Position numbers and translations under genes: made by a program
Shown here: positions 1 to 64,000 of the stretch, piece by piece
Numbering within the stretch: position 1 is the stretch's first letter
How the letters are laid out: every line of letters begins with the position of its first letter
Notes under the pieces: model-generated
What the model was told of the DNA's origin: nothing
Databases searched by the model: none
What the model saw: only the letters and a program-made list of their open reading frames with translations
DNA from: an uncultured delta proteobacterium
GTDB lineage: Bacteria > Desulfobacterota > Desulfobaccia > Desulfobaccales > 0-14-0-80-60-11
Assembly: GCA_963768765.1 (NCBI GenBank)
Contig: CAVYJK010000020.1
Location: 257,441 to 321,440 of the forward strand
DNA length: 64,000 bases
Direction of reading: 5' to 3'

Positions 1-255
1 AAATCTCCCAATAAGGCCCAAATTGCCAGGGCGCTCATCGGGATCCAAATAGTGGTAGGGATGCCGCTATAGATAGCAGATAAGAGAAATGCGGCGAAAA
101 TGCCAACGCCGCCGCCCCTGGGAATCGGATGGGAATGGGAACTGCGGGCGTTGGGGTAGTCTACAAGCCCCAACTTAACGAGCGGAAAGGCTCATGAGCC
201 ATGCCCCTAAAAAGCCTAAAATGCAACTGGAGAGCACTAGTGTTGTTAAAGTCAT
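1..255 (-). CDS. WecA/MraY-family polyprenyl-phosphate HexNAc-1-phosphate transferase, N-terminal part (gene runs off window start); apparent 1-nt frame break near 175-185
   Basis: ATG at 255 gives the TM helix MTLTTLVLSSCILGFLGAWLMSLSAR, then a stop. The adjacent frame continues KLGLVDYPNARSSHSHPIPRGGGVGIFAAFLL, the D-x-P-x-x-R-x-x-H...P-x-GGG signature of this family. Confidence 0.6.
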
Positions 256-415
256 TTTATGGGAGAAGGGCGTGAAAGGATCAGAGGGAAGTCAAGGGAC
301 TGATCGTTGCTTTCACCCGGCCGGGTTGCTTCGTTTGTTTATGATTCCCAGAATATGCCCACCGGAGCCGGTGAGGCCTTTTCATTATGTTTTCCGGAAT
401 CAAGTTGGGGGGGGG

Positions 416-1522
416 TTATCTCCGGGTCGAATCCCAGGTCGTCTGCTGCAGGCCCAGCAAGTTTTTGAAAAAGCCGAACATAATAGCCAGATTAAGCAAG
501 ATAAAGTAGTAGAAGATATAAAGCGCTTTCCAGCGGATCCGGAAGCAACATACCACCGCCACTATCCCATATCCTAGACACTGAGTCACGAAAAGTGGGT
601 GGTACCGCGGGTGGGTCAAAAGCATGGCGTTGCTCAGGAAGGCCACCACGAGAAAGAACGGCCCCAGCCAGCGAAGCACCCGGTGGCTCAGGTAAAAGAA
701 GAAGCGCTTGCCATGGAGGGGGTTAAGCAGGCCCCTAAGATACACCAGGGCCCGAAAATGACCAGCCGCGTCCCTGACATGACGCCGGAATTCCTCGGAG
801 TCGGAGGTAATCTGTAGTTCTTCCGCCACCGCGTCTTCCGCATATACCACCGCGTGGCCCTGCTCAAAGATGCGCATGGAAATGGAAAAATCGTCGTTGA
901 TGGTGGTGGGGGGCAATGGTTCGAACAACTCCCGCCTGAAGAGATAAATGGCGCCATTGGCCCCGATGACTGAACCGAAGAGGCTTTCCCTTTTCTTGAT
1001 AAAGGTTTCGAGGCGCCAGTAAATCCCCTCGCCCGAGGCACCGCCCCCATCCAGCAGCACCAGGCGACCGCATACGACCCCCACCCCTTCCCTCAGGTCC
1101 GCCAACAAGTAGCTCACCGCATCCGGGCGAAACATGCTATTGGCGTCGGTCATCACCACGTAAGGCTGCCAGACCCGCTCCAGGAGGGCATTGATAACGC
1201 GCACTTTGCCCCCCCGGGGGAATTCGAAGACCTTGACCCGGTTATCACGCATGGTCCGATGAATCTCGGCCATGGTGTTGTCGCTGCATCCATCCAGGCC
1301 CAGGTACAATTCGACTTCGGGATAATCCAGAAGATAGAAGTTCTCAATCTTGCGGGCGATGACCTTCTCCTCGTTATAGACCGAACAGACTATTGCCACC
1401 GGTCCCAGCGCTCCGGGCCTCCGCTTTTTTGGTTTCCTGGGGCGAAGGAGATACAGCACCCCGGGATAAATAAGATGGGGATAAAGGATGAGTAGGACGG
1501 AAACCCAGAAGACCAGTTCCAT
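416..1522 (-). CDS. Membrane-anchored family 2 glycosyltransferase
   Basis: 368-aa ORF with an N-terminal TM segment, a GT-A core (VAIVCSVYNEEKVI, LDGCSDNT, MTDAN) and several C-terminal TM helices. Stop/start is coupled to the next gene at 1522. Confidence 0.8.
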   Translation of the reverse strand: MELVFWVSVLLILYPHLIYPGVLYLLRPRKPKKRRPGALGPVAIVCSVYNEEKVIARKIENFYLLDYPEVELYLGLDGCSDNTMAEIHRTMRDNRVKVFEFPRGGKVRVINALLERVWQPYVVMTDANSMFRPDAVSYLLADLREGVGVVCGRLVLLDGGGASGEGIYWRLETFIKKRESLFGSVIGANGAIYLFRRELFEPLPPTTINDDFSISMRIFEQGHAVVYAEDAVAEELQITSDSEEFRRHVRDAAGHFRALVYLRGLLNPLHGKRFFFYLSHRVLRWLGPFFLVVAFLSNAMLLTHPRYHPLFVTQCLGYGIVAVVCCFRIRWKALYIFYYFILLNLAIMFGFFKNLLGLQQTTWDSTRR

Positions 1523-2988
1523 TATGAGTGTTTCCTGAACAGGTGGTTTGCCAGCGTAGTTGCGGCCTTGACGGTGCGGCCGATTTCTCCGGGATTTCGC
1601 AGTATGTCTAGTGCCTTATGAGCCAGGTACCAGGACCGCAGGTAAAAGCGGCGTCGGGCATAATCGCAGAAGTCGACCAAATCACGGGCAGACAACTTTT
1701 CGGTATGAAGAACGCAGTTATGCATCCCATCGGGGGTAAGCCATTGGCCAAAACTGGTTGCCCGGATGTAGCCTTTCTCTTTGGCCCAGAGATAGGCCTC
1801 GGTCCCGGGATAAACCATGAGCGGGAAAAACTGGGCCGTGTCCAAAGGAAGGCGCAGGGCAAAGTCCAGGGTGCGGCGTAACGTCTGCCGGTCCTCGCCC
1901 CGGTTGCCCATCATAAAACACCCGTGCACTCGGAGTTCGGCCTTTTGGGCATTGCGGGCAAATTCGTCCGACTGCTCCAGAGTTATGCCCTTATTAATAT
2001 TATCCAGCACTGTCTGGTCTCCGCTTTCGAATCCTGCCACCAGGAGGCGGCAGCCGGCCTGCTTCATCTTCACCATGATTTCATAACGGAGATTGACCCT
2101 GGCTTCACAGGTCCAGGTAACGATCAGGCCCCGGCGGATGATCTCGTCGCAGATCCGGGCGACGAAATCCTGGTCGGCCGTGAAGTTGTCGTCATCTATC
2201 AAGATCTCCCGGACTTCCGGAAACTCACGGCGGATATAGTCGAGCTCGTCCACGAAATGGGATACCGAGCGGTGCCGGTAGCGCCGTCCGAACATGACCT
2301 GGGGATACACGCAGTAGAAGCAACGATTCGGGCATCCCCGGCCCGCAAAGATGGAGATCACCGGATTGCGGCAGTGGGCGTAAAAGTAGTTGGCAATATT
2401 AAGATGCTTTTGGTAAACGCTGCTCACAAAAGGGAGCTCGTCGAGATCTTCGGCGAAGGGTCGGTCCGGGTTGTGCACGATGCGGCTTTTGCGGCGGAAG
2501 CTGATGCCGGTGACGTCCTCCCAGCGCTCCGGCTCCTCGGCCAGTTCGCACAAGGTCCAGTCGTACTCCCTCCTCGCTACCACGTCCACCGCGAGGCTGA
2601 GGGCCAGGGTTTCATCCGGCAGGGCGCTGGGATGGGTGCCCACCAGCACGGCCAGAGGCGGTACGGGAAACCAGGACTTGACCGTCTCCAGGGCCCGAAC
2701 GTCTGAATCGATGCTGGGGGTGGAGGTGTCGCAGACCACCATGCCGGGTGCAAACTCCTCAATTCTTTGACGCCGGTCCCCCAGTTCTTGGCCCTCGGCC
2801 GGAAAGTCGAGGAACATCACCTCGTGTCCCCGCTTCTCCAACAATCCCGCGGCATGCGCCAGCCACAGGGGATAATAAATGGTGCCGCTCTTGGTCACCG
2901 CCGGGCTGCGGGAACTGCGGGAGAACTTGGGCAGAAAGGGGGGATTAATCAGAAGGACTTTCATGGTGTATCTATTTACCAGTGACAA
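1522..2988 (-). CDS. B12-binding domain radical SAM enzyme (1 of 3)
   Basis: 488-aa ORF. It has an N-terminal Rossmann-like B12-binding region (KVLLINPP...) and a CxxxCxxC cluster motif, GRGCPNRCFYCVYP. Confidence 0.85.
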   Translation of the reverse strand: MSLVNRYTMKVLLINPPFLPKFSRSSRSPAVTKSGTIYYPLWLAHAAGLLEKRGHEVMFLDFPAEGQELGDRRQRIEEFAPGMVVCDTSTPSIDSDVRALETVKSWFPVPPLAVLVGTHPSALPDETLALSLAVDVVARREYDWTLCELAEEPERWEDVTGISFRRKSRIVHNPDRPFAEDLDELPFVSSVYQKHLNIANYFYAHCRNPVISIFAGRGCPNRCFYCVYPQVMFGRRYRHRSVSHFVDELDYIRREFPEVREILIDDDNFTADQDFVARICDEIIRRGLIVTWTCEARVNLRYEIMVKMKQAGCRLLVAGFESGDQTVLDNINKGITLEQSDEFARNAQKAELRVHGCFMMGNRGEDRQTLRRTLDFALRLPLDTAQFFPLMVYPGTEAYLWAKEKGYIRATSFGQWLTPDGMHNCVLHTEKLSARDLVDFCDYARRRFYLRSWYLAHKALDILRNPGEIGRTVKAATTLANHLFRKHS

Positions 2989-4021
2989 AAATTAGGCGTA
3001 CGTCCCACGGGTTCAACGCCAGCCGCCCGCCGGGTACCGGCTTGTCGGGGTGCTTCGGGTCGTTTAGGGTCCAGGGGCCGGGGAGCATGGCAGCCTCAAT
3101 TTTTTGCAGCCCCGGGTTACAGACAATTAGCAACGTGCGGTCGTCCTTCCTCCAGGCCGCCGCGTGCGGATGATTGGTATAGGTTTTCGGGTCAACTTGC
3201 TCCCCAGCCAGATACTCCCTCATCCCTTTCAGTTCGCCTATCAGAGCCGCAACATGACCCAAGTTTCTATACTCTACGGGTAAGGTCTGGAAGGAGAAGA
3301 AAAAAACGCCCCTGGCCCCCTTCATCACCCCGTAAAAGGCCATGAACCGCATCTCCTCAGTGGTGGGGTGGCGGTTATCCCGCCGTCTCTTGTCAAATTG
3401 GAGATAGTGGTTCCAGTTAAAGGTTTGGACCAGGACGCAAAAGGGGTTCTTTGCCTCCAGGAACTGGTCAATCCGGCGAATCTCAGAGCCCAGATCTTGA
3501 TGGGGAAAAGGCTGGTCCTTGACCGGATATGTATATGCAAAGACCCTGTCTGCCAGGGCGGCAAAGGGGGTGGCGTCGGTGGCGATGACCAGGGGGTGGC
3601 CGGCATCCTCCCGCCGGATAGCCGCGGCGATCCCCGCCACCTGATTAAGCATGGCCATCTTCGGCTCGTCGCACAGATACCAGGCCCACAGCGCAGGATG
3701 GGCCCGGAACCGGCGCACCCGCTCCACCACTTTGGAGACCGTGTAATTCTCCTGGCGCTCAAAGCCCACCATCACCTTCAGGCCCAGGTGGTGAGCCTCA
3801 TCCAAATATGCAGCCAATTCGTCGTCCTTGTCCCGGCCTTCCTCGAAGCGGTAGTTGTGCACCACCTCGAATCCCTTCATCTTGCCAAGATACAGCAGGT
3901 CCCGAGGGACCGCGAACACGCCCAGGGGCAATCGCTCCCTGCCGGGGGGGGACACCTCCCCCATGGCCAGCCTGGTTGGCGTTAACGCCAGGGCGCCCAG
4001 GAGAACAAGGGATAGCAGCAA
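2972..4021 (-). CDS. Secreted TIM-barrel glycoside-hydrolase-like protein (possible EPS glycanase)
   Basis: Signal peptide MLLSLVLLGALALTPTRLAMG. Alternating beta/alpha pattern with HHLGLKVMVGF and WAWYLCDEP, typical of clan GH-A-like hydrolases. EPS loci often carry such an enzyme. The assignment is tentative. Confidence 0.45.
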   Translation of the reverse strand: MLLSLVLLGALALTPTRLAMGEVSPPGRERLPLGVFAVPRDLLYLGKMKGFEVVHNYRFEEGRDKDDELAAYLDEAHHLGLKVMVGFERQENYTVSKVVERVRRFRAHPALWAWYLCDEPKMAMLNQVAGIAAAIRREDAGHPLVIATDATPFAALADRVFAYTYPVKDQPFPHQDLGSEIRRIDQFLEAKNPFCVLVQTFNWNHYLQFDKRRRDNRHPTTEEMRFMAFYGVMKGARGVFFFSFQTLPVEYRNLGHVAALIGELKGMREYLAGEQVDPKTYTNHPHAAAWRKDDRTLLIVCNPGLQKIEAAMLPGPWTLNDPKHPDKPVPGGRLALNPWDVRLIFVTGK

Positions 4022-4245
4022 TGTCAGCTTAGGCAGCGGTTCCTCTAGTTTAAGGGAATCTCTGATTTGTCATTGGGAAGAAACACCTTTGGGTTAAGCA
4101 CGATAGGGTTGGCCGTGGGAGGTGCGGCAATGGCTTTGATGGAAATATCTTGACTTAACCGGCAGAGATCTCTTGGAAACTGAGAAAGCAGGGCGTCCGT
4201 CATGATAGAGATCGGCCTATGCGGTCGAAAACCAGAGAAAAATAA

Positions 4246-5370
4246 TTAGTTGCATGGCTCCAGGGCCAGAACGGTATGAATAGACGAACGCACCAGGTCC
4301 ACTGAAATTCCCTCTAAGCAGCGAACCCGGTCGAAGGGGCAGACCGTCTGCCAACAGGGGGTGCAGAAGGAGCGCCCCTGGACCATTACCGCCTTGTTGG
4401 AACGGACGCCAAACAGGGCGGCCTCCTGGGGCCCGTAGAGCACCAGGCAGCGGGCCCCTGAAGCCGCCGCCAGATGAGCCGGGCCGCTGTCATTGCCAAG
4501 GAAGAGTTCCGCCCGATTACACAACGCCGCCAGTTCCCCTAAGGAAAGCTCCCCGGCAAAAAAATTTAGGGGAAAAGGAGTCGGGCCGTATTGGCGAAGG
4601 GTAACCATGTCCTCAGGGCCACCAACCAGGCAAATCTCCAGGTTTAGGTCCTGGTAAAGATGGGTGCAGATTTCCTTCCAGCGATCCCAAGGCCAGGCGC
4701 GGGGAGCCCACTTCCCAAAGGGATGAAACACGGCCAGTCGCTTCCCTTCAATGCCTTTGGACCGGAGCTTAGGCGCCAGCAAATCCTGCCATTCCCGCCG
4801 CACCTTCAAGCGCGGCCCATCTGGCAAATCGATGCCCAGGGGCCGCATCATCCTGCGGAAAGTATCATACTGGTGCTCCCGGGATGACGGCGCTGGCAAC
4901 CCGAGATAATAAAGCGGCCCCCAGCGCAGGCGGCTGCGGCGCGGCAGGCCGCAGAGAAATCGGGCTGCACGGTTTTTCCAGGCAGTGTGCACGGCCCGGG
5001 CGCTGCCGCGCAAGTGGATGATAAGATCAGCCTCTTCCTCGAATGATGTCCCCCACTGGTTGCGGGGATCAGCTTCCACAACTCCGAGTGGCTGAAACCG
5101 GAGTTCCGGGGAAAAGGTCTTAAAAAACTCCCGGGCTAATTTTCCTGCGGCAACAGATATCTGAGCCCGGGGCCAGCGTCGGCGCAAGGCTTCAAGAAGT
5201 GGGAGCGTCAGAACCGCATCCCCAAGCCCCCCTGCTTGGAAGACGCTAATGCAATTGTAGTCGGAAGAAGAGGTTCCCAGAAATTCTCTTAGGCGACAGG
5301 CAGCGAACCCAGCCCAGGAGATGGCCGCCCGGCGGATGGCATCCGCATACCATGGCATAAACTTCAACAC
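4246..5370 (-). CDS. Family 9 glycosyltransferase (heptosyltransferase-like)
   Basis: 374-aa ORF with the GT9 hallmark LFLGNDSGPAHLAAASGARCLVLYGP near the C-terminus. Confidence 0.8.
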   Translation of the reverse strand: MLKFMPWYADAIRRAAISWAGFAACRLREFLGTSSSDYNCISVFQAGGLGDAVLTLPLLEALRRRWPRAQISVAAGKLAREFFKTFSPELRFQPLGVVEADPRNQWGTSFEEEADLIIHLRGSARAVHTAWKNRAARFLCGLPRRSRLRWGPLYYLGLPAPSSREHQYDTFRRMMRPLGIDLPDGPRLKVRREWQDLLAPKLRSKGIEGKRLAVFHPFGKWAPRAWPWDRWKEICTHLYQDLNLEICLVGGPEDMVTLRQYGPTPFPLNFFAGELSLGELAALCNRAELFLGNDSGPAHLAAASGARCLVLYGPQEAALFGVRSNKAVMVQGRSFCTPCWQTVCPFDRVRCLEGISVDLVRSSIHTVLALEPCN

Positions 5371-6233
5371 CTAAACCTCCGCCTATTGGCCCTTGCCTTA
5401 ATAAACTCGGTGAACCCGACGCAGTTACCCATCACTACGGTGACATGCAGCAAGGTTCTGTGCCACCGCAGAGTTAAAGCATACTGCACTACCCGCAGAC
5501 AGGGTTTGGTCAGCGCCCAGACCAGCGTGGCGAGCATCTGGTAATTGGCAAAATCCACCAGATGGCGAGCAAAGAGCGCCCCCTGCCCGCGGCCGTAGGC
5601 CAGAAGCTTTTGGCGCAGTTCCCGGGGCGCCCGATCCACCGGCTCCCGGGGATGGTGAACCACGGCGGCGGGAACGTAAGCGATCCGGCAGTTCCAGTAC
5701 ATCATTCTGAAAAAATAGTCCGTTTCCTCTCCCGAGGCCCAGCGGCGGCCGGCGCCGAAACGCTCGTCGAACGGACCGATTTCATCAAACACGGCGCGCC
5801 GTATGGCGAAATTGCCGCCCAGGAAACGCAGCCAGTCACGCTGACCGAGATGCCGGGGCGTGCCATCATGCACGCGGGCGTAAGGCCGCCCGTCTTCCAG
5901 GGCCAGGATGCGCCCTGCCGCGGCCACCACCTGGGCGTCTTCCTCGAAGCACTTTTCCAGGGCCGGAATATAGCCGGAATCGGGGACCGCATCGTCGTCC
6001 AGAAAAGCAATGACATTGCCTGCCGCGGCGCGCACGCCGGCATTGCGCCCGGCGGCTAGCCCCCGTTCATGGTGAGGTAGGTGGCGGAATCGGAGATCGC
6101 CGGGGATGGGGGCGGGAGTATCCCCTTGATCCACTACCAGCACTTCAAACGCGCCCTTGTGCCCGGCGAGAGCCTCAAGACAGCGCCTCAGCAATTCAGG
6201 GCGGTTGCGGGTACAGACAACGACACTCAGCAT
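5364..6233 (-). CDS. Family 2 glycosyltransferase
   Basis: MLSVVVCTRNRPELLRRCLEAL followed by FLDDDAVP (DxD). This is a typical soluble GT2. Confidence 0.8.
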   Translation of the reverse strand: MLSVVVCTRNRPELLRRCLEALAGHKGAFEVLVVDQGDTPAPIPGDLRFRHLPHHERGLAAGRNAGVRAAAGNVIAFLDDDAVPDSGYIPALEKCFEEDAQVVAAAGRILALEDGRPYARVHDGTPRHLGQRDWLRFLGGNFAIRRAVFDEIGPFDERFGAGRRWASGEETDYFFRMMYWNCRIAYVPAAVVHHPREPVDRAPRELRQKLLAYGRGQGALFARHLVDFANYQMLATLVWALTKPCLRVVQYALTLRWHRTLLHVTVVMGNCVGFTEFIKARANRRRFRC

Positions 6234-6355
6234 TTCGGACTCTTTTTAAATTTTTCCTACCTTATTCAAGACAACCTTTTATCAACGGCAACATCTACCC
6301 AACGGCTGGAGGGCGTGAGATTTTACTTCCGGTGGGAATTTGGCGCCAATTTGCT

Positions 6356-7753
6356 TTATCCGGCTTTTTGTTGGGACAGCAGCCGTTTCAGCCGCAGCCA
6401 ATGGGGGATAAGGCTATGGCCGAAAGGCAAGGCCTTGATCGTATCCTTTGCCAGCTCGAAAAAGGCCTTTGTCGGAGAGGTCCTGATGAAAACCAGGAAC
6501 TTGAACAAGCGTTGGGCCAGGCGTATCTGCCAGGCGGGAAAGCCGGGCAGGCGCAGCACGCTGCCGGCGAAGTAGCTGGCCGCGGCGCCGTTTTGGCGCA
6601 CCAGGCCGCGCTCATAGCAGGAGTCCCCCAGCGCCGTTCCCCGAAACGGGTAATAGACCGTCATCTGCACCTGGTCCGGACGGATACGGCGGTTGAGGGC
6701 CACGGTCTTCAGGTAGTCGGGCCAGCGTTCGCCGGGAACCCCCACCATGTTAAACGTGGATAGGCGCAGGCCCGCGGCCCGGATGGTATCTGCAGCGCGA
6801 ATAATGGCCTCATCGCTCATGCCCCGGTTGAGCACGGTGCGGCGCAGCTCTTCATTGCCGCTCTCACACCCCAAGGCCACGGTATCGCAGCCGCCGTCCT
6901 TGAGGAGACGGCAGCCCTCCGGCGTCACAGTTTCCGGCCGGGTGTTGCAGTGGAAGGGCCGCCCCACTGAACTGCGGTAGCCTTTCAGGAATGTGGCCAG
7001 CCACCGGGGATTCTTGGTAAAGGTGTCATCATCGAAATTCAGATATGGGGGCTGAAACAGGGAAACATATTGCACCGCGCGCCGTACCGCCCGCTCGGGG
7101 GAAAGAAAGCGTAACTTGACCGTTCCCAGGCGCTTCTTGTAAGCGGCATTGCAGCAGTAGCTGCAGTTATACGGGCATCCCCGGGAAAACATCAGGCCGG
7201 GATAGTTCAGCACCACTTCCCGAGGATAGAGGTCATAGGCCGGCTCGGCCAGGGCGTCCAGATCGGCGGGGATAGGCGCCGCCCCCGCCGGGACGATTCC
7301 TCCCGAGGGTGAGCGCGTCCAGACGCCGGGCAGACCGGCAAACGACTCCCGGTGCGCAGCGCGCCTGGAAAGGGCGGCGATGACCCCCTCTCCTTCCCCC
7401 ACTACGAACCCATCGAAGGCATCGGTACCGGCCAAGGCTTCGGGGAAAAGGGAACAGTGGGGACCCCCGCCCACCACGGGAATGGCGCAACGTTGCCGCA
7501 AAGCCCGGGCCGCGGCCATCGCAAACTCCCATTGGTTGGAATACACGGAGATGCCCGCCAGGATATAGTTTTCCTCCGCGGCTTTTTCAAGCCACTGCCC
7601 GGAATGGTAAGAGCCGGAATCAAGCACCACAATATCCGGGGTGAACCCCGCGGCGCGCAGCGTCCCGGCCAGGGAGGCCAGGCCATGATTGACGTAGACT
7701 ACGGTATCCTGCATCGCCACGTTAAGCTGTAGCAGAAGCACCCTGGCGGTCAT
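6356..7753 (-). CDS. B12-binding domain radical SAM enzyme (2 of 3)
   Basis: Motif SRGCPYNCSYCCN with an N-terminal B12-like domain. The likely start is M52 of the tracked ORF (ATG at 7753), forming an ATGA overlap with the upstream GT2 stop at 7750. Confidence 0.85.
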   Translation of the reverse strand: MTARVLLLQLNVAMQDTVVYVNHGLASLAGTLRAAGFTPDIVVLDSGSYHSGQWLEKAAEENYILAGISVYSNQWEFAMAAARALRQRCAIPVVGGGPHCSLFPEALAGTDAFDGFVVGEGEGVIAALSRRAAHRESFAGLPGVWTRSPSGGIVPAGAAPIPADLDALAEPAYDLYPREVVLNYPGLMFSRGCPYNCSYCCNAAYKKRLGTVKLRFLSPERAVRRAVQYVSLFQPPYLNFDDDTFTKNPRWLATFLKGYRSSVGRPFHCNTRPETVTPEGCRLLKDGGCDTVALGCESGNEELRRTVLNRGMSDEAIIRAADTIRAAGLRLSTFNMVGVPGERWPDYLKTVALNRRIRPDQVQMTVYYPFRGTALGDSCYERGLVRQNGAAASYFAGSVLRLPGFPAWQIRLAQRLFKFLVFIRTSPTKAFFELAKDTIKALPFGHSLIPHWLRLKRLLSQQKAG

Positions 7754-8697
7754 CGCACCCACCTCCAGGGCACGAGGCTGCGCAACAGATGCCATAGTCT
7801 CTTCGGGCTGGGGGAGATAGCCAGGGAGCGCCAGAACAACCGCCGCGCCTCTGCCTTTCTTCCGGCGAGAAGAAGATTGCGCCCCTGCCCGGAGCAGACC
7901 AGACACTCCAGAAGCCGCTGGTGCCGTGGCGTGGTCAAAGAGGCGGCAATCCGGTCATAGGTTTCCTGCGACCATCTAATCTCTTGTCCTTTGCGGCGCA
8001 ACTTTCCCACCTCTCGCGCTACCATCCCCATAAGAATCTGTTGATGTGATTTTGCAACAGATATACTTTCCGGGTTGATGCGGTAACGGTATAGCGGCAG
8101 GTCGAGGTTGTCCACCATATGGCGCTCCGAAATGCGCAGAAAGAGATCGTAATCTTCGGCATAACGGTATTCCTCGTAATACATCCCTTCTATTTTAAAG
8201 ATTTCAGAACGGAACATAACCGAACCGTGCGCAAACTGGTTGTTGCGCCGCATTCTGCGTCTGAGGGTCTCCGGCTGCGTCAAGATGCGATGACGGTGTA
8301 ATACTTTTCCCTGTGGATCGATGAGGAGGCAGTCGGTACCCAGGAGCTTCAGTTCGGGATGGGCAAAGAAACAGGATACCTGTTGTTCGAAGCGCTCCGG
8401 TTCGGAGATATCATCCGAGTCTTGCCGGGCAAGGAAAACGCCGCGTGCCAGGCGGATGAGGCGGTTGAGTGACACGGTCAGGCCGGCGTTTTCCTGGCGG
8501 ATAAACCGGATGCGCCCATCGCGCCGCGCCACCGCGTCGAGGGCGGCAGCCGTCTCCGGTCCCGAACCATCATCCATTATCAGGAACTCAAAGTTGTCAT
8601 AAGTCTGGCGAAGAATGCTCTCCACCGCGAGATCGAGGTATTCCGGGCGTTCGTTATAGACCGGCATGATCACCGAAACCAGGGGGCGGGAACTCAT
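7750..8697 (-). CDS. Family 2 glycosyltransferase
   Basis: VSVIMPVYNERPEYLDLAVESILRQTYDNFEFLIMDDGS and QDSDDIS motifs. Confidence 0.85.
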   Translation of the reverse strand: MSSRPLVSVIMPVYNERPEYLDLAVESILRQTYDNFEFLIMDDGSGPETAAALDAVARRDGRIRFIRQENAGLTVSLNRLIRLARGVFLARQDSDDISEPERFEQQVSCFFAHPELKLLGTDCLLIDPQGKVLHRHRILTQPETLRRRMRRNNQFAHGSVMFRSEIFKIEGMYYEEYRYAEDYDLFLRISERHMVDNLDLPLYRYRINPESISVAKSHQQILMGMVAREVGKLRRKGQEIRWSQETYDRIAASLTTPRHQRLLECLVCSGQGRNLLLAGRKAEARRLFWRSLAISPSPKRLWHLLRSLVPWRWVR

Positions 8698-9413
8698 CTC
8701 TGGTCCTCCGCAACTGCTTCAATGCGATACTCGCCCCAGCGCGCCTCGAGGAAACGTACCTGCCAGCCCGCGGCGGCAAGTTCTCCCAGGATATCTTTTT
8801 GCCGGTGCTCGATGCAGTGCGTCGGATCCAGCCGGGTATCCAGACCGAGCTCCTGGGCGTAGGGAACCAGCCAGTGCCGCTCGTATTGAGGCACGCGCAG
8901 CAGCAACAGCTTCGGCCGGAGGCGCGTGCGCAAGGACCGCAGGAACTCTTCCCGGCCGTCAAGGTGCTCCAGCACATTGGACAGGACGATCACGTCCGCC
9001 GGCGGCAGCTCAGTCGTTAGCGCATCGGCGCAGACAAACTCCGCGCCCGCGCCTGCACACCGCGCCCGTGCCTGCATAATGCTTTTGGAGTCCTTGTCAA
9101 TGCCGATGACCCTGGCCCCGGTCAGTTGCGCAATGTCCGCAGCCACCGCGCCGCTACCGGAGCCGATGTCCAGTACGGTCTGTCCCCGGAAAATGCGCTG
9201 CACGAAAAAATCGTGATAATCGGTGAGCCGGTGCTTCGGATGCAGGCCGTCCGGCGCATCCCACAGGGCCAGATAATCCACCGAAGATTCCAGAGCCCGT
9301 ATCCTCCGCAGCAGGAAGCGCACCACGGCCCGGCGCCCCGCGGCGAAAGAAGCCAGTACGAAGGGAAGCTCTTTGAAAAACCGCTTTCTCCCTAACCGCG
9401 GCAATGGGTTCAT
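8694..9413 (-). CDS. Class I SAM-dependent methyltransferase
   Basis: Motif I VLDIGSGSGAVAADIA and post-I GIDKD. The likely start MNPLPRLG at 9413 forms an ATGA overlap with the upstream gene. Confidence 0.8.
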   Translation of the reverse strand: MNPLPRLGRKRFFKELPFVLASFAAGRRAVVRFLLRRIRALESSVDYLALWDAPDGLHPKHRLTDYHDFFVQRIFRGQTVLDIGSGSGAVAADIAQLTGARVIGIDKDSKSIMQARARCAGAGAEFVCADALTTELPPADVIVLSNVLEHLDGREEFLRSLRTRLRPKLLLLRVPQYERHWLVPYAQELGLDTRLDPTHCIEHRQKDILGELAAAGWQVRFLEARWGEYRIEAVAEDQR

Positions 9414-10477
9414 CCGCACATCCCTGCGAATATCTTCTCGTGGCGGCCTTTCCAAATCCGGACATCAAACTGTTCGAGACAACGCCGGCGGGCCGCGGCT
9501 GACAGGCTGTCCCGCAACCGCACCGCTTCCAGCATCGCGGCTGCATAAAATTCAGAATCAGGATAAACGAACCTTTCCCAGCTTTTCTCCACTGCCACGG
9601 CGATGCCGGTGTCGCCAACCAGCTCCGGAGTGCCGCCACAGGCCAGATGCACCACCGGCAGGCCGCAGGACATCGCCTCCAAGACGGCGCTGGGACAATT
9701 GTCATTGAACTGGGTGTTCAGGTAGATGTTTCCCTGCCGGTACAGCGCGGGGGCCTGTTCATAGAGGTATGCCCCGAGGCAACTCACCCCAGGGCCTGCC
9801 CTGGCAATCACTGCCATCAGGGCCGGAGCAAGGAATCCGGCTATGATCAGCCGCGATCCAGGCAGTTGGGCCCGTACCTGGGTGAAGGCTTCGAGCACAA
9901 GGGCCAGGCGGGTTGCTTTGACTTCGTGGTAGAAATTGCCGGTCGCCAGAAAGACCGGGGCAGACGGGTCAAAGGAGCGCTTTGGCTCCGGATAGAAAAA
10001 CGCGGTATCCACGGGATTATGCAAGATCTCATGGGGGCAAGGAGGTTCTCCCAGGAACCGCAGGGCCGATTCTTCGCAAAAGAAGCTCTGGAAAATAATA
10101 TGGTCCGCGGTCCGGTAATAACCGGCCAGATGCCGTTCATTCGCCGCGGCGTAATCGGTTCCATACCAGCCGGGATAGTAAACTCCGTTCTGGTTCACCA
10201 CCAGCTTGACGCCGCGCTGCTGTTCGCGGCGGCAGTACCACAGGGGGATGTGCCCGCTGCAGACATAAATGATGCCGTTGCTAAAAGGCGAATTACCAAA
10301 TAGCTGCGAGAGCTTGCGGGCCTTTAGGTAGGCCGCGGTCGTCCTGCCCCGGCGGATGAAGCCGAAAGAAGGCATTACCGGCTTCGGGTTGAAGGGAGCG
10401 ACGTCCTTCAGAGTGGCAAGGGCATAATAACCGAGGCGTTCCACGGCGCGCTGTAACCTCTCTCGGGAGATATTCAT
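9410..10477 (-). CDS. GT-B (family 4/1) glycosyltransferase
   Basis: C-terminal EAMSCGLPVVHLACGGTPELVGDTG motif (E-x7-E type). Confidence 0.8.
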   Translation of the reverse strand: MNISRERLQRAVERLGYYALATLKDVAPFNPKPVMPSFGFIRRGRTTAAYLKARKLSQLFGNSPFSNGIIYVCSGHIPLWYCRREQQRGVKLVVNQNGVYYPGWYGTDYAAANERHLAGYYRTADHIIFQSFFCEESALRFLGEPPCPHEILHNPVDTAFFYPEPKRSFDPSAPVFLATGNFYHEVKATRLALVLEAFTQVRAQLPGSRLIIAGFLAPALMAVIARAGPGVSCLGAYLYEQAPALYRQGNIYLNTQFNDNCPSAVLEAMSCGLPVVHLACGGTPELVGDTGIAVAVEKSWERFVYPDSEFYAAAMLEAVRLRDSLSAAARRRCLEQFDVRIWKGRHEKIFAGMCG

Positions 10478-11541
10478 ACTGGCCTACCGCTGAACGACCG
10501 AGACAATTTTCGATTCACCTTCATCAAGAAATCATGGAACTGGAAATAATTTCGTAGCCTTCGATATCGGAAACGCAATGCCAGTGAGTCTCGCAAGTTC
10601 AAAACCTTGCACCCGGTGCAGCCTATCCTTACGGCATGGCCAAAATCCAGATACCTTAGAGCGACAGTGCCGATGTCGTTAACGAGCAGAGCCCTTTGAA
10701 AAGTCTCATAGGAGGCAACAAGGGTCGCCAATTTTTCCGGCACCTCTTCCATCCGCTCGAAGAGAAGGCCACCGTTGCCGATCAGTTCAGGATGTCCGCC
10801 GTCGTTCAGCGCCAAAGCTGGTAATCCACAGTTCAAGGCTTCGAGGAGGGAGTTGGAACAGGGGTCGTTTTGCGACGCGGTCAGGTAGATATCATGCTGC
10901 CTGAGCAGTTGGGCGAGGGCTGCAGACGGCTGCGGCTTCATCCAGCGAATATGTTTAAACTCAAAGGGAGAGTTCCCCACGAAGGTCATATCATAGCGGG
11001 ACCAGTCAAGATGGTTGTCGAGATAGCGGTAAACCGCAAAGCCTTTGCGGAGGTTGCTCGACCAACTGGTGGCGATGATCCTGACCTTGCGGTCCTTCGA
11101 GAAGGACACCCGCCCCATCGGATTGAATATCGTTCGGTCGGGAGCATTGTGGATCACCATCTCATTCCGGGCGGTGATGCCGGTCAGCTCTTTATTTTTG
11201 GTTCGGCACCATTCCGACTGAAAGACAATGCCATCCATATAAGTGTCGCAAATTCCCTTAAGGAGCAGGTCATAGTACTTACCTCGCCCCCGAATCAGGG
11301 ACGTAGGTCCGTCCAACCGGAACAGGTAAACCTTATCAGGACACTTCAGCCTGATATTGTGAAGATGGCCAACCAGATTGAATTGCGAGACTGGATTACC
11401 ATTAAACAGATATATCTCAGCCTCACCGGGTTCGTTGGCATAGACGCCCAACCTCTGAAATTCCGCCCGCAGCGCCTTGAGAAATTGATTCCCGCCGCCG
11501 TAAGGCCCGTCGACGAAATCGTATAAAATGTGGATTTTCAT
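10474..11541 (-). CDS. GT-B (family 4/1) glycosyltransferase
   Basis: LLEALNCGLPALALNDGGHPELIGNGG motif. 4-nt overlaps with both neighbouring genes. Confidence 0.75.
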   Translation of the reverse strand: MKIHILYDFVDGPYGGGNQFLKALRAEFQRLGVYANEPGEAEIYLFNGNPVSQFNLVGHLHNIRLKCPDKVYLFRLDGPTSLIRGRGKYYDLLLKGICDTYMDGIVFQSEWCRTKNKELTGITARNEMVIHNAPDRTIFNPMGRVSFSKDRKVRIIATSWSSNLRKGFAVYRYLDNHLDWSRYDMTFVGNSPFEFKHIRWMKPQPSAALAQLLRQHDIYLTASQNDPCSNSLLEALNCGLPALALNDGGHPELIGNGGLLFERMEEVPEKLATLVASYETFQRALLVNDIGTVALRYLDFGHAVRIGCTGCKVLNLRDSLALRFRYRRLRNYFQFHDFLMKVNRKLSRSFSGRPV

Positions 11542-12611
11542 CTACCCGTCTTCTCAACCAACGGGGCGTAAACCTCCTGATAATAACGAACAGCGATCGC
11601 GGCCCACGAGTACTCCTCTACAGTAGTGCGCCCTGCGGTGATGACCGCGGTCCGACCTGCGGCGTCATCAATTAAAGACGCGGCGGCTTCGGCAATGACT
11701 TCAGGGGCGAGCGCGGCGCAAATGCGGCCGTTGACGCCGTCTTGCACCACCTCCGGCGCCATACCTACGGCGGTGGTGACTAACGGGACGCCGCTGGCCA
11801 TGGATTCCAGCACGGCTTTGGGGCCGCCCTCGTTGCGCGACGTGACCAGGTACAAATCAAGCGCGTGGTAGTAGCGGTACAACTCTTTAAAATCTTCGAC
11901 GTAGCGATGCGTATAGGGGATACCGGCGGCGGCCAGCCGCTGCTTGACGTAGCCTCGGGCCGGGCCGGTCAGGACGGCGTGCAGCGGATAGCGCCGCGCC
12001 AAGAGCTCCAGGGCGTCACAGAAAACATCCGGGCCCTTGATGAGTTTAGGCTCATCACCATTACCCCAGCCCACCCCGTCTTTCTGGAACGAACCCACCG
12101 CCAAGACCCCAGCCGGGATTTCCAGCATCCGGCGCATGGTGGCGCGTTCATCCGCGGAGGGGGGGCGAAACAGTTCGGTGTCCACACCCAGGGGCACCTT
12201 CACGATCTTTGGGCGCGGCACGCCCAAACGCACGAGCCCATCCACGGTAAAGTCGCAGGAGGTATGCACCAGGTCCACGGCAGCCGCCATCTCGGGGATC
12301 CGGCGCGTACCCTCCCAATCTTCCACAATGTGGAAGACGGTGAGCACCTGGGGTCTGCCGCACAAAAACGTAGGGGTCCGATTACTACCGAACCACAGAT
12401 GCTCGGAGCCGAAATGGACGATCTGGCCCCACAGGCCGAACTGGTGATCCGTAATCCGGGCGCGCAGCAACTTCTGCCGATTCAGTTGCTCGACAATCTG
12501 CCGCCCATCCTCACGGATCGACCAGGCGGCGCCCTCCACTACATAGGAAAGATCGCAACAGATACTGGAGCAGAGGTTATTTATTGAAGTCTTCAGGGTA
12601 TTAAATTGCAT
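11538..12611 (-). CDS. GT-B (family 4/1) glycosyltransferase
   Basis: VLESMASGVPLVTTAVGMAPEVVQDGVNG motif. Confidence 0.8.
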   Translation of the reverse strand: MQFNTLKTSINNLCSSICCDLSYVVEGAAWSIREDGRQIVEQLNRQKLLRARITDHQFGLWGQIVHFGSEHLWFGSNRTPTFLCGRPQVLTVFHIVEDWEGTRRIPEMAAAVDLVHTSCDFTVDGLVRLGVPRPKIVKVPLGVDTELFRPPSADERATMRRMLEIPAGVLAVGSFQKDGVGWGNGDEPKLIKGPDVFCDALELLARRYPLHAVLTGPARGYVKQRLAAAGIPYTHRYVEDFKELYRYYHALDLYLVTSRNEGGPKAVLESMASGVPLVTTAVGMAPEVVQDGVNGRICAALAPEVIAEAAASLIDDAAGRTAVITAGRTTVEEYSWAAIAVRYYQEVYAPLVEKTGR

Positions 12612-14034
12612 TACCCCTTTCCTTTAGCGGAGGAAACCGCTTATCGGCAAACGTGGGTTTCCGGTAATTAAAACTTGACTGAACCGCGACCGGATACCTT
12701 CGACTGGAAAAGTGCGGGCTCAACTCAATGCTCTTTGGTCTCAGGCCGCTCGTGTATATCGCCAGGAAGGCGATGGGCATCAGATAGATAAATAGTTCAC
12801 CATAGATCAGAGTGTCCGTCATCATACTGATCAAATTCAATAGGAACACGACGAACAGAGGCCGCAAGGTATATTTGTCATCTCGCAAGACCCGTTTAAA
12901 CGCGATAATTGAGGTAATTAATAATACTGCTAACAAAAATAATCCTACCGCTCCCTGGTTCAATAAAATGGTTATGTAAGAACTATGGGGATTACCCCCT
13001 TGGAATGTCCCATACATACAATTTTCTATACCGCCGTATCCCAGTCCGAAGACTGGTGCGTTCCAAAAGAGATTCAAGGCTGTCAGCCAATAATAATAAC
13101 GGACGTTTGATTGTATACTAGACTCTGAATCGCCGCTGAACATATTAATGACTGTTAATTTGTATTGCTCGGGCAGGAAATCCACAACCAGGAGCGCTGT
13201 TATGATAACCAGCAGCAGGCCTAAGATCCTGCCACGCTTTAAGTAAAAACTACATAAAATAATCACCCCGATAATGGCGAGGACATACGTGATGCGGCAG
13301 AAGGTGCTTATGATACCGCAGATAATCAAAATCAGGAAAGGGATATAACCAAACCTTCGAGATTTGAGTAATTCATCGATGCAGATACAGAAAGATATCA
13401 GGAGGAATATGCTGCAAGCAGTTGGGTTCATAAACGTTCCCATCCCCCTAACCTCTCGGGTGCCTAGTTCGCGTAAACTGTCGACATCCCTAATCGCAGA
13501 AACCCTTACGGCATCGTTTTGTAATATCTCGAACCCGGGATAGAACTGCTCCCCGTAAGTTACCTGCAATATCGCCAGAAATCCGACTATCGCACCTATG
13601 ATAACCATATCGCGTTTGGCGATTTGTGCCTGGTAGGGGCCGAGCCCTCCCTGGTGCAGCGCCAGCACCAGGCATCCTGCAAGCAGGGAACCAAGATACT
13701 GCTTGGCGGTTTCCCGCCACTCCATCCCCCAGAACAAAGTCAGCCCAACATAAAAAATGAACAACATAAGGGCCAGTTCATATCCAGAGATTTTAGCCAG
13801 CTTTCCATATTCCAATCGCTTCATTGCGACGTATATGATATAGGACGCCATTAACACGTATGCGACAGATACGAAGGTGCTGAATATAATCCCAATGTGC
13901 GACAAAGGTATTGCAATAATGACCAGGCGACAAAACACATTGTGGAGCTTCTGCCGTTTGCCTAAAAGTTCCATAAAAATACAACTTCCGAGCATTACGA
14001 CAAGCACTAGGATGACGGCTGCTTTATTTGACAT
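12601..14034 (-). CDS. O-antigen polymerase/ligase-like (Wzy-type) polytopic membrane protein
   Basis: 477-aa ORF with about 10-12 hydrophobic helices and a large loop. It is visibly AT-richer than its neighbours, as is common for wzy genes. Confidence 0.7.
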   Translation of the reverse strand: MSNKAAVILVLVVMLGSCIFMELLGKRQKLHNVFCRLVIIAIPLSHIGIIFSTFVSVAYVLMASYIIYVAMKRLEYGKLAKISGYELALMLFIFYVGLTLFWGMEWRETAKQYLGSLLAGCLVLALHQGGLGPYQAQIAKRDMVIIGAIVGFLAILQVTYGEQFYPGFEILQNDAVRVSAIRDVDSLRELGTREVRGMGTFMNPTACSIFLLISFCICIDELLKSRRFGYIPFLILIICGIISTFCRITYVLAIIGVIILCSFYLKRGRILGLLLVIITALLVVDFLPEQYKLTVINMFSGDSESSIQSNVRYYYWLTALNLFWNAPVFGLGYGGIENCMYGTFQGGNPHSSYITILLNQGAVGLFLLAVLLITSIIAFKRVLRDDKYTLRPLFVVFLLNLISMMTDTLIYGELFIYLMPIAFLAIYTSGLRPKSIELSPHFSSRRYPVAVQSSFNYRKPTFADKRFPPLKERGNAI

Positions 14035-14062
14035 GTTGGCTCCGGTCCGTGGCCGGACGGCT

Positions 14063-15162
14063 TTATTTCATGAAGACTTCTTTAAGACGCTGAGCGAGTA
14101 TGCTGGTAGTGAACCTGGAGTTTACCTGGGATTGGGCGCGACGGCCCAATTCGTCACAAAACCCTGGATTGTCCCACAGTTCGCCGATAGCTCCGGAGAG
14201 GGCGGCCACATCACCTACCGGCACAAAGCGGCAATGCTCTCCGTTGACCAATCCATATCCCGCGCCATTTGGCCCTACGGCGCGGGTGCGGCTGAGCACC
14301 GCGGCCTTGCCCATGGCCATAACATCAAACGCGGTGGTGGTGGCAAAGGAATACGGCGAATCCTCCACGGGCAGGACGACGAAACGGCAGGCCGCGTAAT
14401 GGGAGACTACTTCCTGAATGGGCAATTCATAGAGCACGTGGACATTGACGGGCAGCCTGACATTCGCAAAGCGCCCTCTGGAGGTAATGACCCGGAAAGG
14501 AATATTTGGCAGTGACTCTGCTGCCTGGAACAAGGCATCGAAGTCTCGGCACCGGTCACGGCCGACTGATAGCACCACATCTTCCTTAGCGTCCGGTTGC
14601 CTGGTGAGACACCCGAGCATAAAATGCGGTGTCCACGCCCGACGGGAATCCACCCCACCTTTTCCGGCGGAACCCCAAAATGGTCAATAATTTCTTGCCG
14701 TTCCCCCCAACCATAGGCCACGATATGGTCGATGGCGGACAGGGACCAACGGTGCAGTCGAAACGCCCAGTTCCATCCCTGACTGGCCAGCGATTGCGTG
14801 AGTCCCTGAGAGGCCATGATCAAGCGCCCTTGCCAGCAACCGAGGCGTTTAAGAAAGGCCAATGGCAGTCCGGTGCTATCGGCGGTGGCAAAGACACAAT
14901 CGTAGTCCCGCAGCCTGGTCAATGACTGGAGAGCTTGACCGATATTCCATCCATGGGCGGTCCGCCGAATCACTAGACTCGCCAGCGTTTGGGCTTCTCG
15001 ATACGGTGGGCGCAGTTTGCGGTCCTCATCAAAGAACTCTGCCTGGTGGCCGAGACCTGCCATATGGTTCAACCCATACAGCAGGGTATCGGGCGCCTCT
15101 CCTTGTCCAACTTCATCTTGAACGCTGCTTCGCTCCGTAGGGTAAAGGTATAGAATTCGCAT
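14063..15162 (-). CDS. GT-B (family 4) glycosyltransferase with one apparent frame break near 14.62-14.65 kb
   Basis: ORF 14407-15162 gives a plausible N-terminal half up to ...PPEKVGWIPVG. ORF 14063-14653 in another frame gives the C-terminal half (AFDVMAMGKAAVLSRTRAVGPNGAGYGLVNGEH). Together they make one ~365-aa GT4. Confidence 0.7.
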
Positions 15163-15257
15163 AGTAAGGTGTCGTGGCTAGCAAATGGATTCCGCCCAGG
15201 CCTGCCTTGCGGTAACTGTGAAAGTGGCCATTCAATACCAGTTATTATAAGTAAACA

Positions 15258-15992
15258 TCATAAGCTGTCACCGAAGCAATAATCTGGATTTAATCCAGTC
15301 TTATCATAATATTTACATAGTGATGATTCTTCAGTCTTTATCGAAATACAGGCGTATCGTTGGCCTATTAAGTTATGATTATCTTTTTCATAACACCGAG
15401 AATCAATAATCTTCGTGAACCCTGACATCTGCAACCAGCATTTAATGGCGCCCGCCGAAGGCAAGTGAGTTACTGAACCAGTATTACGATATGTTTGAGG
15501 ATAGTGAACCTCCACATAATTACCTTTAGCTAACTTATTTGATAGTCTAAGTGTAGCGCTCTCCAGCACCAGATAACCATTGACATCTAACATCTTATGA
15601 AGTTTCCTAAGAAAGCGCAGTTGCTCCGCATTGTGATACAACACCCCGGTACACCAAATTAAATTAAAAATCCCCAGCTGCATAAATTCCTTGGGAGAAA
15701 TGAAGAGAAGATTCTCATAGATGATCTTGTGATGGCAGGGAAGCTTATCTATCCACTGGCAAATCTGCCCTTTTTTTTCGGGGAGCTCTACCATAACCAA
15801 TTCAAGAGGCAGCAATTGGGCCAATCTATTACTGTCCAGCCCATCCTTGGGGCCGATTTCAAGGAAGCGTTTTCCCATAAAGGGTTCCCTTCCGGCTAAT
15901 TCCATCAATTCATTAAACAGATGGACCCGATACATCAGTAGCTCAGGTTGGAGAGGCTTTTGAAACAATTTTCTTAGGATTTGCCGCAGCAT
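15258..15992 (-). CDS. Class I SAM-dependent methyltransferase (CmoB/Methyltransf_9-like)
   Basis: FLEIGPKDGLDS (motif I) and FNLIWCTGVLYHNAEQLRFLRKLHKMLDVNGYLVLES. The likely start is MLRQILRK at 15992. AT-rich. Confidence 0.75.
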   Translation of the reverse strand: MLRQILRKLFQKPLQPELLMYRVHLFNELMELAGREPFMGKRFLEIGPKDGLDSNRLAQLLPLELVMVELPEKKGQICQWIDKLPCHHKIIYENLLFISPKEFMQLGIFNLIWCTGVLYHNAEQLRFLRKLHKMLDVNGYLVLESATLRLSNKLAKGNYVEVHYPQTYRNTGSVTHLPSAGAIKCWLQMSGFTKIIDSRCYEKDNHNLIGQRYACISIKTEESSLCKYYDKTGLNPDYCFGDSL

Positions 15993-16038
15993 TAGTAAAT
16001 CTCCATTATTGGGGGTATCAACTACTCGCCAATTCAAA

Positions 16039-17604
16039 CTAACATCTTGAAAAAACCTGGCGAGTATTGAGCCGTTGCCATAATCTCTGGCGGACCGGAC
16101 TGGACAATCCCAAGACACCGCAGCCAATGCCGCCTATCAGGGCAACCAGGGCACTAGTTTCCACAAGCCCCCACCAAGTGGTTGCGGAAAAAGTATAATG
16201 CCAGCGGACCCAAGCCCAACCGGTCATCGCCAGGCCGAAAACTCCTAACGGCCGGGCCATCTGGCGCAGGTGCTGACCGATCGGTAGGCCGGTATAGCGG
16301 CGGAGCAAGAACTGGTAAGTGCCCCATAGTCCTCCTTGGCCCAGCGCCACACCCAGCGGAATGCCGGCATAACCGAGCAAGCTCGTCAAACACCAGCCAA
16401 CCAACAATCCGAAGATGGACCAGGCAATCCCCATGGTCTCCTTGGGATAAAGGTGCAGTGAAGCATCCAGGGGGATGCCGTCTATCTGCACCATTTGGCG
16501 GAAAGACGTATGAAGCACGATGGCGACATCGAGTAGTGGTCCACCATAAAAGCGCTCACCGACCCACAGGTGAACAAAAAGATGATTGCAGGACAGAACG
16601 ATGGCGGCCATAACGCCAAAGCCCCATAAGGCCATCTGATGCAAATCCAGACGAAGAGCGGCCAGCCGGTGCCATTCGCCCTTCCCGCCCAGGAAGATAA
16701 TCCCCGCATTTCCTGAACGTAAAAGTTCTTGCAGCGGGTAAACCAGATACCGGATCAAGGCTCCGGTAATCATGTAAACGGCAGCTGCCGCGGTGCCGAA
16801 GCAATAGCCGAACAGAAGCACATCGGCCGAGTTGAGCAGGGCTCCCTTGGCGGCGCCCAGTGAACCCGGGAGGCTCAACCGTATGATGTCGTGAATTTCA
16901 ACCTTCCGGGGGCGCTCCACCCCGTACCAGGGCAGATTCCTTTGAGCAATGCGCAACCGAACCCCGTTCACCATAAGGATTCCGACTAAAGAGGTTACGG
17001 CGAGCATCACCAGGCCAAACCCGGCCATGACCCCCAGGGCATTTATGGCCCCGCCAATCAGCACCATAGCGGCGTTAAGTCCCATGGCCTTGTATTCCAG
17101 GTTCTGACCCGCCAATACTGAACCCGGTATCGAGCTGAGCTGCGCCAGAGGGATGCTGACCGTCATCAAGGCCATGGTCCAATAAACGGCTGTGAGGTTC
17201 TCCGGCGAGATGGGAACCAGGCGAGGAGCGAAAACAACCAGGAGGGCACCAACCAGTAACACTACGGGGAGAAAAATCAACCATTGCCAGACGGCTGCGC
17301 CGATCAAGCGCCGCTTCTCGGCAACATCCGGGTTGTGCTGCCGTACCCCAAGTACCAGCCTAAGTATCGAAGTGGCATTCAGATCCGCCAGTCCTAAAAA
17401 GCCCGTCATGCCCGTGATCATTCCCCAAGCGCCGTAAAGTTCCTTGTCCAGCCCGCGTACAATGATGGGGGTAAATAACAGTCCCGCGGCCATTTGGGCG
17501 GCATGCGCCAGAATTTGAGAGCCAAATGTCAGCTTGGCTCGCCGGGTGAGGTCTTGGCTGAGGGCGGAAATAGTCATTGAATTCGGTCTGCTCGGCATCT
17601 CCAT
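16039..17604 (-). CDS. Polysaccharide flippase (Wzx, MOP superfamily)
   Basis: About 12-14 TM helices throughout. The likely start is MEMPSRPN at 17604, because the longer ORF overlaps the upstream pseudogene. Confidence 0.75.
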   Translation of the reverse strand: MEMPSRPNSMTISALSQDLTRRAKLTFGSQILAHAAQMAAGLLFTPIIVRGLDKELYGAWGMITGMTGFLGLADLNATSILRLVLGVRQHNPDVAEKRRLIGAAVWQWLIFLPVVLLVGALLVVFAPRLVPISPENLTAVYWTMALMTVSIPLAQLSSIPGSVLAGQNLEYKAMGLNAAMVLIGGAINALGVMAGFGLVMLAVTSLVGILMVNGVRLRIAQRNLPWYGVERPRKVEIHDIIRLSLPGSLGAAKGALLNSADVLLFGYCFGTAAAAVYMITGALIRYLVYPLQELLRSGNAGIIFLGGKGEWHRLAALRLDLHQMALWGFGVMAAIVLSCNHLFVHLWVGERFYGGPLLDVAIVLHTSFRQMVQIDGIPLDASLHLYPKETMGIAWSIFGLLVGWCLTSLLGYAGIPLGVALGQGGLWGTYQFLLRRYTGLPIGQHLRQMARPLGVFGLAMTGWAWVRWHYTFSATTWWGLVETSALVALIGGIGCGVLGLSSPVRQRLWQRLNTRQVFSRC

Positions 17605-17660
17605 AACCGACTTCGCGGCTTCCCGGTCTTGGTGATTGGCAAGTGCCTGGGGCACGCACT

Positions 17661-18230
17661 TTATTCCTTTCGGGCGACACACAGCCGCATCTGTGCCAGG
17701 TAGGCATAGAGCGGAGTGGCGTCCAGCGCCAGTCGCACGGCAACCGCGGCCCGGGGAAATGAGCCAAACAACCGGCTTAGTGCCGGCCAGCGCAGCTTCA
17801 GGCCGAACTCGGAGCCGTACCCATATTGTTCTTTTACGGCAAAACCGTTTTTATTTAGAAGGGCCTCAAACTCCCTCGGGGGAAAAGCATATTGGTAAAA
17901 CGAGAAATCTTCGGTCAGTGGTTGCAGCCCGACTTCACGTAGGCGAGACCCACGCAGTCATAGCCCCGGACCCGTAAGGAAACCACGTATTGGGCTTTGC
18001 CACAACTGGCTTCCAGTATTTTGCCATCGCGGGGAAGCCGAAGCCGCATAATCTGGGCGAGCCTGCCACGGCCGATATACCCTTAGAGGTAAGGAGTGTA
18101 AAACTGCGGACTATCGCAGGCGCGCCAGTGCTCTTCCCCAAAGGTGCGGCCCATACTACGCCGATAATATACCAGCCTGGGACTTTCAAAACGCACCACT
18201 ACAGCGCTTCTTCCGCTCATAGTGAAATCC
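17661..18230 (-). pseudogene. Decayed class I methyltransferase remnant (frame breaks plus internal deletion)
   Basis: Three frames must be read in succession. First MSGRSAVVVRFESPRLVYYRRSMGRTFGEEHW..., then ...PRDGKILEASCGKAQYVVSLRVRGYDCVGL (motif I/post-I), then TEDFSFYQYAFPPREFEALLNKNGFAVKE... (MT C-terminus). Motifs II-III between them are absent. Confidence 0.5.
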
Positions 18231-18287
18231 TTGGCATCCCGTTCTCCGGAAAAACCCCGCGTCTTCTTGACCTCACTCAAATTGTCT

Positions 18288-19292
18288 TTAGACAGAGGCG
18301 TCATTGTTCCCAGCAAACCTTTCCCGGAACCATACCTGATGCCAAGAACGTCTTGGCACCTCGCAAACCGCGGAAACCGGATAACCAATGGCAATCGCGG
18401 CGCCTACAAAGATATAGGGCGGCAGCTGAAGTTGACTGTAAACTTTCCGCTGCCCTTGCATGTGCATATCGGAGATCAGCGAGACCCAACATGCGGCAAG
18501 CCCCAGGGCATGAGCCATGAGCAACATATTCTGGGTGGCTGCAGCGACATCTTGCGCCATAACCAGGTGCTGTTCAAACGGCTTGTAGTGGCGGCGGTCA
18601 ACAGCCACCACAATCGCCGTCGGAATTGCAGCTCTCCAATCACGCGCTCCCAAGGCAGCCCCAAATACCACGTCAATGGTTTGTCGGTCAGTTGTGCTAA
18701 CTAAGGCGAGTGGCTGAGCATTGCAGCTACTGGGGGCGTATCGTCCCGCCTCGACCACCTGCTCTATTAAGGGGGCCGCAACCGGCTCCGGCTGGAATTG
18801 CCTGATACTCCGCCTCTGAACAATTACCCTGCGGACGATCTCGGCTGCTTCCGGTGACGGCTGCTCGAAAGGAACTGTCTGCATAAAGCACTGAAAATCA
18901 TTGGGGTAGGCCGCATATTCGCGCATTATTTTATTGAGGTAGGGCAGACAGGGGTCGCTGAGGCCCGTCGGGCTGGCCACATATGATTTCAACGTCTTAA
19001 AAATAGAATCGCGTTCGGGACCACGTGGCAGCTTTAAGCTAATGGCCTTTTCCAAATAATGAGCACGCTTGAAGTTAAAGTGTGATTCCAGAGAGGCATC
19101 AATCTGATCGCGGTACCTGGCGGCGTAGAGCGCTTGTTTTTCCCCGTAGCGAAGGAACCTTATAAAAACAGGCCAGAAATGGCGCGGTGGCACTAGATCA
19201 AAGTAATAGATCAGACGCTCCCTCACCCTATTCAGGAAATCCGGCTTATTCGAGGTTCCGCAGGATACCAGCTTTGGCTCGCTTTTCACCAT
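18288..19292 (-). CDS. Nitroreductase-fold protein with an extra N-terminal domain
   Basis: The C-terminal ~190 aa read IVQRRSIRQFQPEPV...YAPSSCNAQP...IGYP, typical of the FMN nitroreductase family. The N-terminal ~140 aa are uncharacterised. Confidence 0.75.
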   Translation of the reverse strand: MVKSEPKLVSCGTSNKPDFLNRVRERLIYYFDLVPPRHFWPVFIRFLRYGEKQALYAARYRDQIDASLESHFNFKRAHYLEKAISLKLPRGPERDSIFKTLKSYVASPTGLSDPCLPYLNKIMREYAAYPNDFQCFMQTVPFEQPSPEAAEIVRRVIVQRRSIRQFQPEPVAAPLIEQVVEAGRYAPSSCNAQPLALVSTTDRQTIDVVFGAALGARDWRAAIPTAIVVAVDRRHYKPFEQHLVMAQDVAAATQNMLLMAHALGLAACWVSLISDMHMQGQRKVYSQLQLPPYIFVGAAIAIGYPVSAVCEVPRRSWHQVWFRERFAGNNDASV

Positions 19293-19372
19293 GGTCCTGA
19301 CTCATCTAGAGTTTAAGCAGCAAGGGGCGCCTTGCCAAACCGAAAGGCCGGCAAACCGACTTTCAGGGGGAA

Positions 19373-20774
19373 TCAACGATCCTTGAGCAGCTCCCGCAAG
19401 ACCTGATTCTCATAGACTGATGACTCCTCTTCGGCAAGGAGAATGAGTCCTTTTAAGAGCAAGGCGTTGTACTTTGGGTCAACCATGTTTACGGGGAGAA
19501 TTATGGGGTTTCCTTTCCTATCAACATGAGTACAGAAACCATTCTCCACTCGATGAAATCGAAGGGCATTTTCCATCAGGCCGCGAGAACCTTGAAGATA
19601 GCCCGCATCACCGGTCAACTCACCTAGTCCGTCGCAGTGAAACGGCAAAATCCACCTGATGATCAAGATGATCCCGATCACTTCCCTCATACATCGGCAG
19701 CAAACCATTGGCCCATTGATTCGCGAGCTGACTTTCGGCAACGCCCATGGCCCAATTCAGATATTTCTGGTCCCGGTCAACAAACCAATAGGTGTCGCAT
19801 AAAACGTCAATCAATATGAAGGTGTTTACCAGACCTGGTTTATCAACCTGCCCATTCCTATAGTAACGGCCATATACGGTTCCATCTTTTACCAGTTTGG
19901 AGAAACATGCATTAATCCAATGGGTGATATGCTCTCGATAGCAGCTGTCGCCTGTTAACAGAAACAGTTCAATTAAAGTGAAGATCATCGTGGTATTGCT
20001 CTTCATCAATTGGACAAAATGTCCTGAGCTGGCGTATAAATAAAAGTTCTTGCGAGCTTGATATTTGATCCGGCGTAGGAGAGATGTTTGTTGTTCTGCG
20101 GGAAGTATAGGACAATCCTTTTTATAGGTTTTCCGACTGGCATTCAGTTGCCCCAAAAAGTAATAAAATGGACGGTTTGAACTGCGGTAGGGGAACAAGC
20201 CTTCTTTGAGATAAAACCGGTTGTCAAGCCAGCGATGTACTATACCAACCACAAGGTCCAACAAATTGGGGTAAATATCCAGCATCTCCAGAAAAGTTTC
20301 AAGCAGACCGGACGACCAGGGTGAAGAGTAAGGAGATGATTTCTTGGCGGCAAGATCATAGAACTCCAGCAGGACACCATCTGTCACAAAGTAATTCATA
20401 CATTTGGCTACCGCATCATCCAGCAGGCTTTTTACCTGCGGGCTGTTTGTTCTGCGGAAGAGACTGTGCATCCCTCCTAAGTACTCGTCAATAAGATAGG
20501 AATAGATAATATTATTAAAAGGCAAGAGTGCATCAAAAGGATCGGGGCCTAACCTTGTTATTTGCTCAAGCAAGAAATCAATTTCGCCGTAGTAAAGAAA
20601 GAATGGCGCCAAGTCATCAAAATTGTCAAAAATGGTGCGGTCCGAAACCGGGTAAGTGCGGGAAATGAGACCTTTGTCATTCAGATAATGGCTCTTGAAG
20701 TTCTCAATAATCCACGCAGCGATCTCCTGGCAACTCTCTCCCTTCAAGGTGCTGGCAGTCCCCGGCAGACTCAT
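19373..20774 (-). CDS. (alpha/alpha)6-toroid-like protein (AGE/glycoside-hydrolase-like), apparent frame break near 19.64 kb
   Basis: There are recurrent L-x-L-x-x-TGD-x-x-Y helix-pair motifs (LIELFLLTGDSCYREH, and after the break LGELTGDAGYLQG). ORFs 19620-20774 and 19373-19741 join as ...DHQVDFAVSL/..GLGELTGD. AT-rich. Confidence 0.5.
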
Positions 20775-22216
20775 CGAGATCCTCCATCAAACCGCATGGT
20801 AAGTTGCTTCCGAATAATGCGGCGGTCCAAAAGAAACCGCAGCGGGTGGCGCAGCATATAGTTTCGCCTCCCAGTACGGATAGTCTCTGTCTCAAAAGTG
20901 CGTATTATTTCCATGCGGGATAGAAAATCTTTTGTTTCCATCGCCGAAAAATTCATGGTGGCGGAATGATGGTAATAACTGCCGTAGTCCGGTTTATCCG
21001 GGATCTTGCCAGCGCGCCGCAATTCATCCCAAAGTCCGGTGCCCGGGTAGGGGGTGAAAACACTGAAGAGGGGGTTATCCGGCGCCAGGGCCCGGGCTAG
21101 CGCCAAGGTCTCGTCCATTTCTGGCCCGGTTTCCGTTGGCAGGCCGGTCATAAAATAGGCGGTCACCCGAATGCCGCACCGCTTAAGCATACGGACCAGC
21201 CGCCGTGCCTTGGCAATGTCCACCTTTTTGGCGACCAGGTTGCGAATGCGTTCCGAGCCGCTCTCGATGCCTAGATTGATCTGATAACATCCGGCCGCCC
21301 GCATTTTCTGGGCCAGCCCTTCCTCCAGGAGGTCAACCCTGGTATCGCAGCTCCAGCGAGCGCCGGGAAAATTTTTCATCCCGTCGCAGAAAGCCAGGAC
21401 CCGGTCTGCCCTGATGGTGAAAGTATCGTCTTGGAGACGGAAAAGCCGCACCCCCTCACGGTAGAGGCCGGCTATTTCTTCCAGAACCCGGGAGACGGAA
21501 CGGATCCGCACCCGTCGCGTCCAGAGCTTCTTGCTGGCACAGTACAGGCAAGGGTAGGGACAGCCGCGGCTGGTGATGACCCCGCCCAGATCCGCCGGTA
21601 TGTGGGAGTCCCGATCGATGAGACCTCGGTAGGAGGGTAGCGGCAAGGCATCGAGGTCTTCTATTAAAGGGCGTTTGGCAGTACACGTGACGGCGCTGGC
21701 CCGGCGATAAGCGATACCGGCGACGGTTTCCGGATTACCCCCGGAGGCGAGGAGAGCAAAGAGGGCCGCGGCCGTTTCTTCTCCTTCACCGATTGCCACA
21801 TAATCGAAACACTTATATTCGAGCACTTCTTCAGGAACCAGGGTAGGATGAACCCCGCCCACTACAACCGGCACCGATGCATCCTCTACACGTACAATCT
21901 GCGCCACGACGCAGGCTGAAGGGAACTCGGCGGTCATCGAGGTGATGCCCACGGCCTCCGGCCGGATCCGCCGCAGTACCGCACGCAGGCGCTGATATGC
22001 CGGATGCTCTTCGTCAGGCGTTCCTTGTCTTCCGATGAGCGTTGATTCCCGGTAACGGGGTCCGTTGCCGTACAGGTCGCCGTTGAAGAGGGCGACTTCG
22101 TGCCCTTGGCTTTCGAGCACCCCGGCAATTGCGGCAAGGCCCAACGAGACCGTCCCCACGTTGACCCCATGCAGGGTGTACCAGGGAGGGTCAATTAACA
22201 GTATTTTCACCGACAC
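20771..22216 (-). CDS. B12-binding domain radical SAM enzyme (3 of 3)
   Basis: Motif SRGCPYPCLYCAS. N-terminal B12-binding-like domain (KILLIDPPW...). Confidence 0.85.
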   Translation of the reverse strand: MSVKILLIDPPWYTLHGVNVGTVSLGLAAIAGVLESQGHEVALFNGDLYGNGPRYRESTLIGRQGTPDEEHPAYQRLRAVLRRIRPEAVGITSMTAEFPSACVVAQIVRVEDASVPVVVGGVHPTLVPEEVLEYKCFDYVAIGEGEETAAALFALLASGGNPETVAGIAYRRASAVTCTAKRPLIEDLDALPLPSYRGLIDRDSHIPADLGGVITSRGCPYPCLYCASKKLWTRRVRIRSVSRVLEEIAGLYREGVRLFRLQDDTFTIRADRVLAFCDGMKNFPGARWSCDTRVDLLEEGLAQKMRAAGCYQINLGIESGSERIRNLVAKKVDIAKARRLVRMLKRCGIRVTAYFMTGLPTETGPEMDETLALARALAPDNPLFSVFTPYPGTGLWDELRRAGKIPDKPDYGSYYHHSATMNFSAMETKDFLSRMEIIRTFETETIRTGRRNYMLRHPLRFLLDRRIIRKQLTMRFDGGSR

Positions 22217-22490
22217 CCCTCGATCACAGGTTCAGGGCCCAACCGGCTGGCCCAGGACCTTTCCAGGCCCCGGGACGGATCAGTCCGTAAAGCGCTACTC
22301 TTTGCATGTTGCTTTCAACCTTTCATTTGGTTGGCAGCGGCAGGGCTGACAAATCAATTGCTCCCATTCCCCCTGAAATTCCGGGAAAGTCCAAGAAAGT
22401 TCTCTTCCAGCGGCGAATAACGGCAGAGTGGAGCTTGGCCAACTGCAAGCCCACCTCAGCGGGCCTGATGGCCGGCCGACTCGCAAAGAC

Positions 22491-23828
22491 TTAGGAGATG
22501 GCCAGCTTCCCCTGGGAGGATTTCAGCTCCAACACACTTTCCAGGGGTTGTTGCGGCACATATTCCGGGAGAATTTCCCTGAGCTTCTTCCTGATGGCAT
22601 GGGCATCATGAGTATTGGCGACGCGAAAGAGGTCTTCAAGAGCTCCATCCAGCCACCGCGTAAACTCATCCTGGCTCTTCTTGCCGTTCCAGCCGTTGGA
22701 GCGGAGCACCATGATTTTTTCATGCCTGGTGCCCACGATGCCTTCGCCCTGGGTGATGAGCTCTTCGTAAAGTTTTTCTCCTTCACGCAAACCGGTAAAG
22801 ATGATCTCCACGTCTTTGCCCGGTTCCTTGCCGGAAAGCCGCACCAGCTCCTCCGCCATCTGGGCGATTTTGACCGGCGTGCCCATTTCCAGGATAAAGA
22901 TTTCTCCGCCTTCGCCCAGCCCTCCGGCCTGCAGGATGAGCTGGGCCGCCTCGGGGATGGTCATGAAGTAGCGGGTCACTTCGGGATGGGTCACGGTAAT
23001 CGGGCCACCCTGTTCCAACTGACGCCGGAAAAGGGGAAGCACCGATCCGGAGGAGCCGATGACGTTGCCGAAGCGCACCGCCATGAAGCGGGTGCCGTTC
23101 CCCTGCAGCGACTGCACCATAAGCTCTGCCAGGCGCTTGCTGGCCCCCATGACATTGGTGGGCCGCACCGCCTTATCCGTGGAAACCAGCACGAAACGCT
23201 CCACCCCGTATTTCAGGGCCAGTTCCATAACCACCTGGCTGCCCAACACATTGTTATAGATCGCCTCCCAGGGGTTTTTTTCCAGCATGGGCACGTGCTT
23301 GTAGGCCGCGGCATGAAAAATCAGCTGGGGCCGATATCCGCTGAAGACATCTTCCATCAGCGGTTGGTCCTGCACCCGGCTGAGGATGCACCGGTAGCGG
23401 GAGAAATTCAGTTCATGCTGCAGTTCCATCTGGATGTTATAGAGATTCACCTCGCTGGCATCCACCAGGATGAGTTCTTCCGGGTCGAAGCGGATTATTT
23501 GGCGGCACAGCTCCGAGCCGATGGAGCCGCCGGCGCCGGTGACGAGCACCCGTTTGCCTTGCAGATACCGACTGATCTCCGTGGTATCCAGGTTCACCGG
23601 CGGGCGCCGCAGCAAATCTTCGTATTTCACATCGCGCAGACTCTTGATGCTCACCTTGCCGTCGATGATGGCGCCGATTTCCGGCAGGGTCCGGTAGCGA
23701 GCCTCGCAGCTCTTGCAAATCTCGATAATGCGCCGCATCTGGGGGCCGGTGGCGGAGGGGATGGCAATGAGCACTTCATCAATTTTTTCTCGCTTGATGA
23801 TCTTCAGGAAGCATTTCCACGCCGCCAA
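22491..23828 (-). CDS. CapD/WbpM/PglF-type NDP-sugar 4,6-dehydratase/epimerase, catalytic part
   Basis: VLVTGAGGSIGSEL Rossmann motif, HAAAYKHVP (YxxxK) and STDKAVRPTNVMGASK. The intact 445-aa ORF corresponds to the C-terminal two-thirds of full-length WbpM-like proteins. Confidence 0.85.
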   Translation of the reverse strand: MAAWKCFLKIIKREKIDEVLIAIPSATGPQMRRIIEICKSCEARYRTLPEIGAIIDGKVSIKSLRDVKYEDLLRRPPVNLDTTEISRYLQGKRVLVTGAGGSIGSELCRQIIRFDPEELILVDASEVNLYNIQMELQHELNFSRYRCILSRVQDQPLMEDVFSGYRPQLIFHAAAYKHVPMLEKNPWEAIYNNVLGSQVVMELALKYGVERFVLVSTDKAVRPTNVMGASKRLAELMVQSLQGNGTRFMAVRFGNVIGSSGSVLPLFRRQLEQGGPITVTHPEVTRYFMTIPEAAQLILQAGGLGEGGEIFILEMGTPVKIAQMAEELVRLSGKEPGKDVEIIFTGLREGEKLYEELITQGEGIVGTRHEKIMVLRSNGWNGKKSQDEFTRWLDGALEDLFRVANTHDAHAIRKKLREILPEYVPQQPLESVLELKSSQGKLAIS

Positions 23829-24452
23829 AGACTTTCAGTCCGTGCAGACTCCGTCCCCATTTGGTGCGGTCATCGTCGAGGAAACCCACCACGTGGTAGT
23901 TGAGGTGCGGGATTGTCCAGAATTTCCCGGAACATCTTTTCCCCGGCTCCACCGGCACCAATGATAAGTAATGATTTTTCCTTCTGGCCGGCGTTTGCTG
24001 CGGCTTAGAGAGATAAGAGGGCCAGAGCTGCTGAATTTCGGAATGGTGCTCGTATAGAATGAGGCGAATGCCCAGGCGCAGCCCACCACTCAGTAATAAG
24101 GTTAGCATGCCGTCCAGCAAGAAAAACCGAACGGGGGACGCCTTGAAAGCCATTAATATAGAAAGTAGCGATAATATAAAACAGCATGGAAACTATAGCT
24201 GGCCTGCACCAGCCGCCACAAATCATTCAGGCTGGTGTAGCGCCACATGCCCCGGTACAGACCGAAGAGAAAGAAGATTAAGATCTTGCCGGGTAAGAGA
24301 AACGGCAACAGCCTCAATATCTGGGTGCGGTAGAAAGGCTCCAGGATAAAGTCAAAGCGCAGCAGATAGGCGCCGACAAAGGCCATAACGAAAATCACGA
24401 GGTCGGCTGCCAGAACGATGTAAAATCGGCGATTGTGAAATTGGGCGAGCAT
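23779..24452 (-). CDS. N-terminal membrane and first Rossmann region of the same CapD/WbpM-like gene, broken by multiple frame changes
   Basis: Conserved-looking pieces lie in alternating frames. They are RFYIVLAADLVIFVMAFVGAYLLRF, FQGVPRSVFL, LLDGMLTLLLSGGLRLGIRL, KSLLIIGAGGAGEKMFREILDNP and HLNYHVVGFLDDDRTKWGRSLHGLKVFG, followed by IIKREKIDEVLIAIPSA in the catalytic ORF. Confidence 0.65.
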
Positions 24453-24621
24453 GGTGCGGTTATCCGCTCGTGGTGATGCCGAGGTTAGAAGCGCTTTTCT
24501 CTGTTTTACGCTGAAACTGATCTGTTGCCAGCGAAAGAGGTACTGCCTTATTCGGGAGATTCGGAAAATGTCGCTGGGACCGAAACCGGTTACGGGATGG
24601 CTCTCGATGGATATGCCTCAG

Positions 24622-26822
24622 TTAGCCAGTTCGCTGATCATCATAGTATTTGGAATAATATTTATAGTGATAATGGTAGTAATAGTAGCCTCCGTAAGGA
24701 TGGCCATGTGGCCGACGCAATTCAACACCGCGCCCAATACGGGGGCCTGGCTGAGGAGCTGGTGGGCCAGGCGGCCGGCGCTCTTGTGGGTGAATATTAT
24801 GCCTGGTAACCAGCAGGACCCCGTCCACCAGGGCGGAGACAAACCGGGCATCGGCAAACCCCAGCACCGGAGGCGTATCGATGATGATATGATGAAACTG
24901 CTCCCGGAGTTGCGCCAGCAGCTCTTTGAAGGTCTCGGAGTTCAAGAGATTGCCGGGGTTGGGTGGCCTGGCCCCTGCGGTTATGATCGTCAGGTTGGGG
25001 ATGGCGGTGGGCCGGAGAATCTCTTCCAGGGTGGCGCTGCCGGTCAGATAATTGCTCAGACCGGGTTGGGAATCAAGCTGGAAGATCTTGTGAAGTCTGG
25101 GTTTCCTCAGGTCGCAATCGATCATGACCACCTGTCGTTCATTCAAGGCATAGGATTGGGCCAGATTGGAGACGACCATGGTTTTCCCTTCACTGGGATT
25201 GGGGCTGGTAACCATGATGGCGCCTGGAGGCCGGCCCGAAGTGGAGAGCATGATGGAAGAGTAGACGTGGCGAATGGCTTCACTGACCATGGACTGGGGC
25301 TGCTTATAAACGATTAAATCCATATCTGCCGCTTCCGCATTGCCCTGGCCGCCCCGCTGCAGCCAGGGGAGATAGCGCCATATCCCTGGCGCCTCGGACT
25401 TTTTCCTGGCGGCTGAGGCTTATTCTGCCGTTGCTGCCCAGCAGGGGCACGATCCCCAGCGAGGGTAAATTGCAGGCCCGTTCCAGGTCGTCCACGGATT
25501 TGATGGAGTCATCCAGATGTTCCACCAGCAAGGCCAGGCCAACGCCTAAGGTCAGGCCCAGAACCGCGGCCAGGGCCAGGTCGCGCATGGTTTTGGGCTT
25601 GAAAGGCTTGTCCGGCAGCCGGCCCGGGTCGATGACCGCCACGTTGGAAGGCACCATGGTGCCGGCGATGTTGGCCTCTTTGACCCGGGCCAACAGGGCC
25701 TGGTAGAGCTGCTCATTGGTCTGGGCATCCCGCTTCAGGATCTGAAAGTCGGTGAGATTATCCTGCAGCTTGACCATCTGCCCTTTTTGGTCCGTGAAAC
25801 TGTCGTTCAGGAGTTTCTCGGTCCGGTTGGCCGCTTCATAATCCGCCTTGACGCTTTCCTGGAGGCGTTGGACTTCGGCCTGGAGGCGGCTCTGCAATTC
25901 GGCCAGGTTGGCCTGTTCGGCCTGCAGGTCCGGATGCTCGCCCCGAAAAACCTTCTGCAGGGCCGAAACCTTGGCCTGTTGGGCCACCAACTGCTGGCGC
26001 AGTGCGGCCACCAAAGGATGATTGACAATCAGCGGGGCATTGGGGCCTTTTTCCTTAATCTGCTGATATTGCGCCTCCTTGGCCATTTTCTCGGCCTGGG
26101 CCTTGGTGAGCAGGCTGCTCAGATCGATGAATTTCTGGACCACGACGTTGTCTTTGTCTTCCAGGGTGTAGATATCGGTCTTTTGCCCGAATTTATAGAG
26201 CTTCTTCTGGGCCTCCTGCACCTTGGCCGCCATTTCCTGGAGCTGCTTGTCCAGCCATTTTCTTACCAGGGCAAAAGACTCATTGCGCCGGTCGATGGAC
26301 AGGTACATGTATTCATCGGCAATGGCATTGACCACCTTTTGGGCCAGCGACTTGTCCGGGGATTGAAAGGACACTTCCACCAAATAGGAATTTTTGACCG
26401 GGGTGACCTCCAATTTCTTCAAAAAGGAGTTCATCATGACATCTTCAATCTCGGTCTCGCTTTTATCCGGGTTCTCTTCCCGGATGGACTTGAAATCGGG
26501 GTGCTCCTTCAGGTTCAAGGCCTGGATGACGCGCTGGGCCAGGGACTGGCTCTGCAGAATCTTGTATTGGGTCTGCTGGAACTTCTCCAAGGAATCGCTG
26601 CCGGTGAGCTTGGACAACTTGTCGTCCACGGACACCTGGGAGCCGGGGTTGTCCTGGGTGATCTGCAGCGTGGCAGTGGTGCGGAAGATCGGCGTCCGCA
26701 GTAAAGGTATAAAGCGCCGCCGCCAGGAATATGGTGAGGAAGGTGCCGATAATCCACCACTTGCGTTTCAACAGGATATGCAGATATTCCCGCAGGTCCC
26801 GTCCCCTGATACATCTCCGCAA
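24622..26822 (-). CDS. Wzc/GumC-type polysaccharide co-polymerase fused to a BY-tyrosine kinase (~730 aa), with about 4 apparent frame breaks
   Basis: N-terminus LREYLHILLKRKWWIIGTFLTIFLAAALYTF, then TPIFRTTATLQI and a long coiled-coil periplasmic domain. Kinase Walker A SPNPSEGKT, A' VVMIDCDLRKP and B HIIIDTPPV. C-terminal Tyr cluster YGGYYYYHYHYKYYSKYYDD (24637-24696). Breaks lie near 26.70, 25.31, 24.83 and 24.74 kb. Confidence 0.8.
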
Positions 26823-26949
26823 TCATAATCCATCGGCGGAGGCGGAGGGGGACGGGCACGGGATGATAGATATGGCGGCACTACCATGGGGGGCTGGTCA
26901 TGATTTGACATCGGTTATATCTCCTAAGATTGTTTACTTCTGCTTAAGT

Positions 26950-28117
26950 TCAAAAAGCTGCCATGCTATAGGCACCGCTGGGGATGGGCAACAGGGTCCT
27001 GATAAGATAAAAGGTCTTTTTTATGGTGCTTTCGTTGACCACCACCACGTCGCTGTCTTTCAACGGCAGATCCGGATCATTTCTGGCAATGATGCTGCTC
27101 AGATTGGTATTGATGCTGATGGGTTTGCCCTGGTCATCAAAGCGCATGATGGTGATGTTATTGGTCCCTAACATGGGGTCGACCCCTCCGGCCATGGCCA
27201 CGGCCTGGGACACGGTCAGGTTTTCCTTAACCGCAATATTCCCCGGCTTTCTCACCCCCCCCAGGACATAGGCGGTGCCGGCGAAGGGCACATGGATCAC
27301 ATCGCCGTTGCGCACCGTGATGTTCAACTGCGGTTCTTGTCCGCTTACCAGGCGGCGGAGGTCGATCACCATGGTTTCGGTTTTCGGGGCAAAAGGCTGA
27401 GCGGCAGTCCCGGCCTTCATGGTCTTGGCCAGGTCCGGGGCGTTTTGATGCCGGATGACATTGACGACATCACCGGCTTGGGCCCCACCGCCGGTTGGTG
27501 ACCTGGTTCGAAAACCCGCCGGCCAGGGACAACACTTCCAGCAGGGTGCGGGGGCCGATGATTTCGTAAGACCCGGGTTTGGCCACCGCGCCGGTGACCG
27601 CCACCCGCTGATGGCGGAATTCCTTGACCTCCACCGTAATCTGCGGATTCACCAGGAACCGGGCGTCATATAGTTCCACCAGCCGTTTTTCGATCTCCTG
27701 GGGAGTCATACCGGCCACTTTGACCACCCCCACCAGCGGCATGGTGATCTCTCCCTGGCCGTTGACCCGGAGCTCCCGGTTGAGATTGTCCTGGCCATAG
27801 ATTTCGATGACCAACTGATCTTCCGGCCCCACCTTATAGTCTTTATAGCTGACCAGCGAAGCCTGGGTGGCCTGGACCATCAACTGGTTCTGTAAGTCCT
27901 TGTTGGGGTTGGGCGCCTGCCTCTGCGACAACGCCTGGGCCGTGAGGACTTGCTGGGAGGGACCGCCGCAGCCCCCTAACAGACCCAACCCTATAAATAT
28001 TAGGGCAACCGAGCTCCATCTCGGGCTACCGGCAGGCTGTTTGGCTGCAAGATTATTCCTTTCCGTGGCCTTTTTGCCAGGAGGAGCGGTGAACGCTTCA
28101 AGGATCCTGTTAAGCAT
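26950..28117 (-). CDS. Wza-like outer-membrane polysaccharide export lipoprotein, apparent frame break near 27.48 kb
   Basis: Lipobox-like LGLLGGCGG. Poly_export motif YKVGPEDQLVIEIYGQDNLNRELRVNGQGEITMPLVGVVKVAGMTPQEIE. SLBB-like repeats continue in ORF 26950-27420 (GDVIHVPFAG...). Confidence 0.75.
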
Positions 28118-28233
28118 CTTTTATTACCTCACTTTAAGAGTGGCAGTCCTCATGGAGGGGCGGCAGCGGAGAATTCAGATAGAAATCGATGTGTAGTAAC
28201 CGAAAATTCAACAACCAATCCCCCGGGCCCGGG

Positions 28234-28785
28234 TTATGACCAGCGCTCCACTGCTTCGCCATCCAATTCCACCGCCACCGACCGCTGGAACAGTTCCACC
28301 GAGACAATGAGACGGCGCTTCTTCTCCTTGCGCCCCAGGATGACACCGATCGCCCCGGCCAGGGGGCCTTCCAGCACCCGCACCAGAGTCCCGGTCTGCA
28401 GATAGGGCCAGTGGTAAAAAGGCTGGTCACCATCCACAATGGCCTTGACGGATTCGATGGTTTCCTCCGCCACCGGAGCGGGGCTGCCCTTGAAGCCCAG
28501 GAGCCGCACCACTCCCGGGGCCTTGAGCATCTCCCGGTAACCGTAAGAGTCGAGGGCCGTGCGGACGAAGAGATATCCTGGAAATAATGGGAGATTTATG
28601 AGGAGCCTGCGGTCCCGCCGGCGACTGAGGGTCCTCACCCGGGGCAAGAACACCTCCAGCCCCTTTTGCTGCAGAGCCTTCTCCACTTTGGCTTCGTGGC
28701 GGCATTGGGTATAGATTGCATACCAGGGGGGGGTGCTACCCTCTAAGGGGATTAGCTCTCTATTATTACTGTCGGTGTCTTCCAT
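28234..28785 (-). CDS. NusG paralogue (RfaH/UpxY-like operon-specific antiterminator)
   Basis: NGN domain WYAIYTQCRHEAKVEKALQQKGLEVFLPRV...FPGYLFV. KOW GTLVRVLEGPLAGAIGVILG. It is the first gene of the EPS locus. The likely start is MEDTDS at 28785. Confidence 0.8.
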   Translation of the reverse strand: MEDTDSNNRELIPLEGSTPPWYAIYTQCRHEAKVEKALQQKGLEVFLPRVRTLSRRRDRRLLINLPLFPGYLFVRTALDSYGYREMLKAPGVVRLLGFKGSPAPVAEETIESVKAIVDGDQPFYHWPYLQTGTLVRVLEGPLAGAIGVILGRKEKKRRLIVSVELFQRSVAVELDGEAVERWS

Positions 28786-29089
28786 GACAATGCTCCGCCT
28801 TCCTGAGTTACAATGCAGATCCATTAAATAAATTGTTATATCTATCAGTTATGCCCTGAGAGCTAGTTTGCTTTAATAATCGGTGGCTGAAACTTAAATC
28901 GGCTTCAAAAAGTCGTTACTTTAGTGAAAATCTTGGTGATGTCCATAAAATTGTGGAAATTTGTTTCAGGGTTTTACCCCTCCAGTTTTTGTTGAGCATC
29001 TGGGTGATGCTATACAGGATACGGCCGGAGCCGGCTTCTTTGGGGAAACAGTTGTTCATGGGGCGGATGCACCGGCGGCGGCAGCTTTT

Positions 29090-29375
29090 AAAAGGGAAGA
29101 GCGACATAATCCGGGATAAATGGGGTCATCCGACCTAATATCTCTTGAAAAAGGAGAAAGGTTCCAAGCGCCATGCGGATCAACCCCAGGTTCGCCTTTA
29201 TTGAACAACCACGGACCAACGCCATGGTTGAGCCCTTCCTCAGGACGCTCAAGGAGCAGGGCATCCACGACCGGGGGTTCCGGGTACTCAAGGAGGTGAG
29301 GGAGGCGGTAAGAGGCTTTTTGGACCTCTACAACGGGGAGTGGCTGCTGGGTCAAGAAAACCGGATGGGGTACAA
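29090..29375 (+). mobile_element. Remnant of a DDE (rve/integrase-core) IS transposase, C-terminal fragment only
   Basis: QPRTNAMVEPFLRTLKEQ...LKEVREAVRGFLDLYNGEW matches the conserved P-x-T-N-G-x-V-E-R-F-x-R-T-L-K...Y-N tail of IS3/IS481-type transposases. No intact catalytic core or terminal repeats were found. Confidence 0.55.
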
Positions 29376-29516
29376 CCGCCTGGGCATCTCTTTGAGGCGG
29401 TATCTCCCCGAAGAAAAGGTAACCGCATTGAGGGCATGGTCAATTTTTCAGAACCACGCTTCACTTGCTTAGGTTTTTTGTGGTATAAGTCAGGAAAGAA
29501 ACTTGGGGATAGACAC

Positions 29517-30374
29517 ATGAAAATAAACAGAAAAAATTGGTTATGGCCTCTGGTTCTGATGGTGATGATTTCCTTTTTGGCCTTTGCCTCCCCCAAACCG
29601 GCGGCAGCCCTGTCCTCCGGCGATACCCTGGTCGTCACCTGCGTGCCCTTGGGTGCAGTGGTGGGCGTGGCGGCGGCCGGCTATCTGCTTTATAAGAATC
29701 GTTTCTCTCAACCGGCTGATGCCAAGGGCCGCTTGGGATATAAGGGCCCCGGGGAATTTTTCATCGGCGGTTTTTTCGGCGGCTCCTTTGTGCCTGGCAC
29801 CGATTGGACATATCAGATAGGCGGCCAGAATATCACCGCCCGGAAGATGACTATCGACCCTGGGGTCATGGGTGGCATCAAATTGGGCTACTTCTTGGAT
29901 AGTGTTCCCTATTTTGGGGTGGAAGCCGAAGGTAGCATCGGCGACCATCCCCAGCCCTCCCAGACAGTGGCCTTGCATCCGCCACTGGCCGGGGTCACTG
30001 CCGGCCGGGTGCCCAGCCAAACCCTCCTGGCCTGGACCATGGCCTTTCACCTGGTGGGCCGTTATGGCTTCCTGCCGGACCAGGAAGTGCCTTTCGGCCG
30101 GCTGCAACCGTATGTGGGGCTAGGTCCGGGCCTGGTGATGCTTTACGGCGAAGCTGATTCCGCCAAGAACTTCTCCTTGGAGGTGGAGGCCGGCCTGCGC
30201 TATATGTTCACCAAACATCTGGGCGGCTTTCTGGAATATAAATTCAGCAAGCAGTGGAGTGTCGAATTAGAATCCCAACAACTCTTTTATAACAACACCG
30301 GCGTTACCGCCAGCAAAGCGGTCTTCGACTTCGACCGGCATCAGGTGGTGGTCGGCTTGGCATATCATTTTTAA
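29517..30374 (+). CDS. Outer-membrane beta-barrel protein (OmpW/OmpA-beta-barrel-like)
   Basis: Signal peptide MKINRKNWLWPLVLMVMISFLAFA, amphipathic strand pattern, and the C-terminal ...VVVGLAYHF with a terminal Phe. Confidence 0.7.
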   Translation: MKINRKNWLWPLVLMVMISFLAFASPKPAAALSSGDTLVVTCVPLGAVVGVAAAGYLLYKNRFSQPADAKGRLGYKGPGEFFIGGFFGGSFVPGTDWTYQIGGQNITARKMTIDPGVMGGIKLGYFLDSVPYFGVEAEGSIGDHPQPSQTVALHPPLAGVTAGRVPSQTLLAWTMAFHLVGRYGFLPDQEVPFGRLQPYVGLGPGLVMLYGEADSAKNFSLEVEAGLRYMFTKHLGGFLEYKFSKQWSVELESQQLFYNNTGVTASKAVFDFDRHQVVVGLAYHF

Positions 30375-30631
30375 CCGGCCCTCCAGGATGTTGCTGAAAC
30401 ACTCGAAATAGGGGGGATCATCCGGTAAGGTGTGTTGGTCACGCGGGCCCCACCGCTTCCCGCGTCCCGCCTGCAAATCTCCTCGTAACCCGGCTCTTTG
30501 CCCCCCGACTCTGTCGGCTCGTAGCCGGCGCTGGCGTTCAACCTAACCCTTCAGCCCGTTATAGGCCGCGTAAAACTGAAGCTTCTTTTCCGGAAACCGG
30601 GGATGGCCGCCAAATTCCAGATTAAAGAACC

Positions 30632-31369
30632 ATGATCGATGTCCACTCCCATATCCTGCCGGGCATAGATGATGGCGCCCGGGACCTGGAGGAGGCCCTG
30701 GAGATGGCCCGCCTGGCCGTGGCGGACGGCATCCGGGTAATGGTGGCCACCCCCCATCTTTTCAAGCACAAGTCCGTGGACCTTGCCGCCATCAACGAGA
30801 AGAGGGTCATCCTGGAGCACATCGATATTTTCAGAGATAGGTTGGCGGCCGAGGGCATTGCCCTGGAAATCCTTCCCGGCTGCGACGTTCCCTTGAGCGT
30901 GGAAGCCTTGAGCCTGTTGGCAGAGGACCAGGTGCTGACCGTCAATGATGGTAAGCGCTATCTCTTGCTGGAGCTGCCCCACTTCTCCCTCCCGCCCTCC
31001 CTGGAGGATATCTGTTTCCGCTTGCAATCCCGGGGGCTCACCCCCGTCATCACCCACCCCGAGAGGCATCCGATCATTCAGGAGAGGCCCGATAGACTGG
31101 GGCGTTTGATAGATCTGGGGTGCCTGGCCCAACTGACCGCCGGCAGCCTGACGGGCGGCTTCGGACACCAGGTTGCCAGGGTTTCCCGGCAATTGGTGCA
31201 GAAAGGGTACATCCACCTGCTGGCCTCCGATGCTCATGACCCCCGGGGCCGGTCGCCGATGCTTAGCAAAGCGGTGAGCGAACTGACCAGGCTGATCGGC
31301 CCTGAGCAGGCCCGGGCCATGGTCACCCGGACCCCCGAAAAGATCATCAATGGGGAGCCGGCCTTTTGA
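30632..31369 (+). CDS. PHP-family protein-tyrosine phosphatase (CpsB/YwqE type), partner of the BY-kinase
   Basis: Hallmark N-terminus MIDVHSHILPGIDDGA. Later THPERH and ASDAHD metal-binding motifs. Confidence 0.85.
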   Translation: MIDVHSHILPGIDDGARDLEEALEMARLAVADGIRVMVATPHLFKHKSVDLAAINEKRVILEHIDIFRDRLAAEGIALEILPGCDVPLSVEALSLLAEDQVLTVNDGKRYLLLELPHFSLPPSLEDICFRLQSRGLTPVITHPERHPIIQERPDRLGRLIDLGCLAQLTAGSLTGGFGHQVARVSRQLVQKGYIHLLASDAHDPRGRSPMLSKAVSELTRLIGPEQARAMVTRTPEKIINGEPAF

Positions 31370-32073
31370 TAGGACTCCAGCCACCTGGTCAGGCCCGGGA
31401 ATTGGCGTGCCTCAACTTCATATTCAACAACGCAATTAGGAATGGAAAAGCGGAGCGCAACCCGGTTCGGGGCGTGGAAAGGCCACCAGAGAACAATAAG
31501 CGGGACATGGTCTTAACCGCAGAGGAATATGCATGGCTTCTGGCCTGCTGCGCACCTCACATCAAGCCAATCGTTCAAGTGGCTTACCACACAGGTATGC
31601 GCCGGGGTGAGATTCTGAAACTCAGATAGGGACAGGTGGATTTGAAGGAAGGATTTCTAAGGCTACGGCCGGAAGACACCAAGACCAATGAGGGCCGTGA
31701 GGTGCCCCTGCATCCCGAACTGGTGCAGATGCTAAAGGTCATGCCCAGAGGTTTGCCGGGGGTGCAGGTGTTCACCCGCAATGGCAAGCCCATCAGTTGC
31801 ATCCGGGACGGATTCGAGGAAGCGTGCAAAAGGGCGGGAATTGAGGCCTTCACCTTCCACGATCTGCGCCACACCTTTGTTACCAATATGCGCCGGGAGG
31901 GGGTTCACGACTCTATTATCATGGCGATTACCGGGCACAAGACAACGGCCATGTTCAACCGCTATAACCATGTGGGGCGGGAGGAACTTAAAACCCTCTG
32001 GGGCAAGATGGGTAAAGTTGGACAGTATTTGGACAGTGGCCGGGATACCGGGGCCGTCAACGAGAGGCTATAA
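31366..32073 (+). pseudogene. Tyrosine recombinase (phage-type integrase), N-terminally truncated with an internal TAG
   Basis: HTGMRRGEILKLR*GQVDL (TAG at 31627-31629 where W/TGG is expected), FHDLRHTFVTNM, ITGHKTTAMFNRYNH. The first ~100 aa of a normal integrase are missing. The ORF abuts the phosphatase stop. Confidence 0.8.
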
Positions 32074-32095
32074 ATGGCTAACTGCCTAATAGTAC

Positions 32096-32150
32096 TGGTG
32101 CCTGGGGCCGGACTCGAACCGGCACGGGGCGAACCCCGAGGGATTTTAAG
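32096..32150 (-). tRNA. tRNA-Leu(UAA) 3' fragment (anticodon loop to CCA); the 5' acceptor strand is absent
   Basis: The reverse complement CTTAAAATCCCTCGGGGTTCGCCCCGTGCCGGTTCGAGTCCGGCCCCAGGCACCA shows the anticodon loop, long variable arm, T-arm GCCGG-TTCGAGT-CCGGC and 3' acceptor CCCAGGC-A-CCA. No GCCTGGG 5' strand lies upstream. Confidence 0.6.
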
Positions 32151-32414
32151 ACCGGATTTCGCCAAAAATCTTCTTCAGACCTTTCCATAACTTACTGATT
32201 GTATTGGATTATACAGGCATACTATTCAGTTGTATACCTATTAAAAACACCCCAAAAACAGAAGCAATGGGAAACTTTTGGGAAACTCTTGGGAACGTCT
32301 CAAAGGGATTTTCCTCCCGTCAACGTCTTTTTTCACTTTAAACGCTATTTTCACCATTTGGTGAAAACCATTAAGGTGATGAAAAATGATTGTCTCCTTT
32401 CGGACCGGGGCTTT

Positions 32415-32876
32415 CTATGGCCTCTTCAGCAAATTAGGATGATTTGCCTTCAGCCAATTGATGGCTTCCTCTTTAAAGGCTTTGGCCTCTTCGAGAATTT
32501 CATCGGCTGTGGCATCGGATACTACCCCGGCGCGGTCATAATCAGTTACATTCCGAGTTGATCGGCAAGAGTTAAAGTAATCGGCTCGCTCCTGGGCTTC
32601 CGGTCCCATAACCTCCGGTAAAATCTTGAAGGTTACCCAGTGATGACCTGATTTACCTGTCCGGTAGCCGGAAGCGTAAAGCACTATAGTCGCCAGCTGC
32701 AATGCTGCATTATAAGCTGTGGCGAAACGCCGGTCGGCTGAGATCTCTTTGATAGCCGCATCGGCAAGATCCCGGTCCACTACTTTCAATAAATCCGCAA
32801 CCTCGTTGACAGAGGTGCTATGCCGCTGCAGCCGGCCTTCATTCAGCCAGTTTTGCAAGTTCATCTTCATTGCCAA
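32415..32876 (-). CDS. HEPN-like helical protein (putative toxin partner of the adjacent nucleotidyltransferase)
   Basis: All-helical 153-aa protein overlapping the upstream NTase gene by ~38 nt. It carries CRSTRNVTDY where HEPN proteins carry Rx4-6H, so no canonical His is seen. The assignment rests mostly on context. Confidence 0.5.
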   Translation of the reverse strand: MAMKMNLQNWLNEGRLQRHSTSVNEVADLLKVVDRDLADAAIKEISADRRFATAYNAALQLATIVLYASGYRTGKSGHHWVTFKILPEVMGPEAQERADYFNSCRSTRNVTDYDRAGVVSDATADEILEEAKAFKEEAINWLKANHPNLLKRP

Positions 32877-33483
32877 TCAGCCAGATTTTGGGGCCCTTGA
32901 TAACTTCGGTGATGAAATGGTGATTTTCTCGAGACTTTTTTTTGAATTCTTCAGGAGGATAAACTACCGGATTAAATTCTCGGCCCAATTCGGATACAAC
33001 TGAGGCCAGAAGCTTGGTCGTCTGCCGCAAGGATAATTCTCCCACCAGGAAGAGGTCGATGTCACTTTGAGCGGTTTCCCTCCCCTGGGCCAGGGAGCCA
33101 AAGATGAAAGCCAATTTCACCTTATCCGCCAATGGGGCCAGGGCTTCTCGTAGCACATCTCCAAGAGCTACGGTCTTGAGGAAAACCCGCTTCAAATCCT
33201 CAAAAGCTGGGTGCATCCGGTCTGCTTTATAATAGACTATATTGCCGCGCTTAGTTTTGGTCACCAACCCGGTGCGTTCTATCCGCTTCAGGGCTCTCTG
33301 GACTTGGACCAGTGCATTCCCCGTGGTTTCCACAATGCCGCGCTGGTAAAATTCTGTTTCTGGATGAAGCAGGAACAGGGATAAGACCTTGACCAGGGTA
33401 GGATTAGGGAATAGTTCAGCCAGGGTCGAAAGCTGACTACACTTTGTTGTCGATTGACTACGATTTGTTGTCAATTCGTGCAT
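32839..33483 (-). CDS. wHTH-fused minimal nucleotidyltransferase (MNT-type antitoxin-like)
   Basis: N-terminal winged-helix region (VKVLSLFLLHPETEFYQRGIVETTGNALVQVQRALKRIERTGLV). C-terminal NTase motif FIFGSLAQGRETAQSDIDLFLVG (GS...DxD). Confidence 0.7.
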   Translation of the reverse strand: MHELTTNRSQSTTKCSQLSTLAELFPNPTLVKVLSLFLLHPETEFYQRGIVETTGNALVQVQRALKRIERTGLVTKTKRGNIVYYKADRMHPAFEDLKRVFLKTVALGDVLREALAPLADKVKLAFIFGSLAQGRETAQSDIDLFLVGELSLRQTTKLLASVVSELGREFNPVVYPPEEFKKKSRENHHFITEVIKGPKIWLIGNEDELAKLAE

Positions 33484-34145
33484 GAATGCAATTAATCATG
33501 ATGAGTAGCTTTTGTAAAGCAAATATCCGAATAGACATCGGCCTCATTTACTAAGGCGGTGACTCAATCAGGTAACCAGGTCGCGCAAACCGCCAGCAGG
33601 GGTGTCAGGTCTGGGGCTTAGGCATGAAACTCTCTGCGCAGCCGGGTCCAATCATTCATCCCATCCTCCGGATCCGAAATGCGTGTAAGGAGTCAGGGCC
33701 AGGAAAATGAAATCTTGCGTGGATTTGAGGGAACTTGCCCCCTGATCTCCTGCATGCGAAGCAACCTATCTGCCTGTGAACCCTTTATCTATCGGAGTTT
33801 TATGGGTGAGGCCCATCCAAATTAACCTCAAAAAACACTCAGTATCGATCAAACCTACTCAGCGACCTACTCAGCGTCGCTACGACCTTTACCTCCTCCA
33901 GAACTGCCATCTTGGTTTCCGGATCAATCTTACGGCGTTTCGTTTCATACTCACCACCTGAGACATTATACTCGCTTAGCTTTATGTCTCAGCTCCAAGG
34001 GGAGCAGTATAGAGTATGGTCAATATCTGGGGAAACGTAATGTTTCGTCTAAATTTGTGCTATCATGCGCTTATAAGACGAATTGGCTTGGAGAAGTTGA
34101 AGCGTCTACTTGATTAAATTGATTAACAAGAGGAAGAGAGGGAAC

Positions 34146-34499
34146 ATGGTTGAGGCTCCAATTTCCGAAAGTGTGGTGGTAATATGGTCTTCGGGAGATC
34201 GGGAAGTTGCCAAAAAAATGGTTTTTATGTACACCAAGAACTCCAAGCTCAAGGGCTGGTGGGGTCGCGTTAGGCTAGTGGTCTGGGGCCCTTCATCCCA
34301 ACTACTGTCCACGGACCTGGAGCTTCAAGAGGAACTGGAAGATTTGAAGGCGGCAGGAGTTGAACTCCAAGCGTGCAAAGCCTGCGCGGATCTTTACGGG
34401 GTAACCGATAAGCTCAAGTCGCTGGGCATCGAAGTCATTTACATGGGCGCTCCCCTAACCGAGATGCTGAAAACGGGCTGGACCTGCCTCACCTTTTAA
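34146..34499 (+). CDS. DsrE/DsrF-like family protein
   Basis: Small alpha/beta protein: VVIWSSGDREVAKKMVFMY...VRLVVWGPS...ELQACKACADLYGV...IEVIYMG. Family-level assignment only. Confidence 0.5.
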   Translation: MVEAPISESVVVIWSSGDREVAKKMVFMYTKNSKLKGWWGRVRLVVWGPSSQLLSTDLELQEELEDLKAAGVELQACKACADLYGVTDKLKSLGIEVIYMGAPLTEMLKTGWTCLTF

Positions 34500-34737
34500 C
34501 CAAGGCTGGGGGCTGAGCCGGGATCCGAGGAAAACTATCTGAAATTATCGATCATCGAGGAGCATCTTCATGAGCATCGGATCGATTCCAAGCTGGCAGG
34601 CGAGGATTTGAAGTAAATAAGCCAAACGCAATCATCTTTGCATTAGGCCAATTAAGACTTCCTCCTTATGAGATTTGGACTGATGGGATTCGGAGCCAAA
34701 TCGTAAATTCGCAGTGCGAAAAGTAAGGAAAAATAAG

Positions 34738-35385
34738 ATGATCCTGGCAATCAACGGTAGCCCCAAACCCAAAGGCAATCTGTACCGCATGCTGGACAAA
34801 GTGGCCCGGGACACCGGCCATGACTATGAGATGGTGCACCTGGCCAAGCTCAACATCAGACCCTGCATCGGCTGTGTGAAATGCGCCGACAACAATCGCT
34901 GCGTGCAAAACGATGACATGGCTCCTCTCTATGATAAAATTGTGGCCGCGGATGCCCTGATTGTGGGGCCTGTGGTGTATTTCGGCCAGGCCAACGCCTT
35001 TACCCACACCTTCCTGGAGCGCCTCTTTCCGCTGCGCCATGTGGAACTCCAAACCATGGGCAAACTGGCTGCGGTGGTGTGTGTGGGAGGGAACGAAGCC
35101 GAAAAGGTGGTGCAGGACGTGTCCCACCAATTGAGTAGCTATCTTGAGTACCGGGTGGTGGGCTCGGTTTTCTTTAACAGCGCCACGCCCCCCTGCTTCA
35201 TTTGCGGCCACGGCACTACCTGCAGACAGGGCGGGCCGGCGCGCTGGATGACCCCGGAAGAATTTGAGAATTTTACGGAAATCACCCCGGAAATGTTCCA
35301 GAACTTTGAGGATTACCCGGAGGTGGTGAAGGCCTGCGAACTGCTCTCCCGGGAACTCAAGGAGGCGATAAGTCATAAGCTGTAA
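34738..35385 (+). CDS. NADPH-dependent FMN reductase / iron-sulfur flavoprotein-like
   Basis: MILAINGSPKPKGNLYRML flavodoxin-like N-terminus, Cys-rich CIGCVKCADNNRC, and SD-like AAGGAA upstream of the ATG at 34738. Confidence 0.7.
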   Translation: MILAINGSPKPKGNLYRMLDKVARDTGHDYEMVHLAKLNIRPCIGCVKCADNNRCVQNDDMAPLYDKIVAADALIVGPVVYFGQANAFTHTFLERLFPLRHVELQTMGKLAAVVCVGGNEAEKVVQDVSHQLSSYLEYRVVGSVFFNSATPPCFICGHGTTCRQGGPARWMTPEEFENFTEITPEMFQNFEDYPEVVKACELLSRELKEAISHKL

Positions 35386-35731
35386 GCTCCTTAATGCGCA
35401 ATCGAGAGGATCTGGAAGTGTTTCACTATCCAAATATTACCTACAACTTTTCCGGGTTTGGGGATAAGTGTCTGGTTTGGCAAGTTAACAAAGCTCTTAA
35501 CTTGGGAAGAAGGCCTGATCTGCACATCAGAATTTTTTTAAACTGAATCTAAGAGAAAAATCTTGACAATTTCAGAGAATCTATGGGATTTAAATCCAAA
35601 TATCATCTTTACTCTAAATTTCCAGCAGTCTAAGTGTAGCATTCTCTGCCATTTTCTCGGAGGAAGCTATGCCTTATCAAGTAGGCCCTCAGCATACCCA
35701 TACCATGTACTCCTCGAAAAAGGAGCATTTT

Positions 35732-37231
35732 ATGCGGAGACCAACACTCGGCCTCTTGCTGTTCGTCCTTATCTGCGCCGGCTGCTCTTATATCATGCCC
35801 CCCCAAAAAATCCCCCTGGACCGGCGAAATTATATTGATGCCGTTTCCACTTCCTGGAAGGAACAGCTCCTCACTAATCTGGTTAAACTGCGTTACGGGG
35901 ACACCCTGACCTTCCTGGAAATGACCTCCGTCAATACCAGCTATGCTCTGGAGGCCAATTTTTCGGCTAATTATACCACCCCGTGGCATTTCCTCTATGG
36001 AACTACCGGGGCTCGCAATACGTTTGTGGGCGGCGGCGGTCTTACTTACTCAGACAAACCCACGATCTCCTACGCTCCCATCCGGGGCGAGGCGTTATCT
36101 AAGACCCTGATCATGCCCATAGACCCGTCCAAAATTTTAAAGGGTCTCCAGACCGGCTGGCGGGCGGATTACGTCTTCCCCTGCTGCGTCAAAAACATCA
36201 ATGATCTTCAAAATCGCCAGGACGCTGATTTTTTTATCCTCGTGCAGCTCTTCCGCGATCTCAGGCAGAATGGCGTCATTCGGATCACCATCGACGAAGA
36301 GAAGAAACCGACCAAATATGATGTTACGGTGCATCTGCAGGATAAAATCCGGCAGGAGCAAGGGAGGAGCGAGCCGGGAGAGAAAGCGGGCGGCAAGGCG
36401 GGGATGAAACCCCAAAAGGCGAAGCAGACTGAGGCGGAGGCGGACAAACAAAAAGAGGCGGAGGACACGATTGGTTTATTGGTGTTGGATAAGGGTCGCG
36501 CTCAGCGCGCCAAATCGGAAGACAAAGTCAAGGAATTCAAGAGACTCTTGTGGCCCGACGCCTCGCCCCAGGGAAAAGGCTTGTACAGCAATTGCAGTGA
36601 ATGTCATGGCGAAAAGGGGGACGGCAAAGGTCCCATGGCCTCCACCTATGATCCCAAGCCCGCTAATTTCCACGATCACCAGTTCTGGATGAGCGACGTT
36701 GACCAGAAGATCGACCAGGCCATTACCTCCGGCCACGGCCGGATGGCCAAGCGTAACCTGAAACCCGAGGAGAAAAAGGCAGTCATCTCTTACCTCAAAC
36801 AAGCCTTTGGGAGGTATGAGGTATATAAAATCATCGATGGCAACCAACAGCCCCGGCCATCAGACCCCTACTGTGACAAAATTATCCTGCAAACCCGCTC
36901 AATTTTACAGGTCTTCACGATGCTCGCCGATTTCATCGCAGTGCCCCAGGAACACCTTTCCGAAAACAGGGTCCAAGAAAGTGATTTGCCGAGTAAAGGA
37001 AAAGAACCTTTGAATGGGCCGGTCGACAACAAGATTATGTTCAAAATTGAATCCAGCAAAGAATGTCCCCAAGACACCTTTGTCGCCATGCAGCAGCGCG
37101 GCTATTGGTTCTATATTAATGATAAAGACTTTGATTCTAAAGAAGTTTTTTCCGGCATAGCAGGAATCTTATCCATGTCGGAGCCTGGCACCAAAGAAGG
37201 AACGCCGGTGCTCACCTTGCCGGTGCAATGA
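35732..37231 (+). CDS. Lipoprotein with an internal class I cytochrome c domain
   Basis: Lipobox LLFVLICAGCS after the ATG at 35732 (SD AAGGAG at 35719-35724). K/E-rich linker. Haem motif CSECHGEKGDGKGPMA with a distal GRM Met. The flanking domains are uncharacterised. Confidence 0.65.
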   Translation: MRRPTLGLLLFVLICAGCSYIMPPQKIPLDRRNYIDAVSTSWKEQLLTNLVKLRYGDTLTFLEMTSVNTSYALEANFSANYTTPWHFLYGTTGARNTFVGGGGLTYSDKPTISYAPIRGEALSKTLIMPIDPSKILKGLQTGWRADYVFPCCVKNINDLQNRQDADFFILVQLFRDLRQNGVIRITIDEEKKPTKYDVTVHLQDKIRQEQGRSEPGEKAGGKAGMKPQKAKQTEAEADKQKEAEDTIGLLVLDKGRAQRAKSEDKVKEFKRLLWPDASPQGKGLYSNCSECHGEKGDGKGPMASTYDPKPANFHDHQFWMSDVDQKIDQAITSGHGRMAKRNLKPEEKKAVISYLKQAFGRYEVYKIIDGNQQPRPSDPYCDKIILQTRSILQVFTMLADFIAVPQEHLSENRVQESDLPSKGKEPLNGPVDNKIMFKIESSKECPQDTFVAMQQRGYWFYINDKDFDSKEVFSGIAGILSMSEPGTKEGTPVLTLPVQ

Positions 37232-37324
37232 GCCAACGGAGAACTACTGGTGAGCAATCTTGGCAGGTGGATGCCGTAAAAGGGGTAGGGCTCCGGGTGG
37301 TGAGGAAGTGGAGGGGAATTTCTC

Positions 37325-38257
37325 ATGCAAGAGCTTTTAGGGCGCTGGCTGGTTGACCCCACCTTCGACAAACTCCTCCTGATCCTGGGGGTGTTGTTGT
37401 TGGTACGCCTGGCGGTGTACCTCCTGAACCGTTACCTGGCCCGGGATATCCAGGACCCCCAAACCCGCTACCGCGTCCACAAGTTTCTCTCCCTGGCGGG
37501 CTATGCCGCCGTCATTCTCTTCCTGGCCATCCTCTTTAGAGACGTCCTCTCCGGGCTGGTGGTGGGCCTGGGGGTGGCCGGGGCCGGGGCAGCCTTCATT
37601 TTCCAGGAGGTCCTGGTCAACTGCGCCGGCTGGCTGGCCATTTCTTTCAGCCGGCTCTATGCCCCCGGTGACCGCATCCAGGTGGGCGCCATCCGGGGCG
37701 ACGTCATCGACATCAGCGTCCTGCGCACCACCCTCATGGAGTGCGGCGTCTGGGTGGAGGCCGATCTCTTCACCGGCCGCATCGTTCGCATCCCCAACAG
37801 CACCATCTTTAAGGAGCCGGTGATCAACTACTCCGCCGACTTTCCCTTCCTCTGGGATGAGATCACCGTGCCCGTGAAACACGGCGACGACCACCAGCTG
37901 GCCCGCCGGATACTGGAAGACGTGATCAATGAGATCGTCGGCGATTACGTCGGCCACGCCAAAAAGGCCTGGAAAGATGCGGTCAAGAAATACTTCATCG
38001 ACGCCTCCTTGATCGACTCGGCGGTGACTATGGTCTTCACCGACAACTGGATCGAATTCAAGGTGCGCTATATTGTGGATTACAAGAAACGCCGCAGCAT
38101 CAAGGACCGCATCTTTTCCCGCATCCTGGAGGAGTTCGCCAAGACCCAGGGCCGCGTCACCATCGCCTCGGGCACCTTCCAACTGGTAGACCCACCTGTC
38201 TTCCAGGTCCAGGTTTCCTCATCTTCTCCGCCAGGGCAAAAAGGCTCAAATCTGTGA
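37325..38257 (+). CDS. MscS-family mechanosensitive channel
   Basis: Three N-terminal TM helices, then PGDRIQVGAIRGDVIDISVLRTTLME...RIVRIPNSTIFKEPVINYS (MscS beta-domain signature). Confidence 0.8.
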   Translation: MQELLGRWLVDPTFDKLLLILGVLLLVRLAVYLLNRYLARDIQDPQTRYRVHKFLSLAGYAAVILFLAILFRDVLSGLVVGLGVAGAGAAFIFQEVLVNCAGWLAISFSRLYAPGDRIQVGAIRGDVIDISVLRTTLMECGVWVEADLFTGRIVRIPNSTIFKEPVINYSADFPFLWDEITVPVKHGDDHQLARRILEDVINEIVGDYVGHAKKAWKDAVKKYFIDASLIDSAVTMVFTDNWIEFKVRYIVDYKKRRSIKDRIFSRILEEFAKTQGRVTIASGTFQLVDPPVFQVQVSSSSPPGQKGSNL

Positions 38258-38340
38258 ACGTTGTCCTCTTCTTGTGGCCAGGAAAGGCCGAGATGCTTTA
38301 GGGGATAGGGCGGAAAATTGCCTAAGAAGTAGCTTTCAAC

Positions 38341-38374
38341 AAATCAGTCAGTGGACCGCGCCGCTGATTTTTTC
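38341..38374 (+). terminator. Candidate intrinsic terminator after the MscS gene
   Basis: AAATCAG (38341-38347) pairs with CTGATTT (38364-38370) and is followed by a T-run. The loop is large, so the prediction is moderate. Confidence 0.4.
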
Positions 38375-38434
38375 ATTCTTAGAGTGCGAGATTACTGCCT
38401 CTATCAACGCTCAAAACTCCAATTAAGAATAGCG

Positions 38435-38576
38435 GATATGGTTATCATAGCTGTATCTCAGACCCTGCCAGGAGTTTGTTAACCTTCTCCGTGTTCGCCT
38501 TCACTTCCAGAACTGCCACCAGCGCTTCGGCGGCTGTCTCAGAATCTCAAATATCTTATTGGCCGCCCGGGTATTG
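38435..38576. repeat. Direct repeat copy A (142 bp) bounding the island
   Basis: Aligns base-for-base with 48460-48601. There are 137/142 identities, and the inner 64 bp are identical. Confidence 0.9.
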
Positions 38577-38798
38577 CCTGCCTCCAGGTCGGCAAAGGTC
38601 TGTTGCGGGTCTTTGTGGCCGAGCATTTGTCACCGCCCTACGAGAACGCCGATGTACCTCGGAGGCCTGTTTAAACCGCATGGTTGTCGTGGGTTAGAGG
38701 ACAGAAAGGTTAAGAAAATGGCGTCATGAGAAAGAGATTCCCGCGAATAGTCCCGCGAATTATCCATCACTCCGTGATGGTGATGCTGTCAGTTCATG

Positions 38799-39575
38799 TT
38801 AGGCAGCATTGGCTCCTGTTACTGTCCGCACTTTGCCGATGTAAAGAGGTATGTGCCCAGGGATATAATCGTTGCCGGGAACGCAAACTGGGCCGTGTAG
38901 GCGCTGCCCAAGGGGAGCAGTCAAAGGCGCAAGCAAGCTAAGGAAGTTTTGGAGATCACGCTCGTTTGCGTCGATCTGCCTTGTCCTGGTGTTTGGTGTC
39001 ACGAATTCGTGGACTACGAAGAGGGCGTGCGAAGCGTCGACTTGACCCGCATAAGCGAGGGCAGCTGCGATGCCGTAGAACAACTGGTAGCGAAGCTCGC
39101 CAATTCCGGGCAAGTCGCCGGGCTGGTTGCCTAGAAGAGCTTGGCAAAGCCTTTCCAACCGCTCGGGCCGTCGCGACGGCGGTGGTGTCCTGAGTACATT
39201 GGCGACCAGCTCGCCGAAAGGCTCGTCGGCCTTTGCCTCGATGCTAATAGCGATGCGTTGATTGGCCCGTTCAGCGATGCATACCAAGTCGGTGTTCCGT
39301 GGCTCTCCTGGGATGTTGTCGAATGCGACCTTGTGCTCCGGGATGGCTTCGAGGAATGCGGCGCCGTCGATATCGGGATGGGTGCTTAGCAATTCCTGTA
39401 ACTCAACAGGCACGGCGGGGGCAGAGGCTCTGCCGCACCAGGCCTTAGCAAGCTCCTTAGCACTCTTGCCATCGACCCAGTGCCTGGCACCGCCTGCCGG
39501 AGGGGCAAGGCGAAACCAGTCATCGACCGTCGAGATATCTTTGATGATGCGCACTGAAAAACCTCCCATATCCAA
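38799..39575 (-). CDS. Hypothetical protein with a PD-(D/E)xK-like nuclease motif
   Basis: 258-aa ORF. NTDLVCIAERANQRIAISIEAKADEPFG gives a D...E-A-K arrangement. The N-terminus reads HWVDGKSAKELAKAW. It is the last gene of the minus-strand module. Confidence 0.5.
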   Translation of the reverse strand: MDMGGFSVRIIKDISTVDDWFRLAPPAGGARHWVDGKSAKELAKAWCGRASAPAVPVELQELLSTHPDIDGAAFLEAIPEHKVAFDNIPGEPRNTDLVCIAERANQRIAISIEAKADEPFGELVANVLRTPPPSRRPERLERLCQALLGNQPGDLPGIGELRYQLFYGIAAALAYAGQVDASHALFVVHEFVTPNTRTRQIDANERDLQNFLSLLAPLTAPLGQRLHGPVCVPGNDYIPGHIPLYIGKVRTVTGANAA

Positions 39576-39660
39576 AGCATAGCAAAAAATTTTCAGAAAA
39601 TCCGGTAAGTGTTCATTTTGGCAAGGAGATAGTCGCCAACGAGATCTGACGATCTATGAC

Positions 39661-42600
39661 TTAATCCTGGCTGCACTGAGCCGTTAGGTCACTGCGGTCT
39701 TTGGATGGCGGTAAATACCTTCGCGTGATGCCGGCGCCCGCTCTCAATAGCGAAGCCTCTTCTTGATCTTCGCTTCGGAATCCTGCCACGCCGGCTTCGC
39801 GCTCGTAGGACGCGGCGATGCCCTCGAGGACTCCCCCGACATAGGGATAGTCGAAGTGCAAGCGCTCGGCCCAGGCGCGGTATTTCGCGGCGAGCTCGCG
39901 CTCCTGTTCGCCCCCTTCGCCCCGCCAGTGAACGCCGCGAGAGTTACGAACGCCGATATGGAATCCCTCGCCGATTTCAGGGGATGCTATCCCTTCCATC
40001 GCCTCGCACACCGCTTCGCAGGGCCATATGCCGTTCTCGCCCTCGGGCGCCTTGGCGAGCAGTTGACCGAGGCAGTGATCACCAATGTCGGCGCGGGCGT
40101 ACTCGCGGCATAGGCGCCGAACCTCGGCAAGCCACGCGGCGAGCGCCGCCGCGTCGATTCTTCCGTTTTCGTCCGTGCCGGGAATCTTCTTTATCTGGTC
40201 GAGAAGGCGATAGGCTGCCGACGCGACTGCCGCCCGCTGCTCGGGATTCTCGATCCTCCATTCCGGCGGATCCTCTCCTTCGTCACTCCGCTTGTAGGCG
40301 AGCGCCACCGCCTGGACGAATAGCGCCGGCGATTGCGCGATCTGGCTTTCGAGATTCGGGATTCCGTGCTTGCTGTCATTCGAGGGCGTCGATGAAGAGG
40401 AATTCGAGCTGGGCCATTTCATCACGGGTGACGCCCGTGCGGCCATCAAGCGAATCCAGTGCCTCGGAAATGTAGTAGCGGTCGAGCTTGAAATGGCCTG
40501 CTGGTTCGGCATTGACCGTGGCGACGTCGCGCAGCAGCCGCTTGAGGCGGGACGTCTCGATGTCCTTGAAATCCATGTGGACGGCGTGGAAAGCCGCGCG
40601 CGGCCGCCGGGCCTCCAGAAGGCGGTCGATCAGTTCGGTAAGCTCGGCGGGCGTGTGCCGGCCCCAGGACGGGAACACGTCCTTCCAGTACCCGGCGCGG
40701 ATGTCCTCGCCATAACCGTCCAGAAGACGCCAAGTGGATGCCTGGAACGGTGCGCATACAAATAGCCGCGTACAGCTCTTCGGCAGGCAGCCCTTCGGCC
40801 GCAGCCTGCAACACCTCGGCGCGCGAGTCTTCCTCGATCGCCCAAAGGAAGCCCTGCAGGCACCACTCGGCCTTGCTCCGGAGGTCTCCGTCAAGGGAAA
40901 GGCAGCGCCGGATGAAATCGACCCGCGGCTTAACGCCGGTAACGCACGACGCCATGTAATGGCCGACGGTGCCGGCGGCGCCGCTGCCGGTAAGCAATTC
41001 CTTAACACCCTCGAAACCGCGCTCGGTCCATATCTCGGTCATCGCTTCGCGGCGCAGCCTGTCGATCCGCTCGTCGCGCTTCTGATAGTCGAAATCCTCC
41101 TCTTCGATCTCGTCAGCCGATTCCTGCACCCACTGATCGGCGAATAGCCAGCCGTGCCGGATGACCGGATCATGGGGCCGGAGGCTGTCATAGGCTTCGC
41201 GGGCACGGTCGCGGGTCGCTTCCCCAAGCTTCCGGTGGCGGCCGCGTCGGGTGAAGGCGAACCGCCGGATGCGCTCGCGCAGCGCGGCCTTGGCGGCCTC
41301 GCCGGCTTTCCGGGACCATTCATTGATCAGGTCCCAGACCTTGGTCTGGTCTTCGTCGGGCATACCCTGGAGAGACTCGACGAGATCGCCAAGGGTCTTT
41401 TCGTCGTGGGATGGCCAAGCGATCAGGAAATCCAGAGCCTTTCGGTTGAAGTCGTACATCTCTTTGTGCGTGACGACCTGCCCGGCCCCGGAGGCGTCGC
41501 TGCGCCAGCGGGGCCTGTAGCTGTAGTGGCCGATCCGGGAACCCGGTTTGATCTGCTCGATGCAAATCTCCCAGCCGACATCCGGGAAACGCTTGATGAG
41601 CATCTCCAGCGCCTTGACCCTCTGCTCCACCGAGGCCGCCGTCTGCGGCATCCATGACCTGAAGATGGCCTGAAGGCTGGCGTCCGGTTTGTTCATCCAG
41701 TTGTCGTCGATCTTCGGCCGGGAGAGCTGGGCGAGGATCGCCGATACGCGCGGGAGGTTTTGCGGTTTCCAGGCAAGGCACTCCAGCGCCCAGAGAAGGC
41801 CCGTCCGCGACGGCGATGCCCCGAACGAGCCGCTGTCGACCGGCTTGAGAAGGCCAAAGACGACGGGGCTCGTTGCGCCGCAGGTCCTCTTCGATGATCT
41901 TCAGGAATTCATCGGGCGCGGCTTCTGCGTAGCGCGGCAGATCGTGGTCGTGGGAGAGCAGCTTTTCAAGCGTCAGCGGCGTTAGGAGTTTGCGGATCAG
42001 AACTGCGACCCGGCTTTCGACATCGATGCCGAGGCGGCTCTGGAACAGGTTGTTGCCGTGGACCGACAGGATGACGAGTGTCTCGCAGATACCCTCGCGC
42101 AACGCGCCGGAGTGATCGCGTTTCTTGCCGTACAAGGCCGCGGCCCACCTGTTCTCTTCCGGCAGTTCGAGCGCCGGGTCGGACTCGGAAAGGACGTATT
42201 CGGCGGCGACGAAGAACCGGTCGAGGTCCGCCGGCGTGACCATCCTCGCAATCGCAAACAAGGCGTCGATCTTCGAGGCGACACCCCGGTAACGTCCGGC
42301 AGACCACACCGGGCTGTCATCGAACCGAAGCAGGCGCGCGACGTCGTCTTCGATCGCCTCGTACTTTCGATCCGCCACATAGGAGACGATCTCGCGATCC
42401 GCCTCCGGCTCGGCATGCCAGGCGCCGATCAGGGCCATCGGCACGAGGGTCTTTGCCGTTTTGTCATCGCCGGCCCATGCCGGCGTCCTGATCGCTGGCA
42501 TTCTGCGAGAGGCGGCGGCGCAGGATCGTCGGCGAACGGCCCGACTCCCTTGCAAGCCGGTCGACGTCGCCTTTCTCGATTCCCATGGCGATGAGCGCCT

Positions 42601-43820
42601 TCTCGAAGGCGTCGTAGCCGAGCAGGTCGAGCGCTATGTCGGCTTCCGTATCGACCGCGTTGCGGGGACGGAAAACGATGCAATGAAGCCGACGATGGGC
42701 GTCGACGAGTTCGCGCTCGGCGTCTTCGGAATGGACAATCGGGATGAAAGGCACGGAGGACGCAAGAAGCGTCCTGAGCGTCGCCGGAGATGTGAAGACC
42801 GCGGCGAGGTCTTTGAATTGGCGGAGTTCTTCGTCATCGAACAGGCAGGCGAGAAAGGCGAGCGCCTCGTCCCGCGAGTCGGCCGCGACGACGAAGGGCC
42901 TGTCGCTCGGTTTGTCGAGCCACGCCTTGAACGTGCTCCGGTATGCGGCGATCGAGGGTGCGAAGATTTCGGGCGTCAGATGGGGCTCGCTGGCGTTCGC
43001 CCAGCGGCGCCATGCCTGCTCCAGCGTTTCATAGCCGCTGACCGGCAGGGCGAGTTGTTCGGCAAGCCAGATCTGCGCCGGCACCGACTGCTCCAGCCAC
43101 TGCTCAAGATCGCTCGCATCGAAAGCCCTGACGGCCTTCCAGTCGCCGGCCTCGTTCTTCCGTTTCTCCCAGGCGGTCTTGCCGGGCCAGTTGCGAGGTG
43201 TCACGAAGACGAAGGTGCTGTTTGCCCGCTCGGCGGCATCAACCGATTTCAGCCGCGCGGTATAATCGTTCTCGGCTTTGGCACCCGGCTTCTGGTCGGT
43301 GCCGAACTCCCAATAGGAGTTTCCCCTCGGGAATCCAGGGTGTGGCGGCGCCCGCTTCGACGAAACCATCGGAGCCCTTGCGCTGCGCGTTGTCGTAGCC
43401 GGGGAAGTCGACTTGGCGGAGGTCGTTGCCGGTCGAGTGCACCAGCTTCCGCAGAAAGACGGGAAGGTGGGTGCGGGCGTCGATTTGGCTGTCGGCCCAG
43501 TCCTCGATCTGCCTTGCCTTGATAGTCAGGAAATTCGGGACGAAGGCGCGAACTACAACCTGCTTTTCACCGGCGCGGCGCTCCTGCTGGTCGTAGGCGG
43601 CCTGCATATCGAGCAGCCGCTTCCGGTCGGCGCCGAACGCCTTCTCCAGCCTGACCGCCATTTCAGGAGACAGGGCGGATTTTCCGTTAAGGAAGTTCGA
43701 CAGGGCCGGCCTGCCGATGCCGAGCCGCTTGGCGGCGTCCTTCACGGACATGCCAACCGGGATGATGCTCTCGCGGACGTAGATGCCGGGATGGGTGGAC
43801 CTTTTGTACGACGTCGTCAT
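39661..43820 (-). CDS. XRE/HigA-type HTH fused to a ~1385-aa protein (REase-like N-domain plus long helical region); 5 apparent frame breaks
   Basis: Five tracked ORFs (43239-43820, 42464-43369, 41320-42555, 40446-41696/40376-41008, 39661-40512) join into one reading. The junctions are WIPEG/NSYWEFG (~43.32 kb), RRRLSQ/PAIRTPAW (~42.50) and RRNEP/VVFGLLKP (GGGG at 41865-41868). The last two are LYAAI/APFQASTW (~40.76) and FIDALE/DSKHGIPNLE (~40.38). The N-terminus MSVKDAAKRLGIGRPALSNFLNGKSALSPEMAVRLEKAFG is a HigA-like HTH. Confidence 0.65.
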
Positions 43821-43838
43821 TGATACTGCCCTCCAGTA

Positions 43839-43872
43839 AAAATGTATCGTGTTGCGTCACACGATACATTTT
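43839..43872. promoter_or_regulatory. Perfect 14-bp inverted repeat (candidate operator) in the divergent control region
   Basis: AAAATGTATCGTGT (43839-43852), spacer TGCGTC, ACACGATACATTTT (43859-43872). It lies 19 nt upstream of the HTH gene start codon, just 5' of its GGAGGG Shine-Dalgarno. Confidence 0.6.
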
Positions 43873-44102
43873 CCAGTCCGTCATGTCAAGGAGCCAAACA
43901 ATAATATTTCGCGAGCAGAAATAAACCCTGACCGGAAGCAGATAACTGCCCTGATCAGAAACTTATCACATCGCCAAAAACCTTCCATAACCAGACCATA
44001 GCTTGCATTTCTCCGGGTAAGGTGACAATTGTCGATCATGGAGATAGTAGCTATCTGTTTTCCAAGCAAGAAATTTTCTGTTGCGACAAAACCTGTGCTA
44101 AC

Positions 44103-45368
44103 ATGGCTTCCAGCGAGCAGGAAGACATGATGGACGCCGTTAACAGTTCGGAGCAATTCGTCTACGAGGTCTGTGAGAATTCTTTCCTTTCGCTGTGGAG
44201 CTACGTCAACCCTCAGGAGCGCAACCCAGGAAAGGAACTCTGCGATATCCTTGTAGTCTGCGATCCTCATGTCATTGTCGTGAGTGTCAAGGATATCGAG
44301 CTGAAGGATTCCGGCAACCTAAAGGTTGAGTGGGACCGTTGGAAACGCAAAGCAGTTAATGCGTCGAAGAAACAGATTGTAGGAGCAATTCGCTGGCTGG
44401 ATGGGGCTCGTGTCGTTGTGGCCAAGGATGGAACACAGGGGTTACCACTACCGCCCACGGAACGGAGGGTCTACCACCGGATAGCGGTTGCCTTTGGCGG
44501 ACGCCGAGAGATCCCCATTTCTAGTTCCGGTACGAAGGATGAGGCGTTTGTACATGTGCTTGACGAGCGAGCCTTCTATCTGCTGCTCCGATATCTCGAC
44601 ACTATCAGCGACTTCGTCCAATACTTGGCCGATAAGGAGGAGTTCTTTAACCGAGTTGCGATCATCATGGAGGGCGGAGAAGAGGACCTGTTAGCTCTTT
44701 ACATGCACAGCGGACGGCAGTTCCCTCAGGGATTAGATATGGTCATTCTTCAAGATGATCTCTGGCAAGGCTTCAATGCCAGGTCCGAGTTCCTTGCTAA
44801 ACTGGACAGGGATCGCGACAGCTATGTTTGGGACCGGCTGATTGAGTCATTCTGCGTCGGGGGGTTTAGAGGAGATACCTGGCAAGGCCCAGGGATGGCC
44901 GAATCGGAGCAGGCCTTGCGGGTTCTCGCGCGTGAGGATCGCTTTTGCAGGCGCGTTCTTGGACGGGCGTTCAGGGAATTCCTTGAACAGAGCAAGGCTC
45001 GCATGACCCGTTCCCGTTGCCTGCAGTCGTTGAGCGGGGTTGTTTATGTGTTCTTGACCTACGATTCGGACAGCAGTCCAGAGGAACGAAAACGTGAGCT
45101 ACTCGTTCGGTGCGTCGCGTCACTGTGTCTCTTTCCTAAGGCATCCACAATCATGGGCATCGACATCAATGTCCCTGGGGAGTTGCCGCGTGGCGGGTAT
45201 ACGAGCGATCTCGTGATGTTGCATTCAGACGAGGGCGAATGGCCTGAGGAGTACGTTGAGAAGGCTCGTTTATTCAGGGATGAACTAGGGTACTTTCGGG
45301 ACCCGAACGAAACCAGATTCCATGAAGACGAGTACCCCGAGAGGAATGGAGAAGACGAATCCCAATAA
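44103..45368 (+). CDS. NERD/PD-(D/E)xK-like N-terminal domain protein with an uncharacterised C-terminal region
   Basis: SEQFVYEVCENSFLSLWSYVNPQERNPGKELCDILVVCDPHVIVVSVKDIELKD resembles the NERD core, but has S-V-K where E-x-K is usual. The likely start is the ATG at 44103. An acidic tail ends the protein. Confidence 0.5.
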   Translation: MASSEQEDMMDAVNSSEQFVYEVCENSFLSLWSYVNPQERNPGKELCDILVVCDPHVIVVSVKDIELKDSGNLKVEWDRWKRKAVNASKKQIVGAIRWLDGARVVVAKDGTQGLPLPPTERRVYHRIAVAFGGRREIPISSSGTKDEAFVHVLDERAFYLLLRYLDTISDFVQYLADKEEFFNRVAIIMEGGEEDLLALYMHSGRQFPQGLDMVILQDDLWQGFNARSEFLAKLDRDRDSYVWDRLIESFCVGGFRGDTWQGPGMAESEQALRVLAREDRFCRRVLGRAFREFLEQSKARMTRSRCLQSLSGVVYVFLTYDSDSSPEERKRELLVRCVASLCLFPKASTIMGIDINVPGELPRGGYTSDLVMLHSDEGEWPEEYVEKARLFRDELGYFRDPNETRFHEDEYPERNGEDESQ

Positions 45369-45637
45369 GGCCGATCTCAGAAACTTATCTCTGAAAACTT
45401 CCCTTACCAGATCATATCTGGCATTTTTCCCCCTCAAGCGATAATTGTCGACTCTGGCAAGGTAATGAAACCCGAAGGCTTATATGTAAGCAGGGTTGCC
45501 TCCTTGACAAACTGGTCTTCATTGTGCCAATGTGAATTATTGAAAGGGTTGAAAGAGCTTAGATGTTAAAAGCTACCGATCTTCGGGAGATTTACAGGCC
45601 GCAAGTTAAGCATAGACTTTTCCAATAAAATAAGGGG

Positions 45638-47920
45638 ATGGGTATGCTGAGGAAGGTCATCTCGATAAGGAAGGTAGGCCGCTTCCTGAGATATTCCGCT
45701 ACCGGAGACGTTGAGTTTAAGCGCTATAACCTAGTGTTTGCCGAGAACGGGCGGGGCAAGACAACCCTCTGCGCAATTCTCCGTTCCCTCCAGGCCGGGG
45801 ACACCGCTCATGTAATTGGCCGCACTACGCTTGGAAGTCCGGGCGCGCCGGAGATTAGGATTCTCCTTGATGACGGACCTGCAGTCCTCAGCGCAGGGGC
45901 ATGGAGCACCACAGTCCCAAACCTTGCTATCTTCGATTCAACATTTGTTTCTGAGAACATTTACTCTGGCGATGTGGTTGACCTCAGCCATAAACGCAGT
46001 CTCTACGGGGTTATCGTGGGAGCGCATGGCGTGGCCCTTGCGCGCCAGATCGAAGGATACGACGCTGCAAGTCGGGAAAAGAGTACCGAGATAAGAGAAA
46101 AACGTGCGGAGGTTCAGGCCCTGGTGCCGCAAGGTTTGGCCGTCGAGGCGTTCCTGCCCCTCCAGGAAGACTGGGCTATAGATGCTAAGATCGCCGAGAA
46201 GGTAAAGGAGCTCAAAGCCGTACAGCAGGCAGAGGAGATTAGGACTCGCCCCGCCCTTTCAGAGCTGAACTTACCAAGATTTTGGATTTCATGCGAAAAA
46301 TTGCTCGGCAAGAGCATCGAAGGCATTGCGAAGGATGCAGAACGCCGCATAAACATCCAGATTGAAGAGCACGCCATGCATGAGCGTGGCGAGCCTTGGT
46401 TGTTCGAAGGCTTGGGCTACATACGTAACAATGAGTGCCCTTTTTGCGGCCAATCTATCAATGGTGTTGCCCTGATTGGTGCTTATAGAGACTATTTCAG
46501 TGAAGCTTACGACGCCTTGCGGGCTGAGATTACGACGATGCACCAGCAAATCGCCGATGCCTTTGGCGATCGGGTGATTGCGTCGATTGATAGAATTATA
46601 GACCAGAATAAAGCGGGCGTCGAATTTTGGTCAAGGTTTTGCACAATCACACCTCCCGTTTTGGACGTCGAAGTGTCGGGGACCTTGTTCAACCTCCGGA
46701 ATGCCGCATTACCTCTCCTCGAACGCAAGGCCGCTACGCCGCTTGAGCACGTGTCTGTAGATGCATCATTCACCGGCGCTCTTGATGCTTTTATGTCGGC
46801 ACGCAGAAGTGCTGAAACTTACAACCAGGCCGTGCGGGCGGCAAATGGCGTTATTGCTCAAAAGAAGGCTGCCACCGGTACCGTTGACATCAGAGTCGTT
46901 CAGAGCGCCCTCACCCTCCTTCAGGCGATAAAGAAGCGACACGAGCCAGAGGGCAAGGAAGCGTGTAAAAAATACATGGACGCGATTACAGAAAAAAAGA
47001 CCATCGAAGACAAGAAGACGAGGGTCAAAGTGAGGTTGGACGAGCACACGCGTGAGGTAATCGGCCACTATGAGAACACCATCAATGATCTACTCGAAGA
47101 CTTCCACGCAGGATTCCGGATTACTGGAACCGATCATGGTTATCCTGGAGGCGTTGCCAGCACTAGCTATCAAATCCTCATCAATGAAACGCCCGTAGAA
47201 TTAGGTGACCCCAACAGTCCCCTCACTATCCCGAGCTTCAAGAACACACTCAGCTCTGGCGACAAGAGCACGCTTGCACTTGCTTTCTTCCTATCTCAAA
47301 TAGAGCACGACCCTGCGAAGGCCAGCAAGATTGTCATTTTCGACGATCCGTTCAGTAGCCAAGATAGCTTTCGAAAGGATTGTACTGTTCAAAAGATCAA
47401 GAAATGTGGTGATGAATGTCACCAGGTCATCGTATTGTCACACGATCAGAGCTTCCTTAAGCGCATATGGGACCGTCTCGCCATACAAGCCGGAGACCGA
47501 AAATGTCTTCAACTAATGCGTGTCGGTTTACGCGACACGAAAATCTGTGAATGGGACATTGAGGAGGCGACGCAGTCTCCTTTCGCTGCAGACCGGAAAT
47601 CGCTGGCCGCCTACTACATTAGGGGCGAAGGTTCTCCCAGAGATATAGTGGTCAAGATCAGGCCAGTTTTAGAGACTTACTGTAGGAACCTCTATCCGGG
47701 CGATTTCGGTGAAGATGCTCTTGGCACTATTATCGGAAAGATTCGGGCCAACGGCCCCGTCCACCAGCTCTTTCCTTTGTTAGAAAAAGTGGAAGCACTT
47801 AACGAGTATGCGCGTCGTTACCACCACGGAGAGAATCCAAACGCCGCCACAGAACCTATTGACGAAACCGAACTTCATGGTTTCGTGAAAAAGACCTTAT
47901 CCATTATTGGATGTTGCTAA
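45638..47920 (+). CDS. AAA_13-type ABC/Rad50-like ATPase with a CxxC hook and an RloC/PrrC-like C-terminal tail
   Basis: Walker A FAENGRGKTT. Helical insert with ECPFCGQ (C267/C270, DNA ~46436-46447). Signature LSSGDKSTLALAFFL, Walker B KIVIFDDPFSSQD, and VIVLSHD. The C-terminal ~150 aa carry KIRPVLETY (R-x3-E), with His at PVHQ and RRYHHGEN. Confidence 0.7.
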   Translation: MGMLRKVISIRKVGRFLRYSATGDVEFKRYNLVFAENGRGKTTLCAILRSLQAGDTAHVIGRTTLGSPGAPEIRILLDDGPAVLSAGAWSTTVPNLAIFDSTFVSENIYSGDVVDLSHKRSLYGVIVGAHGVALARQIEGYDAASREKSTEIREKRAEVQALVPQGLAVEAFLPLQEDWAIDAKIAEKVKELKAVQQAEEIRTRPALSELNLPRFWISCEKLLGKSIEGIAKDAERRINIQIEEHAMHERGEPWLFEGLGYIRNNECPFCGQSINGVALIGAYRDYFSEAYDALRAEITTMHQQIADAFGDRVIASIDRIIDQNKAGVEFWSRFCTITPPVLDVEVSGTLFNLRNAALPLLERKAATPLEHVSVDASFTGALDAFMSARRSAETYNQAVRAANGVIAQKKAATGTVDIRVVQSALTLLQAIKKRHEPEGKEACKKYMDAITEKKTIEDKKTRVKVRLDEHTREVIGHYENTINDLLEDFHAGFRITGTDHGYPGGVASTSYQILINETPVELGDPNSPLTIPSFKNTLSSGDKSTLALAFFLSQIEHDPAKASKIVIFDDPFSSQDSFRKDCTVQKIKKCGDECHQVIVLSHDQSFLKRIWDRLAIQAGDRKCLQLMRVGLRDTKICEWDIEEATQSPFAADRKSLAAYYIRGEGSPRDIVVKIRPVLETYCRNLYPGDFGEDALGTIIGKIRANGPVHQLFPLLEKVEALNEYARRYHHGENPNAATEPIDETELHGFVKKTLSIIGCC

Positions 47921-47945
47921 GGGGCCGAATGACGAAATCGGCCCC
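47921..47945 (+). terminator. GC-rich hairpin directly after the ATPase stop (weak terminator/attenuator candidate)
   Basis: GGGGCCGA (47921-47928), 9-nt loop, TCGGCCCC (47938-47945), then CCTTGGTTT. The U-tract is poor, and the next gene starts 42 nt downstream of the hairpin. Confidence 0.4.
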
Positions 47946-47986
47946 CCTTGGTTTAAGCCAAATTTGTCCAGAAGAAAGGAAGAACA

Positions 47987-48361
47987 ATGAAATTATTTAA
48001 TCCGTCATCAGAACACCCTGCAAGGGCAATACAGGCTTGGCAGATTCTCGTAGGTCTGGCAATGGACCGAAAGACAATCACCTATTTGGCATTGTCTCGC
48101 CTCATGTATCACACGGATGCAGCAGGTGTCCTGCCCCAAATTTTAGGGCACATTGCGTTCTACTGCATAGACAACGAGCTGCCACCACTCACTTCGATTG
48201 TTGTTGGAAAGGGGAGAGGAACACCTGGAGCCGAAATTCCTGTCGATCTCTCGCAGATAGACGCCCAACGAGAGGCAGTTTATGAATTCGATTGGTACAA
48301 TGTTTACCCCCCGTCTGAGAATGAGTTGAAATCAGCATTTGACCGCCATCTTGAAAGGTAA
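47987..48361 (+). CDS. Small (124-aa) hypothetical protein, third gene of the plus-strand module
   Basis: RKTITYLALSRLMYHTDAAGVLPQILGHIAFYCIDNELPPLTSIVVGKGRGTPG recalls the wHTH of MGMT/alkyltransferase-like DNA-binding domains (T-Y-G-x-L-A...L-P...V-V). Tentative. Confidence 0.45.
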   Translation: MKLFNPSSEHPARAIQAWQILVGLAMDRKTITYLALSRLMYHTDAAGVLPQILGHIAFYCIDNELPPLTSIVVGKGRGTPGAEIPVDLSQIDAQREAVYEFDWYNVYPPSENELKSAFDRHLER

Positions 48362-48459
48362 AGACACCTTGAACGCTTTCAGGAACAATCAGGCCGCTAA
48401 CTGCGGTAAAAAGATAGCTGCTATTTATGCGCGACCGGCTACTCGGCAGGTAGCGTGTT

Positions 48460-48601
48460 GATATGGTTATCATATCTGTATCTCAAACCCTGCCAGGAGT
48501 TTGTTAGCCTTCTACGTGTTCGCCTTCACTTCCAGAGCTGCCACCAGCGCTTCGGCGGCTGTCTCAGAATCTCAAATATCTTATTGGCCGCCCGGGTATT
48601 G
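48460..48601. repeat. Direct repeat copy B (142 bp), overlapping the 3' end of the o-spanin gene
   Basis: 137/142 identical to 38435-38576. It covers the last 24 codons plus stop of ORF 48526-48870 and 66 nt downstream. Confidence 0.9.
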
Positions 48602-48870
48602 GCCGCGCCCAGCTCCGCCGACTCTCGCAAATCCACCTTATAGGTAGCCTCTTTAAAAGCGCTCTCGGTAGGGAAGAAGAGGCCCGCCGGCTGCCCCGTC
48701 TTAGAATCAATGAGCTTCTTCGTATTCAGGGCCGGTTCCGCCGGCATCTTTATATCGGGCAGGGGCTTTAGCGCCTCCTTGGGGATTTGCGGGCAGGGCG
48801 TGGCGCACCCCGCCAGGAGAATTAAAGTCATCAGCAAGACCATCCAGGTCATTTTTCTGCTGTAATTCAT
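48526..48870 (-). CDS. o-spanin (Rz1-like outer-membrane lipoprotein), overlapped architecture
   Basis: Lipobox LILLAGC, a Pro-rich mature region (TPCPQIPKEALKPLPDIKMPAEP), and a start inside the i-spanin gene in another frame. Confidence 0.65.
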   Translation of the reverse strand: MNYSRKMTWMVLLMTLILLAGCATPCPQIPKEALKPLPDIKMPAEPALNTKKLIDSKTGQPAGLFFPTESAFKEATYKVDLRESAELGAANTRAANKIFEILRQPPKRWWQLWK

Positions 48871-49111
48871 TGAGTTTACCCCGCTTCTTAGTGGCCTTGG
48901 CCTTTATTTCTTCCCGTTCCTGGTAGAGGAGAACCTGCTGCTGGGAGATTGCGGCCGCGGTCTGAGCCGTGGCTAATTGGGCCTGGGCCTTCAACTTGGC
49001 CTCATGTTCCCATTTCAGCACCCCCAGGATCGCCAAGACCGCCAGGCCCCCCATGATCCAGCCCCCCAGCCGGGAGGATAAAACAGACCAGATTATTGAC
49101 AGAATGGGCAT
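48707..49111 (-). CDS. i-spanin (Rz-like)
   Basis: N-terminal TM LGGWIMGGLAVLAILGVL, then a coiled-coil (EAKLKAQAQLATAQTAAAISQQQVLLYQEREEIKAKA). Its position is after the endolysin genes. Confidence 0.65.
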   Translation of the reverse strand: MPILSIIWSVLSSRLGGWIMGGLAVLAILGVLKWEHEAKLKAQAQLATAQTAAAISQQQVLLYQEREEIKAKATKKRGKLNELQQKNDLDGLADDFNSPGGVRHALPANPQGGAKAPARYKDAGGTGPEYEEAH

Positions 49112-49115
49112 ATGG

Positions 49116-49424
49116 CTAATTTACCTCCATCTTTGCGGCCTTTTCCGGGGAAGGAGGCACCACCTTCCCCTCAACACTGGCGATGGTTTGGCTGAAGGTA
49201 GTCTTTGAGAACATCGAGGCCCCCAGGCCCCCGGTAGCCGCACCCAGCATCCCCAGGAGCAGGTTCACCGTGGGGCCGTCAAGTCCCTTTTTCAAGATAA
49301 AAACATGAAAGATAATAGAGGCTGAGGCAATGGCCACCACCGGGGCGGCGAGAACTACGGCGAGAACCGCCATGGAATTGACGATCTGATTGCTGCCACT
49401 AACAAATTCCCGCCAGAAGTTCAT
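49116..49424 (-). CDS. Small two-TM membrane protein (holin/antiholin candidate)
   Basis: 102 aa with two hydrophobic helices (MAVLAVVLAAPVVAIASASIIF; LLLGMLGAATGGLGASMF). It lies between the amidase and the spanins, with a 4-nt overlap with the amidase. Confidence 0.5.
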   Translation of the reverse strand: MNFWREFVSGSNQIVNSMAVLAVVLAAPVVAIASASIIFHVFILKKGLDGPTVNLLLGMLGAATGGLGASMFSKTTFSQTIASVEGKVVPPSPEKAAKMEVN

Positions 49425-49951
49425 GCCGCATACCCCTTAACCAGTTGGATAAACCCGACCTTGTCCACATTGTTACCCGGGCAATGATGGGTCGTCCGGG
49501 GGTCTTCCCGGTGCAACCTCATGGTGTCGGGATCGATGCCCAGGACGGCGCTCAGGATGGCTATAGCGGCAACGGCGTTGTCCCGCACCATCGCACCCCG
49601 CCCTAGGTCGAAATCCTCCGTGTCATAGTCGCCCAACATTTCAACGCCCAAGGCTAGGCTATTCCACGATGGCGAGTGGACGCCCGGGACGGTGAGGGGG
49701 GTGAACACCCAGATTTGCAGATCGTCAATGAACAGGTGGGGCCCCCCGGACCAGCCCTGGTCGTCCCGATAGTAGGATTGCAATCCCAGGATATGCTGGT
49801 AGATAAGGCCATTCGGCCTATTAGCCAGGTTGGGCTCCCCGGTGTTGTGCAGGACAATAAAGCCCGGTTGCCAGGCATCCCAAATCAAGCTCTTGACATA
49901 CTCCTTAAAGGTTTCAGGAATGAAGTTCTGTCCTACAATACCTTTCCACAT
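49421..49951 (-). CDS. N-acetylmuramoyl-L-alanine amidase (Amidase_2/PGRP-type endolysin)
   Basis: FIVLHNTGEP...GWSGGPHLFIDD...HHCPGNNVD zinc-amidase motifs. Confidence 0.8.
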   Translation of the reverse strand: MWKGIVGQNFIPETFKEYVKSLIWDAWQPGFIVLHNTGEPNLANRPNGLIYQHILGLQSYYRDDQGWSGGPHLFIDDLQIWVFTPLTVPGVHSPSWNSLALGVEMLGDYDTEDFDLGRGAMVRDNAVAAIAILSAVLGIDPDTMRLHREDPRTTHHCPGNNVDKVGFIQLVKGYAA

Positions 49952-49961
49952 CGAACACCTC

Positions 49962-50504
49962 CTATGCCAAGGCCTGCGCCAGGGTCAGGGCCCGGGCTCG
50001 AACATCGCTCGAATAATCCCTTCCTGTCGTCCGGGCATCCGGGTCCTGCCCGGCGGCCACCGCCTTGGAGACATTGCCGGCGCCACAGTTATAGGCCGCC
50101 ACCGTCCCCCAGAAAAGCCGGGTATAGTCTTCGCCGAAAAAGCCGAAACGGTCTGCCAGGTAATTGTAAGATGGTAGGATCACGTTCTTCCGCACATACT
50201 CCAGCGAGGCGGCCAAGTCCTGCCATTGCCCCGAGTCGCAAAAAGCCCCGTGGCTCCGGTCATCAATTTGTATCTCGCCGTGACCATGCCCGGCATCCCC
50301 CAGGCCGTCCTCATCCAGGAGCAATCCGAAGCGACTCTCCCGGCTGTCAATGGCCATGAGAACCCAAACCATCCACCGAGGCCCCAGTTCGGCCTGGAGG
50401 GCCTGTTCCAACTCCGGGGGCCACTGGTAGGCGTCCGCCGCCGCCTGAAAGATGGGCAGGCGTTCTTTGGCCAGTCCAAATTCGCCTTCTTTAAAGAGGG
50501 ACAT
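49962..50504 (-). CDS. Lytic transglycosylase (SLT-domain muralytic enzyme)
   Basis: MAIDSRESRFG (catalytic E-S) and VAAYNCGAGNV motifs. Confidence 0.8.
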   Translation of the reverse strand: MSLFKEGEFGLAKERLPIFQAAADAYQWPPELEQALQAELGPRWMVWVLMAIDSRESRFGLLLDEDGLGDAGHGHGEIQIDDRSHGAFCDSGQWQDLAASLEYVRKNVILPSYNYLADRFGFFGEDYTRLFWGTVAAYNCGAGNVSKAVAAGQDPDARTTGRDYSSDVRARALTLAQALA

Positions 50505-50926
50505 TAGGACTTTCCTCCACGATGTCCTTGTTGATAATTGGTCTCCACGGTTAGCTTCGCCATGGCAATCTTGATCTCGCCAACGCCTCCTTCAATAACC
50601 TCCAGTTTCTTAAAAAACTTGTCTTTGAACTGGTGAAATTCGCCGTCCAGTTTCGCGATCTTGGCTTTGTTTTCCTCAGACCGCTCGTACTCGGCTTGAT
50701 GAGCCGTGCAATTTTTGGGATCAATAAGGCAAGGAGCAATACCGCTGGGGGCTTCGCCTTTCCCACCTGCTCCGACAATGACGTTGACTTCACCTTTGCC
50801 CAATATTTTCTTTAATAGCGGCCACGCCAAGGCCCCCAGGCCTTTGCCGGCGCCCAAGGCAACAATGACCACAAAAAGCACGCCGATAATGCCCCATAGT
50901 TCCCGGTTAGAGCAGAGTTCCGTCAT
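50504..50926 (-). CDS. Single-TM protein with a coiled-coil tail (holin or lysis-regulator candidate)
   Basis: The likely start is MTELCSNRELWGIIGVLFVVIVALGAG at 50926. The rest is a charged helical C-terminus. It lies immediately upstream of the muralytic genes. Confidence 0.45.
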   Translation of the reverse strand: MTELCSNRELWGIIGVLFVVIVALGAGKGLGALAWPLLKKILGKGEVNVIVGAGGKGEAPSGIAPCLIDPKNCTAHQAEYERSEENKAKIAKLDGEFHQFKDKFFKKLEVIEGGVGEIKIAMAKLTVETNYQQGHRGGKS

Positions 50927-51008
50927 TTCGCCACCTCCACGCCGATAACACCCCCGACCATGGCCTGAAACAGGGGCTCCTGCCAAAATTCCATCATGAC
51001 ATCTCCTG

Positions 51009-52021
51009 TTATTGGACCACCGGAAACTTGCGCCGTCCGGCCTGACTCTGCCAGGCGGTGCGGGCGTCAGGGACCGGGAACTTCCGCCGAAGGTCAAGGG
51101 GCGGGATCTCCTGGTACTCCACCTGGACGATGAACTGCTTCACGTACAGTCCCGGGTCGAACTGCCGGTATTCCACCTGGCCGATAATCTGGGGGACCTT
51201 GATAAGCGGTGGAATCTCTGATATTCCGCCTGGCCGATGACCTGGGAAACCTCGATAAGCGGCGGAGCTTCCCATTCCGCCTGGGCTACTGCCTGGAAAA
51301 CCTTTAGCTTTGCGGGAAGAGGGAAAACACCATTTCTGATCGCATCAATTTCTGTATCCGGAAGGATGTCATTGAAAATCACCATCTCGTCCAATTTGCC
51401 GTCCAGGTAATTGCCTGGATTGGCCAAGGCACCGATGGTAGTGTCTGCTGCTCCCACACGAAGCTGGTTGGAGGGAGTATTGGAGTAATTCGCCACTGTA
51501 CCAGCAGTCGCATCATGGAGCCTGACCTGGCGAACCCTATTTACACCGTCAATAACCACTGCCAGGTGGTACCAGCGTCCAGCCTGGACAGTGCAAGCAT
51601 CCCAGAACTCACCACCGGAGGCGCTGTAGCCCCAGTTGACTCTCAAATACCCGCCAGTAAAGCCGATCTCGATAGTAAGGTCTGTCTGCCAAAGCCACTT
51701 GCTGTAAATATTGGCCCATTGGGAGGCACCCGGTACTGTTTCCAACTTAAACCAACAGCATAAAGTAAATTTTTTAGTTGCATCGCCGGACTTAAGCGGA
51801 TAGCCCGCATCAAGATTACCATCAGCGATAGGAAAATATTGACTGGAGATCAGCTTCAAAATCACGCAGGCCGCTCCTTCTCGGTAATCACCAGTGTCAG
51901 CGGTAGGCGAATTGGCAGAGGCGTGAGGGTATTGACCACCCTTGGAATCTGCGGTTAAAGCACCGCTCTCGAAGCGCCAGAGGGCCTTGCACCGAGGATC
52001 GGTGGAAAAATCGTTGGCCAT
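51009..52021 (-). CDS. LamG/concanavalin-like tail fibre protein with a C-terminal 17-aa tandem-repeat region; frame break inside the repeats (~51.21 kb)
   Basis: CKALWRFESG...LDGKLDEMVIFNDIL is typical of Laminin_G_3 phage proteins. The C-terminus continues from ORF 51140-52021 into ORF 51009-51275 through repeats PPLIEVSQVIGQAEYQ / PPLIKVPQIIGQVEYRQ. Confidence 0.65.
51117..51325. repeat. Coding tandem repeat, about 4 units of 54/53/51/~50 bp
   Basis: Unit starts are at 51117 (ACTCCACCTGG), 51171 (ATTCCACCTGG), 51224 (ATTCCGCCTGG) and 51275 (ATTCCGCCTGG). The 53-bp unit coincides with the reading-frame switch. Confidence 0.8.
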
Positions 52022-52025
52022 GATC

Positions 52026-53014
52026 TTAAGCTACCGCCTTCATCCCGATTTGCACGGCGTTGACCTCGTCCTTGGTCCAGGGCTGGCCGGTGGCCGGATT
52101 GGTTTCCCAGAGCTTGGTCAGGGGCTTGGGATTGACCGCGGGCACCGGCACGTTCTCACCGAAGTAATTGGCGCCGCCGCTGCGGCAGGCCAGTTGCAGA
52201 TTCTGGGGCGTGGGCGAGCCTTCCTTGATGGCCCGGGCCGCCACCTGGACACACTTGACGGAGTGGATGGAGCCAACCAGGTCGGTGACCTCGTAGAGGT
52301 CGGTCTTGCCGGTGACATTGGTGGAGACGTAATCCGTGTCGGAGTATGGGATTTCATTCGACGCAGTCCCAGTTCTGCGCCGGCAGAGGGGTCCCATTCG
52401 GTAAGGGCGCCGGGAGCGGAGGGCCGGATGGCCTGGATGCGGGTGTCCCCCGGCCAGGCGGCGTTATCGATGACCACGTTGTCAAACCAGCAGGAGGCAT
52501 AGTAGGTGCCGTCCCCGCCGATCCGAATACCGTCGATGGCGGTGGCGCCGTCGGTGGTGTCGCCGCTGAAGTTGATGTCCAGGACGCCGCCCACCCGAAC
52601 CTGGAAGACCCCGGCGGTGTCATGGGGCTTGTAATGGACTTCGATGAGGATGGGGGTACCCACGTTGACGGCAATGGTGCCGGTGGCCAGGAGGGTGCCG
52701 GAACCGGTGCCCCGGCGGACCTCCAGGAGGCCGGTGGTGGGGTTGCGCCGGAGGCGGGCCAATTGGGTCGCGCCGTTGAAGAAGTAGCACATGCTGCTGG
52801 CATAGGAGGCGGAGGACCCCCGATAGCGGAACGCCAGGTAGTATTCCGGGGCCGCCGGCACATACTTGTGGGCGTAATAATCCCCGAAGGCGTCACAACT
52901 CAGGCAGTACGTGCCATCCATACCGGCGATACCGCTGACGATCCAGGCCCCTACCACCAGGTCCCAGAGATCGGTCTTGCCCGATTCAAAGCCGTCGATA
53001 AATACCCGGGCCAT
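52026..53014 (-). CDS. Jelly-roll/LamG-like tail protein; two closely spaced frame breaks (~52.36-52.39 kb)
   Basis: The N-terminus MARVFIDGFESGKTDLWD... reads to TEWDPSAGA. It passes briefly through a second frame (QNWDCVE) and then into ORF 52026-52397 (EIPYSDTDYVSTNVTGKTDLYE...PWTKDEVNAVQIG). Confidence 0.6.
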
Positions 53015-53024
53015 ATTTCTCTCC

Positions 53025-54854
53025 TCAGTCGAACATTTCTAAGTTCAGGGTGATCTTGAAAGTCCCCTGGTGGTCAAGGTCGTTGTTGCGGATCTTCAGG
53101 TGCAGTTCGCGGCTGCCATCCCGGTCCTGGACCCAAAAGGGCAGCCAATCCTCAAAGGGAGGGCTGGGCGTCATCCCTTCCGCCTTGTAAAGCAGGGAAT
53201 CGAAGCTGTCCTTACCATGGATTTCCAGGGTATAGGTTCCGGTGACCAAGCCCCCGGTTTCCTCCACCTTGAGATAGTGGACCAGGCCCCGGGTGCAGAA
53301 ACCGGGAAGATTCTGCTGGATTGCGGCTCCCGCGCCCACGGTGATCCCGGACCGGGTAAAGGTCTTGTCCTGGGTGCCGACGCCGGTCACCTTCTGCAGG
53401 TAGCCCAGGAGAAAGACCCGGAGATTGGCGGTCTCCGCACCGCCGGCCGCAACCAGGAACTGCACCGAGAGCTCCTCGTCCGTGGGCAGGATAATTGTCC
53501 CCGGATCGTTCAACCCCGACCAGATGGTGAAAGCCTGGGGCGGAGCGGATATTGAGCCTCTCTTTTTGAACTTTACGTTCACCTCGTTGCCCGGCACCTC
53601 GTCCCAGAAGATCACCCGGAGCACCACCGCCTGGACGCCCTGGGGAGCGTTAATGAACCCAGCTAAATCCAGGTCTTCATAATCGACACTGCTGCCCCGG
53701 TTGAGCTCTTCCAGCACCAAATCGGGGTTCTCTTTGGCCACGTATTTGGTGAGTTCCTGCACCCCCAGGTCCAGGTTGACTTCCCCGAACTCTTTCCAGT
53801 TGGACCCGTCTTCCGTGTACTCCCACCTGTTCGTGGTCTCATTCCAGCGGATGGCGACGTTGGGGGCGGTGCCCCGCTCCACCTCCAACTGGCAGTCCTG
53901 GGAGGGCTCTGCGGTTTCATCCAGGTTCAGGGTGAAGGTGTGACCCGTGGTGCCGAGATCGGTGTTCTGGGTATGGCCTCCACCTCCAACGCCGCCCCCG
54001 GCGCCATATATGGCCCAGGTGCGCTTGTCGGTGATGGTGGTGATGCCGGAAGCGCTCGTAACCACCAGGTAAAGGGGAATGCGGCCCGAGGTGAAGCCGG
54101 TCTGGTTCACCGAGACCGTGCCATTGGCAGGATCAACTTCTAGGTAGTTGCTCTGGCTGGGAGCGCAGGTCACGTGCCCGTTAGGGGTCTCATAGATGGC
54201 GCTGTCGTTTCTGACCTTGCCGGCTTTATAGTAAAAGTTGAGGCCGTCCTGGCGGTCGAAGGCATAATAACCCCCCATCTCGGCCAGGAGTTGCTCGATC
54301 TCCTCCAGCCGGGCCGCCACGGAGGTGAAAGACCTGGATCGGGCGGCGGAGTCCAACATGTCGTGGTAATCATCCCCGTCAAAAAGGATGTTGACCCCGG
54401 CAAACAGGGCCTTGGCCGAGATCCGGTGACTCCCGGCATCCCAGCTGAATTGCCGGGTGGTGGTGCCGTCCACAGAGGTGGAGACCAGGGGGTTGCCGGC
54501 ACCGTCCAGGCTGAGGTAATAGGTACCGGTAGCCTTTCCTGCCATGCTTAGGGTGAAGGTGGTAGTCTTGCGGTAAAACTGTCCGGCGTTCCAGTAAGTC
54601 CCGGGGGAAACGGTGAAGTTATAACCCGGCCCGGAGAGCTGACCCTCGGCAAAATCATAGGAGGCGATGCCGATCAGGCCCCGCCGGTCGAAGATCTCTT
54701 GAAGCCCATAGGGGACCGCCAGGCTGCCGGATTGCCCGGTGAGCTGGCCGAAGATCTGATTCAGGGCGTTTTCCACCGCCGTAGACAGCTCGATCAGGCG
54801 GGCAATATAGTCCTTTTGGCCGTAAACCCAGGCTTTGAAAAGCTCAATAGTCAT
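53025..54854 (-). CDS. Large tail fibre / receptor-binding candidate
   Basis: 609-aa intact ORF from MTIELFKAW (ATG at 54854, 1 nt after the upstream stop). It is beta-rich and G/T/S-rich, and sits between tip proteins and the LamG proteins. Confidence 0.55.
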   Translation of the reverse strand: MTIELFKAWVYGQKDYIARLIELSTAVENALNQIFGQLTGQSGSLAVPYGLQEIFDRRGLIGIASYDFAEGQLSGPGYNFTVSPGTYWNAGQFYRKTTTFTLSMAGKATGTYYLSLDGAGNPLVSTSVDGTTTRQFSWDAGSHRISAKALFAGVNILFDGDDYHDMLDSAARSRSFTSVAARLEEIEQLLAEMGGYYAFDRQDGLNFYYKAGKVRNDSAIYETPNGHVTCAPSQSNYLEVDPANGTVSVNQTGFTSGRIPLYLVVTSASGITTITDKRTWAIYGAGGGVGGGGHTQNTDLGTTGHTFTLNLDETAEPSQDCQLEVERGTAPNVAIRWNETTNRWEYTEDGSNWKEFGEVNLDLGVQELTKYVAKENPDLVLEELNRGSSVDYEDLDLAGFINAPQGVQAVVLRVIFWDEVPGNEVNVKFKKRGSISAPPQAFTIWSGLNDPGTIILPTDEELSVQFLVAAGGAETANLRVFLLGYLQKVTGVGTQDKTFTRSGITVGAGAAIQQNLPGFCTRGLVHYLKVEETGGLVTGTYTLEIHGKDSFDSLLYKAEGMTPSPPFEDWLPFWVQDRDGSRELHLKIRNNDLDHQGTFKITLNLEMFD

Positions 54855-54855
54855 A

Positions 54856-55320
54856 TCAGGACTCCAAGATGGCGATGAAAGTACCGTCCGGGGCAAAGCG
54901 ACCGTGGGCCCCCAGGGGTATGGCGCCGAAGGCCCCGGGGCCCAGGTCTCCCAGTTCCCCCAGGGTCAGGAGGCGCGTCAAACTGCCGCTCCAACTCTCC
55001 CGGGCGATGGAACCCAGATCATCCATGAAGGTCATATAGATGATATGCTCCCGGCCCATGCAGGTCTTGGACAGGCCGCTGATGCACCACTTCCCGTCAT
55101 TCATCCGGGTAAGGAGCACGCTTTTGCCGAGTTCGGCATAGATGATCTCCCGGTTGCTGGAAGCCACCGGCACGCTCCGGAGAGGTTCATCCTGACCGAT
55201 ATCCACGTCGCAGGCCCAGACCCAACTATCTCCGTCCATGTATTGCTGGTAAAACGGGCTGGCGATAGTCCCGATCATCTGGTTCTGGACTTGAGTTATG
55301 CGCCAATCTATTACGCTCAT
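54856..55320 (-). CDS. Phage tail-tip associated protein (hypothetical)
   Basis: 154-aa ORF with a 4-nt overlap with the upstream gene. The call is based on position only. Confidence 0.4.
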   Translation of the reverse strand: MSVIDWRITQVQNQMIGTIASPFYQQYMDGDSWVWACDVDIGQDEPLRSVPVASSNREIIYAELGKSVLLTRMNDGKWCISGLSKTCMGREHIIYMTFMDDLGSIARESWSGSLTRLLTLGELGDLGPGAFGAIPLGAHGRFAPDGTFIAILES

Positions 55321-56879
55321 GCGGTCATCACCTTGAACCCTTGCAGGCTGAGCACCGGGACCGCGCCACGCTGCACCGCCTTGCTCATGTCGCTGATGAA
55401 GAACTTCCGGCCATCCGGCAGTTGCAAAATATCCCCCCGCTCCAGGGCCAGATCGTCTTTGATCACCAGGGTGCGGGGATTGGCGCTGGAAACCTCCCAG
55501 GTAAGTTCCAGCATGGCCAGGGCATCGACGCGGTCCTGGGATCCCAGAAAATCGTTTTTAACTTCCTTCTCGTTCTCCTCCCAGTATTCCAGGCCATCCA
55601 CCAGGGCCGTGGCCTTGAGCTCCAGGTAGGCATAATCATAGGGCGTCCCCCAGACCTCGTATTGGGCGCTGCCCATGGACATCATGATCAACATAATGAC
55701 AATCATGGCCTGGGCCTGCAGGATGCGGCCCACCGGGATAGTGATGCCCTCTTCGGCCCCCACGCCAAAGGTGAGGACATCATCGGGGATGGCCGCCATG
55801 GCCAGATATTCCACCAGCATGGCGGTAGCCAGAATAGGAACCCAGCAAGAAATAGAGACCTTAATTTCCCCGTGAAACTCATCCACCTCCCGGTAGGACT
55901 CGGAGCCCACCGGGAGAAGACCGGAATTGACACTCTTCTTGACGATCAGGCCCGTCCCGGAGGCCCGTTGCCGTTTGTCTTCACCCCACCAGACCGGCAG
56001 TTTCTCTCCCATGGAGAAGAAGCCCGTGGTAACCTGAGCGTTGCCGAGACATTGGTACGGCGACTCTACCCGGCTTAGCTGGGAGTCTAAGGAGATTACC
56101 CGCACCTTATTGATCGTATCCTGGCTCCGGGCCGGCACCTGGTAGTCGAGAATGCGGGTAGAATCCGGCAGCACCCGGTCCGGAAGGCGGTGCAGGTTCT
56201 TATCAATGAAGGTGATTCGGCCATCCCCGTCAAAGCAGGGGACCTTACCCACCGTTTCCAGCAGCTTGCTGATGGCCTCCCAGGGCGCCATTTGGGCGAT
56301 CTGGTTCACCTGGTGCTTGAATTGCAGCCCCAGAGTGGCAGGGAGCCTGATCTCGGCGTCGGTGAGCCCCAGGAAGGTCGAGAGCAGGTCCCGGACCATA
56401 ATCCCCAGCTCAGTCCCCACCGTATATTTCTTACTGGTGATCGACCGCCGCTTGAGCGCCTGATTGTTCTCCCGGCTGAAAACGGCAACCTGAGCCATGG
56501 CCGTGCTGTTGCGCCGGGATTTGTTCCAGCCGATCTGTCCCCTGATAAAGCCGGTAAAGGAGTAAATCCAGGAGGTTTCCGGCACGGCTTGGTCGCCTTC
56601 CAGCAGCCTGATAATGGCCCCATCCCCCACGTAAGCTCGATGCACACCACTATCAGGATGAAAAAGGCCATCCGGGTCTGAAAGGGTAAAATCCAGCTTA
56701 TCGGGAGACCACTTGATATCGGTGCAATAGGCGGTCAGGTCGAAAGGTTCCTGGGCGTATTGACCCGAAACAATGGCGCTGATGGAGTCCTGGCTCCGGT
56801 CAAAGGCCAGGACCTTATATGCCGGCCGGCGCACCACGGCTTCCTGGGCCGCTTCCAGATCGGCCGGTAATACCCGCAT
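55317..56879 (-). CDS. Phage tail-tip/baseplate-hub-like protein (hypothetical)
   Basis: 520 aa from MRVLPADLEAAQEAV (ATG at 56879, ATGA overlap with the upstream stop). Assigned by position downstream of the tape measure. Confidence 0.45.
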   Translation of the reverse strand: MRVLPADLEAAQEAVVRRPAYKVLAFDRSQDSISAIVSGQYAQEPFDLTAYCTDIKWSPDKLDFTLSDPDGLFHPDSGVHRAYVGDGAIIRLLEGDQAVPETSWIYSFTGFIRGQIGWNKSRRNSTAMAQVAVFSRENNQALKRRSITSKKYTVGTELGIMVRDLLSTFLGLTDAEIRLPATLGLQFKHQVNQIAQMAPWEAISKLLETVGKVPCFDGDGRITFIDKNLHRLPDRVLPDSTRILDYQVPARSQDTINKVRVISLDSQLSRVESPYQCLGNAQVTTGFFSMGEKLPVWWGEDKRQRASGTGLIVKKSVNSGLLPVGSESYREVDEFHGEIKVSISCWVPILATAMLVEYLAMAAIPDDVLTFGVGAEEGITIPVGRILQAQAMIVIMLIMMSMGSAQYEVWGTPYDYAYLELKATALVDGLEYWEENEKEVKNDFLGSQDRVDALAMLELTWEVSSANPRTLVIKDDLALERGDILQLPDGRKFFISDMSKAVQRGAVPVLSLQGFKVMTA

Positions 56880-57430
56880 CAGTCCGCCTCCCCCACGATC
56901 CGAAAGACCAACACCACTTCCCCCAGGACGAGGTCTTCCTGGATGGCCCCGGTGTGCAGGGTCACCGCATTGTCGCCGCCGGCCTGCAAACTTTCGATGA
57001 CGATCTGGTAACCTTTGGTGGTTCGATCCTTGGGCCACCAGGTAATGTAGTCCGAGGCAGGACGGTTCACGAAATATTCCCACAAACGCCTAAAGAAGTT
57101 GGCCGGCATACGGCTGGTCTTGTCATCCCCGGCCCAAAACTCCTTAACCGGATTGTCTTTGAGATAGCCGCTCCACTGCGCCAGGGCCGTATCTTTCAAG
57201 GTCATCTCGGCCTTGAGCGCCGGCCGGGCCGTCAAGGGAGCGCTGTCAAAGTTCGTCCATTTATCCGGATTTTCCTCATAGACCAGGGGAGGCAGCAGAT
57301 CATCAGGATAACGCAGCTCCCGGAGGGCATAAGTCCCGGTGTTTTCAGGCAGCAAGATGAGGTCTACCGACTCCTCCAGGATGTCCGGGGTTTCCTGAAT
57401 AGTGAAAGTGGTCTCGGAGGTAAGCTCCAT
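56879..57430 (-). CDS. Phage tail protein (hypothetical)
   Basis: 183-aa intact ORF, tightly packed in the tail module. Confidence 0.4.
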   Translation of the reverse strand: MELTSETTFTIQETPDILEESVDLILLPENTGTYALRELRYPDDLLPPLVYEENPDKWTNFDSAPLTARPALKAEMTLKDTALAQWSGYLKDNPVKEFWAGDDKTSRMPANFFRRLWEYFVNRPASDYITWWPKDRTTKGYQIVIESLQAGGDNAVTLHTGAIQEDLVLGEVVLVFRIVGEAD

Positions 57431-57431
57431 G

Positions 57432-58508
57432 TCATTCCTCTACGGTGGCACTCAAGTTAAGGGTTTCCGTGGCCGCCTCATCCGGCGCCTGATACCGGAA
57501 AGTGGCCGCCCCGGATTGCTCGGTGGTGGTTATGGGAGTTAACAGCGCCCCCGCGGCCGGCTCAGAAAGCGTACCCCGCAGCGGGTAAGTGCCCACACCC
57601 TCGCCGCTATCCCCATAAAGATGGGCCACGAAACGGGCTTTTTCCCCGTTGCGCAGCCGGGTTACCGGTACCGGGTCCGTAAGCCCGGCGATCCGATACA
57701 GGGGCCGGTAAAATTCGATTTGGCACTGACAAGCCCCATCCACAGCATCAGGCAACCAGCGGAAGACCGCGAGGCGATTTCGCTTGGTATCAAAGGCCGA
57801 ATAGTAGCCTTTGGCGCTCGGGTCCGGGTTCTGCACCGAAGACAGCATTTCCCACCTGGGCTTGGTTTCCCGGTAGTTTATCTTGCCCACCAGACCGTTT
57901 TGCGTGATGATCCAGCAGATTTCCCGGCTTTCATAGCAGAGATATCCAAGGGTGTAAGGAAGACGCAAACTTCCCCGGCGTGTCGGCGTACCGCTGATAT
58001 CCCATATTTGGAGGTACCAGCTGCTTACCCCGGCTATCAAAGCATCCTCCCGGTTGACTACTGCATGGGTAAAAATTGTGCTCGGGTTCCACTTAGAGGG
58101 GTCAATGCTCCACATACCGGCAGCAGGCCACATGGCAGAGGCATCCATTTCGGTAACCGTGTAGCCTGAATTCCAGGTGCTATAGATCGCGCCATAGCTT
58201 CCCAGGCTCCCGTGGTTTACCCAGGCTACGGGCCAGATGCCCATGGAGGCCGTCTTCAAGAGGGCCCCGGTTTCAGCATTAAAATCGAATCGTTTGACTG
58301 CCCAAGAGGGCCATGGACAAATCTCAAAGGTCGCCCACAAACAAATCCGGTCTTGCCCCGGTTCATAATAAAAATGGGAAATTGAATTTATGCTCTCCTG
58401 ATATATCCTTGGGGGGGTGCGCAGGTATGGGTTGTAAAAATAGTTCTTACCATCCCATGGGACATAGGGAATGCAGTTGGGGATCGTGAAAATGGGCCAG
58501 AGCGCCAT
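57432..58508 (-). CDS. Phage tail protein with a C-terminal Ig-like (Big-type) domain
   Basis: 358 aa. The C-terminus RFVAHLYGDSGEGVGTYPLRGTLSEP...TTEQSGAATFRYQAPDEAATETLNLSATV has the bacterial Ig-like pattern. Confidence 0.5.
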   Translation of the reverse strand: MALWPIFTIPNCIPYVPWDGKNYFYNPYLRTPPRIYQESINSISHFYYEPGQDRICLWATFEICPWPSWAVKRFDFNAETGALLKTASMGIWPVAWVNHGSLGSYGAIYSTWNSGYTVTEMDASAMWPAAGMWSIDPSKWNPSTIFTHAVVNREDALIAGVSSWYLQIWDISGTPTRRGSLRLPYTLGYLCYESREICWIITQNGLVGKINYRETKPRWEMLSSVQNPDPSAKGYYSAFDTKRNRLAVFRWLPDAVDGACQCQIEFYRPLYRIAGLTDPVPVTRLRNGEKARFVAHLYGDSGEGVGTYPLRGTLSEPAAGALLTPITTTEQSGAATFRYQAPDEAATETLNLSATVEE

Positions 58509-59402
58509 TAGACCTTCACCGACACCTTTAAGGTTTCCGCCCCGATTTCTTCCCCCAGGGCCGGCCCGTAGTAAAAATTCTCGGCGTAGCCGTTCTCGTC
58601 CGTTTTGCTGGCCAGTTTAAACAGGGCCCCCTTGGGAGGACTCCCGGTGATCTCCCAGCGTACCCAGTAGCCCGGGCAAACCTCCCCGTGCGCTCCCCTG
58701 AGTCTGGTCTTAACCACGCACCCCTGGAACCTCTGAGCCGCGGGGGTGAAGGTGGGAGCCGTAAGCGTGGCTGGCACCGGGTTCAAGAGATAGATCCTGA
58801 CCAGCTCTGTCAGATTCCACGGTGATTACGAGGTCATGAAGGCAATCATAGGCTGACCAGCGACACGGTCGAACCTTGCTTTTCCATAGGACCTTTTCCC
58901 CCTGGTAGTCCACCAGGGCCACATCTCCGGTATCGTGTTTAAAGGCCATCACCCGGCCACTCCCGGCGTAGGCCAGATTGTGGACATAAAAACCGGTGGA
59001 TACGGCGCCGGCCTGGACTCCGGTGCCCAGGTCATAAATGGTTATAGGGTTCCCAGTCTTGAGAAAAAGCCCGGCCATATCATCCAGGTGGCTGCCGGGA
59101 GCCAGTGGCACCTTCCAGTTCGGGTTTAAAATTAAATCGTTGTGAAATTGTCCGGTGATTTCGTCTGCCGCGTAACACCAGGCATTCACGGCATTCTCAA
59201 AATAGAAATGTCTCCCCAACACCCGATTTCCCAAGGCCAGAGAATAAGGCCAGGCTCCCAGGTAGGCCTCGGAGCCATCTCGAAACACCTTATGCACTTC
59301 GGAATTTATAAAGGCCACCAGAGCATCCCAGGTCTTTATGTAGGCCATAAAGCTGGGGTAATTGCTCAAGGCTTTGGTGCTCGTGTACAGAAGTTCCAGC
59401 AT
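58508..59402 (-). CDS. Phage tail protein with a C-terminal Ig-like domain; apparent frame break near 58.81 kb
   Basis: MLELLYTSTKAL... (ATG at 59402) reads to ...HDLVITV, then continues in ORF 58508-58786 (NLTELVRIYLLNPVPATLTA...TDENGYAENFYYGPALGEEIGAETLKVSVKV). Confidence 0.5.
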
Positions 59403-59668
59403 TATCTCGCCGCTCTCCGCACCCTGATCCGTTCCACCCGGCCGGCAAGGGCCGGATCGGTAGGGGATTGATAGAGGTTGACCGCCCGAGAGCTCGCGTC
59501 GGTCCGGGTGACGCTCCATTGCAGGGACCCCAGGCCGGGCCCTTCCGCCTGGGTTGCCGGGTCCAGGGCCACCAGTTCCCAGTACAGGGCCTGGTCAGGG
59601 GCGTCGCCCACGGCAGTCAAGACCGCGCCGCCCTTGATCCGGGGCTGGGACGGGACGATTATGGCCAC
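59402..59668 (-). CDS. Small phage tail protein (hypothetical)
   Basis: 88-aa ORF directly after the tape measure stop. Its TAA overlaps the next ATG (TAATG). Confidence 0.4.
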   Translation of the reverse strand: MAIIVPSQPRIKGGAVLTAVGDAPDQALYWELVALDPATQAEGPGLGSLQWSVTRTDASSRAVNLYQSPTDPALAGRVERIRVRRAAR

Positions 59669-62351
59669 TTAAAAGGCCCTCCCCAGCTGCAACCGGTCGG
59701 CGAAATAACGCTCCATGGCGCCTCGCACGGCTTCCTCGACCCCTTCCAGCGACACCTGGACATTACTGCCGCCGGCGCCGCCGCCCCGGGTGTTGCGTTC
59801 GATGTCCATCAGAATGCCGTTGGTCGAAACCAGGGCGTCCTGGAGACTGACGCCGATCTCGGCGATGGGGATGGAGGTGTCCCCGGCGATCACGCCCCGC
59901 ACCGCCTCATGGGCCGTGACGCCGCTTTGTACTCCGGAGGGTGACCAGGAGCTTTTACTCCCGCCGCTGGTGAGCATCATGCCCACCAGACCGATGACCC
60001 CCATAATGGCGCTGCCCAGGGCGCCGCCGGCCGCCCCGAAGAGTTCCTTGAAGCCGTTCATCAGGAGCTGCTGCAGTTCCTTCAGCCCGGGTTTCATCGC
60101 CTCGGTGAAGACCGCCTTGAAGAGGCCGTTCAAGGTCTTCTTCAGGTCCTGGCCACCTTGCATAATGGCGTCCACCGCGGAACTGAACCATTGGGTGATG
60201 GCGCTGGCCATGCCCGCCGCCTGCTCCGCCTGGGGCCCGGCGTTCCAGGTCTTACGGCCGTAGGCCGCTTCCATGCGGGCCAGCATCTCCGGGGAAACGC
60301 CTTCTTTAATGGCGTCCGCCTTGGCCCGTTGCCATTCCAGATAGAGTTGCTGCAGCTTGGCTTCCTGCTCTTCAATGGGCCCCCAGGCGGCGGACAATTC
60401 CAGGTCCTCCACCTTCTGCTTAAACTGCTTCTGGATCTCGAACTGCTTTTTCAGCTCCTCGGTAACCTTCTTCTCGCCTTCCAGCTTGACCTTGGCCGCC
60501 TCCGCCGCCAGTTGGGCCAGGGCCATGCGGTTCTTGCTGTCTTCCTCCTGGCGGCGGTAGCCGGCCATCTCCGGACTCATCTGTTGCCGGGCCAGGTCGG
60601 CCAGGGCGTCCTCATGGGCCTTGATCTGGGCCTGGCGTTTCTTGTCGATCAGGGCCAGGGCCGCGGCGGTTTCGCCGTCTTCCATCTCCCGCAGCCGGGC
60701 ATAATAGGTCTGGCCGTCAATCAGGCCCTCGGCCAGGTCCTTGTCCATTTCGGCCTTTTTCTTTTCATTGGTGGCCTTGAGCAGGTCGAGGGAACTTTGG
60801 GCGTCCTGGATCTCCGCCTGGCGCAGTTGCTCCCGCACTTTCAGGTATTCGCCGAACAGGTCTTCTTCGGCCCCGGCGGCGCCCTTGCCGCCGCCCTTGC
60901 CGGCCCCGGCCTTGTCGCCGAACATATCTTTCCATTTTGCCATGGCATCCTGGACCTGCTTATCCAGGTTGCCGGTGACGCTGGCCGCGGATAACTGGCT
61001 CTGGAGTTCCTGATATTGTTTTTGCTGTTCGGGAGTGAGGTCTTTGAGTTTTTCTTCAGTGGATTTATGGACGCCACTCCGGGCTTTCTCTCGGGCTTCA
61101 GCCGCCCGATCTTCGGCTGCATTAGCCGCCCGCTGCTCATCAGTTTGAACCCATTCCGCCTCCCCCATGGCCATGGAACGGGCCACGGAGGGCTTCTCCT
61201 GGGCGATCTGGGCAATCTTGTAGGCCCCCAGGGAGGCCAGGGCCACCAGTACCTGGATCAGAATCGCCAGCCACCCGCCGAACGCCGCCTTGACCACCGT
61301 GGCGCCCGTGGCCAGGGCATAGAGGGCGGGGACCGCCCCTCGTATGGCTGTGCCCAGGGCGATGATGTAACCGGATAGCTTGAAAAGGACGGCCAGCTCG
61401 ATAAAGGTCTTGAGGAGGTCACCGTTGGCCACCACCCAGGCAATCACCGCGGCAATCATGCCCCAGACCATGCGGATGAATTCCCCGATGGTCTGCCCCC
61501 ATTGCTGCAACTCAGCGCGGTTCGCAGTCAGCCAGCCCAGCAGATCGCTCCAGACCTTGATCTTCTCGCCGGTGATGGCGGTACAGCAGCGGCTGCATGA
61601 AGTCCCACAAAACCTCTTTGGCCTGCTGGGCCATGAATTTTATCTGGCTCAGTTGCCTGGTATAGGTTCCTGCGGTCGATTCCGAGACTCCTTGCACGGT
61701 TTGGGCATATTTCATGATCAAGTCGATCATGACCTGGGAGCGTTCCTGGGCCGAAAGCTTCAGGTTATCATCCAGGCTCTTACCTTCGGCCAGAACCGAA
61801 TCCTGGAATTCCTTGATGGGAATCTTGGCCTGCCTCAAGGCCCGGGGCATGCCGGTGACGATGGAATCGATCAGGAGATTGAACATCTCCTGGGGAGATT
61901 TGCCGGCCGCCACCGCCAGGTCCCGGGAGGCTTGGGCGATAGGGGCCAGTTGACGGGGGTCCAGGCCGTGGCTGATGAATTGACTGACGGCCTCATAGGC
62001 GTCGCTGGTGGCGACCTTGAATTTTTTCAGGTCATTGGCCAGCAGATCGACGTTGGAGGAGGTGTAACCGAAGTTCTGCCCCACGGCATAGGAGGCGAGC
62101 TTGACGGTTTCGAGTTTGGCCCCGACCTCCGTCACACCCTGAAGCAAGCTCTTAAATTCCATCAGCAGGGCGCCGATGCCCAGGGCCCCCACGGTAAAGG
62201 TGAGGGCTTTTTTTACCTGTGACCCGACGCCTTCCGCCATGGTCTTGAAGGAAGTGAGCTCATTGCGACCGTCCTGCAGCCCCTTTTTCAGGTCGGCTAC
62301 ATCCACCGCAATCTTGCTGAGCAGAACCCCGAGGTCTTCCTGGTCGGCCAT
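59669..62351 (-). CDS. Tail tape measure protein (~894 aa), one apparent frame break near 61.58 kb
   Basis: ORFs 61512-62351 and 59669-61510 join as ...WDFMQPLL/AITGEKIKVWSDLLGWLTANRAELQQWGQTIGEF. There are hydrophobic segments, then a long A/E/K/Q coiled-coil. Position is immediately after the G/GT chaperones. Confidence 0.8.
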
Positions 62352-62353
62352 GG

Positions 62354-63078
62354 CTATTCCTTTTGGGTCACGACCGGGGCGCCACTAAAAAAGGCCCTGG
62401 TGTTGGGGGAGAGGGAAGGTCGTCGCTCCTCCCGGGAGTCTCCCGGACCGTCAATCGCCTTTAGCCAGTTATCCAAAATCTTCCCCTTACCACCGCCAAA
62501 GGCCGCGTCCAGGGCGTTCATCACGGCTACCGACAACCCCAGGACCTTGACCTTAATCTGTTCTTTCCGGTTCTCCATGGCTGCCCGGTGCAGGTTCAGC
62601 ACCAAATCTATCGGGTAGTCATGGAGCAGGGCCTGGAGGTCGTGGCCCCGGCTGACCAGGACCTCCAGGATCCGGGTAAAACTTAAGTCGCCCTGATCAC
62701 GGCCTTGATCTGGCCCATGATCAGGGGCAAGGAGTTTTTTATTCGTTCAATATTTTGGGAAATGATGGTGAGGCCGATGGCCGCGGCCTGGCCGAAGTCC
62801 ATCTCATCCACCTCTTCTTCCGGGATGTCCAGGGTGGCCGCAATCAAAGCGGCGAAGGCCGGCAGGATGGCCCCGACGATTTCCAGGCCCCTTTCCAGCA
62901 GGACTTCCTGGGCGTTCTCGGAAGTGAGGCCCAGGTTCTTCAGGGCCGGGATTATCCCGATCAAGGCCGGATAGACCTTTTTAAAACGCCCGAAGGACCA
63001 GGGTTTGATTTTGTAAGGGCCGATCTCGACCACGGAAAGCAGGACCGCAACCTCGTCTTTGGCCTTACCAGGCGACAT
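62354..63078 (-). CDS. Tail assembly chaperones G (62683-63078) and G-T (-1 frameshift product extending to 62354)
   Basis: The 131-aa G ORF is followed by a -1 frame that stays open from upstream of the G stop to 62354. It lies between the tail tube candidate and the tape measure, as in lambda G/GT. Confidence 0.7.
62734..62740 (-). promoter_or_regulatory. Programmed -1 ribosomal frameshift slippery heptamer A_AAA_AAC
   Basis: The minus-strand sequence ATA AAA AAC is in the G zero frame (AAC at 62736-62734 is in frame with the stop at 62685-62683), 17 codons before the G stop. The -1 frame has no stop until 62354. Confidence 0.65.
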
Positions 63079-63096
63079 GATTCCTCCAGGGAGTGA

Positions 63097-63978
63097 TTAC
63101 TGCTCGTTCAGACATTCCCAATAGCCGTAAGGGGCGCCAGGATTGGTGGCGGAGGCGTCCACGACCTCCAGGATCATGGGCAACTCCATCGGCTTCTTAT
63201 CGTCAAAGGTCAGCTTGCCGTTCGGCTTCAGTTGGCACTTGGGAATGATGTAACTCCACTGGAACCCCCGAGAGGGCCGGAATTGCAGGCGAGCCGCACC
63301 CCGTTGATAGTCGGCGCTGGCCACCGGGAACCGCAGGGATTCCCAGGTCGCATAGGTATAGCTGACCTTCACCTCCTCGCCATCAGCCAGGAAGCCCGCG
63401 GCCAAACGGCCGATTCGCCCATTCAGGAGGCTGTTCGCCACCTGGCCCGGATCCACGATGTAATCAGTGTTCTGCACCGCGTTCTGCCGGGCGCAGTTGC
63501 AGGTGGCAACGATGGTCACCGCGGTGCACTTCACCCGCACCCAAAAGAGGGGATCGGAGCTGTTGACGATGGTGGTGGCCCAATCGGCCGGAATGGTCCA
63601 GTTGACCTTGCCGTCGGCATTCAGGCTATGGCCGGCCCCACCGGTCACCAGGGGCTGCCAGGCCGAACCGTCCCAGTATTCCCACGCCACCCCGGTGTAG
63701 TTGCCGTTCACCGCCAGGTCCAGGTAAAGCTCTTTGAATTTGGTGGCCTTGCCGAAATAGACGAAATCGTCGGCCCCAGCCAGGAGATCGAAGGGCGACC
63801 CGGCCAGGCTGTCGGCTTCCGCCGAAAGGTCCGTATAGGCGGCCCCGTCGTAGACCAGACACTTATTCAGGAACTGGCGCACCGTCACCGCCGAGATGCC
63901 ATATTTGCCGATGGAGACAGGCAACTGACCGTTCAGGATAAGTTTCTGATCTACCATTGCGGCACTGCCAGCCCCCAC
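63097..63978 (-). CDS. Major tail (tube) protein candidate
   Basis: 293-aa ORF immediately upstream of the chaperones. The frame stays open to the window end, so the true start (GTG 63978, ATG 63957 or further upstream) is uncertain. The call is by synteny. Confidence 0.5.
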   Translation of the reverse strand: MGAGSAAMVDQKLILNGQLPVSIGKYGISAVTVRQFLNKCLVYDGAAYTDLSAEADSLAGSPFDLLAGADDFVYFGKATKFKELYLDLAVNGNYTGVAWEYWDGSAWQPLVTGGAGHSLNADGKVNWTIPADWATTIVNSSDPLFWVRVKCTAVTIVATCNCARQNAVQNTDYIVDPGQVANSLLNGRIGRLAAGFLADGEEVKVSYTYATWESLRFPVASADYQRGAARLQFRPSRGFQWSYIIPKCQLKPNGKLTFDDKKPMELPMILEVVDASATNPGAPYGYWECLNEQ

Positions 63979-64000
63979 GATTTCAAGGGGGCCTCCCTTG

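What the first reader, a model, noticed from the sequence alone, without database searches (positions are those of the whole stretch)
38799..43872. HigA-type HTH fused to a ~1385-aa REase-like/helical protein, followed by a PD-(D/E)xK-like protein
The minus-strand module starts with a HigA-family HTH (MSVKDAAKRLGIGRPALSNFLNGKSALSPEMAVRLEKAFG) but no HigB toxin gene precedes it. Instead the reading continues for ~4.16 kb. It passes through a segment with a D...E-x-G...K arrangement (GSDGFVEAGAATPWIPEG-NSYWEFGTDQKPGAKAENDY). Next comes a very long helical region (LLWALECLAWKPQNLPRV...). It ends in a conserved-looking C-terminus (NSRGVHWRGEGGEQERELAAKYRAWAERL). A 258-aa gene with a D...EAK nuclease-like motif follows. 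I cannot place either protein in a named family. An antitoxin-type DNA-binding head on a giant sensor/effector-like body next to a nuclease is the kind of architecture seen in defence islands. The gene needs 5 frame corrections, so it is either damaged or mis-sequenced.
Basis: partly seen in the sequence, partly recalled or inferred. Interest (0 to 1): 0.8.

Follow-up and report, generated by a model that had tools for sequence, protein, structure and literature searches.

The report
Self-regulated HTH–nuclease–solenoid giant gene
The split reading frames are one 1356-residue gene from a very large, uncharacterised, horizontally mobile family labelled "HigA antitoxin"; it is built like a single-protein immune sensor, its frameshifts look like assembly errors, and the small nuclease gene next to it is not a conserved partner.

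Summary
The fusion is real. Removing six single-base insertions (not five) gives a stop-free 1356-aa ORF at 39744..43820(-). It is 79-93% identical over full length to thousands of intact single proteins from many phyla.

Only the HigA-type HTH is recognised by Pfam, NCBIfam or PDB sequence search. AlphaFold models plus Foldseek give this order:
- HTH
- FokI-like PD-(D/E)xK nuclease
- a STAND/AAA+-like module (best hits Avs3, Avs4, Apaf-1, RFC) with no Walker A
- a ~750-aa HEAT-like solenoid

A conserved palindrome overlaps the gene's own promoter in 58 of 80 loci. It is missing from the four HTH-less loci, so the HTH is probably an autorepressor.

No neighbouring gene is conserved. The DUF6946 (PD-(D/E)xK clan) gene follows it in only one sister contig.

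Each of the six insertions sits at a site that is polymorphic among relatives and adds an allele seen there. The copy shows no decay. A mixed-haplotype consensus artefact is therefore the best explanation.

Best reading: an autoregulated, Avs/DSR2-like single-gene defence nuclease carried on mobile elements. Function is inferred, not shown.

The parts
43861..43889 (-). Sigma-70-like promoter of the big gene: TTGACA, 17-nt spacer, TATCGT
   Evidence: It is the only promoter-like site in 39500..44100, matching 10 of 12 positions. The sequence was read directly. The same -35 / operator / -10 layout recurs in unrelated loci.
43844..43867 (-). Palindromic operator GTATCGTGT-GACGCA-ACACGATAC: perfect 9-bp arms that overlap the -10 hexamer
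   Evidence: It is unique in the window, and 0 of 100 shuffles gave a match. The core GTGTNNCGNNACAC (at most 1 mismatch) lies within 160 nt upstream of the gene in 58 of 80 loci. The background count is 68 over 1.4 Mb with both strands counted; because the motif is palindromic I take that as about 34 sites. It is absent from the 4 HTH-less loci.
39744..43820 (-). The whole gene. It encodes 1356 aa once six extra bases are removed; the stop codon is at 39744-39746.
   Evidence: The repaired ORF has no internal stop. It is 91% identical in protein to L074 and 95.4% identical in DNA to L028.
43572..43820 (-). HigA/Xre-type helix-turn-helix domain (residues 1-83)
   Evidence: Pfam HTH_3 and HTH_31, TIGR02607 above its cutoff, and PDB HigA antitoxins 2icp, 4mcx and 6chv.
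43106..43529 (-). PD-(D/E)xK / restriction-endonuclease-like domain (residues ~98-238)
   Evidence: AlphaFold model mf66694468a4a has pLDDT 70-96 across this stretch. Foldseek hits FokI 2fok_A (prob 0.99, 174 columns) and a phage restriction endonuclease. Invariant residues are D145, D153, E173, K183 and D187 in P0001 numbering. I assigned D153 to the start of strand 2 and E173 to strand 3 by comparing these residues with the strand list of the model.
42025..42910 (-). STAND/AAA+-like alpha/beta core plus helical domains (residues ~304-598), with no Walker A motif
   Evidence: Foldseek PDB hits are Avs3 8dgc_B (E 1.1e-5), Avs4 8dgf_A (5.8e-5), RFC, Apaf-1, Dark, CED-4 and NRC1 NB-ARC. Viral RFC and AAA+ clamp loaders also hit. 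Strand 1 reads FVVAA, followed by D-S and then a helix; there is no GxxxxGK[ST].
39747..42024 (-). HEAT-like alpha-solenoid (residues ~599-1356). The most variable stretch is 40372-41123. The highly conserved NSRGVHWRGEGGEQERELAAKYRAW motif is at 39871-39945.
   Evidence: Model mce7c9820543b is all-alpha with pLDDT 79.9. Foldseek hits importin-beta, CRM1, SF3B1 and CAND1 at E ~1e-4.
43319..43326 (-). Extra base 1: GAAAC where relatives read GAAA or GAAC
42496..42499 (-). Extra base 2: GCCAGCG where relatives read GCC-GCG or CCA-GCA
41869..41869 (-). Extra base 3: GAGCCCC where relatives read GA[T/C/G/A]CCC
40774..40776 (-). Extra base 4: GAGCTGTAC where relatives read GAGC-GTA or GACT-GTAC
40380..40382 (-). 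Extra base 5: CTCGAATGAC where relatives read CTCG-ATCAC or CTGA-ATGAC
39790..39790 (-).
38799..39575 (-). DUF6946 (PD-(D/E)xK clan) gene, 168 nt downstream on the same strand. It is a neighbour in this island, not a conserved partner.
   Evidence: Pfam PF22187, E 1.4e-36. Clan assignment from PMC10584680. Among 79 other loci it is found only in L074. DNA homology to other loci ends at about 39687, before this gene.

Best explanation
SHOWN:
- 39744..43820(-) is one gene from a very large uncharacterised family. The family has 6,731 clusters at 50% identity.
- Nearly all listed members are ~1350-aa single proteins.
- The domain order is HigA-type HTH, then a PD-(D/E)xK nuclease fold, then a STAND/AAA+-like module without a P-loop, then a ~750-aa HEAT-like solenoid.
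- The conserved DNA unit is the gene's own promoter and operator, the ORF, and about 60-90 nt of 3' tail.
- This unit sits in unrelated flanks in many phyla. Its GC content does not track the host's. Carriers include F-type conjugative elements, plasmids and, here, an island beside a prophage-like lysis cassette.

INFERRED (strong):
- The HTH binds the palindrome that overlaps its own promoter and represses transcription of the gene.
- The six +1 frameshifts in this window are consensus errors from piling up reads of two or more co-occurring variants. The gene is probably intact in the organism.

INFERRED (moderate):
- The protein works as a single-chain immune sensor-effector, like Avs/NLR proteins or DSR2.
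- The solenoid would recognise a phage or plasmid product.
- The degenerate NOD-like module would pass on a conformational or oligomeric switch without canonical ATP binding.
- The N-terminal nuclease would then cut DNA. The outcome would be abortive infection or destruction of the invader.
- Autorepression would keep the level of this potentially toxic protein low.
For: Family and fusion:
-. There are 293 confirmed genome hits. Nearly all of the best 80 loci kept are single intact ORFs.

Fold:
- N-terminal part. Top PDB hits are Avs3 and Avs4, followed by Apaf-1, CED-4 and RFC; FokI matches the nuclease domain.
- C-terminal part: searches give a HEAT-like solenoid. One search adds viral RFC/AAA+ proteins and a restriction endonuclease.

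Autoregulation:
-. The operator lies between or over the -35 and -10 hexamers in 58 of 80 loci.
- About 0.35 matches would be expected in that amount of sequence, a figure I derive from the background rate.
- It is absent from the 4 HTH-less Latescibacterota loci.

Mobility:
- DNA identity to L001 stops at the ends of the ORF.
- Gene GC is about 0.46-0.66 while host flanks range from 0.36 to 0.70.
- It occurs on plasmids, including the conjugative pS19502.
- In L022 the tra genes TraU, TrbC and TraN lie upstream, and an SMC-like ATPase and an nSTAND3 gene lie downstream. In L006 a weak TraW N-terminal match lies downstream.

Defence context:
- Immediate neighbours include type I R-M, SoFic, CapP, PDC-S06 and PDC-S24.
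- In the window the island also carries an AAA_13 / PDC-S06 gene.
- The solenoid is the most variable region and the nuclease domain the most conserved.

Artefact:
- All six changes are +1 insertions.
- Each lies at a polymorphic site. Five repeat an allele carried by the seven close relatives; the sixth repeats an allele seen only in the more distant L011.
- P(>=5 of 6) = 8e-4.
- There are no stop codons after repair.
- Only 24 private codons differ, with a nonsynonymous/synonymous count ratio of 0.6, like intact lineages.
- Sixteen L074-private alleles are scattered among more than 200 non-L074 alleles, although the flanks are 96-100% L074-like.
- The closest relative, L028, carries the same kind of insertion. 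I take its MFD isolate name to mean a long-read MAG.
Against: - No member has been tested. Defence is inferred only from architecture and context.
- PADLOC (2023) models, including its Avs models, do not match.
- Walker A is absent and Walker B is not conserved, so the NOD-like assignment rests on Foldseek alone. TM-scores are low (0.2-0.3) and the alignments are partial.
- The canonical ExK triad reads E-F-G. The proposed lysine, K183, lies 10 residues further on, so catalytic competence is unproven.
- Many neighbours are housekeeping genes.
- The family is almost absent from sequenced phages.
- The artefact reading cannot be verified without the reads. I could not identify the source or sequencing technology of the window.
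Confidence: 0.5

Rival explanations
1. Genuine pseudogene. The window's copy really carries six frameshift mutations and is a dead remnant of a costly defence or selfish gene.
For: - The sequence as given is broken into seven frames.
- About 6 of 80 loci show frame breaks. L030, from a sequenced isolate, has a 4-nt deletion. Inactivation therefore does occur in this family.
Against: - There are six insertions, no deletions and no nonsense codon.
- The private branch is tiny, with the same nonsynonymous/synonymous count ratio as intact lineages.
- Every insertion repeats an allele seen among relatives at a polymorphic site: P ~1e-3 to 3e-5.
- The aligned flanks have no indels and neighbouring genes are intact.
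Confidence: 0.15
2. A STAND-type transcription factor in the style of MalT, AfsR or LAL regulators. The HTH would control target genes in response to a ligand sensed by the NOD-like module and the solenoid. The nuclease-like domain would be non-catalytic.
For: - HTH plus a STAND-like module plus helical repeats is also the plan of STAND regulators (my own knowledge of MalT and AfsR).
- A conserved operator exists.
- The ExK motif is non-canonical.
Against: - The only conserved operator found is in the gene's own promoter.
- No neighbour or candidate regulon is conserved.
- Distribution is sporadic across phyla, with GC mismatch and carriage on conjugative elements.
- About 5% of the listed representatives, and 4 loci, lack the HTH altogether. 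The body therefore functions without DNA-binding regulation.
- The nuclease domain is the most conserved region and has invariant acidic and lysine residues.
Confidence: 0.12
3. A selfish addiction or restriction-like module. One form is a fused toxin-antitoxin, with the HigA head controlling a nuclease toxin. Another is a Type IV (Mrr-like) restriction enzyme with a large regulatory tail. Either would persist by post-segregational killing or by attacking modified DNA, not by sensing phage proteins.
For: - The HigA-family head.
- A FokI/restriction-endonuclease-like fold.
- Carriage on plasmids and conjugative elements.
- It spreads as a self-contained cassette.
Against: - No HigB or other toxin partner is present.
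- A 750-aa solenoid and a NOD-like module are not features of toxin-antitoxin systems or Mrr-type enzymes.
- The best structural matches are Avs3 and Avs4.
- This rival overlaps the main hypothesis. Only the trigger differs.
Confidence: 0.15
4. One reading: a two-gene operon in which the giant protein senses and the DUF6946 nuclease executes.
For: - The two genes are on the same strand, 168 nt apart.
- DUF6946 belongs to the PD-(D/E)xK clan.
- The pair recurs in L074.
Against: - L074 is the same island in a close relative, with flanks 96-100% identical, so it is not independent evidence.
- The other 78 loci have no DUF6946.
- DNA conservation of the mobile unit stops before DUF6946.
- The giant protein carries its own nuclease domain.
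Confidence: 0.05

Closest known systems
Avs3 / Avs4 (AVAST antiviral STAND NTPases; PDB 8dgc, 8dgf)
   Same: - Single large protein with an N-terminal nuclease effector, a central NOD-type module and a C-terminal helical-repeat sensor.
- These are the top Foldseek PDB hits for residues 88-600.
- Distribution is sporadic and horizontally transferred, in defence or mobile contexts.
   Different: - No Walker A, and Walker B is not conserved.
- An extra N-terminal HigA-type HTH with a self-operator.
- The sensor is HEAT-like rather than TPR-like.
- No sequence similarity to PADLOC Avs models.
- No trigger is known.
DSR2 (Sir2 effector plus HEAT-like sensor, single-protein defence; PMC11263360, listed)
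   Same: - An N-terminal effector fused to a long HEAT-like solenoid. According to that abstract, DSR2 is activated by a phage tail tube protein.
- There is no canonical NTPase cycle.
   Different: - The effector here is a PD-(D/E)xK nuclease fold, not Sir2.
- This family has an intervening AAA+/STAND-like module and an HTH.
- No homology was detected.
HigA antitoxin (TIGR02607; PDB 2icp, 4mcx, 6chv)
   Same: - The first ~85 residues are a bona fide HigA-type HTH scoring above the NCBIfam cutoff.
- The domain probably represses its own promoter through a palindrome, as antitoxins do.
   Different: - There is no HigB partner.
- The protein is about 13 times longer.
- The "HigA family addiction module antitoxin" label on the whole protein comes from one domain and is misleading.
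FokI / Mrr-type PD-(D/E)xK restriction endonuclease domains
   Same: - The fold matches (FokI, prob 0.99; phage restriction endonuclease).
- An invariant Asp sits before strand 2 and an invariant Glu sits in strand 3.
   Different: - The ExK reads E-F-G. The candidate lysine lies 10 residues downstream.
- No Pfam nuclease family matches.
STAND transcription regulators (MalT, AfsR/SARP-LAL)
   Same: HTH plus a NOD-like module plus a helical-repeat sensor in one chain.
   Different: - Those regulators have functional P-loops and defined regulons.
- This family has a nuclease domain and only a self-operator, and it behaves as mobile cargo.

Membership tests
HigA antitoxin (type II TA) | HigA/Xre HTH domain matching TIGR02607 | tested here: met
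   59.8 bits against a cutoff of 47.7 on P0001. HTH_3 is found on the window fragment.
HigA antitoxin (type II TA) | Adjacent HigB (RelE-fold) toxin gene in a two-gene operon | tested here: not met
   No such ORF lies near the gene in the window. No neighbour is conserved across 79 loci.
HigA antitoxin (type II TA) | Small (~100 aa) stand-alone protein | tested here: not met
   1356 aa, and the family is consistently ~1350 aa.
Avs / antiviral STAND NTPase | Central STAND NTPase with Walker A GxxxxGK[S/T] and Walker B hhhhD[D/E] | tested here: not met
   The fold resembles Avs3, Avs4 and Apaf-1. However, strand 1 is followed by D-S and then a helix, with no Gly-rich loop or lysine. An aspartate at a Walker-B-like position is present in only one clade.
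Avs / antiviral STAND NTPase | N-terminal effector domain and C-terminal repeat sensor in one polypeptide | tested here: met
   Restriction-endonuclease-like fold and HEAT-like solenoid.
Avs / antiviral STAND NTPase | Match to curated Avs profile HMMs | tested here: not met
   PADLOC gave no hit at E<=0.1 for any fragment, apart from a spurious DrmMI match at 0.012.
Avs / antiviral STAND NTPase | Activation by binding of a conserved phage protein, followed by oligomerisation | not testable with these tools
   Needs experiments.
PD-(D/E)xK nuclease superfamily (big gene, residues ~98-238) | alpha-beta-beta-beta-alpha-beta core fold | tested here: met
   The model shows strands at P0001 residues 136-139, 154-158, 168-174 and 204-208 with flanking helices. 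FokI matches with prob 0.99.
PD-(D/E)xK nuclease superfamily (big gene, residues ~98-238) | Catalytic D...(D/E)xK triad | tested here: inconclusive
   D153 and E173 are invariant and, by my reading of the strand list, sit at the expected strand positions. The motif reads E173-F-G175. The nearest invariant lysine is K183.
DUF6946 (PF22187) for the 258-aa gene | Pfam model above the gathering score | tested here: met
   126.4 bits against a cutoff of 27.
Conserved two-gene system (big gene + DUF6946) | Synteny across independent loci | tested here: not met
   1 of 79 other loci, and that locus is the same island.
Decaying pseudogene | Nonsense codons, deletions and relaxed nonsynonymous/synonymous ratio accompanying the frameshifts | tested here: not met
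   0 stops and 0 deletions. There are 15 synonymous and 9 nonsynonymous private codons, similar to intact relatives.

The most novel reading that the evidence does not exclude
This family has thousands of 50%-identity clusters across most bacterial phyla and is labelled "HigA antitoxin" wherever a source names it. The most novel reading is that it is an undescribed class of single-gene innate-immune receptor. It would be an NLR/Avs-like sensor that has lost nucleotide binding. It would switch on a PD-(D/E)xK nuclease through a pseudo-NOD module and a HEAT solenoid. It would carry its own repressor head and operator. On this reading it spreads between phyla as a self-contained promoter-operator-ORF cassette on conjugative elements and prophages.
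Probability: 0.35. Interest if true: 0.75.

Novelty: new variant of a known kind. Interest (0 to 1): 0.55.

Why it matters
- If the family is a defence system, it adds a very abundant and currently invisible member to the bacterial immune repertoire. It has 6,731 clusters at 50% identity and is absent from PADLOC, from Pfam beyond the HTH, and from the PDB.
- It would be a natural example of an NLR/Avs-type architecture that works without a P-loop. That bears on how STAND receptors are switched.
- The built-in HTH and self-operator would show how a toxic effector can be kept in check and moved between hosts as a single gene.
- Thousands of database entries named "HigA family addiction module antitoxin" are mis-described.
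- The "allele-doubling" frameshift pattern is a recognisable signature of mixed-haplotype consensus errors in widely shared mobile genes. It could be used to flag false pseudogenes in metagenome assemblies.

Tried and rejected
Family and structure searches:
- PADLOC on all fragments gave nothing for the big gene.
- Pfam and NCBIfam at lenient thresholds on four intact members found only HTH families.
- PDB sequence and profile searches found only HigA/Xre HTHs.

Looking for a partner gene or a mobility mechanism:
- Neighbour clustering over 79 loci found no conserved partner.
- I considered a tRNA or ncRNA as the integration target of the 10-kb island. None was found.
- The 3' tail of the gene shows no significant RNA structure (z = 0.47) and no terminator. 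I did not test an integron attC-type fold beyond this.
- I found no transposase, integrase or terminal inverted repeat bounding the conserved unit. How the cassette moves remains unexplained.

Source of the window:
- Exact-protein look-ups for three window proteins did not find the source contig.

Literature:
- Searches for DUF6946, DACNV, and Avs/STAND/HEAT/HTH or HigA combinations found no description of this family.

Rejected ideas:
- Homopolymer sequencing error as the cause of the frameshifts. Only one of the six sites lies in a run.
- A phage origin for the family. No full-length hit exists among 50,697 phage records.

Full report
**1. What is in the sequence**

On the minus strand between 43820 and about 39660, the ORF listing gives six overlapping pieces in three frames. 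They span 43239-43820, 42464-43369, 41320-42555, 40446-41696, 40376-41008 and 39661-40512. An intact 258-aa ORF follows at 38799-39575.

The three-frame translation let me stitch a continuous protein. It also needed a sixth near the C-terminus (...SYEREA | WQDSEAKIKKRLRY*).

The first piece carries HTH_3/HTH_31. The 258-aa ORF is Pfam DUF6946, E 1.4e-36. Pfam places that family in the PD-(D/E)xK clan CL0236 (PMC10584680). GC is 0.62-0.64 over 40-44 kb, against 0.51-0.55 on either side.

**2. The fusion is real and belongs to a very large family**

The stitched protein finds more than 2,900 relatives. The best 120 are 79-93% identical, and most are full-length proteins of ~1356 aa. Where a source names them, it calls them HigA family addiction module antitoxin.

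Named sources include Alphaproteobacteria, Syntrophobacteraceae, Chromatiaceae, Paraburkholderia and Paenibacillus. A scan of one genome per species confirms 293 encoded relatives at 46-95% identity. These come from Proteobacteria, Firmicutes, Planctomycetota, Cyanobacteria, Nitrospirota, Acidobacteriota, Latescibacterota, Spirochaetia and others.

By tblastn almost all are one uninterrupted ORF. The window copy gives seven segments in three frames. An exhaustive HMMER search with residues 89-1283 finds 6,731 50%-identity clusters at E<=1e-3, of which 2,863 are at E<=1e-30. Nearly all of those listed are ~1350 aa. About 5% begin directly after the HTH.

Cluster members include isolates of Burkholderia thailandensis, Pseudomonas fulva, Stutzerimonas stutzeri and Cytobacillus firmus. 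All carry only the HigA label.

**3. Domain anatomy**

Pfam, NCBIfam and PDB sequence or profile searches recognise nothing beyond the HigA-type HTH.

I built two sub-alignments from 22-26 members of two clades that are about 46% identical to each other. I then predicted structures from them.

*Residues 88-600* (pLDDT 76.7, pTM 0.72) contain three elements:
- an alpha/beta nuclease-type core;
- a helical linker;
- a four-stranded parallel alpha/beta domain followed by helical bundles.

Foldseek against the PDB gave these hits:
- Avs3 bound to terminase (8dgc_B, E 1.1e-5)
- Avs4 (8dgf_A, E 5.8e-5)
- RFC clamp loader, Apaf-1, Dark, CED-4 and the NRC1 NB-ARC domain
- FokI (prob 0.99 over 174 columns)

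The viral library returns RFC/AAA+ clamp loaders and a restriction endonuclease.

TM-scores are low (0.2-0.3) because each match covers only part of the model. I therefore treat "STAND/AAA+-like" as a fold-level assignment only.

The family has no Walker A. The first strand (FVVAA, residues 311-315) is followed by invariant D316-S317 and then a helix. An aspartate at a Walker-B-like position exists in only one clade.

In the nuclease domain D145, D153, E173, K183 and D187 are invariant. I assign D153 to the start of strand 2 and E173 to strand 3 by comparing these residues with the strand list of the model. The motif reads E-F-G rather than ExK.

*Residues 575-1358* are all-alpha (pLDDT 79.9). 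They match importin-beta, CRM1, SF3B1 and CAND1 at E about 1e-4. This is a HEAT-like solenoid.

Between the two clades the nuclease domain is the most conserved region (54% identity). The middle of the solenoid is the least conserved (34%).

**4. The HTH has a conserved target in the gene's own promoter**

I aligned the upstream regions of loci whose flanks are otherwise unrelated. This shows a palindrome. In the window it reads GTATCGTGT-GACGCA-ACACGATAC at 43844-43867. It is unique in the 64 kb.

It overlaps the -10 hexamer of the only sigma-70-like promoter found in 39.5-44.1 kb. That promoter is TTGACA, a 17-nt spacer, then TATCGT, at 43889-43861.

The core GTGTNNCGNNACAC (at most 1 mismatch) lies within 160 nt upstream of the gene in 58 of 80 loci. 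It usually sits exactly between a TTGAC-type -35 and a TACAAT-type -10. Several of the remaining loci carry weaker versions.

The background count is 68 over 1.4 Mb with both strands counted. Because the motif is palindromic I take that as about 34 sites. From that rate, about 0.35 matches would be expected in the upstream sequence searched.

The four Latescibacterota loci whose proteins lack the HTH also lack the motif. The simplest reading is autorepression by the HTH head.

**5. No conserved partner; mobile, defence-rich settings**

All-against-all clustering of ORFs within 3.5 kb of the gene finds no family shared across independent loci.

DUF6946 occurs downstream only in L074. Five near-identical Syntrophobacteraceae loci instead have a DACNV-domain gene downstream.

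Of 144 immediate neighbours, some are housekeeping genes. Others are:
- type I R-M subunits
- Fic/SoFic
- M78/CapP
- PDC-S06 and PDC-S24
- integrases
- a TOTE primase and an MmeI-type enzyme

In L022 the F-type transfer genes TraU, TrbC and TraN lie upstream of the gene. An SMC-like ATPase and an nSTAND3 gene lie downstream. In L006 a weak TraW N-terminal match lies downstream. A full-length copy lies on the conjugative plasmid pS19502 of Shewanella baltica.

Sixteen of 72,556 plasmid records carry a copy covering at least 80% of the query. No phage record does.

DNA identity between the window and L001 (88.5%) runs only from 43837 to 39687. Among close relatives the shared block is the promoter/operator, the ORF and 60-90 nt of 3' tail.

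Gene GC stays at about 0.46-0.66 while host flanks range from 0.36 to 0.70. The gene deviates from its host in both directions. This indicates recent transfer.

**6. The window's island**

159-nt direct repeats (93% identical) at 38435-38593 and 48460-48618 bracket about 10 kb. The right-hand copy contains the 3' end of a 114-aa lipoprotein gene.

That gene ends a run that looks like a lysis cassette: an Amidase_2 gene with a weak endolysin match, a 102-aa protein, and 134-aa and 114-aa proteins. Further right lie many minus-strand ORFs without Pfam matches and a Laminin_G_3 protein. The region is prophage-like.

To the left are chromosomal genes: MscS, cytochrome c and an OMP beta-barrel protein.

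Contig L074 has the same flanks, the same big gene and the same DUF6946 gene. It has different cargo between the lipoprotein gene and the big gene.

**7. Are the frameshifts real?**

Against L074, the segment 44041-38515 aligns at 93.6% with exactly six gaps. All six are single extra bases in the window, and only one lies in a homopolymer run.

Removing them gives a 1356-codon ORF with no stop.

In a 15-sequence alignment every extra base sits at a position where relatives differ. For five sites the added base is the alternative allele carried by the seven close relatives. For the sixth (41869) it is an allele seen only in the more distant L011. For example, relatives read GAAA|TCC or GAAC|TCC and the window reads GAAAC|TCC.

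A random insertion meets this criterion with p = 0.173. So P(>=5 of 6) = 8e-4 and P(6 of 6) = 2.7e-5.

The window copy has only 24 private codons relative to L028 and L074 (15 synonymous, 9 nonsynonymous). L028 has 128 and L074 has 235. The window has only one private codon at sites where five relatives agree.

Its flanks are 96-100% identical to L074, yet the gene is only 92% identical. It shares 16 alleles exclusively with L074, scattered along the whole gene. It shares none exclusively with L028, even though it is closer to L028 overall.

L028 is the nearest relative. I take its MFD isolate name to mean a long-read MAG. It shows two insertions of the same kind, one at a Tyr/His (TAC/CAC) polymorphism.

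Together these features fit a consensus built from reads of two or more co-occurring variants of a widely shared gene. They do not fit gradual decay. I cannot prove this without the reads. Exact-protein look-ups did not find the source contig.

**8. Interpretation**

*Shown:*
- one fused gene;
- its domain order at fold level;
- family size and distribution;
- absence of a conserved partner;
- the conserved self-operator;
- cassette-like conservation of the unit.

*Inferred with good support:*
- autorepression by the HTH;
- the artefactual nature of the six insertions.

*Inferred with moderate support:* a single-chain immune sensor-effector analogous to Avs proteins or DSR2. In this model the solenoid senses, the P-loop-less NOD-like module transmits, and the nuclease executes.

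*Membership.* The protein fails as a HigA antitoxin because it has no HigB partner and is the wrong size. It fails as an Avs/STAND NTPase because it has no Walker A and matches no Avs model. I therefore file it as a new variant of the NLR/Avs-like kind, not as a member of either family.

Each is weighed in its own entry. None fits the full set of observations as well.

Noticed in passing
window 38435-38593 and 48460-48618: 159-nt direct repeats (93% identical) bracket a ~10-kb island. The right copy holds the 3' end of a 114-aa lipoprotein gene. Contig L074 has the same flanks but different cargo in the part next to the lipoprotein gene. No integrase, tRNA or Rfam hit explains the duplication.
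   Followed up: partly
window 44022-45368(+), 45638-47920(+), 47987-48361(+): The island also holds a 448-aa protein with no family match, a 760-aa AAA_13 ATPase that matches the PADLOC candidate PDC-S06 (E 6e-59), and a 124-aa ORF. This may be a second, separate defence candidate, divergent from the big gene.
   Followed up: no
window 48526-49951(-) and on to ~64 kb: A gene run resembling a lysis cassette: an Amidase_2 gene with a weak endolysin match, a 102-aa protein, a 134-aa protein and a 114-aa lipoprotein with an LAGC lipobox. It is followed by about 14 kb of same-strand ORFs without Pfam hits and a Laminin_G_3 protein. This looks like the late region of a prophage or tailocin, with the island at its end.
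   Followed up: partly
window 51116-51303: Four tandem ~52-nt-spaced copies of a 30-nt unit (ATTCCGCCTGGCCGATGACCTGG...) at the 3' end of the Laminin_G_3 gene (51140-52021).
   Followed up: no
window 9410-12611(-): Three consecutive ORFs of similar size (355, 355 and 357 aa) whose ends overlap by 4 nt. They may be a tandem paralogue array. They were not examined.
   Followed up: no
L022 4011-17164; L006 455-6092: In the Rhodocyclaceae locus L022 the genes TraU, TrbC and TraN lie upstream of the big gene, and an SMC-like ATPase and an nSTAND3 gene lie downstream. In L006 a weak TraW N-terminal match lies downstream. L006 and L022 share at least 1.2 kb of upstream DNA. This resembles a cargo hotspot in a conjugative element.
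   Followed up: partly
L001-L004, L008 (e.g. L001 14283-15620): In Syntrophobacteraceae loci a 445-aa DACNV-domain (PF21751, 'probable sensor') gene lies 158 nt downstream of the big gene, and a PIN/PhdYeFM pair lies upstream.
   Followed up: no
L028 about 9003 and 9210 (gene positions 1003 and 1210): The closest relative also carries +1 insertions that duplicate alternative alleles (for example GGCT-ACG becomes GGCTCACG at a Tyr/His polymorphism). I take its MFD isolate name to mean a long-read MAG. The same artefact signature may be common for this gene in long-read metagenome bins.
   Followed up: partly
L024, L026, L027, L031: Latescibacterota copies start at about residue 95, so they have no HTH, and they lack the upstream palindrome. 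This is a natural HTH-less form of the family.
   Followed up: partly
L074 (JAGVMV010000034.1) versus window 29340-30374 and 48526-48870: L074 is binned as Thermoleophilia (Actinomycetota). The near-identical window carries an OMP beta-barrel protein and a lipoprotein that could be an outer-membrane spanin. Those are features of a diderm host, so the bin label may be wrong.
   Followed up: no
window 39687-39743: About 55-90 nt after the stop codon is still conserved among close relatives whose flanks are otherwise unrelated. In L001 the ORF reads through this stretch, giving 1374 aa. It has no significant RNA fold and no terminator, and its role is unknown.
   Followed up: partly

Follow-up and report, generated by a model that had tools for sequence, protein, structure and literature searches.

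The region at 44.0-48.4 kb of the window, by which we mean the whole 64,000-nucleotide stretch of DNA from an uncultured delta proteobacterium analyzed here, is likely to consist of three independently acquired and independently transcribed single-gene cassettes rather than a three-gene system, with the central gene (termed gene B) being a stand-alone member of the RloC family. Three co-oriented, intact ORFs on the plus strand, termed A, B, and C, are present in the ORF listing across positions 44022-48361, where an earlier note, made from the sequence alone, had placed them, and every motif quoted in that note was found in the A and B sequences. The ORF of gene A starting at 44103 is likewise present, with a length of 421 aa and not the 422 aa first given.

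Genes A and B are separated by 269 bp, and genes B and C, on the same strand, by 66 bp. The GC contents of A, B, and C (0.537, 0.516, and 0.477, respectively) are all below those of the upstream block (0.625) and of the downstream phage genes (0.584), which bears out the observation that the trio is AT-richer than the adjacent module; because they share a GC content lower than that of both flanks, the three genes may have arrived together. From 48.5 kb onward, the minus strand on the prophage side carries Amidase_2, SLT, and Laminin_G_3 genes, and the position of the trio, with the GC-rich block on one side and the prophage lysis end on the other, suggests a defence-island-like spot. As previously noted, the window appears to hold no restriction-modification (R-M) gene: none was present among the families listed for its 63 ORFs in the PADLOC and Pfam scans, as read from the best 25 families of each scan.

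Table 1 Features of the 44.0-48.4 kb region (positions in the window; residue numbers of gene B refer to the 760-aa frame).
Feature	Position	Strand	Remarks
Gene A	44103..45368	+	421 aa from ATG; alternative starts GTG 44022, ATG 44130
Terminator-like hairpin and T-run	45407..45431	+	39 bp past the gene A stop; consensus scan, pattern match only
Sigma-70-like promoter match TTTACA-16-TAGACT	45591..45618	+	upstream of gene B; 9/12 positions, consensus match only
Gene B	45644..47920	+	758 aa; 760 aa from ATG 45638
Walker A / P-loop in ENGRGKTT, G38-R-G-K-T-T43	45749..45766	+	R39, G40, K41, T43 invariant
Zinc hook C267-P-F-C270	46436..46447	+	all four residues invariant
LSSGDKS (538-544), Walker B/D-loop IVIFDDP (565-571), switch His S601-H602-D603	47249..47446	+	from alignment
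C-terminal all-alpha domain, putative anticodon nuclease (HEPN-like)	47576..47917	+	~residues 647-760
R675-x3-E679, within IRPVLE	47660-47674	+	invariant
H730	47825-47827	+	invariant
GC-rich hairpin GGGGCCGA - 9 nt - TCGGCCCC	47921..47945	+	directly 3' of the gene B stop
Gene C	47987..48361	+	124 aa

Gene B encodes a zinc-hook ABC ATPase of the AAA_13/RloC-like type with an R-x3-E...H tail, as the earlier note had proposed, and the residues concerned are invariant in 28 homologues (57-81% identity). Its best start is the second ATG (45644), which is used by the homologues and by P0241, the 758-aa gene call in the database, and is preceded by AAGGGG 7 nt upstream. The protein matches Pfam AAA_13 at 8.4e-34 (117.7 bits, cut-off 36), with the match ending at residue 620, and 13 PADLOC PDC-S06 models at E <= 1e-5 (best 6e-59, model PDLC04895); sequence comparison with the PDB gave generic ABC matches or noise only. 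More than 1000 homologues of ~760 aa were found, for which the JGI name is 'wobble nucleotide-excising tRNase'. Besides the Walker A and hook residues, the invariant columns of the 28-sequence alignment include S539, G541, D542, F568, D569, D570, P571, S601, H602, and D603, the last three within a VLSHD motif starting at residue 599. The context of the hook (CPFCGQ...YRDYFSEAY) resembles a published RloC block, e.g. ...RCPFCQNTL...ERYFDDTF, and we infer its coiled-coil flanks from the AAA_13 and SMC_N matches.

[quoted passage not shown] Gene B encodes 758-760 aa; its GRGKTT, LSSGDKS, IVIFDDP, and SHD motifs are invariant or nearly so in the 28 homologues; the invariant CPFC lies within the ~490 aa that separate Walker A from the signature; and its triad reads R675-x3-E679-x50-H730, with an E-H spacing of 50 that falls within 36-52. 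Domain architecture, invariant motifs, and solo genomic habit are all directly observed for gene B. It thus resembles RloC of Geobacillus kaustophilus (COG4694, 'wobble nucleotide-excising tRNase') in size, ABC motifs, hook, and triad, and also in usually being solo without R-M genes, with occasional prophage or mobile-island sites. In contrast to RloC, the tail of gene B is not alignable to the proven RloC/PrrC ACNase by the profiles used, and the residue before the triad His in the gene B clade is H, A, or M instead of the frequent Ser.

The missing R-M partner had been regarded as remarkable. However, rloC is rarely linked to R-M, in only 8 of 72 cases (PMC2610378; PMC3458546), so that gene B without such a partner is normal; prophage islands have already been described as carrying ABC-HEPN proteins like gene B independently of R-M. 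In PrrC of E. coli, as in gene B, an Arg-x3-Glu...His triad is found in a C-terminal domain behind an ABC-type NTPase head, and translation shut-off as a phage defence has been proposed for both. RloC and PrrC have separate models in DefenseFinder. PrrC is a protein of 341-416 aa without a coiled-coil/zinc-hook insert that is always found in a type I R-M locus silencing it (PMC2610378; PMC3458546). With 758 aa, a CPFC hook, and no hsd gene among the families listed in the window, gene B was rejected as a PrrC; the PADLOC PrrC model gave a weak match (0.0056) that was confined to the region of the ABC signature.

Gene B is already covered by PDC-S06, a named single-gene PADLOC candidate for phage defence (AAA ATPase), both by its best model score and by the lack of a conserved neighbour in 80 homologue loci. 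The PDC-S06 models cover the ATPase and hook region of gene B, whereas none covers its C-terminal 149 aa. PDC-S06 is a computational candidate, for which a literature search found no published validation.

Within the tail of gene B, R675, P676, E679, H730, and G731 are invariant while neighbouring positions vary, and the AF2 model of residues 612-760 (pLDDT 78) consists of five helices. In 20 family members, these residues gave no match to Pfam or to PADLOC, where PrrC and every PDC-S06 model were covered. Foldseek gave nothing significant for the tail in the PDB; the best match by TM-score was the HEPN-containing Csm6 (6tug_D, TMq 0.49), at a non-significant E = 1.7. The arginine closest to H730 (R726/R727) precedes it by just 2-3 residues, which is not the canonical HEPN Rx4-6H spacing. 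A profile of the tail searched against 1.8 billion representatives returned, as its best 150 matches, complete or fragmentary proteins that share the 760-aa architecture, and no PrrC-sized relatives were present among these 150; the ~400-aa matches are N-terminally truncated fragments, with the exception of one internal-deletion variant. About 1,170 cluster representatives share this tail.

Given that neither a profile nor a structure match was obtained, a short motif and the all-alpha fold would be the basis for relating the tail to a proven ACNase, and its anticodon-nuclease activity is putative. As for the PrrC/RloC likeness of the tail suggested in the earlier note, the Arg-Glu-His triad is invariant and the domain all-alpha, but no profile and no significant Foldseek match accompanies them. 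The empty Pfam, PADLOC (PrrC and PDC-S06 included), and Foldseek searches, together with the arginine near H730 lying off the HEPN spacing, would fit an AAA_13 hook ATPase whose tail is not a PrrC/RloC-type nuclease and instead serves as another effector, a regulatory domain, or an oligomerization domain, with the R-x3-E...H pattern being coincidental. We consider this unlikely, in view of the invariance of R675, E679, and H730 at 57-81% identity amid variable neighbours, the E-to-H spacing inside the published range, an all-alpha fold like that of HEPN with a HEPN protein, Csm6, as the best TM-score match, and the description of PrrC/RloC HEPN domains in the literature as atypical and hard to detect.

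For gene B as an RloC-family protein, RNase activity, substrate, and trigger can be proposed by analogy. As in Geobacillus RloC, the Rad50-like ABC head with its coiled coil and CPFC hook would keep the C-terminal RNase domain in check. When phage infection gives rise to DNA ends or DNA damage, the DNA-dependent ATPase and the hook would sense them and so release the RNase domain, whose R675/E679/H730 triad would then cut tRNA anticodon loops and shut down translation, resulting in abortive infection. The C291G variant of G. kaustophilus RloC is hyperactive.

Gene A can be read from the GTG as an ORF of 448 aa (44022..45368), and the methionine aligned with 44130 is the start in most of its homologues. 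These number 826, with a length of ~407 aa, and some are named 'NERD domain-containing' by NCBI. They are often located in defence islands or beside prophages. The protein is composed of a NERD/PD-(D/E)xK-like N-terminal domain (~residues 15-131) bearing GKELCDILVVCDPHVIVVSVKD in its core, a helical middle, and a C-terminal alpha/beta domain, and it has a conserved C-terminal EDEYP motif. Its likeness to NERD (PF08378) and PD-(D/E)xK proteins lies in the N-terminal ~115 aa, which have an E...D...x-K pattern and a predicted PD-(D/E)xK-like fold (AF2 model, pLDDT 84.9). Five residues (E17, E45, D48, S61, V62) do not vary in the family, and K63 is present in at least 90% of sequences. Of the PD-(D/E)xK nuclease motif, D48 and K63 are thus conserved, but Ser invariably stands in place of the second acidic residue (S61-V-K63). 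An S-x-K motif is found in Cfr10I/NgoMIV-type enzymes, which recruit a Glu from another position. Unlike NERD proteins, gene A has ~290 further residues that form two more domains without a match.

The NERD-like core seen earlier in gene A receives some backing from its relatives, since 26 of 39 family members match Pfam NERD, all below threshold (best 3.3e-4), and from Foldseek, whose weak matches to the model are nearly all PD-(D/E)xK nucleases, none at E <= 0.001 (best 0.079 for PDB, 0.0044 for BFVD, with probabilities reaching 0.98 across ~90 residues); on the other hand, the gene A protein itself has no Pfam match at E <= 1, NERD included. No PADLOC model matched gene A, LmuA included, and sequence comparison with the PDB gave noise or generic matches only; phrog_18195 was matched at 1e-26. 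Family sequences and the predicted structure weakly suggest that gene A is a divergent NERD/PD-(D/E)xK-like protein, for which nucleic acid binding or cleavage is a probable role.

Gene C, which the earlier note took to be possibly wHTH-like, gave no match in Pfam, PADLOC, NCBIfam, PHROG, or PDB sequences. Its 470 homologues (~122 aa, 60-88% identity) carry no annotation but share 31 invariant columns; a Pfam scan of the family was empty, and the family profile returned only noise from the PDB. The regions around these homologues are variable and often defence-rich or mobile, with R-M, Abi, RT, or toxin genes often nearby. By sequence, gene C thus belongs to a family of highly conserved solo genes without assigned function. 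A combined reading, in which the tail of the gene B clade is an undescribed effector and not an anticodon nuclease and, at the same time, the gene C family (470+ clusters, solo, no Pfam) is a new mobile single-gene defence, anti-defence, or regulatory element docking beside various defence genes, gene B among them, appears quite unlikely.

We analyzed the genomic context of homologues of all three genes. At 80 gene B loci, comprising full-length homologues of 40-81% identity from many phyla, tblastn in no case detected a homologue of A or of C at a distance of up to 6 kb from gene B (0/80). These loci were found by an alignment-based contig search, a single gene B sequence as query having found none. 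The commonest neighbour was a serine recombinase (12/80), and clustering of the neighbour ORFs revealed no conserved partner. Likewise, neither A nor B occurred at the gene C family loci (0/87), where 116 flanking ORFs fall into 89 clusters and 150 neighbour ORFs match 142 Pfam families, again without a conserved partner. Around the closer gene A homologues (50-86% identity), B and C were absent from all 7 distinct contexts, and neither was found on 5 viral contigs with distant gene A relatives (26-29% identity). In total, 174 loci of closer homologues (at least 40% identity) showed no co-occurrence. As for the nearest relatives, the 81%-identical gene B homologue stands alone between thiG and thiH, the 86%-identical gene A homologues adjoin MNT/HEPN genes or a phage portal gene, and the 88%-identical gene C homologue overlaps the end of a GmrSD_N-HNH gene by 14 bp, beside hsdM and hsdS.

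Signals were also found between the genes. The terminator-like hairpin after gene A folds at -6.2 kcal/mol (z = -3.3), and the promoter-like match ahead of gene B is one of 8 sigma-70-like matches observed in the region, against 4.3 expected. The hairpin after gene B has an 8-bp stem, and the 50-nt stretch folds at -20.2 kcal/mol (z = -3.15), with 0/200 shuffles folding as well; as it has no canonical U-tract, we regard it as a putative terminator. The three-gene module described in the earlier note is thus contradicted by the co-occurrence counts (0/80, 0/87, and 0/7), an outcome named beforehand as refuting, as well as by the terminator- and promoter-like sites between A and B and the stable hairpin between B and C. 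On this comparative sequence evidence, A, B, and C are not a conserved module.

A smaller unit could still be envisaged, namely a two-gene operon of B and C, with C as a small modular accessory (a regulator, a sensor, or an antitoxin-like protein) that docks to different defence genes. The 66-bp distance on the same strand would suit such an operon, as would the overlap of the 88%-identical C homologue with another defence gene and the frequent R-M, Abi, RT, or toxin genes near C homologues. Nevertheless, the mutual absence of C from the B loci and of B from the C loci, the 100-300 bp gaps on both sides and unrelated neighbours of most C homologues, and the stable hairpin directly 3' of the B stop make this arrangement very improbable.

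Lamassu, in which the SMC-like ATPase LmuB is genetically coupled to an LmuA effector and, in type II, to LmuC, resembles the present locus in having an SMC/Rad50-like ATPase beside a nuclease-like and a small protein. It was rejected because LmuA is lacking and the ATPase keeps no conserved neighbours across the 80 loci; moreover, neither A nor C matches LmuA or LmuC, and gene B has its own putative C-terminal effector domain. The Lamassu analogy drawn earlier is left with a sole link, a partial match of gene B to the LmuB HMM (3e-16) over common SMC/ABC motifs. That the trio is a genuine recent or lineage-specific Lamassu-like system, with an SMC/Rad50-like ATPase joined by a nuclease-like effector and a small subunit, would agree with the co-orientation, intactness, and common low GC of the genes and with the LmuB match, but is most improbable given the lack of co-occurrence in the 174 closer and 5 distant viral loci, nearest relatives included, the A-B gap with its terminator- and promoter-like sites, the lack of any PADLOC match for A and C, and the generic nature of the LmuB match, far weaker than that to PDC-S06. 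A, B, and C may nonetheless interact functionally in this one genome, despite none of them co-occurring elsewhere.

In summary, reading the locus as three single-gene cassettes removes a false lead: what looked like an orphan PrrC/RloC with two partners would be an ordinary RloC-type gene that stands alone, with two cargo genes unrelated to it as neighbours, and the adjacency of genes in a single window is no proof that they form a system. Gene B would represent an environmental RloC-like clade with a tail outside current Pfam and PADLOC models, and the other two genes belong to two widespread, unannotated solo families (~407-aa NERD-like and ~122-aa) that are possible single-gene defence candidates for screening.

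The three neighbouring genes at 44.0-48.4 kb, here called A, B and C, had been proposed in an earlier note to form one module without a restriction-modification (R-M) partner. The ORFs were found as described, all the motifs cited are present in the sequences, and the stretch is indeed AT-richer than its surroundings, with GC fractions of 0.54 (A), 0.52 (B) and 0.48 (C), compared with 0.625 on the upstream side and 0.584 on the downstream side. The majority of A homologues start at a Met aligned with 44130. In B, a second ATG at 45644, with an AAGGGG ribosome-binding site upstream, gives 758 aa and is the start in all homologues and in the database gene call; B residues are numbered here in the 760-aa frame.

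Features of the A-B-C region and its upstream flank (window positions).
Feature	Coordinates	Strand	Description
Gene A	44022/44103..45368	+	ORF; 421 aa counted from ATG 44103
Gene B	45638..47920	+	ORF, 760 aa
Gene C	47987..48361	+	ORF, 124 aa
Overlapping ORF pieces	43239-43820, 42464-43369, 41320-42555, 40446-41696, 39661-40512	-	
DUF6946 protein	38799-39575	-	Pfam 1.4e-36; just beyond the apparently broken large gene

B matched Pfam AAA_13 with 117.7 bits (cut-off 36) and thirteen models of PADLOC PDC-S06 (best 6e-59), a candidate for single-gene phage defence whose only description is 'AAA ATPase'; the matches of B to the LmuB (3e-16) and PrrC (0.0056) models cover generic SMC/ABC regions only. 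Homologues at 57-71% identity carry the JGI name 'wobble nucleotide-excising tRNase', which is the COG name of RloC. RloC proteins are defined by a length of 658-897 aa, ABC motifs like those of PrrC, a coiled-coil insert of the Rad50 kind that bears a CX2C zinc hook, and the triad Arg-X3-Glu-X36-52-His near the C-terminus, represented in Geobacillus RloC by R692, E696 and H737, each of them essential (Davidov & Kaufmann 2008, PMC2610378). B shows all of these features, its coiled coil being predicted from the AAA_13 and SMC_N matches. Its Glu-to-His gap is 50 residues, and the sequence around its hook, ECPFCGQ...YRDYFSEAY, is similar to that block in the published alignment of RloC orthologues. 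Judged by predicted architecture and motifs, B can thus be assigned to the RloC family, as the earlier note had suspected. The missing R-M partner, presented there as a surprise, is normal for rloC according to the RloC literature, and ABC-HEPN proteins of the RloC group are known from prophage islands, 'probably independent of R-M systems' (PMC3710099). One member of the B family (P0365, 395 aa) has the N-terminal ATPase region (to ~255) joined straight to the C-terminal domain, without zinc hook, signature and Walker B; it is a naturally occurring internal deletion or else an artefact of assembly.

The AAA_13 match on B ends at residue 620, and the last 149 residues (612-760), scanned alone for 20 family members, matched no Pfam or PADLOC model, including PrrC and PDC-S06. 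An AlphaFold2 model of this tail (pLDDT 78) predicts a beta-hairpin and, after it, a bundle of five helices, with the R-x3-E pair in helix two of the bundle and H730 in the loop behind helix four. The nearest arginine lies 2-3 residues upstream of H730, in contrast to the canonical HEPN Rx4-6H spacing; the HEPN versions in PrrC/RloC are described as atypical (PMC3710099). A profile search with the tail retrieved 1,171 cluster representatives at E ≤ 0.001, the best 150 of which all show the same 760-aa architecture or its fragments.

Lack of co-occurrence in other genomes had been named as evidence against a module, and we checked this from B, C and A in turn. A pattern search through GTDB genomes, one for each species, yielded 420 confirmed B relatives; the best 80 loci, all with full-length homologues (40-81% identity), came from Acidobacteriota, Proteobacteria, Nitrospirota, Verrucomicrobiota, Planctomycetota and others. 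Neither A nor C was detected by tblastn within 6 kb of B at any of these loci (0/80), and clustering of their flanking ORFs revealed no conserved partner, the commonest neighbour being a serine recombinase (12/80). Likewise, A and B were absent from 7 C loci obtained by exact protein look-up and from 80 metagenome loci. The ORFs directly adjoining C homologues (n=116) fell into 89 clusters, with repeats only among near-identical contigs, and further neighbours (n=150) matched 142 different Pfam families; R-M, helicase, integrase, RT and toxin families were slightly over-represented. For A, neither B nor C occurred in seven distinct contexts (50-86% identity) or at five distant viral loci (26-29%). 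An 81%-identical B homologue is the only gene inserted between thiG and thiH of a thiamine operon, 86%-identical A homologues adjoin an MNT/HEPN pair or a phage portal gene, and an 88%-identical C homologue shares 14 bp with the end of a GmrSD_N-HNH gene that has hsdM and hsdS beside it. The nearest relatives of A, B and C thus all lie in other contexts, which is decisive against a module, and the proposed three-gene system was not borne out.

The thiamine locus is found on four Lake Tanganyika metagenome contigs (L006-L009, e.g. L006 7113-11623), where the thiF-thiG-thiH-thiS-thiE operon is otherwise intact. The closest C relative lies on locus L095 (3302-4904; also L096 and L105), in the order GmrSD_N + HNH gene (415 aa), C homologue, hsdM and hsdS; a C-type protein can sit, apparently translationally coupled, behind a quite different defence gene.

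Between the genes, the 269-bp A-B gap contains a hairpin plus T-run that resembles a terminator, as well as a promoter-like site; one base past the B stop codon, a second and stable hairpin with 8 bp of GC-rich stem begins. These pattern-level signals point the same way, suggesting three separate transcription units. A local interplay of B and C, which their shared low GC and 66-bp gap would favour, is improbable given this hairpin and the unrelated contexts of their homologues. An interplay of all three genes, which their common low GC and the short B-C gap would favour, is slightly more improbable still in the light of the same contexts and of the signals in the A-B gap.

As an independent gene, A probably encodes a nucleic-acid-targeting protein. 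Its family comprises at least 826 clusters of ~407-aa proteins, with invariant E17, E45, D48, S61 and V62, K63 present in ≥90% of sequences, a helix rich in arginine (R273, E278, R280, R283, R284) and, at the C-terminus, a conserved EDEYP, nearly all members of the family alignment (A2) ending in ...H-E-D-E-Y-P; 3 of 39 members have an extra C-terminal SEC-C metal-binding motif (3.9e-10). The window protein matches phrog_18195 and had no match in Pfam, PADLOC or NCBIfam models; NERD matches, all sub-threshold, were obtained for 26 of the 39 members. Foldseek with the AlphaFold2 model (pLDDT 84.9, pTM 0.85) returned nothing significant, and the weak matches are almost exclusively PD-(D/E)xK nucleases: R.BspD6I small subunit, lambda exonuclease, RecE, McrC, Can2 and Bax1 in the PDB, and RecB-family, Cas4-like and YqaJ proteins in BFVD (probability at most 0.98 over ~90 residues). 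Together, the NERD and fold matches make the description 'NERD-like' reasonable for the first ~115 residues; the rest of A is predicted to form two further domains, which match nothing. C is an independent small protein. At least 470 clusters of ~122-aa proteins make up its family, in which conservation is unusually high (60-88% identity, 31 invariant columns); searches of Pfam, PADLOC, NCBIfam, PHROGs and PDB sequences gave no match.

Downstream of C, from 48.5 kb, prophage lysis and tail genes (Amidase_2, SLT, Laminin_G_3 fibre) occupy the minus strand, and upstream of A lies a GC-rich minus-strand block, the first gene of which has an XRE-type HTH; A, B and C are therefore at a prophage edge. 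Such edges are typical sites of cargo and defence genes. The phage late genes form an unbroken run at 48526-64000 (-), with small membrane proteins (holin or spanin-like), Amidase_2, an SLT-like lysozyme, a Laminin_G_3 tail-fibre protein and large structural ORFs, so that A, B and C stand directly outside the lysis end.

Elsewhere in the window, five long ORFs at 39661-43820 (-; block GC 62.5%) overlap end to end in different frames and look like one ~1,400-aa gene that starts with an XRE HTH and has been disrupted by frameshifts, which could reflect real decay or assembly indel errors; the first piece matches phrog_18693 (1258-aa profile) and HTH_3. DUF6946 is a 'dark' family recently defined from AlphaFold clusters. 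When every ORF of the window was scanned with PADLOC, strong matches to PDC-M05A (2.5e-63) and PDC-M05B (5.1e-59) appeared, a nucleotidyltransferase + HEPN pair for which 32415-33480 (-) and 31636-32070 (+) are the candidate region. Sequence inspection indicates that the pair is most likely 32839-33480 (…FGSLAQGRETAQSDIDL…) and 32415-32873; this candidate pair adjoins a truncated tyrosine-integrase fragment (…HDLRHT…). One ORF other than B matched 'mad2' of the MADS system (3.1e-16). A large polysaccharide-biosynthesis cluster spans 1-31000, with several family 1 and 2 glycosyltransferases, three radical-SAM / B12-binding proteins, Wzy_C, Poly_export, GNVR, Polysacc_synt_2, epimerases and a NusG-like gene.

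By analogy with RloC, as described in PMC2610378, PMC3458546 and PMC3874168, B would work alone. The Rad50-like head and hook would hold a putative C-terminal RNase inactive until DNA damage or DNA ends in an infected cell switch it on via the DNA-dependent ATPase, and the released RNase would disable tRNAs and hence translation. Direct observation of B extends to its architecture, invariant residues and solo habit only, and its enzymatic activity is what we infer. The residual value of the locus is minor and lies in the tail domain of B's RloC clade, which is not covered by models, and in A and C as two unannotated solo families.
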